Shown one piece after another: positions 1 to 64,000 of a stretch of DNA of 64,000 nucleotides. The position numbers were made by a program, and so were the translations under genes. How positions within the stretch are numbered: position 1 is the stretch's first letter; every line of letters begins with the position of its first letter. A model generated the notes under the pieces. That model did no database searches and was not told where the DNA came from. It saw only the letters and a program-made list of their open reading frames with translations. Location: assembly GCA_002633005.1 (NCBI GenBank), contig NMRA01000081.1, positions 946,353-1,010,352 on the forward strand, in the 5' to 3' direction. The DNA comes from Phoronis australis. Its lineage: Eukaryota > Animalia > Phoronida.

Positions 1-870
1 AGGGATGCAATGTCTCTGTAACAATTGCGTGTGCGCCGCGCCCCTTTCTGAGTGCTGGGCCTTGCACTATGTTTGATTTTTAACCAGCTTTACTTTGGCT
101 CCGTCTCATTCGGCTGCTGCTGTTCACTATCTACACTACTTTGAACGCGCGATATCCTACAGACAGACTTAGCTGTGGCCTATTGTGAATGGGGGCCTAA
201 ACAAAAAATATTTCTCATCACCTCAAGAATAAAATCGGGACACGTCGCCGGAGATTTTAGCCACTAACAAGGGCATTTGCAAAGGCCAGGACGTTTTAAA
301 AATAAAAATGTTTCGTAAACACGCAAGTTGATGTCAGGCGTGCAAGTTCAATGTCACAGTCGGAAGTCGAACAACACGGTCCAGAGCACATGTTACGCTA
401 CAACGAAAAACTGCAGCCTTCGGTGTATTTCCCATTTGTATTTTCATCAGAAATTTACGTTGTGCGGGACTCGGTGACTCTTTCGATAGCTAAAGCGCCA
501 AACACAAGCTAAACGCAAGACAATCAAGTAACGGTCATGACTTCGTCAAGACAAGGTAAAAATTACAAAGCCCGTTACACCAATTCTCAGATTCAAGCCT
601 TATAGAGTAGTAATAATCCGTTGAACGCTTTAGTGAAACGGGAGTTGCGTCGATTCCAAATTAGCGTTTCTAAAATTTTCCTTGTTCGAAAGTCGCGGGG
701 CAAAAATCCGACGTTTATGACATTGTCCGAAGTTCGAAGATCATTAAAAAACAGTTTTTGGACCTTGTACAAATTTGGACTATGAAAAACTCATTTCGGA
801 AATATTTAATCTTGGTCGAAAATGGCGGGCTGTCCGAAAATCACGCGACTTTACCGTAGTTGCACACAGT

Positions 871-1012
871 GGTAGATCCTCAATACCAAGCGTCTGAACC
901 CATTCATAGATTACATCATGGTTAGATCCTGGATAACAAGTGCTTGAGCCCATTCATAGATTACATCATGGTTAGATCCTCGATAACAAGTGCTTGAGCC
1001 CATTCATAGATT
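871..1012. repeat. 50-bp tandem repeat, about 2.8 copies
   Basis: Unit GTTAGATCCTxGATAACAAGTGCTTGAGCCCATTCATAGATTACATCATG is directly visible. Confidence 0.9.
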
Positions 1013-1567
1013 AATGTTAGGCCCTTGACTCGTCAAGCTTCACAGATCATTGTGTGAGTACTATGGATGGTAATGTATGTACCAGTGGTTGTTTCATGTT
1101 GTATTCCAATTTTTGGCGGCATGACTACATGCTGTGGGAAAAATTACCTAAGTGCAATTTGGTGGCATTTGAAAGTTTTTGAAGTGTCCACTGGTGGCCT
1201 AGTTTTATGAATAAGAAAATGTTCAGTAAGTCACGTGACTTTTCGCTCACATATTTTCCACACACACGTAATTGTTAATTCACAGAATATTATTGTGAAA
1301 CATTATGACTGTGAATCACTTTCATTCTGTGCTTGATTATCCAGCTGATTGTAAAACCTTTGCACTTTCACTCGGCATTCAATTGTACTTTCTTAATGTG
1401 CTGTTGTACCCCATATAAATGTCTAAATTTGGTTAACTTCTCAATCAGATAATATCTCAGAAGTAGCTGATTGGAGTCATATGGAACCTTCCTAGACTGT
1501 CCTTTATGCATTGTCCTCCAAAACACTCCTAGGCCGTGTTTTTACCAGCATTTTTTAAGATCTCATC

Positions 1568-1750
1568 TTTTATGTGCCCACATATTTTTTTGTGGATGCA
1601 TGATACCACCATCCCTGTCCAGCGTCCATCTGGCATCTGTCCGGCATCTGCTGCTGTATGTTCAAAACCTCTGAATGGATGATCATAAATTTTTTTTCCT
1701 TTCATGGGACGGCATGAGCTGAGTTTTGGACGGATCCGAGTACGGGTGTT
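1568..1750. mobile_element. Terminal fragment of a dispersed non-autonomous repeat (same family as 36545-37260, 40560-41198 and ~49990-50034)
   Basis: Reverse-complement similarity to 41040-41198, including the terminal hairpin TGCCCACATA...TGTGGA. Confidence 0.55.
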
Positions 1751-2673
1751 TCCTGTCGTGTTTCAATAACTGGCTACAAGCTGAGTTATATCTGGCAGCT
1801 TATCAGGACCATAGATGCGTGAATCATGAACACACCTAAAAATGTCTTGAGCTGTTTTCAGTTAGATATTGAGTCTGGCTGGGCTGGCCAAATTAAGTCT
1901 ATGTTATGCTGTTCAAGCCTCGTTTTGGCATTGGAATGTCAGCCGTGCATAAATTTTAAGTATGGTCTATGTTTGTGGGACAAAGATGGTGGACTGTTGT
2001 TGTGTTTACATGATTGTTTTCATGCCCTGATTGGATGGAATTTTTAACGTAATTGAGATGTTTGAAATATCCATTGTAACAGTTAGCGTAACACAAATTG
2101 TGGCAATATGCTCCATGTGTCATTTGTTGCACTATACCCTTGCATAACATTATGTAAGTCAAACATTTCACTATACACTTGTATAACATTACGAATGAGT
2201 TACATTTCAAGATTATAGAAATCCAACATTGCACCAAGCATTTTTATAGTGTTATATAAATTCATCGTTGCTCTAAAGGTTTATGTATTAAGTCTTTTGA
2301 GTATTGGGGAACGGAGGGTTTTGCGCCCCCTAGAAATGGCTGATGACCAGGGAAGTGGTTGAAAGTGGTGCAGATTGGAGTGTGGTTATGACAAGATCAT
2401 TGATTGTTCACGAAAGTACTGTGATTAAGATAGGTGTACCTAAGTGACAGTATTTGGAGATTTAATACTTAATTTTTTAAAGTGCATTTGTCAAAAGTTA
2501 AAAATGAAGCACCATCTTCGAAGTATGCAAGATGACAAGTTAAACATAATGCACTCAGGTGCAAGCATATGTTGAGATGTGTATTGCCTTGTCTTGGGTC
2601 TGTGCTCTCACTGGCTGTCCCAGTCATCCATCCGTATCTTGTTGATAATTTGTTAAATGTTGGCTATTTTCAG

Positions 2674-5465
2674 GCACATACTCTAATTTATATAATCATC
2701 CAAAAACCATTGAAGAGCCCAAGAAGGTAAGTCTATGTTTTTCTGTTTTTCACTTTGACTTGACTACCTCAGCTTTGTGTACAGTGCTGTAATCGAGAGC
2801 ACTGTGGCCAATTGGCATGTTGGAATCTGGTCCAGTGTTCAGCAATCCTTCGGTCTTTTGTTTGCCCGCACAAGCCACATGCCAATTATCTACCACGTCT
2901 CAAAGAGTTATTGTTGTACCCAATGGATTACAAATTTATGAATGAATATATGAACGTGGAACTTGCTGGCTAGTTCCTTATCACTGTGATTGCTTGACCA
3001 ATTTAGTTAGAAACACAACATATAGCGATGATGTGAATATGAAGTAGGTTGAAAATTGCCAAATGTTTTAAGAATGAGTTTTGCGGTGAAAATGGTCCAG
3101 TGCAAATCACTGAGCCAACCCGGAATGGATCATGGTGTGGTGCTGGGGAATAACACTGCATGATGTGGGCTATGTAAGCCCGCGAGGTATGTCTTTATTG
3201 CAAAGGTCACATATTTGCAGATTTTTGTTTTCACATTTTCAGATTGTCAACGAATACAACTGCACTTTGTTTAGCGTAGATTATGTTAGCATAGCATTGC
3301 CGTTTAGTTCCTGCTATAAACGAACATAGTTAGGAGTATGCAAATACATCTTTAAGATGAAAACGCCTGGGTTGAAAACATGTTAAAAATGCAATCCAAT
3401 TACATTGCTTTTCATGAAGAATTCAATTTTAGAAGCCAAACTATAAAAAATCACTAGTTTTAGAGTATACGATATTGCAATTTATTTCAGCTTAGTGTTT
3501 TATTATTGCAAATTTATCACTTATGAAGTACTTGCTCTGTTCCATTCAAAAAGAACTTAGATCAGTATTCGTGATATCGAGAGTGATGACACTCGCAATA
3601 CTTCTACAAATCTGTTGATAATATGCAAGGGGCAGTGAAAGGAACCGAGTTTCTGATGTATGACCTAGGCGGAAATTTTGAATCAATTTCCAAAGTGCTA
3701 CTTTGAAACGGAGCCTATTGGTTAATGAGATTACTTGAATTGATTATTTAGTTATTAGAAATGAACTACAACATTAGAGGTGCTGCGTCCCCCTCTAGTG
3801 GGCTTTATCTTGAATATTGATGGTATTGCCACCAGGTGGCCATGAGAAGTGAACTGAATATCAGTCACTGATGCAAGTGCTATTTATATCGACATCAGTT
3901 TAAATTAAATGCCTAAATGAGTATTGATATTGGAGATTTGATGGTAAACTGACTATAAACTAAGATATAACACGCATCTTTATTCTCCAGAATTGAATAA
4001 AGATGTGCGTCATATCTTACTGAATGCCTGAAAATAACAAAAAAAAAAATATTTATGTATAATGGATGTTCCTGCTTAAGTTGTCTCACTTCCTTAACGT
4101 CTCATTCTCTGTCTGTCTATCACCAGCGGCGAGAACCTAAGACATCAGTCAGTAACCAGTCAATAGAGGGCATCACTGTAGATGAAGTGGAGACTGAGTT
4201 CAATGAGAGGAATGTTAAAAATACTGCAGCATTTTCTCAGAGATCGAAGAATGAGACTGCAGAGGAGAAAAGGCTTCGAAAACAGGCCGTGAAGATGGAG
4301 CGTAAGGTTAGTATGTAAGAAAATGGTGGAATACTTGTCTTTGGTCAAGAAGACCAAGGCAATAGTTTGTTGATCTGATTTGCATGTACAGTTGTGGCTT
4401 AGGACACCATCTAAGTTTGGGGTACATTAAAAATGGTCATAAATTTAAATATGGTTTGCACAAAAACTCGCTGATTTCTTTATTTTATTGAAAATTCAGG
4501 ACGTAACAAACTTGTGGGACACATTTTGAATATGAGTGTCTTGTAAAAGAGATTATGTATGTTTGCACTTCTTGGTGGTGGCAAAGCTAAGGTGTGGTGG
4601 TTTTTATTCACCTAGCGTTTGAAAATGACAGTCTTCAAATGGCTGCCTCCAGCACATGAACATTCATTTGCTTCCCTTGTCTTGGCAACCATTGCATTGC
4701 TTAACGCATTAGCTGGCATGCTAGCTGAATGCTAAGTTCTTTTCAGTTTTCCTGAGTAGAGTTTTTCTTATGAGTGTCTATGCAAAAAGTAATTAAGTGG
4801 ATTTAGGTTATGGGGGGTAGAGGTTACAGGTAATGTCTCAAAAACGTGAAATGATACGGTTTGGGAAGTGGTGTTTTCATGTTTCCATTGGTGGACTAAG
4901 TGTGTGAGAGGGAGGGCTATTTTGTTGTACAGTATTCAGATGTGCCTGATGTCAAGTTGAGATAACTTTGGATTGAGGAAATTAACAAGTCTATTATTGG
5001 AACACTCAGTTGTAATTATGTCACCTGTTTAAATTTGATTTCACTTAACTAGTATGCATTTTATATAGTATTTTTGTTCTTAGGTATGATTACAGAGGAA
5101 TATGTATTTGCATTTTACGGATTAAAGTGCTCTGCATAGTTGCATTTTGGGGATTTTTGTGACATTGAACTCAGAGTTAATTATATTAATTACTGATTAA
5201 GAAGTCCTTTATACATGCCGTTCTTGAACACTTTTGGAATTAAAAACTTAATTATGTTAGCCTATGCAAACAAAAGGTTTGAATTATGGTGGTAGCTTGA
5301 AAGATGTTTGACATTTCCGCCTGACGTTGTCTACAATCTCTTGATTTACAGGAAAGACGAGTTGAAAAGAAGTTAACAAAGAAAGCTTTCAAGCAGGAAG
5401 AGATTAGACAAGGAAAGGAATTGATGAACTTGAGAAAAAATTTACAGGGAATTAAAATGACGTAG
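2674..5465 (+). CDS. LTV1: LTV1 ribosome (40S) biogenesis factor homolog, 3' part only (last three coding exons; 5' exons lie upstream of the window)
   Basis: Exons 2674-2726, 4127-4306 and 5352-5465, all AG/GT bounded and phase-compatible. They translate to (S)TYSNLYNHPKTIEEPKK / RREPK...RSKNETAEEKRLRKQAVKMERK / ERRVEKKLTKKAFKQEEIRQGKELMNLRKNLQGIKMT*. STYSNLYNHP and ERRxEKK...AFK are LTV1 C-terminal signatures. Confidence 0.9.
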
Positions 5466-8400
5466 CATTACCGTTTTCCAATCAATGGTTAAATTATTAC
5501 ATCATGAACAAAGCCAATGACGAATCATACCTCTTGGTAGTCAATGGAAAGTTGACAGTTTGACAGCAGCAGACTGTTTGGGACACCAGCATATCTTGGA
5601 ACTATTGGTCTAGGGTGAGGACACCAGCACATCTCAGACTATTTGTGTAGGATGAGGAGACCAGCACAGTGCAAGAGTGCTTTCTACATTTATGGTGGAG
5701 AAGCCAATATTATATGATCACTGCACATATTGAACATTTAGAATTTGTTTCGCTGGGAATTCTACTTGATATGGCATATGTGATTTGAACATTAATTTTA
5801 TAAATCTTCACAGAATAGTTTTCATATTTGTCTTGCCTGTGCAACTGTCCTTAGTTGTGAACTTGTAGCTGCTTTTTAAACTGTTTTTACTATTTGACTA
5901 CATAGGTTAATGTACTGCACTGTTGTAAATAGACGGAGAGTTTGTGCTAAAGAACTTTAAAGGATTAAATGTTTAGAATCATAATTATGATTCAAGTGGT
6001 GTTCCAAATTTAAACTGTGCCTTGTGACATAAAACAGGGGTGGAGAATTTGACAAGGCATGCGAAAACTGCCTTGTGGTGACATACTTGGTGTTGTTGTG
6101 GGGACCTCTGTGGTTACTGTCCTTTTAAATAGTCCTGAAGCTACGTTCTCATGTGTTCATCGAGGTGTAAACAAGACATCCCATTACCACTCTTGTAAAC
6201 ATGCCGGAGCACTTGTACACAGTTCTGTTGTTGTTTTGATGGGTGCCTCTAAACCAATTGTTTTTGTGAAGTTTTCCCTGGGTGCACAATGCTTGTGGGT
6301 TAATTAGGGTGTGAATATTTATATATACTGACACTGGCATAGTTCCCATTGGTTGGCATGCGTGGTGATGTTTCTCTGTGGTTTGCAACCCATTGAAAAG
6401 ACAACATTCATGTACAAGAATTACCCAGTTGTTGCCATGTGATTTTATGTGGACTCACCCTGCTTTACAAATGTGTTTGGTTTCAATGTGTTTCCAGAGA
6501 ATGACTACAGCAGTTCAAATTTTGATTTTATCCTTAATATCACGGATCAATTTGGTCTGTTGATTGTTTCATGAAATTCCATATGATGACGAACCTATCG
6601 GTTGCAATCAAACTCCATTTAACTAAGCTTACTGTCTGGGAGCATATAGTCCTAGTTACTATCAACTCGTGTTATTAACTCACTGGACTATTTTATCCAG
6701 ACTTCATTAGCGCTTTAATTGCACAAGTGTTTCAATCATTTGTGAATTATTATGTAACTCTCCATGATTGTTTCATAGTTGTTAAATATTAATTAACCTA
6801 TTTCAATTTACTGAGATTGTCATTAGTAACGCCCTTTTTAACCTTTGATCTTCAAAACCATGCAGTCCGCATCGAATATTAAATTGCTTACTTCCTCTGG
6901 TCATTTACGGCTGACATCACTGCACGCCCATAAACGATCATTCCGCGATTTTTTATATTTTTAAATAATAAAAGCCTGTCTGATGCATGGAACGTCATTG
7001 GTATCCAGAAAATACACTGTTAACCAATCAGGAATCATAGTCTTAATATTGAATTCCAAATGAATGATTGAACAGTTTCTCGGCAGTATAATGTTTTCAC
7101 AGCATAAACACTCCAGAATGCTGGCCTTGCTTGTCACCCAAGCGAGAAAGCCCTGAAGATTTGATCATGCATATACTTTTGAAAACGTGATTGGCTTTGC
7201 AAATTACCGGCGGATTAATACCAAAACATGCGCTCCAAAGTTCAGCGCAAGTGGTTCTCCTGAAGAGTTTGTGATAAAAAAATGCTGAAGATTGTGGGAA
7301 TAGCTTAGAAGCAACTTTTTGACAATTAAGTCGATAACTTCGAAAAGTATAGGTTTACCGGCACGTGCAAAACGCGTGAGCGGTGTAAATTCTTTTGTTT
7401 ATTCTTCCTCTTAAGATATTCAAGATGGTTTCCATGTTCTTGTGATGGCACTGTACGTACATATGGTAATTTTTGGGGGGTAGGCCAAGTTTGGCGGCAG
7501 TTTTGAGGCATGCATTACACGTAGGTTCGTCAAAGCTGTTTTGCTTGTGTTTGTGAACATTGAGTGCTATAGATACACTTTTCTTCAAAATTATGGCTGC
7601 TGTAGCGTTGTTGCGTTGCTGCTGATCATATTGCGATATCAGGTAGCTCTCAAACATTCTAATGAGAGTTGTGTTATCTCGTGTCGAGCACTGGCAGGGA
7701 AGTGTTTGTTTTCAATTGGGCTGAAAATTAGTGTCAATTTTGCGTTTTAACTTTTTGCCACCTTTTTGAAGCCTCGCTTTCTAGTTTTTTCGGTGGAAGT
7801 AAACGGACCAAAAAATAGAGACCGAATATAATGGTTCTGTGGTCATGTGTAACGCGTTCGAGATAAAATTGTTCTTGTTCATAGAGTTTTCGACAAAGGA
7901 AGAAAGGCGTTAGTACAGAGATGTGAGCACTGGCTGTCCGGCAAAACCCAACGAGAACTATACAGTGTCTTGATGCGACCCTCCTTTTTAAAAATCCTGG
8001 ATCCGCCCCTGTGATATTTCAAGATCTATAAACTACGTAGGAATCGTCCGACTACTGGTGACGCTCACCAGTGGTGTAGTGAAGCGTAGATGCAGTACAC
8101 CACCCTTTTCAGTGTAGCGTCTACGTACGATGAACTGAGGTGTAATGGCTCGTAGGCCCACATTATGATACGCTGGCCAGGGCTTCGGGCGTATATATAC
8201 ATCTAAATTTACCACAACAGCATTGTCGCTCACTCCACTCGGTGAACGAGTACTTAAATGTAATTACATTTTTATGTTCTCTACCCTGGAGCTTTCGCAA
8301 TCGAAAGTCATTCGGAATTATCTTAATCTTTTGAAAATCGAACCTCGAATGCCAGTGATGTGATGCGATTACTTTCCAGACTAGTTCAAATTTTGATGGT

Positions 8401-9595
8401 CTAAACCCGCATGCCAGTATATTACGGACCTGAGTACATTTGCTTGGTTCTGCTTTGTTTCGATTTTTTTTTCTAGTTATAAGACTGTGGAATCTGTGAT
8501 TAGCTATTAACCGAACAGATTCGGTGCATTTTTCGAGCAGTGACCTCGTCGTTGCCTGACTGAATTCTTGAAAACTGCCGTCGATGCGGCAACTGAAGTG
8601 GGTGCCCACCAAGCGTGTATTACAGCATTGCGGGGATGCGTAATTTGCAATAAGTGCGGGAAGCAAACGTGTATTCTTGCATCATTGCGCACATGCACAA
8701 CTAGCAATTAATAAACATTTACATTTAGGGTGTATTATTTTACTCACTAGTCAGAGTTATCTCCACACGTTATCTTGTGTAAGTACATGTGTCTATTGTA
8801 AGACAAAAAAGCATGACACCTTGTTACAGCGGGTATAAAAAGCATTCATGGTTTTGATTTCTGTTGTTTCCCGTACTCGAAAATTCATTTGACAACCCAG
8901 ATGTTCCTGGGTCGGGATGTCATCGTTAAATCGGTGTACTCGCCTCTGGTTTTTCAGGATAGCAAATACAATACAAAATTCAAAATATAGAGCGAAACCC
9001 TGAAAACGTTCATAGCTTACAATCTCAATTTAAAACGCGCTTCTTCGAGAAACTTTTTTTGCGGACTCACGAGACTCGGGGCAAAAAAATGAACTTCATG
9101 AAAAATTTGTACAATATTGTGTCCGAACACTTACCGCCACACGACTGATGACATAACTTTATTAGTGTGTGCGCTCGAGACTCGTATTTTTTAACATAAT
9201 TGCGGAGACGCGCATTAGTAACGGACGCGAGAAACAGTACTGCGGACATGTGAAATTAGCAATGTACGTACATGCATCGCTGATGTCATACGTAGGCCCT
9301 AATTAATAATTAAAGACACAAGAAGCATCTGTGTATACATAATTGCGGATATACGTAATTACCAATAGGCACGTGAAATTCTGTCAACAGTATATATTGA
9401 AAATGAACTTTATGTGGCTGAAGGATTTCAAAAACATTTTCACCGAAAAAACGCACTTTCAAACCAGAATAAATATGGTGGGGGTGAATTTGTCTAAAAA
9501 CCAGTCTGCAAGCTTCATTACGTACATTATTTAGTGTAAAATAATGTTTACTGACATGCGATGTTGAAAAATGAGAAATGCGCTTTCGCAAACTG

Positions 9596-9599
<4 letters not shown>

Positions 9600-9636
<37 letters not shown>
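9600..9636. repeat. (CT)n microsatellite
   Basis: Direct CT dinucleotide run. Confidence 0.95.
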
Positions 9637-9639
<3 letters not shown>

Positions 9640-10759
9640 TATGTCGCCTTTGTAAAAGCCTATCCAGGTTTGCTGCTTTTGTATAAAAAATTCTAGCCGC
9701 TATTAACACACAACNCTCTCTCTGTTTGTGTTGTAATTTAGGTTAAAACGAACTTGGCCATCAATCGGAGTCACATAACAACAGATTGGAGATTTCAGGT
9801 GCCACAGTTTCGCGAATGAAGAGACTTCGTGGAAACCTTTGTTCCATAAATAAAGTATACACATACTCAGTGGATTGGCACCCGCCACCCAGGGTAAAAC
9901 CCGCAATAAAGTGACATTATCGGCTAGAAAATATCTGTGATGAAATAAGCCAATGGGCAGACTCAAACCTAGTTGCTTCGCAGTGTCATCAATGCTATGC
10001 CGCTGAACCAACTCCCACGTGTAACTTGGCAGAGTATATGTATTTAACCCTACTTAAATAGTTAAGACACGGTCCTTGAATTCAGCAAGCAAGTGTCTGG
10101 CAGGCATTGGCGATTTGTAATAAAATCACAACACAACGCGTTTCATTACTTTATAGCTTTCCTATCCTACTCAACAATAACCTTAAAAATGCATTTTTCG
10201 GCCGTAAATCCGACAATGACCCTTTAAGAGATGCTTCGAGATACAATAGCATAGTATCCACTAATTAATTTAGCACGCAGAGTAAAATATAATTATATGT
10301 GGTTCGGAATTGTGTTTTTTTACAGTGGCCCAAATGTCGAAATTCTTCAAGATAAATTTCGTAAATTCGTTTTACGTCTTGGGCGAAGTGCCCTTATTCA
10401 GCAGCTAGGGGTGAGCTAGGCAGGTCTACAATGGTGTCAAGAAGGTTTTTAGAATTATTAAATATTGGTTGAAGTTGTTGAAATTGCCTCAGAACAGATA
10501 TTCCTACTCGTGTTATAAGGTGCAGTATCACTTTGCACAAAAAAATCTTGAAAGCTGGGATCTCCGTGTTAAAAACCTACTTTTCAGGACTGGGTTTGGT
10601 ATTGTTTGGGTGAGTCAAGCAGTTGGTAACGAAGAGTTATTTCATGGGCTGCGCTGCACTGAAATAAGTAGGGGGCTATAGCCTCCCAGCCCTCTATGGT
10701 GCACGCCACCCATGTATTTGTACGCGAATTCAACACAGGTATAAAGACATTGACGAACA

Positions 10760-11230
10760 GCAGTGGCTGGACGAAATATCATATCTTAGTGAATTAGATT
10801 CTTATAAGTTAGTTGTTCAAAAATAAACTCATTCTGGAAGAATATGCAACATGTCTAGAAAACAAACATTTAAACACAGCTCTTGCACGTTTTAGATGTT
10901 CAAATCATAAACTAAAAATCTAAACTGACAGGCACTTGGATATAACTAGAGATCAGCGTTTCTGCTCTGTTTGTTCTGACACTGTTGAGGATGAAAGACA
11001 TGTATTATTAGAATGCGCAGTATATGAAGATCTTAGGAGAAAGTTTGGTATTTGTCACAATATTTGTAATTTCTATGGTGATCCCTTCATTTATTTGATG
11101 AAGTCTTGCAACGTTTGGAATTTAGCTCGTTTCATTCACTAAGTTTTTGTTGAGCATAGTTAATTTAATAGTCTGCATTATATCAATCACTTTGTTACGC
11201 GCTTGTGTTTGTTACTTTTAGACTTGTACA
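10760..11230 (+). mobile_element. Degenerate 3' fragment of a non-LTR retrotransposon (L2/CR1-group-like ORF2 C-terminus)
   Basis: Reads LARFRCSNHKLKI*TDRHLDITRDQRFCSVCSDTVEDERHVLLECAVYEDLR, the typical R-x-S-x-H-x-L...C-x2-C...EDE-x-H...C tail of LINE ORF2, with an in-frame stop. Confidence 0.75.
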
Positions 11231-12036
11231 TGGACCGGAGGCCTAAATTATGAAACAACTTGATAAAAAAGTAAAATTAGTTCATAAAGCGACTTGTTAT
11301 CGTTCAGTTTTCGCTTAGAAGTTGTTACTGTAGTAAAAAATACCAGCGAGAGAAAGTGCAATATTTTAATAAATAATTAAAACGACAACAAGTGACACGA
11401 CAACATATTAAATAATACTTAGTTAACATATTTTAATGGTAGCGATGACGGAAAACTAAATGTAAGATAGATGGATATGTAATGAAACAATTATACACAC
11501 TTGAAAAATAATTACATCCACCTATAGGTTTTCCAGATGAAAATAAAGTCATCAAAACTGGAACAAAATATTTCTTTGACAGTAAGAAAACCATTAAAAC
11601 ATAAAACTGACATAAGACAACGAAACCGATAAAACGTTTTCTAAAGGATTTCGATGATTAATTTAATTTGAGGTAACATTCTGAAATCCATGTAAATTTC
11701 ACATTTCTGCTATCAGAAATGTATTTGTTTAGGTGGCTTTAATGGAAAACTGATTCCGTGACAACCTCATTTTTTTGAATTTGTAGTAGGCAAAGACCAA
11801 AATAAAAACATGAAAATTTTAAAAAAACCAGTTGAAAGATAATTTATAACTTAGAAGTACAATGACAATCAAGAAGACTTTGTCAGTTGAATCATACCAC
11901 ACTCCTAAATATTTTACAGCTGTCAAAACATTCAGATATTTTGTATGGAATTTAACCGCCCTAATTAAGACATTTTCTAAATTTAAAGCACGTTGAGTTC
12001 GGAAATAAATTAAAACATCACTAGAGATTTTCTTAA

Positions 12037-13428
12037 TTAAATAGGCTCGCCACCCGGCCAAATGTTCGGCAGCCTACACTTTTGTGGAATTCGTGTTCTT
12101 GGCGACCATCCCCTTTTCTTTATTGGCTCTCCTCCCGGCCACGTGCTGAACACATTTCGAAAGGTTGACACATCACGCTTTCTCAGTATCGGCTCCCCAC
12201 CAAGTCCCGACAGTGCTTGCCTCCAGAAAATGACGCAATCAAGAGATCTATGGTTCGAATTACGCCTTTGTCTGTCAAAGTCGTGTTCTGAACGGGGAGA
12301 ATCTAAACTCTCGCGCTTGTGTCTTTGCGACTGTCCATTTACAAAAGAGTGTTCCACAGGCCCCGTAATGCTATCGATACTTCTGCGCCGAATAGGCTCG
12401 CCTCCGGGCCACATCATGCTCCATGGCAACTGTTTGTCACCGCGAGTACGTTTGGCGGCATTTGAGAAATCGTCCTCCTTTCTGATAGAAGCTCCATATG
12501 TTGACAGAGCGGCTGTTAGAAAAATAATAAAAATAATATGAAAACAAAAAATAAATTGGAACTATGTTCAGAACTTTTTGTTTCATTCTTCTGTAACATT
12601 TTCTCTGTTCACAATGGTCCTTCAAATAAACAATATTTCACACGCTTGTATTTATGTGCAATTGTTATAGCCGTTCACTTTCGATGTTCTCATTTATCAA
12701 CTAGATATAAACAAAAGTAATAAAATGGACTAGTTCTCAACTTCACTTTCACACAGTCCGTGATGTGAAAAATGACAGTAAAAAGATTCCCGAGAAAACC
12801 ATCACAACTGTTTGAAGGTTATGGAGGACCTTATACATAAGTCTGTATGTTTAGCCAAATATCTACTAAACTACAGCTTTTAACTCGGCAAAAGCATAAA
12901 TTTCCTGAATAAAGAAAGCCAATAAAATTAGATTTTTGACTTCCTGCCAATCTGCCATCAGTTGGGCCCCCATGTCTTTGTAGTAAAATACAGCAAAAAA
13001 GAAATAGAAAAGTCAAAACAATGGTATCAACAAGCCAAATTTTGTTTAAATTAAATGCTCAAGACGAAATCTCAAAACGTTTACGTGTTCCTATATTATC
13101 ATTTCGTTTTCTTATTATGTAACTTCTGACTTTTTCTTGAAAATCACACAAGTCCAATTTTTGGAGGCCTCTCATACAAAGGTGGAACGTTTGAATGAAG
13201 CTTATCTGAAATTTTCATAAGAATCCAATTACTCATCTCCGAGATCTGATATTCCGAAGTTGGCCAAATTGGAAAATATTTCCAGAAACCTACCTAAACG
13301 TAACCATAACGCACGTGCTGAGTTAATAACATTCTTAGCTGAAAGGAAAAGAAGTGTAGACAATGTCATTTGTATCTGATCTGATACTCACCACAAGAGC
13401 CAATTACTAAAAACACGCAAACTTTCAT
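12037..13428 (-). CDS. Secreted neuropeptide/peptide-hormone precursor (170 aa) with four GGEPI-ending peptides; family not recognised
   Basis: Exon 1 13428-13392 (ATG...TGT G|gtgagt) plus exon 2 12512-12037 (tttctaacag|CC), phase-1 compatible. Protein: MKVCVFLVIGSCAALSTYG-ASIRKEDDFSNAAKR-TRGDKQLPWSMMWPGGEPI-RRR...SLDCVIFWRQALSGLGGEPIL-RKR-DVSTFRNVFSTWPGGEPI-KKR-GWSPRTRIPQKCRLPNIWPGGEPI*. It has a hydrophobic signal peptide, di/tribasic cleavage sites and a repeated motif with synonymous codon divergence. Confidence 0.85.
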
Positions 13429-13500
13429 TGCCTGGTCTCTATCGGTTAAATTCGTATTCCTTTCCTGCTGCAACTGCTGTTAGCGATGTCGACCGTCGCG

Positions 13501-13508
13501 TTATTATA
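13501..13508 (-). promoter_or_regulatory. Possible TATA box of the peptide precursor gene
   Basis: TATAATAA on the minus strand about 75 nt upstream of the ATG. Position is plausible but not verifiable. Confidence 0.3.
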
Positions 13509-16065
13509 CCCGTTAGTACATCCGGGTAACAGGTCCCTAATAATAACCTGACGACACCGTTCATTACAATCAAAACAATAACAGCCGAATCAATTTCAGA
13601 TTCCGTGCGCGTCAGTGGTAAACATAAAAGGGAAATCGGGGCATGATGACACAAGACAAACATGACATTTTAGATTTTTATGATTTTTCGTATGAATGAA
13701 ATTTTTACTTTCACTTTGCAGTGTAAAATGTTTTCGCCCCAAAACAATCGCCTTTCGTTAATGCAATTTAACTATGTAAGTCTATACTCACTTGTTAGTA
13801 TGAAGAATATAAAGATAGCCTCAATAACGAAGAATTTAGAATTTCACTGTTAAACAGGAAGACTAACTGATTTTTATTTTGAAGACAGTACATTTCCCGA
13901 GGTGGCATGTCGTAAACACTTTTAGTTAATCTTATCCCATGGCAGTCGCATCTTTTTTTGAAAAAACCAGTAGAAAGGCGGTAGAACAGAACCAATTTCT
14001 CAAATTCCCTGCTTTCTCCAATCATCCTTTCACAGCTTGATTTAATTTCCATTAGGCACGGTTTGCCGAGTCGCTATTCGAATAATTGATATATACCAGG
14101 CCTTAATTTCCTATCTAGATGACTGCGACATCAAATGGGAAAGCACTCTATTGAATACTGTGTAGACAACATCCCTAAAACCTATAGTTTAGCGTATGAA
14201 TTAAATATCAAACATTTCGCTCAACTAAAACGAAAATAAAAATGGCATCGCTGTAGATAAACACAGCTTTGTTTTTGAACTGGTTTTGTATAAATCAACT
14301 GCATTAACCGCGTTTTGCCGAAAGCGCCTTAGGGCCCTAACTTTGGATGGAAGTCGACTGGAAAACAAAACAGAAGCAGAGTACTTGACGATGTGGAATT
14401 ATGGTTAGAGATCAACTTTCAGTTTACTAAAATTGTCACAGAATCCACAAATTATGGTGAGCAAACAACGCTAAATATAACTATAGGTAAAAGCCACCGT
14501 GGGAATTATATTTACATGTTGACAGGAAATGTTTTATGTCCAAAAACTGTAAATAAAACTTACACGCGGCAAAAACACATATCCAGATTTACATTTTCAA
14601 ACTTAAAGTGTGAATTGGTTATTATATTTTTAACAAGAACAGACTTGTATTCGGCTGGAAATTTTAAATATCTTTTTTTAAACTTTGTCAAAATTTGCGA
14701 AGACTTTAGATTGGTAAGTCACACTCATTGACGGCATTCATTTTTTACTATTTTGTTAGCAAGGTTCTACCTAACCGCGTGCCTTGTACAGTCATCCCAC
14801 ACGTGGTTTTCGTGCAATACGGGAGCGCCCCGTTCACAGGGAAGATTCCTGGATTATTCTAGAGGCACCGGACAGGTGAAATACATTAAGAAAACGTGTG
14901 AGAAATGACTTTTAACGCCAACAATATGGGGCAACAAAACATTGAACTTAAATTTCGACTTCTGAACTAATTTGCACATAGAAATATAAAAACCCAATAA
15001 CGTTTAAATCATGATTGCGTTTCAAAAACAACATTTTTTTAGAATTAGAAATGAAAACTTCCAAAGCGCTGAATATCGTTCTTTTAGCTTTGAAGACTGT
15101 GCAAAGTACCCCCTAGTAAAATTAATAAAATAGATTAAAACTCACAATCCCTCGAGAACATATTTCTAACCATGAACCATGTTATCGAGGCTACCGTTCT
15201 TAATTTTTCTTTTAACGGCACTGCCTAGAACGTTTACTAAATTCAACCCAGCGTGAAAAGTATAGTGTACTCTTAAGCTTGATCCAAGATTCGCATTTCA
15301 ACATTTTTGCACTCTGACACTGTCGCTGAAAATACTGTGCGTGAATGTAGTCCGCGGGCATTTTTTTTGCTTTGTTGCGAAGTTATAACAACACAACATG
15401 AACTGACACAGGTCAACATTCATGAATATTTTGAAAACAACCTTGCACTCATTGACACGGAGTTTTTGGGCATCTGTCCAAGCCACACAAACACTTATCA
15501 TAGTAAACATTTTCATTTTTAGTCAATCAGATCAAATTTTGACACTTGGGTTATTAGCGGATAAGGAAGTCTCTTTTCCGATTGGTTTGATAAGAAATGA
15601 CATCAATGATCAAAAGCTCTTGTCTCGTGGATCGCAGTCAACATTGCCTAACGAATGACCCTGGTTAATAGCCCGGGCTGATAGAAACCTTGCATGCCAC
15701 GTGCTAATCTGTGTCAGCAGGTCTGACACATGCGGACAATTTAGTTGTGCGCTTGTCTGCTTGAGATCTCAGGTCACATTTTATTTCGAGGGAAGGAGGG
15801 TTATTGTGTGAAGCCGTACCTCAAGAGTATCGCTTGATGAACAATAACAATAAAATGAAAATAAAGCTCTGAAATTAGGTTTGATTTGATAACTACAACT
15901 CTCGATCAAAACTCAGTCGAGCAGGCAACCGAAATTTTTCAGTACGAACTCTCGCGGCTAGTCTCGGGGTCGCAAGCTCTAACAGAATACATGGTCACGT
16001 GCGGGGGTTGGCATTCCAGGGCTAGAGTTCTATGACGTTACAAAACATAATTTTAGCGCTATGTA

Positions 16066-16364
16066 CAGAGGCGGATCTAGGATACCATAAGAGGGGGGCA
16101 ACCTGCTGCCTCGGAGAATAGGGCAAAGCGCGGTCATCTGGCGCCCCTAAAGTATGTACCTTCTGTTCGGAAGGTCTGTCGACTAAAAAAACAAAAAAAC
16201 GGGAACGCCACCTGGGCTCTGAGCCCGCCCCCCCTTCTACACTACCAGTCATTTTTCGTCACGCTTCTTGCTGTTGCTGGTTCATTTTGCTTGCGGCAGC
16301 CAAGGGGGGGGGGGAGGGGGACGGGCCCTCCTGGCCTCCCCCCTCCCCCCTAAATCCGCCTATG
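16066..16364. mobile_element. GC-rich MITE, CA..TG ends, 5-bp TSD ATGTA
   Basis: ATGTA|CAGAGGCGGATCTAG ... CTAAATCCGCCTATG|ATGTA. Confidence 0.8.
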
Positions 16365-17217
16365 ATGTATACGGCCCGACTCTTTCCTGTAGTTACTGAC
16401 AGGTCAATATCAATGTGGGCTGACTCTTCCCTGGAGTTGCCGACAGGTAAATTTGACAGAAAGTTGAAGTCTTCATTTCCGACAGCTATAAAAGATCTTG
16501 GCAGAAAATCTCACTCAATTTTGTTGACCGCTATAGCAAATGACGGCCAGAATTCAATAGTTTGTACAAAAAATCACGTCTCAGAATTTGTTGCAATATC
16601 TGTGATAACTTATGATTCTTTTGGAAATCGCAGTCTCCTGATTACAAACGTTCAGATTGGATTATTTTGTATCAGAATTGAGAAGCTGATGATTAATACA
16701 AAAATTATTTCAAGACACAAAACTCTTGGTAAGGAATGATAGAGTCAAGTATAACAAATAAAGAGGTTGAATGAAAAAAAATCGACAGTATAAAAACAGG
16801 GCACGGTTTACCACAGAAAAAGACGAGTGGAAGAGAAGGCAGAGGAGGTGACATTTTGTTGAGAACGGAATCAGAAACGTAACTGGAAACTATTAATAAC
16901 CAGGGAGAGCGAGGCAGGGTTTGTGGGACAAATTTCTCAAACTCGGTTCACTGAATTCAAATTTGTTCCTTTAGCTTTCCAAAGAAGAGAGTGCAAGACA
17001 AAATCGATTTTCAGAACACGTTTATTTTTACACGAATATTACAAAGGGCAATGTTCGCTAAAAAGTCCATGCTGTTCCTAACAATTATCACCCTTAACAC
17101 TTTCACACTTTAGTCAGTTCCTATAAAAAATCTGCTTCCGTGCTAAGTATGGTACTGACGTGTTTCAGCTAATGATCTACCTCGCGAACGTTACCACCTT
17201 TCTTCAGGCTCAATATA

Positions 17218-17497
17218 CATGCGCGCACCCAGCCTGAAATGTAGGGGGCTCGAATTTTTGAGAATGTTGACCTTTTACTGAAAAACAAAAACAGGGACAA
17301 AAAACGGGGACTACAAAATAAGAAAGGGGTACTACGTTCAGAGTTATGAATTGTACATTCGCGCCGAATTCCTGCCGTTTTAGTGGACTTTTGTTTCGTT
17401 TTCTCGAACTTTTTGTTTCTCTGAAGCGGACCCTTTTGCCTACTTCACCAAATGGGGGGATCGTTCGACCCACCGAGCCCCCCTGGGTGCGCCCAAG
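17218..17497. mobile_element. GC-rich MITE, 5-bp TSD ATATA
   Basis: ATATA|CATGCGCGCACCCAG ... CTGGGTGCGCCCAAG|ATATA; internal similarity to 25372-25633 and 26575-26826. Confidence 0.8.
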
Positions 17498-18458
17498 ATA
17501 TAGGCAATATAATGTCGTATTCTAAGTTGTTCTTTTTCTGGGCGTAGATCAATTTATTGCCACGTAACTCCCATTGACAGGCAATACCGCGTTCAGCTAT
17601 AATTTTACTCGCTGAAGCTGGTGCTTGGAATTGTTTTTTTTTTGTGCCTAGGTACATCCGGGGCTCTAACGAACATTCTGGGCAAAATTGCGTGCTATGT
17701 TGGTCACGGGTATAACAAACTTCTATGTAATGCGGGATTAAGAACAAAGTGACCAATTCTGTAATATTGAAATAGCGGCGTGTCTTTTGAGTATTTTATG
17801 CATTTTATCGCGGTAAGTCTTTTGATAATATAACCGTAGGTGGACGTCATTAGGCATGTTTTATTACAAGTTGTTTCTAATCTATTTGTTCCTGATAATT
17901 TTTTAAATTGAATTCTTCTTTGCTATTGTGGTAATATGTTATATGAAAATAAATTACTACGAAAAATTTGCACAGTATAGAAACATTATCAGGCTACCCG
18001 AACAACACAGCTCACGCACATACGGCTCCGCCGGAGGGGGGGGGGTGGGGGGGAACGGTAAGTCGTATTTTGCAAGTGTAAGCCTACAGTCGTATTTGAG
18101 TCAGTGAGTTGAGCTTATAGGTCCGCGAGCCGTGTTCATGAGTGCGTGAGCCGTTTCGTTTGGGTAGTCTGATTGTCGCGGATGACACATGAATCGGGAG
18201 TTTCTAGACAACACTGATTCTCGTGAGATCTCGCAGCGTTGTATACGATGGAAGGTGGAACCGTTCTGGGCAAAACTAGCATAGCAAGATTTGGAGGAAA
18301 CCAAACATCTTCACAACTGTCACCTCACGTTCCAGAACCGTGCATTAATTCACTTAGCGACATCTGAAGGAACACGGTGGACCTATACTCCTTTATTTGT
18401 TTCTAATGTTCGTGGGGTCTCCCTTGTCTGCCATTTTGCTATATGGCTTGAACACCGG

Positions 18459-18859
18459 CCGGGATTTCCCGTAGATAAGCCAATAGGCGTGTATTCGGAA
18501 AATGAAAAATTTCAAACGTTTTATTACCAAATAAACGCCTCGGCGTTTATTCGGAAAAGGGGGAGTCGACGTGTAAACGGAAAGTCATAATCTCCTGACT
18601 GTGACATTTTTACTTAAGAATGTGTTTTTAAATTTTATGTTAATAAATGCGTAGTTCGCCAGCACTTTGTTCGTTTTTGTAAATGATAAATGCTCCACAA
18701 AATTGAATTTATGACTAAAAGTTGACGCTTAGAGGGCTCTTAAGAGGAAATTTTCCGAATAAATGCCCCACTATCTGGACACTTGACACCAGAAGTTGTA
18801 ACACCAAATAAACGCCCAGGGGCGTTTCATCGGGTGGGCTTATCTACGGAAAACCCCGG
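18459..18859. mobile_element. MITE with ~23-bp TIRs (Tc1/mariner-pogo-like CCG...CGG-TA end)
   Basis: CCGGGATTTCCCGTAGATAAGCC ... GGCTTATCTACGGAAAACCCCGG|TA; repeated internal AAATAAACGCC motif. Confidence 0.6.
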
Positions 18860-20015
18860 TAACAAATGTGAGCGCTGACCAATGTACGTGAGCGTTTTCG
18901 ACGATTACATATCACAAATTGAAAATTTTTGCCGATGCGTCACTGGCTAGTCGTATGGTTACAAGGGGTGCTGCGACGGAATGGCAAAATCTGTCACTCG
19001 AGCTTGCGTATTCCAACTAAAATCCGGAAATTGCGTCAGCCGAGCATGCGCCTCAATGAGTATGGGTGGCCAACAAGAACTTTCTGAGGATAGTCACGGG
19101 ATATGGGTCACGTGACAATTGGTGCCTTTTTCGAGGAAAGAATTCGACCACTATTAAATTACGATCCAGTGGTTACATTTTAAAGGTACTATGGATGCGA
19201 AATCTGACCAAGCTATAACGTGAAAGTCTTTCAAAACTGCAATTAGGCCCACAGCATTAATCTACGTCAGAGCTGGGGAAGTTTTTGAGAATTCTAGTTA
19301 TAGCCTATAACTTCAAAACTGTGTAATAAATGTCGTGGCAGAGGTAACGACCGGACACGAGATAGTAAGTCGGCGCCCGTCGCAAACTAATGCATGACAG
19401 AATGATGGTAATTTAAATAGTCTAAGTGTCGGCTGAATAGGAATACAGATAATTGTATACCGTGGTAATGGATTGGGCGGTGCCACAGTAGTGGGAGTTT
19501 CCTGTTTCTTCGCACTCTTAAAAGTATCTAAATTAATGTGTCCAAGCTTTTATGGAGACATCTTAATTTTTGTTCAAGTGAAGCAATCTATAATTATGAG
19601 TGGTTAAGCTTCAATGTTACCAACCTATTTCGAAAAGGAGTCTCACTTCTATGTACGCCCATTGGGCTAGTGCCTTTTTGACGACATGGACATTGAGGGT
19701 GAACCGAAACTTGGTGAGAGACATAGTATAAGATTCTCCCAGTCGTATATGGAATGGTTTCACCAAAATCACTCCCAAAGCCTCTCCACCTTACCTTTTC
19801 AAGTTCATATCACGACCAACGCAAGCATGTGCTATATGACGAATCTTGACAGGGATTTTTTCTCTTCTTTAAATTGCTCTACACATCCTCAAGGAAACGT
19901 GGTACATCCCACCATAGAACTCTACAGGTCTATGACCCCACGTACACTGATCGGTGACTGAAATAGTCTCTTAAAACAATTAGAACGTGGACACCTGCAC
20001 ACACTTATCAGTATC

Positions 20016-20140
20016 CATGAGCGCACCCTTTGGGGGCTCGGGGGGGGGGCGAAGTGGGCAAAAAGGTCCGCCTCAGAGAAACAAAAGTCCGAGAAAAACG
20101 AGACAAAAGNCCCCCATATTAAAGGCTGGGAGCGCGCATG
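20016..20140. mobile_element. Short copy of the CATGCGCGCACCC MITE family
   Basis: GTATC|CATGAGCGCACCC ... GGGAGCGCGCATG|GTATA; shares the core GGCGAAGTGGGCAAAAAGGTCCGCCTCAGAGAAA with 26575-26826. Confidence 0.7.
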
Positions 20141-21010
20141 GTATAGTTCGGTAGTAGCCCTTCGCTACACAAACTTCGTTTAAGACACGACTAGACTTTT
20201 TGTTAGCGAGCTTGATACAAGTACGTTCGTAATTTCGGAACAATCTCCTTTCTTCTGGTACATGTATGCAGGTGTGAAGTAAAAGACGGAGAGACGTAAC
20301 AAACAAACAAATAAAAACAGTAGCTATATTTCGTGACTTCATGTCACATCATCAGGCAATGAGTGGAATGAACATACAGAGAGCGAAATAAACAGTGAAA
20401 TACACGTGACAGCGGAAAGAGGGGCCTACAAGCAGAGTGTGAATGCAACACACGGTAGGAACCCCGCAACACTATCGAAACAAAGCCAGCGTGCGATACC
20501 CCCCACTGAGCTGTTCATTCAACACACGCTTTTCGTGACTGATCAACACTTATGAGTGATTGTTTTCCCATCACTCAGAAAAGGTGGAGAAAATATATAT
20601 TTTGTGACTGAAATTGATTTCATTTCAAAGTAGCTAGCTAGGCTTGCCAATAAAGATGTTTTGACGAAATTACCCCTATTGTCATAAGATGGCAATATAA
20701 GGACCAATGACTTTGTCTACTCAGAACGTGACGATGAATATTTAGCTACCTTTATGTAAACACTAGCTGAAACTGTTGGCGGCATTCAATGATGAGAAAA
20801 CACATGAAATTCCTTCTTAGAGGGACACTAAACTTTGTTTTGGTAATTTCAACCAATCCTCGTTCTGTCATCCCTCACTAATGCACAATTGGCGTCTCAC
20901 TTGAGTGATAAAAGCAGGATTCGACTAAAACACACACTTTCTGTGCAATACATTTGAAATTGTAGTAAGTTGGTAGATGGTCTTTCCCTAGTTATCAGGT
21001 AGCCTCCTAA

Positions 21011-21191
21011 AGCGCAGGTCACGCTTTCATGTTTAGCAAACTTTGTTCCCACATGTTACTTCAAACTTTTTAGGGTTGTCGAGGCTTACAAAGTATTTTC
21101 GTTTAGATAACTGGATGGAAAATTCTTTTAATATATGTTAATAGGCCAAAACCGTGTTTGGCGGCTGTAAAATGACAAGAGACCCGCGCCT
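21011..21191. mobile_element. Small Kolobok-like MITE directly abutting the larger element at a shared TTAA
   Basis: CTAA|AGCGCAGGTC ... GACCCGCGCCT|TTAA, imperfect TIRs. Confidence 0.45.
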
Positions 21192-21460
21192 TTAAAGGCG
21201 AAGGCAACCTTTTTTCATGTCATTTTGAGCTAAAATAAGGTTGGTTGGTTATCCTAGACATATTTTCCAATTAATTACAGCTTTTCGTAATTTTGTTAAT
21301 TACTCGTCCGCTACTCCGGAAGTGACGTTTTAGGAGGCAAGCATTTCGCGCCAATTTCTTTTCATATAGTCTGACTGTGAGAACTGCCGACTCAGTCATT
21401 GTTCTACCTCGGTTGTATTTAGGTCCGTCGTCGTTTGCTTTCATTTACTAGTCAGTCAAC

Positions 21461-22545
21461 ATGCCACACTGTTGCTGCGTACCGGGATGTACTATTTATC
21501 GTCTCACGCGCGCTTTGGGAGTACCTTTCCATCGCTTTCCGATGGATGACACACTTCGCCGTACTTGTTTCGCTCGTGTGAAGAACGCAGCGTTACCCGT
21601 CCATTCAACGTACAAAGCAGTCGAGAATTACCGTGTGTGTGGCAAACACTTTCTGACGTTCAATTACGAAAGGGATTTGTACGCTGAACTGATGAAGGTC
21701 CCTGCGAAACAACGCCTGAAGAAGGATGCCATTCCGCCTGTGTTGATTCCCGACAGTGCCCCGTCGCCACCCCCGAGAAGTGCGTTTTTGAAGCGAGAAG
21801 CCTCGCGAGCTGTGGCCAGTACAGTGACTGGAGCCAGTGGAGGCACTTCATCTACTGTCACCCGTGCCTCTGAACGTACCCCCAGAGCGTGCCATTCCTG
21901 GAACCAGTAGTGATTCGCCCTGTGCTATTTTCTCCAGCCCAGAGCCTCTAAGCAGCCCTGCAGCGATATTGAGTAGTGGGAGTGATTACAGGCCCAGTTC
22001 GACACCCAGTGAAGAGGACAGTTCGTCGTCCAGTGAACAGATCGGTGAGCCAAACTTTGATAAGTTTATTGTGGACTTGTCTAAAGTGTTGGAGCTATTT
22101 AGAAGGTGCCAGGTGTGTGGCGAGGGAGTCACACGACACAATGTAAGCAGTTTGGGTGCTCAGGTCACCATCCAGTGGGAGTGTGTCACGGGACACTCTG
22201 GCAAGTGGGACAGTTGTTCCTCTGTCCGTGGTATGCCGGAGGTCCACTTAACCATGTCCAGTGGTGTGCTCTTCACTGGAAACACGTTTCAGTCGGTGAA
22301 GACAATGATGGACTTTGGAAAAGTCAAGTTTTTTTTCGAAAACAACATTCAACAACATTCAGAATTCCTATTTAATACCAGTTGTCAATGACGCATACAT
22401 GTCACAACATCTCGAGTTGGTGGCGGAATTCATGGAGAAGGAGAACTTGTCTGACTCACCAGGGCGGTCCGCCAAGTATACCACATACACTCTAATGGAG
22501 GAAGAGACCAAAAAGATAATTGATGTGGAACTCGGAACAGCACAA
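21461..22545 (+). pseudogene. THAP-domain Kolobok-like transposase, frame-disrupted and 3'-truncated
   Basis: MPHCCCVPGC...FHRFP...RVCGKHF...LKKDAIP is a THAP zinc finger. Later frames give CQVC...WECVTGH..KWDS and DSPGRSAKYTTYTLME, which I recall from Kolobok-type transposases. Split over three frames (some breaks could be introns) and cut at ~22545. Confidence 0.75.
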
Positions 22546-22803
22546 GCATTCAATTGAGGTAGGCATAACAACGCACACAGTGCATTTGCACCAAGATGTG
22601 TCACCACGTCTGTCTTCAGTAGCCGCCTCGTTTCTCTCAACAGCTGCCTGTGCCTGTGTGTACTCTGCCTCGTTGTACTCGGGCTCAAACATGTACCCAC
22701 CCACTGAATGTCCGTGAAAAAATTCCTCGTCACCACTGCTGTGAACAAGGTCTCCGTCACTCACACTACTGTCACTGTGATACGGGTCACCGACTCCAGC
22801 CAT
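22531..22803 (-). pseudogene. 5' remnant of a P2X7-ballast/nanor-like Cys-rich accessory protein of the transposon
   Basis: MAGVGD...GGYMFEPEY...RRGDTSWCKCTVCVVMPTSIECLCCSE matches the Y-x-FEP...WCxCxxCxxM...ECxCCxE pattern of the P2X7 C-terminal Cys-rich domain. Truncated where it meets the transposase remnant. Confidence 0.7.
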
Positions 22804-23277
22804 TTTCAGCTTACAACACACTAAACAATCCCTAAATCCAACGCAGTTGAGTTCTCTACTAACCTATCTTGCCGCAGAATACTCGCCGATGGAAAGTGGT
22901 GGCGACAATTGGTGAAAAATAGCACAAAACAAAAGTAGAATAGAACAGATTCGCACAGTAAGCTCAACGCAAAACCAAGTGGCGGGAAGCGCTTGCCTCC
23001 TAAAACGTCACTTCCGGAGTAGCGGACGAGTAATTAATAAAATTACGAAAAGCTGTAATTAAGTGGAAAATATGTCTAGGATAACCAACCAACCTTATTT
23101 TAGCTCAAAATGACATGAAAAAAGGTTGCCTTCGCCTTTAACAACAACAAAAAAGCTTTGCTGATTTGCTACCTGCCGGATGTTGGTCACTTGCTGAAAC
23201 AAATTTGGTGTCATCTTGTTCCTCACCCACAATAAAATAATTTCCAAGCTTGAAAAGAGTGCTCATCTGTTTGTTAT

Positions 23278-23568
23278 CAAGGGCGGATCCAGGATTTTGA
23301 GTTAAGGGGGTCAGGACACAAAATTTCTGCAGACGCGCGCGCCCCGTCTAAACTGTAGGAATGCAGGGGTCTCGAATTTTTGGATCTGCGGACCGTTTGA
23401 TTAAAGAAAAAAAAACGGTAAACGGGGTTTGTTCAGGGCCTATGCATTGTTTATTCACCCCCCGAGCCCCCCTGGATGCGCGTATATGCTATAGTCAGCA
23501 ATTCGCACCCGAACTGGCAAATGGTATCTGGTAGAATTTTAGCCCCCCCCCCTCTAAATCCACCGCTG
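23278..23568. mobile_element. GC-rich MITE, 5-bp TSD GTTAT
   Basis: GTTAT|CAAGGGCGGATCCAG ... CTAAATCCACCGCTG|GTTAT. Confidence 0.75.
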
Positions 23569-25371
23569 GTTATTGCTAACGCTTCCATACGAAACTCGTT
23601 GTCACTATAGATTGTTAGTTTCACTGGTTAAGTCAGCATGTCCGTCGCTGTTTCATTTTAACCGTTTTTCAATTCAAACCGAGAATGAGAGCGTGATGCT
23701 GTTCGTTTGGAACGGTAATACACCAGTGAAGAAAGTGGTAGTTTTAACACCAGAACGTGCCCACGTGCCACTACACGTATTTCAACCTTCTTTCTCACCT
23801 TTGTAGTAGTGGTATCAAGGAGTGTACGAAGAATAGTTCACTCCGCCATTTTGCCATTCGCAATGATTATCGGGCGAAAAACTAGCGCCGCAAGCGGCGA
23901 ATAAGCAACACTAATTTAGCTGCGCAGTCCGAACCATGTAAACACTGATAAATTTATAATTTAATGACGTTTGACGTGCAATAAAATTACTGTATGATTG
24001 AAAATGGGTAAAATACGTAAACTAACATCCACTTATAAACGAGTAAGAATGTAAATGTGTGTTTTAATCAATATTAAAGTGTATTTGCTTTCATTCTCTT
24101 GAAGCCCCTTTAAAAGCCACCATGGTTTTGTTTCATGTTCGAGTTCTTAATAAGGCAAATTACCGTTCCTCATAACATTTCATACCTCCATGAACTACAT
24201 AATTTTAGTGATGGCTCCTGGGGGTTCAGGGGGATTTGTCCCTATGTGCCTGAAAAGAGGTACAAGGGAGTAGTGCAAACCAGGTGGGCGCCAAATGGGT
24301 GTTGACCCCCTCCCGGGGGGTACATGGGAGGAGTGCTAAACAGGTAAATACCAATGGGGTATGCCACATGAGTTTTGAGTCCCTCCCATCGTCACAAATT
24401 TTAGTTGTTCCCCGGCCTGACCATGTGCTGAGGTGGTGATACGATTTGGTCCTCGTTTTGTGCATGACACCAAGGACTTTTGTTTGTAATGACTGGTGAT
24501 CATCCTAGGGAAAAAGGAGGGTAGGGAGACTGAGGGGCACTGGAGGGACCGAGGAACAGCGGGCCGACTCCGTTTCCGCATAAGTGTTGAAAACTTTCGT
24601 TACCGGGTTACACCAATGCCGGAGTTCCTCAAGGTAGCACGCTCGGTCCTCCTCTTTTCATCCTCCTCAGTTCCAAACGAACTTCCCGACCCACTCGACG
24701 CAAAAACATACCTCTGCGGTGACAACGCATCTATATTCTATCCATTCTTCAGACAATTCAAATCGAAATGCAAGTCTTCAACACGATGTAGACAAACTTC
24801 AGAAATGCGGGGAAACAAGGTCAAGATTAAGACAAGAAAAGTGTCGACGCCATCAAGCATGACTACAGTACCAGGCAGTACGTAAAAGTTGTCAATCTTT
24901 GGAAACCATAGTCCTATATACCCCGTCAGTGAAACAACTCCACAAACATTTCGGCATCTGTCTAGACAATAATCTAACTCCTCCCCCCCCCCCGGACCCC
25001 TCCCTCACTGATCTGAACTGTTCCAGAAAATTCATAAAATGCTCAATCCAATCAATTAAATTCAAAAGACCATTAACTGGGCACCACCTGGACGCCATCT
25101 AAAAATCCTTTGTTTTACCTCATTGTCTATTACGATGTCGCTTACGACACCGCCAACACCGGACCATATTTGCTCTTGAACGTTTTCAATACCAAAAGTT
25201 GTCTTAAGAGGGACCGTTAGGGGATACAGCAAAGTTAAGATACTTGACTCACTAAACTGGGCAAAATCTATCGTCGAAAACAACACATTGTTGTATACAT
25301 ATCCAAGATAATCCATAGAATCAATCGTCTCTCTAGCATGTAAATTTTGAATTGCTACATAAAACCCAACA

Positions 25372-25633
25372 CATGCGCGCACCCAGTCTAAAAATGGTCT
25401 CTAAATTTTGAGAATGTGAACCTTTTATTAAAAAACGTGGTACGTTTAGAGCTATGAGTTGTGCATTCGCCGAATTTTGGTAGTGTCCTGCCTTTTTAGT
25501 GGACTTTTGTCTCGTTTTCTACTCTTCGGACTTTTTGTTTCTCTGAGGCGGACCTTTTTGCCCACTTCACCAATTTGGGGCTCGAACGAGCACTTCGAGC
25601 TCCCCGAGCCCCCCTCCCCTGGGTGCGCGCATG
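25372..25633. mobile_element. GC-rich MITE (CATGCGCGCACCCAG TIR)
   Basis: CAACA|CATGCGCGCACCCAG ... CTGGGTGCGCGCATG|CAGCA; perfect 15-bp TIR, TSD with one mismatch. Confidence 0.8.
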
Positions 25634-25699
25634 CAGCACCGACACGCTCGCATCTCAGAAATACTACGGACTACATTACTATTACCAAGAAGTTGGTAA

Positions 25700-26170
25700 A
25701 GGCTTCCTGCTATTACCAAGCCTCTTTCAAGAAATCCATAGTTGCTGCTGCAATCCCATACTGAAACACACTCTCACACAACTCGAACACTACCGAACAT
25801 ATATCCATCATAATAAGCCAACTCGACACTCATTTCGTTAATTTTTTCGCAACAACTCCGCCAGTTCTTGTCCCATAAAATTCCCTCAGTCGTCGAAGTG
25901 AGATTATATTAAATCGTCTCAGTCAGTTCTGAATCTTGGTAGCACTCACAAATTCCAACGCAATTTCCAGAGTATGTCTATGCAATGTGCACTAACGAAC
26001 TGTACCACTGTTTATTGCTTTTTGATTGCCTCCTAGTGAAAAGGCAGAACTGAATAATCATCGCAATACCTCCCAATCGTCACTGTGCCACTTACCAAAG
26101 AGCAAACTTAAATTCTCATTCCTCCTCTCATTCCTTCAATAGTATATTTTCTGAGAGTAGAAATTCTGTA
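25700..26170 (+). mobile_element. Highly decayed 3' end of an I-group-like LINE
   Basis: LSRRSEIILNRL followed by a broken C..C...TVP...FDC pattern resembling the post-RNase-H tail of LINE ORF2. Confidence 0.35.
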
Positions 26171-26574
26171 AACTTTGGTTTTTTACTTTATACCAATCTA
26201 CCATTAATTATGTCGCTGGATCACACTTTTTAGAATAATTTACTAACAAGGAAAGGCACATTCATAGACCAAAGTAACAGGATCAATTAAGCAAAGTTCC
26301 AAAGATACAAATTTCAAGATGAAATTTCGCTGTTACAGTTTTATAAAATCACTTTGTTTTCGTTTTATGCAACTTAAAGTGTTTTTTTTTTCTATAAAAA
26401 TCACGTAAGTCCTATTTTGATGGCCCCGTAAAAGTGGGACATTTTAAAACAACACTTTTTTTGAGAATCGTGCATGAAGCACGTACCTCAAATTATGTGA
26501 ATCCGTCAAACCATTTCTGAGATATGATGTTCAGAAGTTGGCTAAAATTAAACATTTTTAGGGTCCCACATAAC

Positions 26575-26826
26575 CATGCGCGCTCATTCGAGCCCCCCCC
26601 CCATTTGGCGAAGTGGGCAAAAAGGTCCGCCTCAGAGAAATAAAAACTCCGAAAAAACGTAGAAAACAAGACAAATGTCCACCAAAAAGACAAGACCTAC
26701 CAAAATTCGTCGAATGCACAATTCGTAGCTCTGAACGTACCCGTGAATCTTAGCAAAAGGTCCACATTCTCAAAAACTCGAGCCCCCACCCCCACCCGAT
26801 TTTTCGGGCTGCCGGGTGCGCGCATG
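26575..26826. mobile_element. GC-rich MITE, 5-bp TSD ATAAC (opposite orientation to 25372-25633)
   Basis: ATAAC|CATGCGCGC ... GCGCGCATG|ATAAC. Confidence 0.8.
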
Positions 26827-26855
26827 ATAACCTTAAAATACTGAATGATTGCTAA

Positions 26856-27374
26856 AGCCTAACTTCAGTGGAATTTTGTTGTTTTAGATGCATTGGGCTA
26901 ACCAGATAAGCAAAGCCTTAACAAAATAAGAAAATGCGAGTTTAGCTCGTCAATATGCTAGGTGAAGTTGCCTTCACTATTGTGTCACCGCGAGATCCCA
27001 GAACAAACAACAAAAGGCCGATATGCAGTTATTGTATTAAATATCATGAGCGGCGCACCATAGGGGACTCAGTGCTGCCGGCGCCGCCCAGTATGGGCGG
27101 TGTACCACGGGAGGGGGTGGGGCTATAGCCCCCACTTTTTTCAGTGCTGTGCCGCCCATGCTGAATAGGTGTGAACAGCCACCATTGGGTGCAGGTGTTA
27201 ATTATTTGCAGCTGTTCGAATTAATTGATGATTCTAGTCGCGGTGATGTAGACAAAGGCAAGTCAATGACAGAGTTACATTTGTTAATTTATGGCATAGG
27301 TGGCTCAGGCAGAGCCGGATGCGCTCTTAAAATATGAACCAAAAATGTATAGGTGTTACCGTTCAAGATAGGCT
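26856..27374. mobile_element. Kolobok-like TTAA MITE (copy 1) with a nested GC-rich MITE at ~27046-27160
   Basis: CTAA|AGCCTAACTTCAGTGGAA ... TTACCGTTCAAGATAGGCT|TTAA. Colinear with 46352-46753, which lacks the CATGAGCGGC...GCCGCCCATG insert. Confidence 0.75.
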
Positions 27375-28303
27375 TTAATGAAAAAATTTTGCAAGTTTGT
27401 CTATTTCCGATTTGCGTTAACATTTAGCCAAATCTAGCAAACTGTAGAACATCGTAAGGACTCAAAAAAGATTTAATCTACTGTAAGTGGCCTATAAGAC
27501 CGAATGTACTTAGAAAATTGACAAGAAAATCAGTGTGGAATGGATTAACTAACATATGACTGATGAAAATGACAATGATGACATTGTGTATACATATTTT
27601 ATTACAGTAAAAAAGTTAAGTGTGCAGAATTTTAAAAAAGTGACAATCATCAAGCCAGAAACGACTGACCCTGGCCTGAACGAGTAGGCTAAGTTAGTAA
27701 GCAAGTCACAAAGATCGCTGTTGTAAAAACAACTTCAAGTAAGACAGTTAAGTTTAAGTTTTCAAAAATAACTTTGATGCTTGCATTGTTTGCACTGGAT
27801 CCGATGTTAACAGAACTGAAAAGCTGCAGAGTTCCCCATGATTGTAATTTTTCACCACTCTGCAATGATTGAATAATTACTAAGAGGGCCCTCTCTGATC
27901 CTGTGATTGGCTCAGTAGAGACAGTATACGGTGCTACCTGACGAACAATGTTGTACAGTTCAGTAACGGTAGGCCGGTGCGTTGGCCCCATACACGTTGT
28001 GGGATGAACTACTTTCTTTTCACTAACTCGCGCATTGACATTATCTATCAAAACTGTTATGATGAAAAATAAAGGATTTTATTTAAAATTTAAATGTGGG
28101 TATAGAATTCAAGGTATGTAAAACAAAAATTACATCTATTAAATGCTTCCAAAAACATATAACAAGTGTAACATGTAATTTTTCGAGAACTAGTTTTGCG
28201 TGAAGCTATACGCCTGTACTTAGGTTGTCGGCGTCGCCATCTTGACATCGTGCTGTAGAAGCGTGCAATTCTCCTGAAATCATTCATCCTGAGCTGTTTG
28301 AAC

Positions 28304-31300
28304 ATGGAACAGATGCAAGAACAAAACCAGTCCCAAGCTGTCAACGGGACATATGTTAGCGAGCTTAAAAATGAACTGGACAACTTGGATGCTTCTTATA
28401 CTAATTCACGTAGACTCTTGGCTCAAGGTGAGTGACAATCCAGGCAACATGACAAAGAAACGCTGTTAAGTGTTGAAAAATCGTTTGTAGTTTGTGCTTG
28501 TAGACTCTTCGATCGTTTTTATCAAGGTGTATACGCTTAAAATCTTTCAGATTTGTTAATGACAGAGTGACAAGCGAATAGTAAAATCCCGAATCTTCGA
28601 GGGAACAGGTTCTTTCAGACAAAAGGCTTGATTTAGGTACAGTGAAATGTGTTTACGTGATTGTAATTATCGACGCGTGCAGGTTAATATTTGATATCCA
28701 GTTTGAATGTGACATGTATGACACTAAATTCTATGCTTTTAATGTACGTACTTCCAACCGTGTTTTAGGATTGGTTCACCAACTAACTATAGGCTAGCTG
28801 TTTCTATTGTCCGTGCATATGGTTTCAGAGTTGGAGAAAGCAAGCAACACTGATTCAGTCAAGAAGTTTCCAGCTCGATGGATCGATGTCACTTCACCAA
28901 AACCCATAAAACTACAGGAGAAGGTGATGATCCCAGTACAGGAGCACCCAAAGTATAACTTTGTGGGTACACTACTTGGTCCTAAAGGCAGTACACTCAA
29001 GAGGTTGCAAGAAGAGACGGGAACAAAGATGGCCATTCTTGGTAGAGGCTCTGTTCGTGACAAGGCGAAGGTGAAATTTCACATGATTTGTTAGCATTTA
29101 CATGGCTGGAAATTGTTTATGTTGCACAGTTCTAATTGTTCTAGAATTGACAGAACACCAACTTTTGTCATTGCAAAGTGACCATATTCCTATTGACTGG
29201 TTAATTTACAAGATCCTGAGTAGAGATTTCCTAACCACCCTCATGGGCGACAGGCAGAGTTTTTCTGAAATCTATTCATTTTGTTAACCAGCTTCTAGCT
29301 AATTCACAGTGTCAGTGTAAATAAGGTATTCGTTGATCTAAATAAACCAATACAAATAATACGATTATGTCTCACACCTCAAAGCTAGTTTAGGAAGTCA
29401 GCAGATTTTTTAAGGTTTTGGTCTTGACTCAATTCGTCTGTCCTTGGGATGTTTTTTCACTCTTTAAAAGGGGACTGTAGTCAAAATAATGTTGTAGTTA
29501 ATCGGTTCTAACATACAAATAAAACTCACATTTGCCTGACTTGCGTGCCAAACAAAAGCCAATTCGTATTCATGGTCAAAACACTGAATTCTGAAAGCGA
29601 TCGCTGATTGGCTGATGTGTCAGTGACGTGAACGGCGGGGTATCGGCTGCTTTGCACATTCATTGCTTATGTCATATTTGAAGAGTTTACATCGTAATTT
29701 ATCATTGTATCAATCGTCCTTATTTTTTATTGTTTGCCACAGTGCTGTAAAAGGTTCGCTATGCCTTTTTGTATGGCACCTGGTTGCTCAAACTCTTCGA
29801 AAAAGGCGTCTTCTAAAGGGATGGTCATCGCATACCATCGCCGGGTTACCCAAGCCTTGGCCCAAAGCTCAGTGTATACTAGATATAGGCCTACAGGTTT
29901 AAGCCGATATGGGTAAAAAATGTACAAATAAAATCTGACTCAAATAAATGTCATTAAAACTAAGTCATCCTTGAGTAAACCTAGGAACCAGGTTCCTAGA
30001 GTAAACTAACTTCTGTATTTACCGGTGTTGGAAATGTTAGCGATCGTTCATCGGCTGCTGCTAGTAAAATTGTGATGTGTTCTCGGCTTTTTGCGATTAC
30101 GTCACCTGACCTTTACCAGTTTCTTTTCCCCCTGATTCTTTTATCAAGTGTTCGTCGCTGACGGTACCTAGGTTGCGTACATGTTATAACAAATTATCGG
30201 AGCTTGTTTCATTTTGTTTCAAGTTTTTAGTATTTTTACACCAGCAAACCGAATTTTAGAACAACCTTGGTGCTGCGAAGCTGTTATCATGTCCCGAAAG
30301 ACGTCTCAAATTTTTATGAAATGGCGCGTGCGCCGTGTCACGAGCGTGCTGTTCTTGAAACGGACGACACACTTCTTTGTTAAAAAGGCGGCAAATTATG
30401 CTACCAAATGACGTTTATTTGATTGTTTTCCACTTAAACGGCTGCAACGAACAATGGGAGTGTCGGGTGACTACCAGATTTTGCATGCGCCCGCGCCGGT
30501 CCGTTAGCTTTATATGTCGATGTAGCCTAAGTTTTACGACGAGGTGACGAGCATAACTGAGTCAACTATACCCGGGTAGACAACGGCTGTCTGAAATTTC
30601 GGGGTTAACGGAGCTCAACACACAGTGGTACGATAGTCTTCATACAGCTATAGTCGGTATCTTACCAACACTTCAAGTTTACAGAGCTGACAGTATTGGC
30701 TGACAGCTGGCTGACTGGATGGCTAGAGTCCACATTGCCCTCGATCGCCACAGTCACTGACACCAGTTGCACCGGCAAATTTTCGTCTGACGATGACAAT
30801 GACTGGGTATCACTTTGTGTTGCCTCGGCTCAAACAGGTATCCCTTGTGACCCGACATTTCACACTAAAATTTCTTATTCCGACAATATGAAAAACGCTA
30901 CTTGATTGCACGATAACACAGGACAGTGACTTGGCCCCCGCCAAATACGTCACGAGACCAAGCAGCGCTCCAAGCCGGTAATTTTTTGAGCTTCGTTTGA
31001 GAATATAAGTTTAATTTTTGGCGTTGAATTATTTGTGAAATTAATCAACAATTCACAGAAAACTATCCAGAATTTATTCAGAATAAAATACAGTTCCCTT
31101 TTAATAAAAACGTATTCAGAATGCATCTTTTCACATTGCCATGTTACGGATTTATCCATATTCTTACATACTTTTAGGACCCAAGAAATCAATTTCCAAA
31201 TGTTATGCATTTTGAGGTTTCATTTCTGTTTAAAGAATTCAACTTCAGTTTAGAAATGCCACTGAAAAGTTTGGTAATGCCAGGTCAGCAAGGATATGCA

Positions 31301-34300
31301 GTAAGTTGAAGCTATAGTACACATTATACAGTTGTCGACAGTGCTTATGGTATTTCTTCAGGAAGAGGAGCAGCGTAAAGAAGGTGGAAAGTACGCCCAT
31401 CTCAATGAGGAATTGCATGTGATGGTTGAAGCATTTGGCCCTGTGGGTCAGGCTTATGGCAGAATTGGCCATGCCCTTGCAGAATTAAGGAAGTTCTTAG
31501 TGCCGGTAAGTTTTTGAAAGAAAATTGTGGTCATTTAATAAAAGCTTACCATTTTAGGAATTAAAGATAGATAACAGACGGTAAAATGTGATCATCTAGT
31601 GTGCGGTTCTCATTATCACACGAGTTGAACACAAATACATTTGATCATCTAGAGAAAGGTTCACATTTAATAGAGGGTTTGAACAGTATTGGGTAGTAAA
31701 ATATCATCTAGTGTTAGGCTCCCATCTATTACAGGAATTGAACTCAGATATCAGACAGCAGCAGTTCGACCAGCTAGTGGACATGGGTCAGTTGACGTCT
31801 CGAGGTGGTGGGCGTGGCGGAGCTCGTGGAGGTCGAGGTGGCATGGGGGCTTCTGGCGAAAGTCGACTAGGTGGTGGACCTTTTGGTGCTGATAGGGGCA
31901 GAGGCCGTGGTGCTGCGCGTGGTGCTCCTCGGGGACGTGGTGGACCTCCCACAGCTAGGGGTTCCCTGTCAGCACGTGGCGGCATGCCGCCTCGTCGTGA
32001 CCCCTACACTGAAGAGTCTGTTTACAGGGACGACTATGTAAGCAAACATGTCGTTAATGTAATGTTGTGTTAAGGTTATCTTAAACCTTATTCATAAAAG
32101 TTAGCCATTTTTACAATATTTCACGTGTGTTTACCAAAGTACCATACTGGGAACTTCAAATACGAAATATATATCGTGTCGCGAGAAGAAATGATTAAGC
32201 ATGGAAATTTGTTAATTACATATCCAAGTTCAAAAGTAGCAGGGCTGCCACTCGAATTGAGTCTCCCTGTGCCAGGCATAGAGCAGTTTGGCATGCACCC
32301 TCGGTCCTTTCATTCGCTGAGTTGACATAATATTGAGTCAACGAGGTGTACATGGCATAGAAAGATGCCGCGGAAAGCGGATGTTTTTATCCTGAAGGAG
32401 TTGTGCATCTACATGCATACGACGGTTGAGAACGAATTCATTACTTGGATTGGTAATTTGACATTTTGCTGTTTCAATCTCATGATCACGGCACGCTTTT
32501 ATCACCAACTCAACTTCTATTGTCCATTTCATACTTGGTTTCTTGGTGCATGGTGTGTATATACAATGAACTACTTACTGTTGACTCTGCCATCTGACCT
32601 AGACAACACAAGGTACTGGAAACCTTGCGCACAAAATTGAAACGTTTTAGCGACAATTAATTATGCACTGCAAATTCAGTGGACATTGCGAGTGAATGTT
32701 GAAATAGCGAATTTGGTTAAGGTATACATAGGTTATATTAACTGATAGCAAGTTGATACAGCATAATTAACCGAAGATCTTGAGATTTTCACGTCTCACA
32801 ACTTAAATGGCTTTTTCTCGGCTTCGGCAAATCGACTTAATTAATTTGAACTTAGATATGTTGTCATGGTTGTAGTCCTATTTTCCGTGTTGTACAGGAG
32901 AGCTCAAGGGGTGCATATGATACAGGCTATAGTGAGCGTGGCTATGAGCAGGAGTATGATCAAGGCTATGGCACTGCTAGGTGAGTGAAGAAATTAGTGA
33001 TAGGGCAGCCAACAGGAAAATAAGTCTGCATCCTGAGTAACCTTGATACGCATGGATGTGGTCCAGTTGAAAATTTGCTCGGGCGTTGTCTTTTATATAT
33101 TGACTCAGTTGAAGGGAACTGTAGCATGTTAGCTGTTCCATGATGTCTGTGCCTCCGTCTTATTCATAGGAAATGTTATGGTTAAAGTATGCTTTAAACG
33201 TTCTTGTATAAAGCTTGTTGAACTGTGGTGTGGTTTCTGAACTGTGATGTGATGTCTCACCAGTTGCAAAATGTATCTTTGGCTAGCGACACCAAGTACT
33301 TTGACTACGGTCACGGCAGCACAGGTGGTGCTCAAGCCAGGGATCCTTACGGCTACGAAGATACTGGATATGGTAAGTTAACTTTCTTTTGGTGAAATTG
33401 CCAGCTGTTAGGTCTAATTGAGAACACGGTCAAGTTTCCAAAGGCGCTTGGTGCTGCTCAGTTTACCGGACTTTGTACTGTAATACTTATCATTTGTGAC
33501 ACGCGTGCAGCGAAAGATCTGGCTTTGTGCAACTGATTAGTATACTTGATGATGTCTCTTGTCACTCAATGCACCACAGGTCTCGTGCATTAGGTGCCGT
33601 GTTGAGCACGTTATCAGGAAGGTGCTTGCTAGGTTTCGTGGCGCCGTACTTGTCTTCTAACTAGAAATGAATTCCATTTGTCTTTTTGGGACAACTAAAC
33701 TAACTTTTCAATGTGGCGGCCTTGGGCAGGGTCCAGGTGTGTGTACCTTGATTGCTGTTCTGGGGTGGACGTTCTGTCCATCGTCCAGTGCTGTAGGAAC
33801 CCACCGTCCAGCAGGCCGTACAGTGACATCCAGGTTCATAGTGCTGATCAGGCTCTCTGTGGCCTGCCCAGTCTCCTTACTTTGGTACAACCATGCCTCT
33901 TATTGCTTAAGTCAACAGTTTGGCAAACAGTGTTACGATGAACAATTGTTTATACTGCTTGCTCGCTCATTCCTTCCATTGCACAAGTGCCGAGCCAACT
34001 TCCTACTATTCAGTTTGATGATAACAAGCAAGGTCTTGGAGGTGATGTTCACTGTAACACTGATCAATTGCACTGCTATTCACATTTGAGTTGAAGCCCT
34101 TATGCGTTTCACTTCCATACACCTGTTTGCTCACATTAACACTCATCCACTGATTCCGTAATCTGACTAGGTACATCGATTCACAACCCGTTATTGTTAT
34201 TTATAGGCTACTGTTGACACGTCTATTGCGGATCTATTTAAGGTGACAGTTGGAGCTCTGGGATGGGACGTGCCACTGGTGGTGGTACCATGAAGTCTGC

Positions 34301-34361
34301 CTCGCGGGGGATGGGAGCCCGCTCCCAGTCCCACCCTTACGGGGGTGCTGCTAGATACTAA
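28304..34361 (+). CDS. KHDRBS: KHDRBS/Sam68-family STAR KH-domain RNA-binding protein (366 aa, 7 exons)
   Basis: Exons 28304-28427, 28829-29070, 31362-31505, 31735-32037, 32898-32980, 33287-33372 and 34243-34361, phases consistent. Qua1-like N-terminus (YVSELKNELDNLD...RLLAQE), KH core KVMIPVQEHPKYNFVGTLLGPKGSTLKRLQEETGTKMAILGRGS, YAHLNEELHV, RGG boxes, Tyr-rich tail with YFDYGHG and C-terminal R...HPYGGAARY*. Confidence 0.93.
29468..31100 (+). mobile_element. Older non-autonomous Kolobok-type element in KHDRBS intron 2
   Basis: TTAA|AAGGGGACTGTA ... TACAGTTCCCTT|TTAA. THAP start remnant MPFCMAPGCSN...AYHR at 29761 (+) and a GYLFEP remnant near 30825-30843 (-). Confidence 0.7.
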
Positions 34362-36544
34362 CCGTCTGGCTCTATCAGCTGTCGTACCTGTACGAGGCAC
34401 TATGTGCGCGTGTGTGGTCTTCTCAAAGGGACCGTTGAGCGCATTATGTAAGGTACATTAACTCAAGAGAACTCCCTAAAAGGCTAAAGCATAAACTTGA
34501 CATAAACTGTCGTTGCAGTAGAGATGACCTAAGGAGTGTGGGAATGAGAGAGCGAAAATCTGGAGTATTGGGGGTTTAAATGTTCGTAGAATTATTTTTT
34601 TATGTCACTCAACACTGTTTTTAAATTTGTATATATATCAACCACTGTAAACTTGTATTATTTTTAGTTTTATGTTGTGTAGTAAAGTTGTCAAGTTCTC
34701 TGAAATTCAACTACCCATTCTTACTAAAACTAAAATGTAATTTTATCAATACCCAATTTGAACTTTCAGCCACATGCTACCATAAACCAGTGAGCAGTAC
34801 CTGGTAGTTGATTGAGTTTGTGTCATGGATATCGAGTAGAGAATTCTTTGTTGTAAAGTAGTTATATGTTGGAACTGAAATCAGTGGACCCATGCTCATA
34901 AACAATTAAAATGATTGCAAAGTTTTACCAATTCGGATTAAATAAAATGAAATTCAGTGTTGCCCTGTTGTATGTAATCATTTAAGACTAAAGAACTTTT
35001 GAATTTTTTGCCACAATTTTTGTTGAGTGTGGTAGTCAACTAGTGTGTTGAGTTAGAAAACTGTTCCAAACAATGTGCTTGTATCCTTAACATGAAATAA
35101 ATGTTTTCTTTGTCAGTTCCAGACAAAAAGGGTCAAATATGGTGACAAAATCGCATTTTATCTATGCCTGAGATCTAATAACTTTTATTGATGTTTTACT
35201 GTAAGTAGTTTGTCTTAAAGCCTGTACCACATGCAAGTTGTTCAAATAAATAGAATACCCAAACTTGTTCTACCGTAATTTTCCAGCAAAAATAAACATG
35301 GTGTTCTCCCTGAAAGAAGTTGATGTGAAATACGTTGACAAAATGTTGACAAATAAGAGACGTGAGGTTGTAATCTTTTTATTTTCAAACTTTTATCGAT
35401 ATGTTATTGTCAAGATGTGTATGAATAGTAAAAATTATATTTTGAAAATTTATCAGCAAATACAAAAAAAGAAAGTTAGCTGGAGAACACTGTGAAGTAT
35501 GCAATGTTTGAATTGTTTCTTGAACTGTACATCTGTATAGTATGTTTTTTTCTAAATTGAAATGGTAACTATCCTTGCCATTTGCAACTGGCCAAGAAGC
35601 AACATAGCTCGGCCTACTTACAAGTTGTTACTACATTAAATATGCAATTTGAGTGTTAAATTGTTCTTTTTCCATGAGTAATCGATGCCTTTGCAAACTG
35701 TAGCGTAATGATATGCAGTGCTGAATAAACACAGCCGTGAGTGGAAGATAAACCTCGTCAAACGACCGATTAAACAAAATACAAATACAGAAGATAAAAA
35801 GTCAACGTTTTGTTGACTTCCATAAACACGGTGTAACCCAAAGGTAATGTAATACAATACCTAGCTAAGAATTTATGATCTAGTTATATATTTTGTTAAT
35901 CTGCAAAAAAAAATATGTTGAATTGGTAAAAGATGTGATCAGTTTAAACTGTATAAGCTAAAAGCTCCATACAGCAATGATGGGCTAGAATTGGAAGGGA
36001 GCTGCTTCTAACCTGGATAATTTGTGGAGGTGAATCGTGCCTCGTATGCATCCAGCTACATTTGATAAGCTTTGATCAAGTGGCATTAAACTCGGGCTTT
36101 CTGATACAGGCCACTTTCCATTTTCAATGTCACAATTGTTCCTTATTCAGATGATGAATTTTTTTTTGTTAAAGTAGTACTGGCGGACGAACTATAAAAT
36201 TTCACGTCACTGTTTGACTTGACACTTAATTAGTGTGGTTTGAAGAATTAATGTAATTAAGAAATAATTTGTAAACGGCGTAAAGAATAAAATAAGACCA
36301 ATTTTATAATGGGTAGTGGCCCAAGTCAATGTTTGTTTGACAGAAAGCACAGGTTATGCCACTTTAAATTAAGTACGTACCATCTTGAGGAAAGTTTGGA
36401 CAAAGTGTCAAAATGGATGCTGTATGTGGCTTTAACAAGTAAACAAAAACTCCCGAGTTATCAACTTTTGTTGCGTGCAAAAATTGCAATTGTTTCATCC
36501 TGTGCAAGATTTTCTTGATGTATGACGCATTTGTATTTCAATGT

Positions 36545-37260
36545 CTTGTGCCCCCACTTTATGGATGTGGGCACATTGTGTCATCCCTGTCCGGCATCTG
36601 ATGCCATGTCTCCAGAACTTTGTTTCGTGAAATTTAATGAACGTGTTCCAATCATGGAATGGACTGCTTTAGGGAATTTTATGATAGATTTGACAACTGC
36701 TGTGCCCCCTAGTGGCAATTTTAAGTTTATAGGTTAGCGTCTATATGAAATTCGGCTGTCTCCAGAACTTTGTTTCATGAAATTTAATGAACGTGTTCCA
36801 AGCATGGAATGGACTGCTTTAGAGAATTTTATGATACATTTGACAACTGCTGTGCCCCCTAGTGGCAATTTTAAGTTTATAGGTTAGCGTCTATATGAAA
36901 TTCGGCTAATAGTTGTTGCTTGTGGACACGACGGAGTCTTTCCATTTTCTGACATATTTTGGACCGCCTAGTGGACATACTGTTTTTTGAGTCCACCTCT
37001 CCCCTGTTTACTCAAATCGGGAAAATTAGAAGATATATTCCAAAAGCAGAAATCGCATTAATTTTTGGATCGCTCAGTTTAGTGGTTCCCTGTAATGGCA
37101 ATTTTGGTTTTCTTTACATTTATCCAGCTCTGATGGATGTTCATGAAATTTGACAAAAAAAATTCTACACAATACCACCAATCCTGTTTCAGACATTTTG
37201 ACCTACGTTGCGCCACCTGGTGGCCTATTTATTATTTTTGTTTCTGTTCTTTATGGTCTG
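36545..37260. mobile_element. Dispersed repeat with internal ~150-bp subunits, including a near-exact 150-bp tandem duplication (36607-36907)
   Basis: TGTCTCCAGAACTTTG...GAAATTCGGC occurs twice at 150-bp spacing. Subunits share CATGAAATTT and GCCCCCTAGTGGC motifs with the inverted copy at 40560-41198. Confidence 0.65.
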
Positions 37261-39030
37261 CCTCCCCACCTGCCAAACGTCTTGGAAAATCATGACAAAA
37301 GATGGTGGGCGTGATCCTATTTAAACGAGCATTACCTCTCGCTTTGCTCCCCTAGGGGCTGTTTTAAGTTTACTGGAATTACTCCCTGAAGTGGGGTTGT
37401 TTTAAGTTTCTGTTCATCTCCTGTATGTGGTGCACATGGTGGGCGCATATCAAATACTGTTACTTTGTAAGTGGTCATATTCAACAGCATCCCCTTAACT
37501 TTTTTTTTCTTTGTAGGTATGGTGCATTCCATCACTGGATGAAGACGAGGGCATTGGTTTTATTAAAAACTTTATACACCTATGTGAGACTGGACTTACG
37601 AGCAATTTTATACTGTAATTTTACATTTTTTTACATAGATGAATACAATGTGATGAATTTTCAACGTTTTTTTTTTGCTGTACGAGATAAGTGCATATCC
37701 AAGTGGACAGATTTCATTCAACTGTTGACGAAATCCAACTTGGGCTGAGTGAACTTGCAACAGAACTTTGTGCAAATATATGACTTGTGCATATCTGACT
37801 TATTCCGGGATTTACTAAGAGATGCCTGTCGTGTGTAGGAGCAACAAAAATCTAATTCCTAGTAAATTTCATCTACGAACTATTGTTTTTGAGAGATTTA
37901 AGTGCACGGGAGTCGTCGGTAAATGGTTTGACAACTCCTGGTATGTAGAAGGGTACTACTTCAATACTCACGAGGACAAACCTTCATTAAAACCTCAACA
38001 TTGCATTTTGGCAAGTTTTTGGTCGTGTATGCATGGGGTGGACTCTTCCACTCTGCCCAAAGGTCTGTATGTACAATACAGAGTTATTGGGAAGTAAGTA
38101 CTTTGTGAAACTGCAACAATCTGATAGGAGACGAAATTGGCATGTGCCGTGAGCAGGCCAATGGGTTGTAGCAATCCTGGTGCCACCTGTTAGAAATTGA
38201 CTAGTTGAACATATCGTACTTCATTAACCTTTATTTCTCTACATCCTTGGATGTACTCGCCCAACCCAGATTTTCTTTTAACTTGGACAAAGTTCTGGGG
38301 ATTCTGATTTTGCTTTAATCTGATGAACTCGCTTTGTCCCATTGGGTCCAACTTAAGCAAGTTTTATTGTAGTTAGGTGTCCTGGGTGACACATGTCACT
38401 GGTAAGCCTATACCAATCAGCATCATTGAACTACTTCTGCATGTCTACAGTCCTAAATCAATGCACTCATTTCAACGCATGAAACGACCTAAAGGTGTAG
38501 ACTTTTTAATGATTGCTGAAATGGACAAAGGATGAAAGGAGGCGTAAATATGTGTTGGGGCTTGGAATTTTCCTCTATTTTTGATTTCCTCTGCTTTCCA
38601 GTTTCCAGTCTTTTTACCATAATTTTGAATTGGTTCCTACAGAAATGTTTCAGTTAAATTTAACGCAAAAAATATTTGTGGAACGGTACGTCACCTGGAG
38701 AATTTTCCTTTTTTGTCATTGGTTATTCCAAGCCCTAGTATGTAATGATGGGACTGTAGTGTCTTGGATTTAGGGAGCAGAGTTCAGCAAGCTTCAGACA
38801 TACTCCCACATGCAAGTTCTGGTGATCTATGCAAAAGTATGGTCACTCGACGAAACTGGCATTATTTTTGACATGCGTTTCTTTGACCTTCGGCGTTTTG
38901 TGGGCCCAACAAATCTTGTGCACAAGGCAAATGTTTATCAGAGTGGGATTCACAAGTGGTGTTTCCTTTTATCTCATTTGAGATGAGCATTAGCAAGGTG
39001 AGGAGAATTGTTTAGAGTATTGATGTAACG

Positions 39031-39130
39031 ACTAATTCATAGCCACAGGCTTTATTTACTATTTACTGACTAAGAATTAACTAATTCATAGCCACAGGCT
39101 TTATTTACTATTTACTGACTAAGAATTAAC
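39031..39130 (-). repeat. Exact 49-bp tandem duplication containing the probable ODC polyadenylation signal
   Basis: ACTAATTCATAGCCACAGGCTTTATTTACTATTTACTGACTAAGAATTA twice; TTTATT is AATAAA on the minus strand. Confidence 0.8.
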
Positions 39131-39799
39131 AACATAGGAGCAACTTGAAGGGCAAATTGGTAAAAGCAACACTCAAAACTTAACATTAACTTCTATATCG
39201 CAACAGGAGAAACATCTTTATGTGAAGATCGGAGCTGCAACAAACGTACATCAACCAAATATAAATTAATAAATTAATCGTTAACGCACCTAGACACTGA
39301 CACACAGCATCATTTCTGATTACTGAATCTGAGTAAAGATATAACAGAACTTTTAAGAAGTACTCACAAGAGTACATAAATTACATATAAACTAATAGTG
39401 AAGCTGGTCAATGGGTGACTCGATATTCACAAAGTGGTGTTCATTAATAAAGATGCATCTTTTTGACAACTGACTAGATTGTGAGCTCATATTGGGAGTG
39501 TTCGTGTGATAGCCGCACATGATTTAACAGGATGCAGCTATTTTTATGGGAATGTCCTGTTTCACATACAAATCACCTAGTGAATTTCAAGTACGGATAC
39601 TACCCCATTAAACCTTGATTGGAATCATTGGCAAAATAACTGGTTATCGGCTGTACTCGATTGATTTTGGTTCTACCGGCATAGTCACCTGATTGGTCCT
39701 CTATATCAAATTCCCCCTTACAGGCTAATTAGATGTCTTGCTCAGTTGACCCAGCAGAAACCAATCCAATCAAGAGCAGCCATTGTCACATAAACAAAA

Positions 39800-39985
39800 G
39801 GGTCTGAAGAATGATCATATTGTAGCTGGTTACATATACAACGGTCTAAAGGCTGATCATATTGTAGCTGGTTACTGTTGTATATACAACGGTCTAAAGT
39901 AGCTGATTACAGTCACATATAGAATGGTCTAAAGGCTGATCATATTGTAGCTGATTACTGTCACAAATACAACAGGGTCTCAAGG
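39800..39985. repeat. Degenerate ~40-bp tandem repeat overlapping the ODC stop codon and 3'UTR
   Basis: Recurring GGTCTAAAGGCTGATCATATTGTAGCTG(G/A)TTAC...TACAAC. Confidence 0.7.
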
Positions 39986-42900
39986 TTGGTCGTGCTATTG
40001 CAGTTGACGTTGGGTGGCGGAGATACCCTCATCTGGATTGGGAAGGTGATGGGCTCACTGATGAATGGTGTCGGTGACTTGGCTGCAGGGCTCCTCATGT
40101 GTCTGGTAATGGCACTGTAAGAAGAAAATGGGCCTTGATTACAACCGGGGAATGGAAGATGTGGATGAATAGGGTGGCAAAAATTATGCCGGGGTACATA
40201 TTAAACTACATAAAGGTGAAACATCTATAAAGAACTTTGATTTTAGTGTACTGAAACTGATTTTCTTGTGACTGGTAGTTAGGAATATATACGAAAAAGT
40301 AAACATGTTATATGGCGTGCTTTTTTGTTTCAAGGTCTCAAGCTGTGATTAAATTTGACTAAGTATTTAAAAACGTATCTAAAATATCAAAAAATGTGTC
40401 GTCTGAAAGCTGACTTAACAAAATACCTCGACCAGTCAAGGTAACTGTAAAACCACCAACAAATACTATCCTGCGATTTAAACTCGAGAAAAACAAAAAG
40501 CCGCATAAAGATGGCACCCTTTTATCAAGGGTATGTAAGTACATACATAGTTACAATAGGAATAGGACAATATATATTGTCAGACTTGCACAACCCTTGG
40601 TGATGTAACACATTACCACCTTAATGCAAAATATGGTCAGACTTGAAATGAAGAAAATAATCATGACTTAATTTGGCATAAAAGTAATGGCCAAAAAAAA
40701 CAAAACTGCCACTAGGAGGTGCCACAGTAGTCGAAATCGTTGGAAAATCATCGTCAACTGTCCTCTTCATGGTAAGCACATACATGCCAATTTTCACAAT
40801 CATCCTTTAAGCGGTTTGGTTGATAGAGGGGTAGACGCAAAAAAAAGACTCGAAAACAGTAAAAATGGCCACTAGGTGGCGCAAACTATGTCGAATCCAT
40901 CTGAAAACAGGAGGATAGCGTCATCTCACTAATAGGTGCCTACATACCAAATTTCATGAAAATCCGTTAAGGATTTTGAAGATAGAAAGGTAAGCGTAAA
41001 AAACTAAAATTGCCACTAGGGGGCACACCGGTAGTCAAATCCGTTCGAAAGTTTGGTCATGCCGTCCCATCCGTGAAAGGTACACGTGCAAAATTTCATG
41101 AACACACCTCAATCGGTTTTGGAGATAGAGCAGCGGACGCCGGACAGACGGAGATGACGGCATAATGCGTCCACATATAAATATGTGGGCACATAAAAAT
41201 GCAACGTTCAAAGACAACCAGAGTAAAGAATGCCATGAAGTGGAATTAAAGGGCAATACACCAGCGTATCATGTCAAAAACCATGAGTTTCTAGGCTTGT
41301 AAAGAATTGGCAGATTGTAATAACTTCTAACCATGCCCATTAAGTTGCTTGTTAAGGCAGGTTACTTTTAGTTGCCAATGCAGCATGGCCACCATGATAA
41401 TCTTGAACGTATTGCAACTAATTTCAATTTAAGGATAAGAATGCGAAGGTGTTGCTTTGCAAGAGCAAATACACCATTTTATCTGCTTTGAAGGTTACCT
41501 GCAAATGCAGGGTTGAGGGGGGAAACTGGATCCGCTAATATTGAAAGCAAGAAAGAGATAGACCCACCAATAGTATTGGGGCACGACGTAGGTGCACTGG
41601 GGCCGCGGCATGCCGTTGAAGGTACAGCCAGCTGACAGAGTGTATGCGCCCATGTTGTGGAAGGTGATCCAGGAGCCAATTGCCAGTGCTGGCAGGTAGC
41701 AGCTCTTGGAGATCACGTCCAAACCATCACACGTTGGACCCCAGATGCTGCTCGGGTACAGCTGATGATCAGGGCCAAACTAAAAGACAAAAAGCGAAAC
41801 ACAAATTAATGAAACCAATAGTAGTATAGAAAGTCATCTTCTACAAACTGTAAATGACTCCGACGGTATTTCCCCCCACAGCTTACGCTAGATATGGGTC
41901 AAATCATGTGTTGAGTAAAGAAAGGAAACACACTACCCGGAGGAACCTGTGAATCAGTAATAAGTTATGAACTCTAACATTAATACAACAGCGCATTAAA
42001 GTCTCAGACAAACAACCCAATGTACGTTGGTCAAAGCTACATCCCGCTGAACATCAATCACATTGTCTCAAACAGTAATAATCACACAAGAGCAACACAG
42101 TGTTGAAATGTACCCATGACAGCACAACAAACAGTATGCTGCAAGGAGTGTTTTTTAGTATCACAAAAATGACAATTAGATGGCGCAGAATGCATTGAAC
42201 AGTTCAAAAATGGAAAGGCATTATTTTCTCGAATTACATGGAACTCGAAAGATAAATAGGCAAATCTTTTTGCCAAATTTCCTGAAAATCCATTATAGAA
42301 CTCCGAAGACAAAGAGGAAAACCTAAAAATTAAAATTGTCCCTAAGGGGCAGATCAGACTGAAATTGGTTGCCATGAGTCGTTAGCTTCATAGGAAGACA
42401 TCTACCAAATCTCATTACGATCTTGCAAGAGATTTAGGAGGTAAAGCAGCACACCCCCAGACAAAGATGATGACAACTGTAGCTACACATGTATAATAGC
42501 ATGCATAAAACAATTATCAAAGACTGTAAAAACAACAGGCACATAACGTGCCCTTGACTCTACCTCAGATGCCAGTGGCTCCACCTCCGCATGGTCGTAC
42601 AGAAGACAGTTGAATGAGCCATACACGCCATCATTGACATAGTACATGTACTGTGAAGCGGTGTTAATTGACAGCTTGTTGGCAGACTTGTCACCTGCAC
42701 GTGAAATGTATAAAACATTTAAGGAACACTTGAACTCAAAAATGGCGTTCTTTCAAGCGAATGACAATGACGTCGTTGTCAACACCCACCACTATGCCCG
42801 CTACTTGTTTCCTCATCCTAACTATCAGATCATAATTGTTTTTGCCAAGCCGTTAATAAGCAAACAAAAAACAACAGGCCTCACCACATTCACCACTGTT

Positions 42901-45900
42901 GTTCTCTATGTTACGCTTGGCAATGACGTTGACCACGAGTGAGAATGCAGATGCAGCGAAGTAGCGGCCAGGCTCGGCAATGATGTGAACACCAGTCTCC
43001 TCAGGGAAGAAAGTCTCCAGAGCAGGCCTCAGTTCTCCACATATCTGGTGGACAAACAGCAGACACATCAAGCAGTGGCTGGTCACAGTGTGCACTGGGC
43101 ATGCTCTCAAGCAATAAATGTCAGGTCTTATCAAACTCTAAAATCCCTTCTAATCTGGGTAAAAACAAATCTGAGATCAGTTTTGGAGCAGTAATTACTC
43201 AAAATCGCAAGTGACAAAAAGCAGGTTTCTGGCAGCTTTAATAAGTCATTACCTCCTCAAAGGTGATCTTCTCCCCATGGTGGCCAGGGAAACCACCTCC
43301 AATGTCAAGCAGGTTGAAGTCATAGCCAACCTCCTTGCCGATGTCAAAGGCACTGTGGGCCAGGCTAACAGCCGTGGAGAAGGCCGTGGCATCATAGCAA
43401 CCACTGCCCACATGGAAGCTGTAAGAGCACAAACAATTGGTATTCCGGTAGGCTGAGATACAAAGGATATTTAAAGAGCAGACTTCATCACCCACGGCGA
43501 CAAGCACTGGAGCAGCATATTTCTACAACTGAAAGCTGAATTGTGGTATTTTTCTTTACGCATTAGTCTATGTCAAGACTTTTATGCACTTAACACTTGC
43601 ATTGTCTCAAGGCAAGTGACATTTACCTTTGAGTGACTTACCAGCCATGAACCCAGTCCACTCACCTGACTCCCACCACGTTCAACTCCAGTCGGCGTGC
43701 CCTCTCCAGCAGACCTCGCACGTCAGTCAAATGGCAGCCAAACTTGTTGCCCAGCTGACACTGCACCTTCTGGTTCTCTGGTGGTAGAATGCGAATGACT
43801 AGCCTGTAGAAGACAAACAGAAAGTGAAACTAACTTTATCAAATGAGCTTAATTGTCTCATAAACTTGATTGACATTTAAAACGCAGAAGTTTGATTGGC
43901 ACACAAAAGGCGGAGCTCATCAGTCCTTCCAGCTCTGACTGGCAAACAAAAGGCGGAGCTCAGCAGGTCTTCCAGCTCTGACTGGCAAACAAAAGGCGGA
44001 GCTCAGCGCAGCAGCTCCTGCAACTTTGATTGGCACACGAACTGTCGACGTGTTCAACCAGCGCAATCTAATTCTGGTCCATACTTACTTGGCATCTGGA
44101 AAGAGGTCTTTGATTTTGTACAGTTCCGTCTCATTGTCGAATGTCATCATCTGGACATCAGACTGCTGTGCATACTTGATGTGTGACCGCTGCTTGCATG
44201 GGTTAGCATAGATGATGCTATCAGGGTTGACACCTAGGTCCAGCATGCACTTTATCTCTGCCTGAAATTACAGGGGGCTGGTGATAAGAAAGGCATACTC
44301 AAATACAGGACAACATTTTCAGCAAAAACATAAATCGTGAGATGCTTTACACACGCTTGCACTCATGAAGACTGTCATTGTTACAAGTGAAAGACCTCAA
44401 TACCTCAATACAACAGCAGTCACCATTTAGACACACAATACATCAACAACATAGCAACGACCAATTAAACACACCATACCCACCCCACCTACTGACCTGC
44501 ATCGACTCTGTTGTGCAACATGTCACACTGTACTTGTTCAGATTCAGATACTTAACTTAAGGTTTAAAAACTGGCTAGCCTTTGCAAACCTGACACTTTA
44601 GTTTTCTGCAGTGTGTGGTTTTATCACAGGTTAAAATGGTCAATGAACAATGAATTTGTTTTATTTTTCAAGAAGTGTAGCTTTTCAGTCATTTCCTGAG
44701 GCACTCCATATTCTGATACCCCGTCTACTAATAACTGAGGTAAAGCCAGTATTCAAAACCACGCTACTCCTTCAAGTCCTAACATTGTTACCCACTTTCT
44801 AACTCGTGCGACAAATCGTTGACGTTCTACTTGGTTTTCTTTTCAACTCCCGCAAATGTGACACGCTCATTCAAGGTTTCACAGCATGAGACATGTGCAG
44901 TCTTATTACTTTAGAAAATATCAACTGCTCAATGTTCAGCAGTGATTATCTAAAATATGACCCATATTTAGTGCTGCAAAAATTTGCCTTGTTTTGGTTG
45001 GTGGTATTCGTGTCGAGGAATTTGCAAATGGCATCATATTAAGTGACAATGTATGACAAATGGAATGCAAATGACAGCCAGACAACCCATCCGCTGTCTG
45101 CGCCATGGTTGAGCTAGTTTGTGCACACAGCCATTCAGATAAGTTTGATTTCATTTCACACAGTTTGCTTTTGAATTTTACCGCAGTTGCTTGGTATTAC
45201 TGCCAAAATGAGTGATGAATCCAATCTGAAGTTGCACTATGTCTACTACCACATATTAGTTAAACGTGAGTGATTATTATCTGGAATGAACAAAAAATTC
45301 CGCTCAATGTCTCTGAAAATGGCGTTGATATTCGGAACATTAAACACCGCAACTCGGAAGGAATATTACAGTTTCAAGAGAATTCGTCAATATCCAGATC
45401 CAGTTCATTGCAATATTTTTGGTAACAAATAGAAAGATGAAATTTTAATTGTTACACATGAATAACATGTTCATTACTTCAGGTTTCCGTCGACTGAGGT
45501 TCTATTTCAAATCTATCTAAACATGTGTATGTTTAATCATTCACCATAGAAGAAAAAGACTGTTATCAAATAATCTTTAGTGTTTAGACATCCATGTCTT
45601 AACGAGATTACTTGTATTTTAAGGTTATCTAAGACCTTAATAAACGACATCAACTCTAAGTAAAAAACGCTGTCAGGAATTTTTGATTAATCACTTAGTT
45701 CGGATTTTATGTCAAATTAACTCGCAAAAAGGGCATTTTTGTAAAAAAGCAGTGGTCATATTCATATATTGCTCGAAAACTAGACATTTAAAAAAAATCC
45801 TATTAAAACAGCATTTTTGAGACATAACATAAAATTTTCATTTAAAAAAGTTTTAGTAATATCGGGGTGGGGGTTATTTTGCTACAAATGTACCTTTTTG

Positions 45901-48900
45901 CACATGAAAATTTGACTTAAAAATCGTGGTTACGTGACAATAATAAAGACACGGTGGTAAGAAGAATATTTTTAGAATCCGCTATCTTTCTCCTTTCAGA
46001 AAATATATATTTTCAATTGATGACAAAGCATAGTTTTTCGATATTTGACTGATGAGTCGAGGTTGTTCATTAAGGTGCTAAGGCCCTTTCATACTGACTT
46101 AACTCCGGTCCGAGTGAAGCGTCAACGTCTGTGGAGAATGTAAGGACTACACACGCTGAGTGTAGACATAACTTAACCCTGCCTCCTAATGATGGACTTT
46201 CATGACTAGTTAAATAAACTGGTTTGCTGTAATGTAACTTCTTCAAAGGAACAAGGGTAACTTGTTTAGAAAATTGTATTTTTATAGTTTCAGAGGTTCA
46301 GAGGACAAGGTCTAGCTGAGATTGTATAAAAACTAGTGTGGTTATTCTTAAAGCCTAACTTCAATGGAATTTTGTTACTTTAGATGTGTTAGGCTTACAG
46401 ATAGTCCTAGCAAAGTCTTAGTAAAATAAGAAAATGCGAGTTCAATCACGCAAGTGTAAGCCCGTCAAATGATAAGTGAAGCTGCCTTTTCGTGCCTTGT
46501 TGCGTCACAGCGAGATCCCAGCAAACAACAAAAGGTTATATTGAATAAGGGTCTGAATAGAACACCATTGCGTGTGGGTGTTACTCACAGCTGTTTGAAT
46601 TAAACAATGATTCTTGTGGTAACGTAGACAAAAGGGAGCCAATACGCCTAACAGTTGTTACATTTGGCAATTTATGGCACTAGTGGGCTCAGAGCGATGC
46701 TCTTAACATACTGTAGGAACCAAATTTACATGTGTTACCATTGAAGACAGGCTTTAATTTGGGTAATAAAGTTATATAATAGAGGCTTTAAACTGTTACC
46801 TAAACTACAATAGTAATATGACACAGATATACATCATCTTTAAGGCCCATGGCCTCAGAATAGTTATACAACACACTAGAGAATGGACTGATGACATAAA
46901 TACAAACTATTCTTGATTCATTTTTGAAAATGTATCCTTGAAATGCTTAAGATGCACTACTGCTCATATACATTTACTGGAATGTGATGCACTTTATAGC
47001 TAACAACTATGAAGTTTCAAGCAAAAATTAGCCAAGTGTGAAAGTGCGGTGCTCATCTACTCCAACTTTTGACTTCGTATTATGTTATTTATACTGTGGC
47101 AATGACTGATTTATGTAAAAGTTTGGAAAATCCCATGAGGTGGGAATGGGAAAACATTGACTATAGAATACATTAGTTTATGGAATTCAGGCCAGGTGCT
47201 TGGTGGCCTATTTAATCCATTAATGACACCGCATTATGTCATAAAACTATGTACCTAATGATTGTTAGCAGCCTAGCCAGCTGGCTCTCTATTGTGTTGG
47301 CAGGGAATGGGGTAATTGAAACAAACTTGAGCTTGAATTTTCACCTATACAAGGTCTGCCATGGGTCAAAGGGGTCAACCTCTAGTTTGCAGCCTGCTAA
47401 TGTACCATGTAACAAGTACTGTTATCAGAGTTTGAATTGTTTGTTTTCAACCCATTATCATGGTTTGAATTGTTCCTTTTAAACCCACGAAAAGTTTCAT
47501 TCTTGGGTTTCCTTACAAATTTCAAAAGTTAGAAACAAACATATGAGTGTGAGACTAAACTTTTGAGTTATGACCCAGGTTATGACCATTTTATTAGTTA
47601 GGGATGAGAAACAGCAGCTGGTCGCATGTGTGGTGAAGACACAATGAACAGTGTAAACAACAGTATGTGCACCAACTACAACAAACAAACACATTACATA
47701 CTTAGATCTTCACAACAAGTATTATGTAACTTTATAGGGCACCTTTTGCTCAAACAAGTGTTTGCTAAACTTATGAAAAGAGAGCATGTTATTTGAATAT
47801 ATCAGATTGCGCTTCAGTCTACTTGTTGGCTTCAGAACGTGTCTAAGCAAAACTTAAGTTTGTTTAGCTTGATGTTGCAGTTGTGAAGCAAATCAGGGGT
47901 GAAGGTAAAGCTATGTATATGAATATAACGGTGCATGATCTTAGGCACTTCACTAAAAGTAAGTCAATTCTCCATACTAGCATCACTCTTCTGAAAATAA
48001 TTTCAGATCTTGTTTTAATTGTGCAGTCACGAAAAAATCTTTCGAAATTTAACAACCATCAAGAGTTGTATAACCAAGATGAGGAGCCAAACTATTTTAG
48101 GTGGTCTCAGTTAACATAAATTATACCACAATGTTAGCCTCGAACAGCAGATACAACCATGTAATAACCCACAAAGTTATCTCACTAGTGACATAACATC
48201 TTGGCGGGAAACCGAGGCCGGATTCGAACCCGGGCCTCAAGCGTTTCGAGTCGCCTACTTTACGACTACACCACTCAGCGGCTGACGACATCGAACGTGA
48301 AAATAGAATACTTAATTGAGCACGCGCAACAATCGCATGTTCAGCAAAGGGCATTGCACCTACATTTATGAAAAATAAAACGCACAATTTCCATAAAAAC
48401 GATATTTTAATTCAGTGAAATTTTTCTCTCGTGTTCTCGCACTTGTAAATCACCGATCTCCAATTTGAATGCGGGTATCGTGTCGTCGGGATCCTTTGAC
48501 TTGAGCATTATTAATACTCAGTTACTATGGGTAACCTACTTTAGCAGACGATATTTTCCCGGTCGAAGCTTAGCGTGATAAAATGTGTAGCAAACTATAA
48601 TAGTTGCTAAACCTTAGTTTATAGAATCACTTCATTTCTATTTTGTGTAAATTTTCAATTGGTTTTGAGTATAAGCATTATTTGACAAAAATAGCTCGGC
48701 TTTTCTTAAAAGGTCACAACCTCAGACCCCGGGCCTCTGACACAGAAAGTAGTTACAAAGCCAAGGCGAGTCGAGAAAGGTAGATCGATTCATTGCAATG
48801 TTTCTCGTTCAGTATGTGGTATAAATAGATTATTACATGTTCTCAGTCTCAACTAATTTATCATGCAACAACCTGCTGATTTTAATAAGAAGAAACATGT

Positions 48901-51900
48901 GGAAATGTCAATAAACTAGGCCTGTAGTGCCCGATTACAGCACCAATAAGCACAAGCAGAGTTTTCAATCATGGCCACCGTAATTTGCATAACCTGTGAA
49001 AATTCTCAATGCAACTACCTTCAAAGTACCTCCATTCAATTCACTGACCATTGAAACATAAGTGCTTGGCAAGGAAGATTAAGCAAAAATATAACATTTG
49101 ACTTAATGGCAGCTTTAATTAGCATTTAAAAAAATGCTCACGGATGCCATAATTACAACCCAGCTAAAATGCTTCAGAGGAGATACATGAAACAAACAAA
49201 AAACCTTATACTACCAAACATTTCTAGGCACCCATTTCTGGCTACTGCACCAAAACTTTACTTTCCCCATAAACTATAAAGCTAATTTGCTTTCATTTTT
49301 GGTGCTAACATACTCAATTCCCTGCACGTGTTCAGACATCAAGTAGTACTGTGGCCCGCATTACTTATCGCTCACCTTCCACCTGTCAGACATACTCCAA
49401 ATAATACACGACAAAGTGCATTAGAAATTGGCAAATCAAAAGCCATCGATTCTGTTAGATCGTCATTTGCCCAAAAGCAGATAAACTTTACAGAAAATTT
49501 CGTATTTTTCTGCCACAATGAACTCACCTTGCTAGCACAGTCAAATCCAGTGCCCAGGTTGACAAGAGTCTGTAGAAGGTAGGGGTCTTCATTACACTTG
49601 ACAGCTAAAAGGAAGAAAATGAAAGGCCACTACAGAAGACTTCCACATAACTTACTCACTCCTCATCTAAATGTATGGTATATGGCCATTACAAATATTT
49701 CTCGGGATAGCGACCACACAATGGTATTGCTAATGAAAATCTTGGCTTATTGTTGGACCCACAGTTAAAATGTTTACAGTTTTCTCAGTATGAGCAGTGT
49801 AAGCAAGTGTCTAAAACAAAGCTATATCAGAAACAGGACCCAACTTAAACTTCACTAACGATACCAATGGTACCATAACACCTTTTAACTACCCAAATTG
49901 GTCCTCAGCCGATGCTTTAGTCACTGGCAAATTTCCAGTCATAGGTCCCCATGTCCAAAGTATGCCCGAGCATGTATTTGGAAGCACTGGAAAGTCAATA
50001 ATGTGTCCACATATAAATATGTGGGCGCATAAAAGGTACACCATCTTCCTAATATACGTCTCAGGGTTAACAATCAGAAATTTCTGGCAGGTCATATGTC
50101 TAGCTAAGCCCGTATACTAAAGCCATCACAAGAGCTGTGACAGTGTTTGCCAAATAGTATGTTTGACAGACCAAACATAAAGGTATAAGATTTCAAATCG
50201 GCATTTTCACTGACTCCCTATCAAGCAGTGAGAATAGTCGCAACATAAGGATTGTAGTAATGGATCCACTGATACTAATCCTAGTTTCACAGCCTTACTA
50301 CCAATATAAACAGATTTCATTTTGCCGAAATAGCCTCTGAAACAAGAGGTCCAAAAACTAACTTGATGCAAAAATTCTATCTTAAAAACTCCAAGAGATC
50401 TATACAACTAATAATGGGTATCAGATGTTATTGAACCTGTGAACTATTTTCACACGAGACACAATCCAGGTTAAAGATAATGCTGTTCTCCACTAGGTTT
50501 ATCATTATTTCTACATTTACAGTCTCTTCACAAAGTAACAGACTACAGTTACTGCTGTCCACAACCAGCATGGATGCGTTCCTATCGACCCAGGTGAACC
50601 AAACTCCCTTTAAAAGGGTTTAACAAGAGGCACCTGATCTAATCTAACTATTGCCAGGCACACAAGCCCAACTCACCATAGAAGGGTTTGACATGAAGTA
50701 CCTGGCCTAATCTTACTACTGTCCAGGTATGCAAGCCCAACGCACCATAGAAAGGTTTGACACAAGGTACCTAACCTAATCTAATTACTGCCCAGGCACG
50801 CAAGCCCAACACACCATAGATGGGTTTGACATGAGGTACCTGACCTAATCTTACTACTGCCCAGGTATGCAAGCCCAACTCACCATAGAAAGATTTGACA
50901 TGAGGTACCTAACTTAATCTTATTACTGCCCAGGCACACATTCCCAACTCACCATAGAAGGGTTTAACACGAGGCAGTTGATCACACCAACGCTTGTACT
51001 TATCCACCACATCACCCAGATTGGCCACAAAGAATGCTTCCTCCACCATCTGTAATATAAAAACACGACACCGTTACAATTTCGTCAAATTTTTGAAAAT
51101 AAAAGTCTGGGATATAATATAAGTAAAAAACATACACTTTGCCCTTCTGAGTGACACAGACCTGAGGCACACGGATGGCAGTTCTTAAGGTAAATAGTGA
51201 TTAGCAAACATTCAAAATCAAGCCAAACCAGCAAGTCCACGATGTTAGATTCTCTTGGGAGAGTAACCATTAATTTGGTCTCAATACATGACAAGTGTAT
51301 AATACACATCACTGTGAAAGACCAGATTCATTTATTAATAACTTGATAAGTTCATCTTTTCAGTTTCAGATAAATAATACAGACATTCATTTGCCTTCAG
51401 TTATCTCAGATGATATTGTACAGAAAAACAATTTAATTTTTGTACAACTATTCATTTGCCGTTTAACTCTTTGGTAAAGGCCCTCACTTAGAAAACATGA
51501 TTTTATCTCCCTTTATTTTGGAAAAAGGTTATTTTAAGTTCATGTTCAGCTTCTTGGTAGAAGCCAACACTTGGCTGTGTATAATGCATTGTTTTATCTC
51601 AATTTATTTCGGCAAAAAGGCATTAAGGTTGCAGACTAAACAAATATCCTCCTCCATATTGGGAGAGTGAGAGGCACACACTGTGTACTTACATCATAGA
51701 TAAGCCAAGCCTAAGTTGACCTGAACTATGGTACTGAGCAGTCATAAGTATCAGATAAGGAGCATGTGACAATCACAAGATGGTCTCAAGTAAACTTGGT
51801 GCAGTACTGTTACACAACGATAATCTCAGACATAATCATACCATACGATCTGACAAAGCAGAAAAGGCCACCCATTTGTGCCATGACTTAGCATATTATT

Positions 51901-53100
51901 TTCATCTCTCACCGCCATAAATGTTTTCTTGATTTAATAACTACTAATTTGTTTTAACAATACATTTATAACAATATATACATATATATATATATATACA
52001 AGAACAATGACTTTTACGCCATTGTTTTTGTTTTATGTATCATACTCGGTAGCGTTTATACTTTTACATTAATTTGTATGGATGACTGAAGACCAGTTGA
52101 AGTACAGCAACCGTTATAACATGAAAGTTTTGTAAGTTGTTTTATATACTCATGTGTTTGTGTTTGTGAAGCCACTCACACTCAGTGACCTACTCTTTCA
52201 ACTATCACCTGATGAAAGATGCGTTTGTAGAAGATATGAAAGTTCGATGAACAAACTAGGCCACCAGTCTTTTGAAACCATACATTTATAACTATACAAT
52301 GACACTCATGGTCAATACATACATGTATGCATGTGCTACAAAGATAAAACAATTAGCAATCTAAGTATCAAAGTCGGAAAATAATTCCTAAATTGCTTTC
52401 AAAGTTCATGTTGACTTCCCAGCTTTTACACACTAATAGTTTGCCTAGAATCCTTAGCTTTGATTCAAAACTGTTCCATTTATTTCATGAAATCAGTGAA
52501 TTTGCCACCACAGCAGTTAGCACACATCAAACACGTGCTTAAATTACAACAGGAAGTAAACAGACAGAAGTCGGGATTGTTTGGTAAAGATTGGTGTAAT
52601 TCACGCTACCAGTCCATGCGGTAGTCTGCATTGTGGTCCTTCGCTGGCGAGAGGGATTGAGCTGAACGTGCATTTACGGGGAGAAAATGGAGGGAACGCA
52701 CACCAGAGTGGATTGCAGAACAACTTTTTTGGTCGATGACAATTACGCCGAATCGGCAACCTTGAATTTCATTTCAGTTTTGGTGACCTGTGATTTTTGC
52801 CAGGTTGCCAAAAGCATAAAGGTCATAAGTGCAGTCTTAGCTAAGATTTTCGTAACTTCTAATTTACACACACTTCTTTAACTTCCCTCACAAAGGTGCA
52901 CTTAAATGCGAACATGTAAGATTACCAACATTAGGTCAGTTGCACTTACAATAACATGTGTTCGACGTTTGATAAAACAGCTCCGCAGGTTTCCTTACCT
53001 CAGTGCGGTACTGGTCAATTTTCTCATTAATGACATCACTCACACTCTGGCCAGTAGCCAGAGTTTCTATTGGGCAATTTGGGTTCATGTCTGGTCTCAT
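39961..53100 (-). CDS. ODC1: Ornithine decarboxylase (about 469 aa, 10 coding exons)
   Basis: Minus-strand exons 53100-52999, 51049-50953, 49604-49528, 44261-44089, 43803-43666, 43418-43253, 43044-42885, 42694-42564, 41779-41568 and 40114-39961, all phase-compatible. Motifs: PFYAVKCN (PLP lysine), [65 protein letters not shown] (catalytic Cys) and NMGAYT. The intact motifs favour an active ODC over an antizyme inhibitor. Confidence 0.95.
40560..41198. mobile_element. Dispersed repeat with ~150-bp subunits and a terminal hairpin, in the last ODC intron
   Basis: Three to four subunits with GCCACTAGG-x-GG and AAATTTCATGAA; terminal GTCCACATA-TAAA-TATGTGGGC hairpin, also seen at ~50005. Confidence 0.6.
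43892..44040. repeat. ~42-bp tandem repeat, about 3 copies, intronic
   Basis: TGACTGGCAAACAAAAGGCGGAGCTCAGCAGGTCTTCCAGCTC repeated. Confidence 0.8.
45622..46087. mobile_element. AT-rich MITE with diverged TIRs (Kolobok-like ends)
   Basis: AGGTTATCTAAGACCTTAATAAACGACATCAACTC pairs imperfectly with GAGTCGAGGTTGTTCATTAAGGTGCTAAGGCCCT. Confidence 0.5.
46352..46753. mobile_element. Kolobok-like TTAA MITE (copy 2)
   Basis: TTAA|AGCCTAACTTCAATGGAA ... TTACCATTGAAGACAGGCT|TTAA; homologous to 26856-27374. Confidence 0.8.
48209..48283 (-). pseudogene. tRNA-derived sequence (SINE head or tRNA pseudogene)
   Basis: Minus strand GCCGCTGAGTGGTGTAGTCGTAAAGTAGGCGACTCGAAACGCTTGAGGCCCGGGTTCGAATCCGGCCTCGGTTT has an A-box-like element and a B box GGTTCGAATCC with T-stem, but a poor acceptor stem. 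Confidence 0.6.
50612..50976. repeat. 69-bp tandem repeat (about 5.3 units) built from the ODC exon end and its splice donor
   Basis: ACCATAG recurs at 50675, 50744, 50813, 50882 and 50951. Confidence 0.9.
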
Positions 53101-54065
53101 TTTCAGCTAGTAAAGATCACAGGCAAGCAGGAAAACAATTAATTCTATGAGATGCGAAGTAATCTGTAAAGAAAATTAAATGCACAATAATGAGCAAATT
53201 GACTGCTATTTAGGTAGACACTTGCTAGTTGATACCGTGACTAGTCAACTGAAAAGGGCCAATCACCAAAAAAATTTACATGACACTGCACAAATTGCGT
53301 GCTGCTGTGTTTAGAGTAGTTTTTCTTCTGATATTAGGCTATGATACCAGGCAAACTTTCACGTCCTGTTTTGACTAAAATTTGGTGGTTATAGGAGAGA
53401 TATCACTCTGGACACAAGAAAGTCATTCATCTCTTGCCAGCAAGACTCACAAGTATAGTGACTCAATGACTTACTGATGCACATGGCTATTAACCAACAA
53501 ACTCCTCACACTTGAGCTCCCAACTCATAGTTCTCAATGCATGTTTAGAGCCAACATTTCCTAAATGCCAAGTTTGAAGGTCTTTTCACTTGATAATATT
53601 TCCGTGTACTTAATAAACAGTACAGATACCCTTTCAGTAAATATCAGCCGAGGTTCCCAGATCACAATAAGCTCAATAGTCTTTCACTAATGTCTAGAGA
53701 CAAAATCTGTTGAAAACACAACAATGTTATTAATTTTTAACTATTTTTGCTCGAGGTCTACTGGAGGGGCTGCCTCCAAAACATTCTGATGTCTAGAGAA
53801 TGTACACACACGTTAAGACATAACAGACACTGCTAGCCACGTGAAATCAAGAAGTTAGGAAAAACCTTACCAGATATCTAAGCTGCTTCTCTGGTGTAGG
53901 TTTTCTGGTAATTTATAAAAATTGCATAACCAACAGCCCCTTTAGTTATGTCCATCTACTAAATTTTCTCAGCATGGAAATGGTTACTGAAATTCTCTGG
54001 TCACATTGTCCTGAAACGAAGTCCACTTACATGGCCCTATAGTAAAGTTGCTCCTTCAGCAAATA

Positions 54066-56242
54066 TCAGCTTGGATCCCACGGCGGCTCCGCGTTCACGT
54101 CTAACTGTTGACGGTGCAGCGCTCTGCCTTCAGGAGTCTCCTCGTAGAACAGGTAAGCTGAGCCACCCTACAATGGGAGAGGCAAGTTAACAGTAATATT
54201 ATCTAGAAGTTCTGAATGTGGCCGAGTATATTAAATATGATTTAAGATACTCGTCAAGATGAACGAACATCAGAAAGTATAGAGAAATCTCAGACCTATC
54301 CGACAGAGACAGGCACTTGGATATATATCTCAGAGCTATCCGGCAGAGACAGGCACATGGACATATACCTCAGACCTATCCATTAGAGACAGGCACATGG
54401 ACATGTATCTCAGAGCTATGTGGCAGAGACAGGCATATGGACATATATCTCATAGCTATACAGCAGAGACAGGCACATGGACATATATCTCAGAGCTATC
54501 CGGCTGAGACAGGCACATGGACATGTATCGCAGTTGGCCTTGTACTCCACATGCTTTTCCTGCAACTTACAACTCATTCCGGCAAAATAGTCAGGGTCAT
54601 GTCCCTTAGTACTTTCCATAGATAGAGAAACACTTCAGAAGAGTGAACCTGCTTTCGAATGCAAACAAATACAATACTGCAAAGACAATCATATAGACCC
54701 TAATTTTCCACAATAAACAATAATAGACAGAATCGGTCTTCTTTCACAGTAAAAAACAAAATCAAACTGCATTTTATGTTTGCTAAAGCTGGTTGTTGTA
54801 TTTTCGAAAACAAAAGATCACGAGTCTCTACAACTGCAACTTCTTTCTGACAGGTTTTATTGCTCACAAACAAAAACCCCACATGAATAATTTGAAGCCA
54901 CTGTGGACATCTGGGACCTCCTACTCTGATAAGAGTGAGTGCACCACCAAAAGACTTGCCATGAACAATTGTAGAAACTTTATAGTGTCATATATCCCCT
55001 AGTGCAAGCAGCGTAAAAACGGCCAGTTGCAGGTTTGGGCAGCTGAACAAAGGACTGTTGAAAAAAGTTTGACTGCCGGAGTATATTTGTTCTAGCTGGG
55101 AAGAGTTTTAACACATGAACGGCCTCCTCAGGTACCCCCTCTATGCGCAAAAGATACTTATATATGATTTTGATGGTTAAGTATGAAGCACAGTTCGTCA
55201 ATAAGCTTTTGGCAGATGGAAAGCCTACGGGATGGCCACCGTCTGCACTGGGGCTGGCTGAGACGGTGGTACTGTCTACCATGGAAGTAGACAGTGACCA
55301 TAGTCTCTAGTTAAGCTACAGACGTTGAAGCTTCTAATACCACTTCACACGCCAGAAGCTTTTTGGCGAATTATGCCTCATACTGACTAAAACATCAAGG
55401 TCATGTTGTTATAATAACCTTTTGCGCAAGAGGGACATCTTAGGAGGTCGTCAATGTTTTTAATTCCTTCCAACTCAAACAAATACTCCCGTTATCAAAC
55501 TTTTTCTTCGAGCAGTCCCTCGCTCAGTTCCCAACTCATCATTTTTACACCGTGCATGCCAGGGGATGTGACGTCACACCACCTGCCAGGCGCAGTGTTA
55601 AAAATGGTGAGTTACCAATTTTGAAAACTGAACGAGGGACTGCTCGAAAAGTTTGATAACGAGAGTATTTCGTCGAGTTGGGAGGAATTAATTACATCAA
55701 CAGCCTCCTAAGGCGTCCCTATATGTCCAAACGGTACCATAACAACAAGACTTCGAATTTTTAATCAGTGTGAGGCATACATCACCGATAGGCTTCCGGC
55801 GTACAAAGCACCTATAGGAGCTACACCGTCTGTAGTTTAACTAGAGACAGTGGTCACTGTCACAGTCTCCATGGGAGTGGAACTGGTGGTGGGGAGTTGA
55901 ATTTGGTCCTCAATCCTCAGGAACAGAGGCACTTTCCCCCATGGGTAAGCGAGGGTCCTGAATTTGCCGGTCAGTTTAAAAATACCTAAAATCTTTGCAT
56001 ACGGTGAACGTGGATTGAACGTATCAGTAAGCCTCTACGACACCCCAAAGAACAGCCACCCCCTCGCAGCCGTGCCGACGAGTGGACAGTACCAACGTCT
56101 CAACTGGCAGACGAACAGACGAGCACGCTGGATCGATTTTGTTTTACCAAAAATTCAAGCAAAATAAACGTTATTGTCGTGACTATGTTACCAAAACTGT
56201 AGGTTCCTGCCCGCTGTCTTGTCCTTTGTTTTCGGACGGAAT
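54066..56242 (-). CDS. Non-AUG (AUU)-initiated regulatory uORF (uCC) in the ODC 5' leader, 50 codons, two exons
   Basis: 56242-56192 (ACC ATT CCG...GTT TTG|gtaaca) plus 54167-54066 (ttgtag|GGT...AGC TGA), both phase 0: (I/M)PSENKGQDSGQEPTVL-GGSAYLFYEETPEGRALHRQQLDVNAEPPWDPS*. This matches the known AUU-CCG start and PPWxPS* end of ODC/antizyme-inhibitor uCCs. Confidence 0.88.
54287..54529. repeat. 40-bp tandem repeat, 6 copies, ODC intron 1
   Basis: Unit ATCTCAGAGCTATCCGGCAGAGACAGGCACATGGACATAT. Confidence 0.9.
55279..55873. repeat. Long imperfect palindrome (foldback/MITE-like) centred on GTGACGTCAC
   Basis: Arms pair in order, for example GACAGTGACCATAGTCTCTAGTTAAGCTACAGACG with CGTCTGTAGTTTAACTAGAGACAGTGGTCACTGTC, and TCGAGCAGTCCCTCG with CGAGGGACTGCTCGA. 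Confidence 0.85.
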
Positions 56243-56328
56243 GGTGAATGTGTTTAAGAGACCCAATCGACAAAAAACAGAACTTCTCCTTCTCGTCTCC
56301 TTGCTCTTGTCCTCTCGGCTACAGTGTG

Positions 56329-57085
56329 NNNNNNNNNNNNNNNNNNNNNNNNNNNNNNNNNNNNNNNNNNNNNNNNNNNNNNNNNNNNNNNNNNNNNNNN
56401 NNNNNNNNNNNNNNNNNNNNNNNNNNNNNNNNNNNNNNNNNNNNNNNNNNNNNNNNNNNNNNNNNNNNNNNNNNNNNNNNNNNNNNNNNNNNNNNNNNNN
56501 NNNNNNNNNNNNNNNNNNNNNNNNNNNNNNNNNNNNNNNNNNNNNNNNNNNNNNNNNNNNNNNNNNNNNNNNNNNNNNNNNNNNNNNNNNNNNNNNNNNN
56601 NNNNNNNNNNNNNNNNNNNNNNNNNNNNNNNNNNNNNNNNNNNNNNNNNNNNNNNNNNNNNNNNNNNNNNNNNNNNNNNNNNNNNNNNNNNNNNNNNNNN
56701 NNNNNNNNNNNNNNNNNNNNNNNNNNNNNNNNNNNNNNNNNNNNNNNNNNNNNNNNNNNNNNNNNNNNNNNNNNNNNNNNNNNNNNNNNNNNNNNNNNNN
56801 NNNNNNNNNNNNNNNNNNNNNNNNNNNNNNNNNNNNNNNNNNNNNNNNNNNNNNNNNNNNNNNNNNNNNNNNNNNNNNNNNNNNNNNNNNNNNNNNNNNN
56901 NNNNNNNNNNNNNNNNNNNNNNNNNNNNNNNNNNNNNNNNNNNNNNNNNNNNNNNNNNNNNNNNNNNNNNNNNNNNNNNNNNNNNNNNNNNNNNNNNNNN
57001 NNNNNNNNNNNNNNNNNNNNNNNNNNNNNNNNNNNNNNNNNNNNNNNNNNNNNNNNNNNNNNNNNNNNNNNNNNNNNNNNNNNNN
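56329..57085. other. Assembly gap
   Basis: Run of N. Confidence 0.99.
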
Positions 57086-60000
57086 GTTCGAATTTCTAGA
57101 AAGGTGGACCTTTTGCAAGCGTCAACACTCGAGTTCTTGGTAAGGCGCTTGACGCAGGTTAATTATGGGGAAGGGAAATCTGTATCCACGGCAACGATGG
57201 CTCTCAGCTCTATGTTCCTGAGATAAGACGGAATTTGTAATACCTGAAATGAGGATGTCGCGACGGTTGCTTCCAAACAACAGGAATCAAATTCGGACGT
57301 AATGTGATCCATAATACTATAATAGACTAACTTTCTCGCCATACCGTGAATAACACGCCCTTCCTTCTGAGCAGCTTTCACCAGGATCAAAGAGAGTGCG
57401 GCGCCCGTGTCGGATACGGTTGTGTTGACCACATTGTCCTGCGCGAGCAAGACCCAATTAAGTGTAATAACCCGACAATAAACTGTCGTAGGCATCACTG
57501 CCTGTACATAATGACGAATTTTCAAAATGCCTTAATAAATAATTTTTGTTAAAAACAAATACCACGGCGGTATTCAGCTGAAAATAAAAAACAACCAAGT
57601 AAGGTTTTGGATTTTCAAAACTTTATGAAATTAAAAGCTAAAAACTACAAACATTGGGTACGATTGAAAATAAACGACCAAGCGCATCGATAAAATCTGG
57701 GTATTTACAAACGCTTATCAGAGTTAACAATATATCACATGGATTATTCTTTTAATATTCTTTCAATCTCGTTTAACCAGATTTTTGACTAGGAGTGTTT
57801 CTTTTAATACTTGTACGAAAATGGAGAATAAGTTTACTTTGGTTAAATTCAATTTAATGACCATTTTTTGTTTACAGATTCAAATGAAAATAAATAATGA
57901 ATAAACAAGATTGCTTATTTAGTTTAATAATGTCTAAGATTCTCTTGACAACTGTTGCCAACTTTATTAAAGTCTGCCATTATCTTGTGTCTTGTTTTAC
58001 TCACAGGTGTTCATTTAAATGGATGACACCAGTGAAATCTGCATAACCAACTTACACAGAGACATATAATTGCGCACTTGAAATAATTCTCAATATATGA
58101 TATAGTTGTAAAGCTATTATATCCACTATTACGAAAATATCATGACGTTCTGGAAAGCGCATGAATGAAACTGTGAAAGCTTGTATTAAATCACCAAAAC
58201 CTGTACAGAAAATCACTACAAGTTTTGTATTCACACACCACCTTCACTTCAACTTATTTTGTGAAATCATAAATATTGGATGTAAAAAAAATCGATGTCA
58301 TCTCATACACTGTTTTTGTGTTGTTTTTGTATATTTTAATGAAAAGTCTTTAAGTATTTTATGAAAATTCATTTTTTCTCACGTTTCCTAAAAAGTGCAC
58401 AAGGCACTTATCAAAAGTACCTAGCAGTTTGCTGCATATGTTATAGATGAATAAGCATTTAAGTTAAGTGTGAGTGTATGAACAGAAACTGTACCACGAT
58501 ATTTAAATATTACTAAAACATCAGGTGAAAACTGAACATCTTGGGGTTTTAAAACATCCTTAACTATTAACATTTCATTCATTACTTATACAGGCAATGG
58601 TGGCAGGTGTCAACTAAATTTCCAAAATATTTAGCGCAGGAAAACTATAAAACTAAACAATGACAGAAAACAAGAAATCGCAAATTCTATAGAACACATG
58701 TTTATTATAAATCTACAATAAGATTTGTAAGTAACCTGATCCCTTGATTCCCACATGAACTACAAATAACCTGGTCACAACATTCGATTATGCAGACAAA
58801 TAATACTTACATCTAATTGTATAATTCAGGGAAACTAAGTTTAAAAACAAAAAAGAATAACAATAACTGAGGTTGTCTGCCCAACATTAAAAACAACCAA
58901 GAGCCAAGAGCAATTTTTATCAAATCAGAAATTATTGGCTCTGTACTCTCACTTTTAAAGAAAAACTAATACAATGTAAGGCAGAACCTTATTGCAGGCA
59001 AAGGCACAAAAATTGAGGAAGCACTCCTGTTTCACAGACCTTTTTGCCTGACCCTGAGTCGCGAGACAGATGTCTCCCCTTTCCTACAGGCCTGACACTA
59101 GTCAAACAAAAAGACAAGTAGCCACAGATTCTTTAGTGCTGGTGACACAGTTATGTTAATCACGGCTTGTCATGTAAAATGTGCTCTAAGATCAATGTCG
59201 AAAGGGTCTACCCCTTTCACTCAGGTTTACTTATCCACTGCACCCATTTTACTTCCAACGATGGTTTCAGGAAGGTGGTCTAAAATCCGCAACAGCTTGG
59301 CCTGGCATGTGCATTCCGATGTTTAATGCTGGCTGTGGCTAAACTCTCGCAAACATTTATTCTGGCAGCTTTTTACACGTCAACATTGAGTGAGCGTAAA
59401 AAAATTGTCACCAGAAAAGAGTTTCACACAAAAAGCCTTTACATACTGTTGTTACTTGCCTAAGTGCGCGGGGTCACACATAAGTAGTCAAGTTAGTAGC
59501 AACACATACTGCAGAATAATCCCAAGATTATAAGGCAATGTGACAAACTATTGCACTATTGTTTCTTCAAATATGACGTTATGGAAAATCTGTTCAGACC
59601 ATTTTTACAAGTTTTGTCCCAGGGTTCATATTACAGCTGCTTGCACCCAAGTATGGATATTTTGTCACATCTCTTCTGCAAACTGAATCTGTTTTATGTT
59701 AATGGTTTGAACAACAATATTCCTACACAATCAGAGGAATGCACCATGTGCCCAAATTAGCAACCGAGTGTCGGCGTGTCCAATTTCACAAGCAACACGC
59801 CAACTATACAAATTCACAGTATCTGACTGTATCCTCCACTCACTGAATTTTAACACAATGGAAGGCACAGCAGGTCCAATGCCACTCCATGTTTCAAGAA
59901 AGTACAGTTCAAACCTGGCATAATCCCCAACCATGACCCAGAGGTCCAACAGAAGGGGTGCGTTTTATATTACCTCACTCTAGCGATGTTGCAGGTGGGG

Positions 60001-60728
60001 TCTGGTCTTGACACCTGAACTCCCTCAAGATCAGCGTGTCTACTATAACTACTAAGCATTTGTGCATAACGTGGCTGTTTGAAGTTTTGACCATGATGCA
60101 AAATAATGACCTATGGAATGTCTTCAAGTCTATGAAGTAATTTACTTGTGTTGAGCCAGACCAGAAACCTTCAGTCAAAGGTACTGCAACACCCTTCCAC
60201 AAAGCACTGTAAGTATACCCTTTGTGTATCTTGTACATGGTACAAACCTGTTCATGGTATTCAAAGTAGAACAAGTGGCAACATTACATGGATGTTCTGA
60301 GAAAAAAGTCAAAGTTAGAACAAATATCAATTCACTTCCCAAGCTCGCTCAAAACAAGTCACAGCAGTGATTGAAGTTGAATAAAGAGTGCTTCCACCAT
60401 CTTTACAAGATGCCATAACAATGAAACTATCCCCTACTAATTAAAAAATACATGGCACAGAATTACTTCCCCAGCTACTTAGCATTACAGTACCCTCAGA
60501 AAACATTACATCCAGATTGCAGTCTAAGTTCAAGTTTAAGCTTAATAGGGGAAATGACTAGGCTAAATATAGAATTAAGCAAAACTTGTTAATGACACTC
60601 ACATGTAACCTGTACAATCTCATATTAAGTCAATTGTGTTACAAACGAAATCAAAGTTCAAAATCTAAGATTTCAGCCTGATAACACGTTATCAAAATTT
60701 AGTGAAATCTATTTCAAAAAGAAAAAAA

Positions 60729-61011
60729 NNNNNNNNNNNNNNNNNNNNNNNNNNNNNNNNNNNNNNNNNNNNNNNNNNNNNNNNNNNNNNNNNNNNNNNN
60801 NNNNNNNNNNNNNNNNNNNNNNNNNNNNNNNNNNNNNNNNNNNNNNNNNNNNNNNNNNNNNNNNNNNNNNNNNNNNNNNNNNNNNNNNNNNNNNNNNNNN
60901 NNNNNNNNNNNNNNNNNNNNNNNNNNNNNNNNNNNNNNNNNNNNNNNNNNNNNNNNNNNNNNNNNNNNNNNNNNNNNNNNNNNNNNNNNNNNNNNNNNNN
61001 NNNNNNNNNNN
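60729..61011. other. Assembly gap
   Basis: Run of N. Confidence 0.99.
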
Positions 61012-64000
61012 CATGTGTTCGACGTTTGATAAAACAGCTCCGCAGGTTTCCTTACCTCAGTGCGGTACTGGTCAATTTTCTCATTAATGACATCACTCAC
61101 ACTCTGGCCAGTAGCCAGAGTTTCTATTGGGCAATTTGGGTTCATGTCTGGTCTCATTTTCAGCTAGTAAAGATCACAGGCAAGCAGGAAAACAATTAAT
61201 TCTATGAGATGCGAAGTAATCTGTAAAGAAAATTAAATGCACAATAATGAGCAAATTGACTGCTATTTAGGTAGACACTTGCTAGTTGATACCGTGACTA
61301 GTCAACTGAAAAGGGCCAATCACCAAAAAAATTTACATGACACTGCACAAATTGCGTGCTGCTGTGTTTAGAGTAGTTTTTCTTCTGATATTAGGCTATG
61401 ATACCAGGCAAACTTTCACGTCCTGTTTTGACTAAAATTTGGTGGTTATAGGAGAGATATCACTCTGGACACAAGAAAGTCATTCATCTCTTGCCAGCAA
61501 GACTCACAAGTATAGTGACTCAATGACTTACTGATGCACATGGCTATTAACCAACAAACTCCTCACACTTGAGCTCCCAACTCATAGTTCTCAATGCATG
61601 TTTAGAGCCAACATTTCCTAAATGCCAAGTTTGAAGGTCTTTTCACTTGATAATATTTCCGTGTACTTAATAAACAGTACAGATACCCTTTCAGTAAATA
61701 TCAGCCGAGGTTCCCAGATCACAATAAGCTCAATAGTCTTTCACTAATGTCTAGAGACAAAATCTGTTGAAAACACAACAATGTTATTAATTTTTAACTA
61801 TTTTTGCTCGAGGTCTACTGGAGGGGCTGCCTCCAAAACATTCTGATGTCTAGAGAATGTACACACACGTTAAGACATAACAGACACTGCTAGCCACGTG
61901 AAATCAAGAAGTTAGGAAAAACCTTACCAGATATCTAAGCTGCTTCTCTGGTGTAGGTTTTCTGGTAATTTATAAAAATTGCATAACCAACAGCCCCTTT
62001 AGTTATGTCCATCTACTAAATTTTCTCAGCATGGAAATGGTTACTGAAATTCTCTGGTCACATTGTCCTGAAACGAAGTCCACTTACATGGCCCTATAGT
62101 AAAGTTGCTCCTTCAGCAAATATCAGCTTGGATCCCACGGCGGCTCCGCGTTCACGTCTAACTGTTGACGGTGCAGCGCTCTGCCTTCAGGAGTCTCCTC
62201 GTAGAACAGGTAAGCTGAGCCACCCTACAATGGGAGAGGCAAGTTAACAGTAATATTATCTAGAAGTTCTGAATGTGGCCGAGTATATTAAATATGATTT
62301 AAGATACTCGTCAAGATGAACGAACATCAGAAAGTATAGAGAAATCTCAGACCTATCCGACAGAGACAGGCACTTGGATATATATCTCAGAGCTATCCGG
62401 CAGAGACAGGCACATGGACATATACCTCAGACCTATCCATTAGAGACAGGCACATGGACATGTATCTCAGAGCTATGTGGCAGAGACAGGCATATGGACA
62501 TATATCTCATAGCTATACAGCAGAGACAGGCACATGGACATATATCTCAGAGCTATCCGGCTGAGACAGGCACATGGACATGTATCGCAGTTGGCCTTGT
62601 ACTCCACATGCTTTTCCTGCAACTTACAACTCATTCCGGCAAAATAGTCAGGGTCATGTCCCTTAGTACTTTCCATAGATAGAGAAACACTTCAGAAGAG
62701 TGAACCTGCTTTCGAATGCAAACAAATACAATACTGCAAAGACAATCATATAGACCCTAATTTTCCACAATAAACAATAATAGACAGAATCGGTCTTCTT
62801 TCACAGTAAAAAACAAAATCAAACTGCATTTTATGTTTGCTAAAGCTGGTTGTTGTATTTTCGAAAACAAAAGATCACGAGTCTCTACAACTGCAACTTC
62901 TTTCTGACAGGTTTTATTGCTCACAAACAAAAACCCCACATGAATAATTTGAAGCCACTGTGGACATCTGGGACCTCCTACTCTGATAAGAGTGAGTGCA
63001 CCACCAAAAGACTTGCCATGAACAATTGTAGAAACTTTATAGTGTCATATATCCCCTAGTGCAAGCAGCGTAAAAACGGCCAGTTGCAGGTTTGGGCAGC
63101 TGAACAAAGGACTGTTGAAAAAAGTTTGACTGCCGGAGTATATTTGTTCTAGCTGGGAAGAGTTTTAACACATGAACGGCCTCCTCAGGTACCCCCTCTA
63201 TGCGCAAAAGATACTTATATATGATTTTGATGGTTAAGTATGAAGCACAGTTCGTCAATAAGCTTTTGGCAGATGGAAAGCCTACGGGATGGCCACCGTC
63301 TGCACTGGGGCTGGCTGAGACGGTGGTACTGTCTACCATGGAAGTAGACAGTGACCATAGTCTCTAGTTAAGCTACAGACGTTGAAGCTTCTAATACCAC
63401 TTCACACGCCAGAAGCTTTTTGGCGAATTATGCCTCATACTGACTAAAACATCAAGGTCATGTTGTTATAATAACCTTTTGCGCAAGAGGGACATCTTAG
63501 GAGGTCGTCAATGTTTTTAATTCCTTCCAACTCAAACAAATACTCCCGTTATCAAACTTTTTCTTCGAGCAGTCCCTCGCTCAGTTCCCAACTCATCATT
63601 TTTACACCGTGCATGCCAGGGGATGTGACGTCACACCACCTGCCAGGCGCAGTGTTAAAAATGGTGAGTTACCAATTTTGAAAACTGAACGAGGGACTGC
63701 TCGAAAAGTTTGATAACGAGAGTATTTCGTCGAGTTGGGAGGAATTAATTACATCAACAGCCTCCTAAGGCGTCCCTATATGTCCAAACGGTACCATAAC
63801 AACAAGACTTCGAATTTTTAATCAGTGTGAGGCATACATCACCGATAGGCTTCCGGCGTACAAAGCACCTATAGGAGCTACACCGTCTGTAGTTTAACTA
63901 GAGACAGTGGTCACTGTCACAGTCTCCATGGGAGTGGAACTGGTGGTGGGGAGTTGAATTTGGTCCTCAATCCTCAGGAACAGAGGCACTTTCCCCCATG
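61012..64000. repeat. Apparently identical duplicate of 52955-55943 (offset 8057), with second copies of the first ODC coding exon (61157-61056) and the uCC 3' exon (62224-62123)
   Basis: Identical ORF translations at a constant 8057-bp offset; begins immediately after a gap. Confidence 0.95.

Follow-up and report, generated by a model that had tools for sequence, protein, structure and literature searches.

The locus described here raises the question of what is made by a small minus-strand gene in which the same short ending, GGEPI, recurs four times, and whether the product belongs to any peptide family that already has a name. The gene lies in a window of 64 kb, the whole stretch of DNA that was analysed, and it is real and spliced. 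An earlier note, made from the sequence alone, had joined a 37-nt exon in phase to a 476-nt exon, and both its coordinates and its phase were exact: the 37-nt coding part of exon 1 (13428-13392, minus strand) opens with an ATG at 13428, the 476-nt coding part of exon 2 occupies 12512-12037 on the same strand including the stop codon, and together they form an uninterrupted frame of 170 aa, 157 aa of which come from exon 2. The phase 1 intron of 879 nt (12513..13391) is of the GT-AG type, with GTGAGT at its 5' end and a pyrimidine tract followed by AG at its 3' end. Reads across the 13392/12512 junction, which the note had named as a check, are present in RNA run X3, where 20 stranded reads with 13 start points skip exactly 12513-13391, and 16 junction reads are left at 95% likeness. 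Altogether, 153 X3 reads were placed on 11500-14000, of which 127 are at least 95% alike and the remaining 26 match only in part, chiefly at a short intronic repeat; no base differences between the X3 reads and the exons were listed. The intron stretch 12850-12890 is a short dispersed repeat that is partly matched by reads from other loci in X1, X2 and X3.

The first mates of X3 fall on the plus strand at the peptide gene and are reversed at the plus-strand neighbour (2.7-6.7 kb), and since this neighbour shows the opposite mate orientation, the RNA of the peptide gene is of the minus strand. Six X3 molecules terminate at 13467, which gives an exon 1 of 13392..13467 (minus strand) with a short 5' UTR and the 37 coding nucleotides for residues 1-12, and no ATG was found upstream of 13428 when 13480-13429 was scanned. 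A TATA-like box, presumably functional as judged from its sequence, lies roughly 40 nt upstream of the point where the RNA begins (13501..13508, minus strand). The coding part of exon 2 is covered at a mean X3 depth of 22-30, while the 3' UTR (11350..12036, minus strand; about 0.6-0.7 kb, its exact end being approximate) is delimited by a depth of 8.4 in the bin 11340-12006 and of about 0 beyond it; coverage stops near 11350-11450, where two ATTAAA hexamers (11437, 11370) are located.

Within the 64-kb window the repeated ending is confined to this gene, as a scan of all six frames finds GGEP at four places, each of them in exon 2. It comes as WPGGEPI three times and as GLGGEPIL once, and the residues directly behind the copies are RRR, RKR (after GLGGEPIL), KKR and the stop codon, exactly as the earlier note had read them; the 157 aa that exon 2 encodes contain no tribasic runs other than RRR, RKR and KKR. 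When these 157 aa were shuffled, any 7-mer was found three times in 0 of 200,000 trials, and a 5-mer four times in 1 of 200,000. Pairwise comparison of the three WPGGEPI copies shows differences at 4, 2 and 4 of 21 nucleotides, all of them third positions, and in the 15-nt GGEPI stretch of the four copies every variable column (4/4) is a third position (chance 0.004). Over the 30 nt that lie upstream, the copies are identical to one another at only 7-10 of 30 positions, which bears out the proposal that the copies use synonymous codons between unrelated flanks. Tandem Repeats Finder reported no array in the exon, the motif being the only repeat family there, and a DNA tandem repeat is ruled out by the third-position-only changes, the unrelated flanks and the missing array. 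The motif is thus held at the protein level and is coupled to convertase-type sites. Moreover, no Gly stands before any basic site or the stop in the whole 170-aa protein, i.e., there is no amidation signal, as had been claimed.

The same observations bear on the reading that the locus encodes no processed precursor at all, being a chance open reading frame, a non-coding RNA or an unprocessed secreted protein. Such a reading could draw on the absence of a homologue in any search and on a product known from gene and RNA alone, but the synonymous-only differences among copies, the coupling of motif and tribasic runs and the in-phase splice to an exon with an ATG argue against it, and we regard it as highly improbable.

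At its N-terminus, the protein has a single strong hydrophobic segment after Met-Lys (residues 3-13; maximum 3.74 in a 7-residue window, residues 3-9), and hydropathy does not exceed 1.93 past residue 25. The hydrophobic core is short, with 7 strongly hydrophobic residues and a 19-residue window mean of 1.74, and the heuristic (-3,-1) rule is satisfied after residues 12-14, 16, 19 or 21. This stretch is likely to be a signal peptide, as predicted from its composition, and the product is likely secreted. The intron interrupts the predicted signal peptide; the earlier assignment of this peptide to exon 1 holds for the hydrophobic core, which lies in residues 1-12, but not for the predicted cleavage, which falls in exon 2. 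Exon 2 accordingly would supply the end of the signal peptide, the propeptide, the four paracopies, the spacers and the stop.

Basic sites at residues 33-34, 54-56, 76-79, 93-96, 123-125 and 144-146 partition the rest of the protein into four peptides with the GGEPI end and two acidic spacers, an arrangement of paracopies with a common end flanked by basic convertase sites that agrees with the architecture first proposed. All of these are on the minus strand. Putative peptide 1 (12391..12441; about 17 aa, N-terminal cut uncertain) ends in WPGGEPI before RRR, and it is followed by spacer 1 (12325..12381; 19 aa) between RRR and RHKR, and by the acidic spacer 2 (12274..12312; 13 aa) between RHKR and RQRR, which starts with S-L-D. 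Putative peptide 2 (12184..12261; 21-26 aa) has one Cys and ends in GLGGEPIL before RKR, while peptide 3 (12121..12174; 18 aa), predicted between RKR and KKR, ends in WPGGEPI. Peptide 4 (12040..12111; 17-24 aa, N-terminal cut uncertain) also has one Cys and carries WPGGEPI at the stop. The predicted peptide 3 has a monoisotopic mass of 2007.97 and is the only product with unambiguous ends. The mature region contains exactly two Cys, at 12237 in peptide 2 and at 12078 in peptide 4, and a disulphide linking these two predicted peptides is possible. The 170-aa protein fits the five-dibasic-site multi-copy pattern of PMC8557429 but not the amide pattern of that paper.

Taken as a whole, the gene would encode a secreted prepropeptide of neuro/endocrine type that belongs to an unnamed family and is cut at basic sites into four free-acid GGEPI(L) peptides that likely signal through a receptor, a reading to which we give slightly better than even chances. 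By analogy with prohormone biology, the signal peptide would be removed near residue 16-19, the propeptide would be cleaved at the basic sites by PC1/3, PC2 or furin-type convertases, and the basic residues would be trimmed by a carboxypeptidase, with four free-acid peptides ending in GGEPI(L) being released from a restricted cell population. The receptor, most likely a G-protein-coupled one, would read the peptide C-terminus, and because the N-termini vary and the C-terminus is fixed, the last seven residues are the likely active part. Such a mechanism would be that of the standard multi-copy proneuropeptide.

Expression of the gene is restricted to one of the three RNA samples. Runs X1, X2 and X3 come from one study with the same species label, and the reads used amount to 18-19% of each run. 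Depth in X1 and X2 is 0 over both coding exons (a second count leaves a trace, 0.03, in a single bin), where about 147 and 130 reads (both mates counted) would be expected at the X3 rate. As a control, the convergent plus-strand neighbour at ~2674-6700, of which the 3' exons lie in the window and which we take to be LTV1-like, is spliced in X1, X2, X3 and X4, with junction reads of 15/14/9 and 21/14/6 in X1/X2/X3; the tested piece of this gene gave no Pfam match. X4, a set of contigs with the same species label, has no placement on the peptide gene, which does not count as evidence. The X3 level of the peptide gene is about 9 RPKM, which is moderate and only a few times that of the housekeeping neighbour.

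That expression is all-or-none across the three samples from a single study might also point to an exocrine or reproductive precursor (pheromone, mucus, defensive or venom-type), which would be processed in the same manner and act externally or on a different animal. Such a role could agree with the lack of relatives, the diverged N-termini of the paracopies and the two single cysteines, and venoms have been described to recruit or mimic precursors of this sort (PMC13311285). Against this, about 9 RPKM is far under what the dominant product of a gland would reach, if X3 comes from that gland; there are no tandem paralogues of the peptide gene within the 64-kb window, and neither Pfam nor PDB showed a resemblance to any known toxin family. 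In addition, the predicted peptides are near neutral, neither cationic nor disulphide-rich. An exocrine or reproductive role is considered improbable.

The 157-aa translation of exon 2 served as the homology query, with the 12 exon-1 residues left out. A word search of 5.8 billion proteins left none of 22 candidates of near length and none of 208 of longer length at E<=10, and phmmer over 1.84 billion representatives found nothing at E<=0.001. Pfam had no match for exon 2 or for three sub-regions of it, and PDB had none at E<=10. In a metagenome scan, one of 87 candidate stretches passed, and it was rejected as a chance match to the reverse strand of a bacterial gene; the bacterial gene adjoining this locus is presumably MiaB-like. 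Among the 10 ESM Atlas rows listed, 8 belong to precursors of neuropeptides or peptide hormones that carry names and are of unrelated families, with scores of 0.80-0.85 (below 0.9, low recognition); as a lead only, these rows may speak for the kind of protein, and they name no family.

Short-motif precursors are hard to detect by HMMER. For this reason, and because the lineage is poorly sampled, the missing homologues are weak evidence. The poor sampling is indicated by a conserved neighbour, an unusually divergent KHDRBS/Sam68-like KH-domain gene recognised by Pfam (~28300-34360, plus strand), for which the highest identity among the 19 proteins compared is 53%. In a midpoint-rooted tree of six of its exon pieces, with 19 of 52 fetched proteins, it has a long branch of 1.39 and falls with five proteins in a set supported at 99/95, with the named arthropod rows outside that set; two NCBI proteins grouping with it are, we assume, from sea urchins. 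The DNA is that of an invertebrate with intron-rich genes, and probably of a non-arthropod. Elsewhere in the window, an element of about 1.95 kb (21192-23141) with 197-nt inverted repeats (92% alike), a THAP frame on the plus strand (E 9e-11) and a P2RX7_C-like frame on the minus strand (E 6e-5) is likely a degraded DNA transposon, which we take to be Kolobok-like. An intron-rich gene of the ornithine-decarboxylase family (~41500-49630, minus strand) has five exons that match Pfam. Furthermore, 52955-55943 and 61012-64000 are identical (2,989 nt, 100%), the second copy running from an N gap (60729-61011) to the window end, and this is likely an assembly duplication.

The motif was also sought in published peptide sets. 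In the supplement of PMC8557429, all six GGEP places lie outside mature-peptide repeats, while the supplements of PMC6188537 and PMC9793003 have no GGEP. In the part of the PMC6425005 supplement covered, the GGEP places are unrelated (7 of 8 among the matches listed), and so are all four in the covered part of the PMC3890597 supplement without files 5-7. A search for GGEPI in open full texts gave no invertebrate peptide, by title among the matches listed, with subscription journals, figure-only sequences, bioRxiv supplements and line-broken motifs outside its reach; GGEP together with neuropeptide precursor gave, by listing, only locust diapause hormone. The claimed lack of match to any named family is thus borne out by blank results in the protein, Pfam, PDB, metagenome and five-supplement searches, and the GGEPI family is apparently undescribed, in the sense that it was not found in these searches.

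WPGG together with neuropeptide in open full texts returned, among the matches, sea-urchin TRH peptides and a receptor loop. The sea-urchin TRH precursor contains QWPGG copies, two of which are extended as GG-E (PMC5860471), and the WPGG tetrapeptide and these two extensions are what a TRH/EFLGamide-type precursor that has lost amidation would explain. However, the residue before WPGG is Met, Thr or Ile and never Gln, no basic site adjoins WPGG upstream, no Gly-basic amidation signal is present, and in the Atlas TRH shares its score of 0.80 with many other rows. Unlike the sea-urchin QWPGG and annelid EFLGamide peptides, the GGEPI peptides have long N-terminal extensions. Membership of this family is ruled out, with neither Gln after a basic site nor Gly-basic found, and descent from it with loss of amidation is scarcely credible.

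Neurotensin-like peptides are free acids read from the C-terminus, with an end motif of a basic residue, Pro, an aromatic residue, Ile and Leu. The GGEPI peptides would likewise be free acids with Pro and a hydrophobic end, read C-terminally in the mechanism proposed here, but only copy 2 ends in P-I-L, no basic residues precede the Pro and there is no sequence match. Membership was rejected on the absence of that end motif and of a Pfam or PDB match. Neurotensin-like peptides have moreover been described as chordate (PMC13311285).

A parallel is offered by lineage-restricted multi-copy precursors, such as phoronid LKFL, the nemertean ND peptide and PSLamide (PMC8557429), Ciona Ci-LF, Ci-YFV/L and Ci-NTLP (PMC6475428) and crinoid PCNP1-20 (PMC9793003). 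Like them, the GGEPI precursor has a signal peptide, here a predicted one, paracopies with a common end between basic sites and no clear kin; it differs in that the GGEP motif is absent from their neuropeptides in the supplements searched, the Ciona set being distinguished by description only. The GGEPI family is probably lineage-restricted.

The chief alternative to an entirely new family is descent from pedal peptide/orcokinin. Precursors of lophotrochozoan pedal-peptide-1 contain peptides of two kinds, xLDxLGGxxI(H) and x[FL]DxIx5-7SF[AV] (PMC8557429 supplement). In a divergent paralogue, the xLDxLGGxxI repeat would have become xxWPGGEPI, with degenerate pedal peptides kept as spacers and with the same secretion and processing. 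The first 14 residues of spacer 1 match x-[LIF]-D-x-I-x6-S-F-x directly after a basic site, i.e., they are in the register of the second type, and this register arose in 15 of 200,000 shuffles for a strict and 238 of 200,000 for a loose pattern, both written post hoc. Three segments start with R-(x)-S-[IL]-D (1 of 200,000 shuffles, again with a post hoc pattern), but S-[IL]-D behind a basic site is frequent in a wide variety of precursors. The L..LGG..I spacing of the xLDxLGGxxI type is seen in copy 2 and arose in 249 of 200,000 shuffles, a count that understates chance because GG..I is already present four times. The same spacing occurs in orcokinin-B-like peptides (PMC4237046), and pedal peptides, too, are often unamidated.

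The GGEPI units themselves depart from the family. None of the four copies has the x-[LF]-D-x-[IL] start, which is found in one spacer, and the conserved pedal-peptide Asp is absent from all four, with an invariant W-P and E-P instead. SGFx is absent from the protein; S-F-V is inside spacer 1, five residues short of the basic site, which makes this spacer five residues longer. Echinoderm-type pedal peptides show Phe close to the N-terminus, a core of Asp-X-Leu and an aromatic near the C-terminus (PMC9793003); here Glu-Pro-Ile is terminal instead of forming a core, and no aromatic stands behind it. The copies number 4 here versus 10-21 in the echinoderm precursors cited (PMC5860471, PMC9793003), and no pedal-peptide precursor was matched by the phmmer or word searches. 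The resemblance that the earlier note called faint is measurable in the spacers, and there stronger than it was called, but the GGEPI repeats lack the defining features. The GGEPI precursor is accordingly not filed in this family; descent from it, as the spacer sequences suggest, is a real possibility, albeit an unlikely one.

A further-reaching version, which we hold to be improbable, is that the gene may be a founder of an undescribed clade-wide peptide family in transition, in which a pedal-peptide-type precursor would have swapped its active repeat for free-acid WPGGEPI and kept relic spacers, while the cysteines would join peptides 2 and 4 as a two-headed ligand.

Under the favoured reading of an unnamed secreted signalling precursor, the sequence family is one not found elsewhere, the mechanism is ordinary and the architecture is textbook; surveys of under-studied phyla routinely report several lineage-specific precursors (PMC8557429, PMC6475428, PMC9793003). 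The finding contributes a peptide precursor that is confirmed by its transcript and apparently undescribed, from an invertebrate lineage of which little has been sampled, and the 18-aa predicted peptide 3 is a defined product usable for synthesis, peptidomics and receptor screening. It also illustrates that unamidated families are under-found by amide-centred searches, as the amide pattern of PMC8557429 misses the protein that the dibasic pattern catches. If the pedal-peptide link is true, the gene would bear on a family whose receptors were reported unknown in 2017 (PMC5656890), and if the transition is true, it would show a new ligand family arising from an old one and would provide a handle on its receptor.
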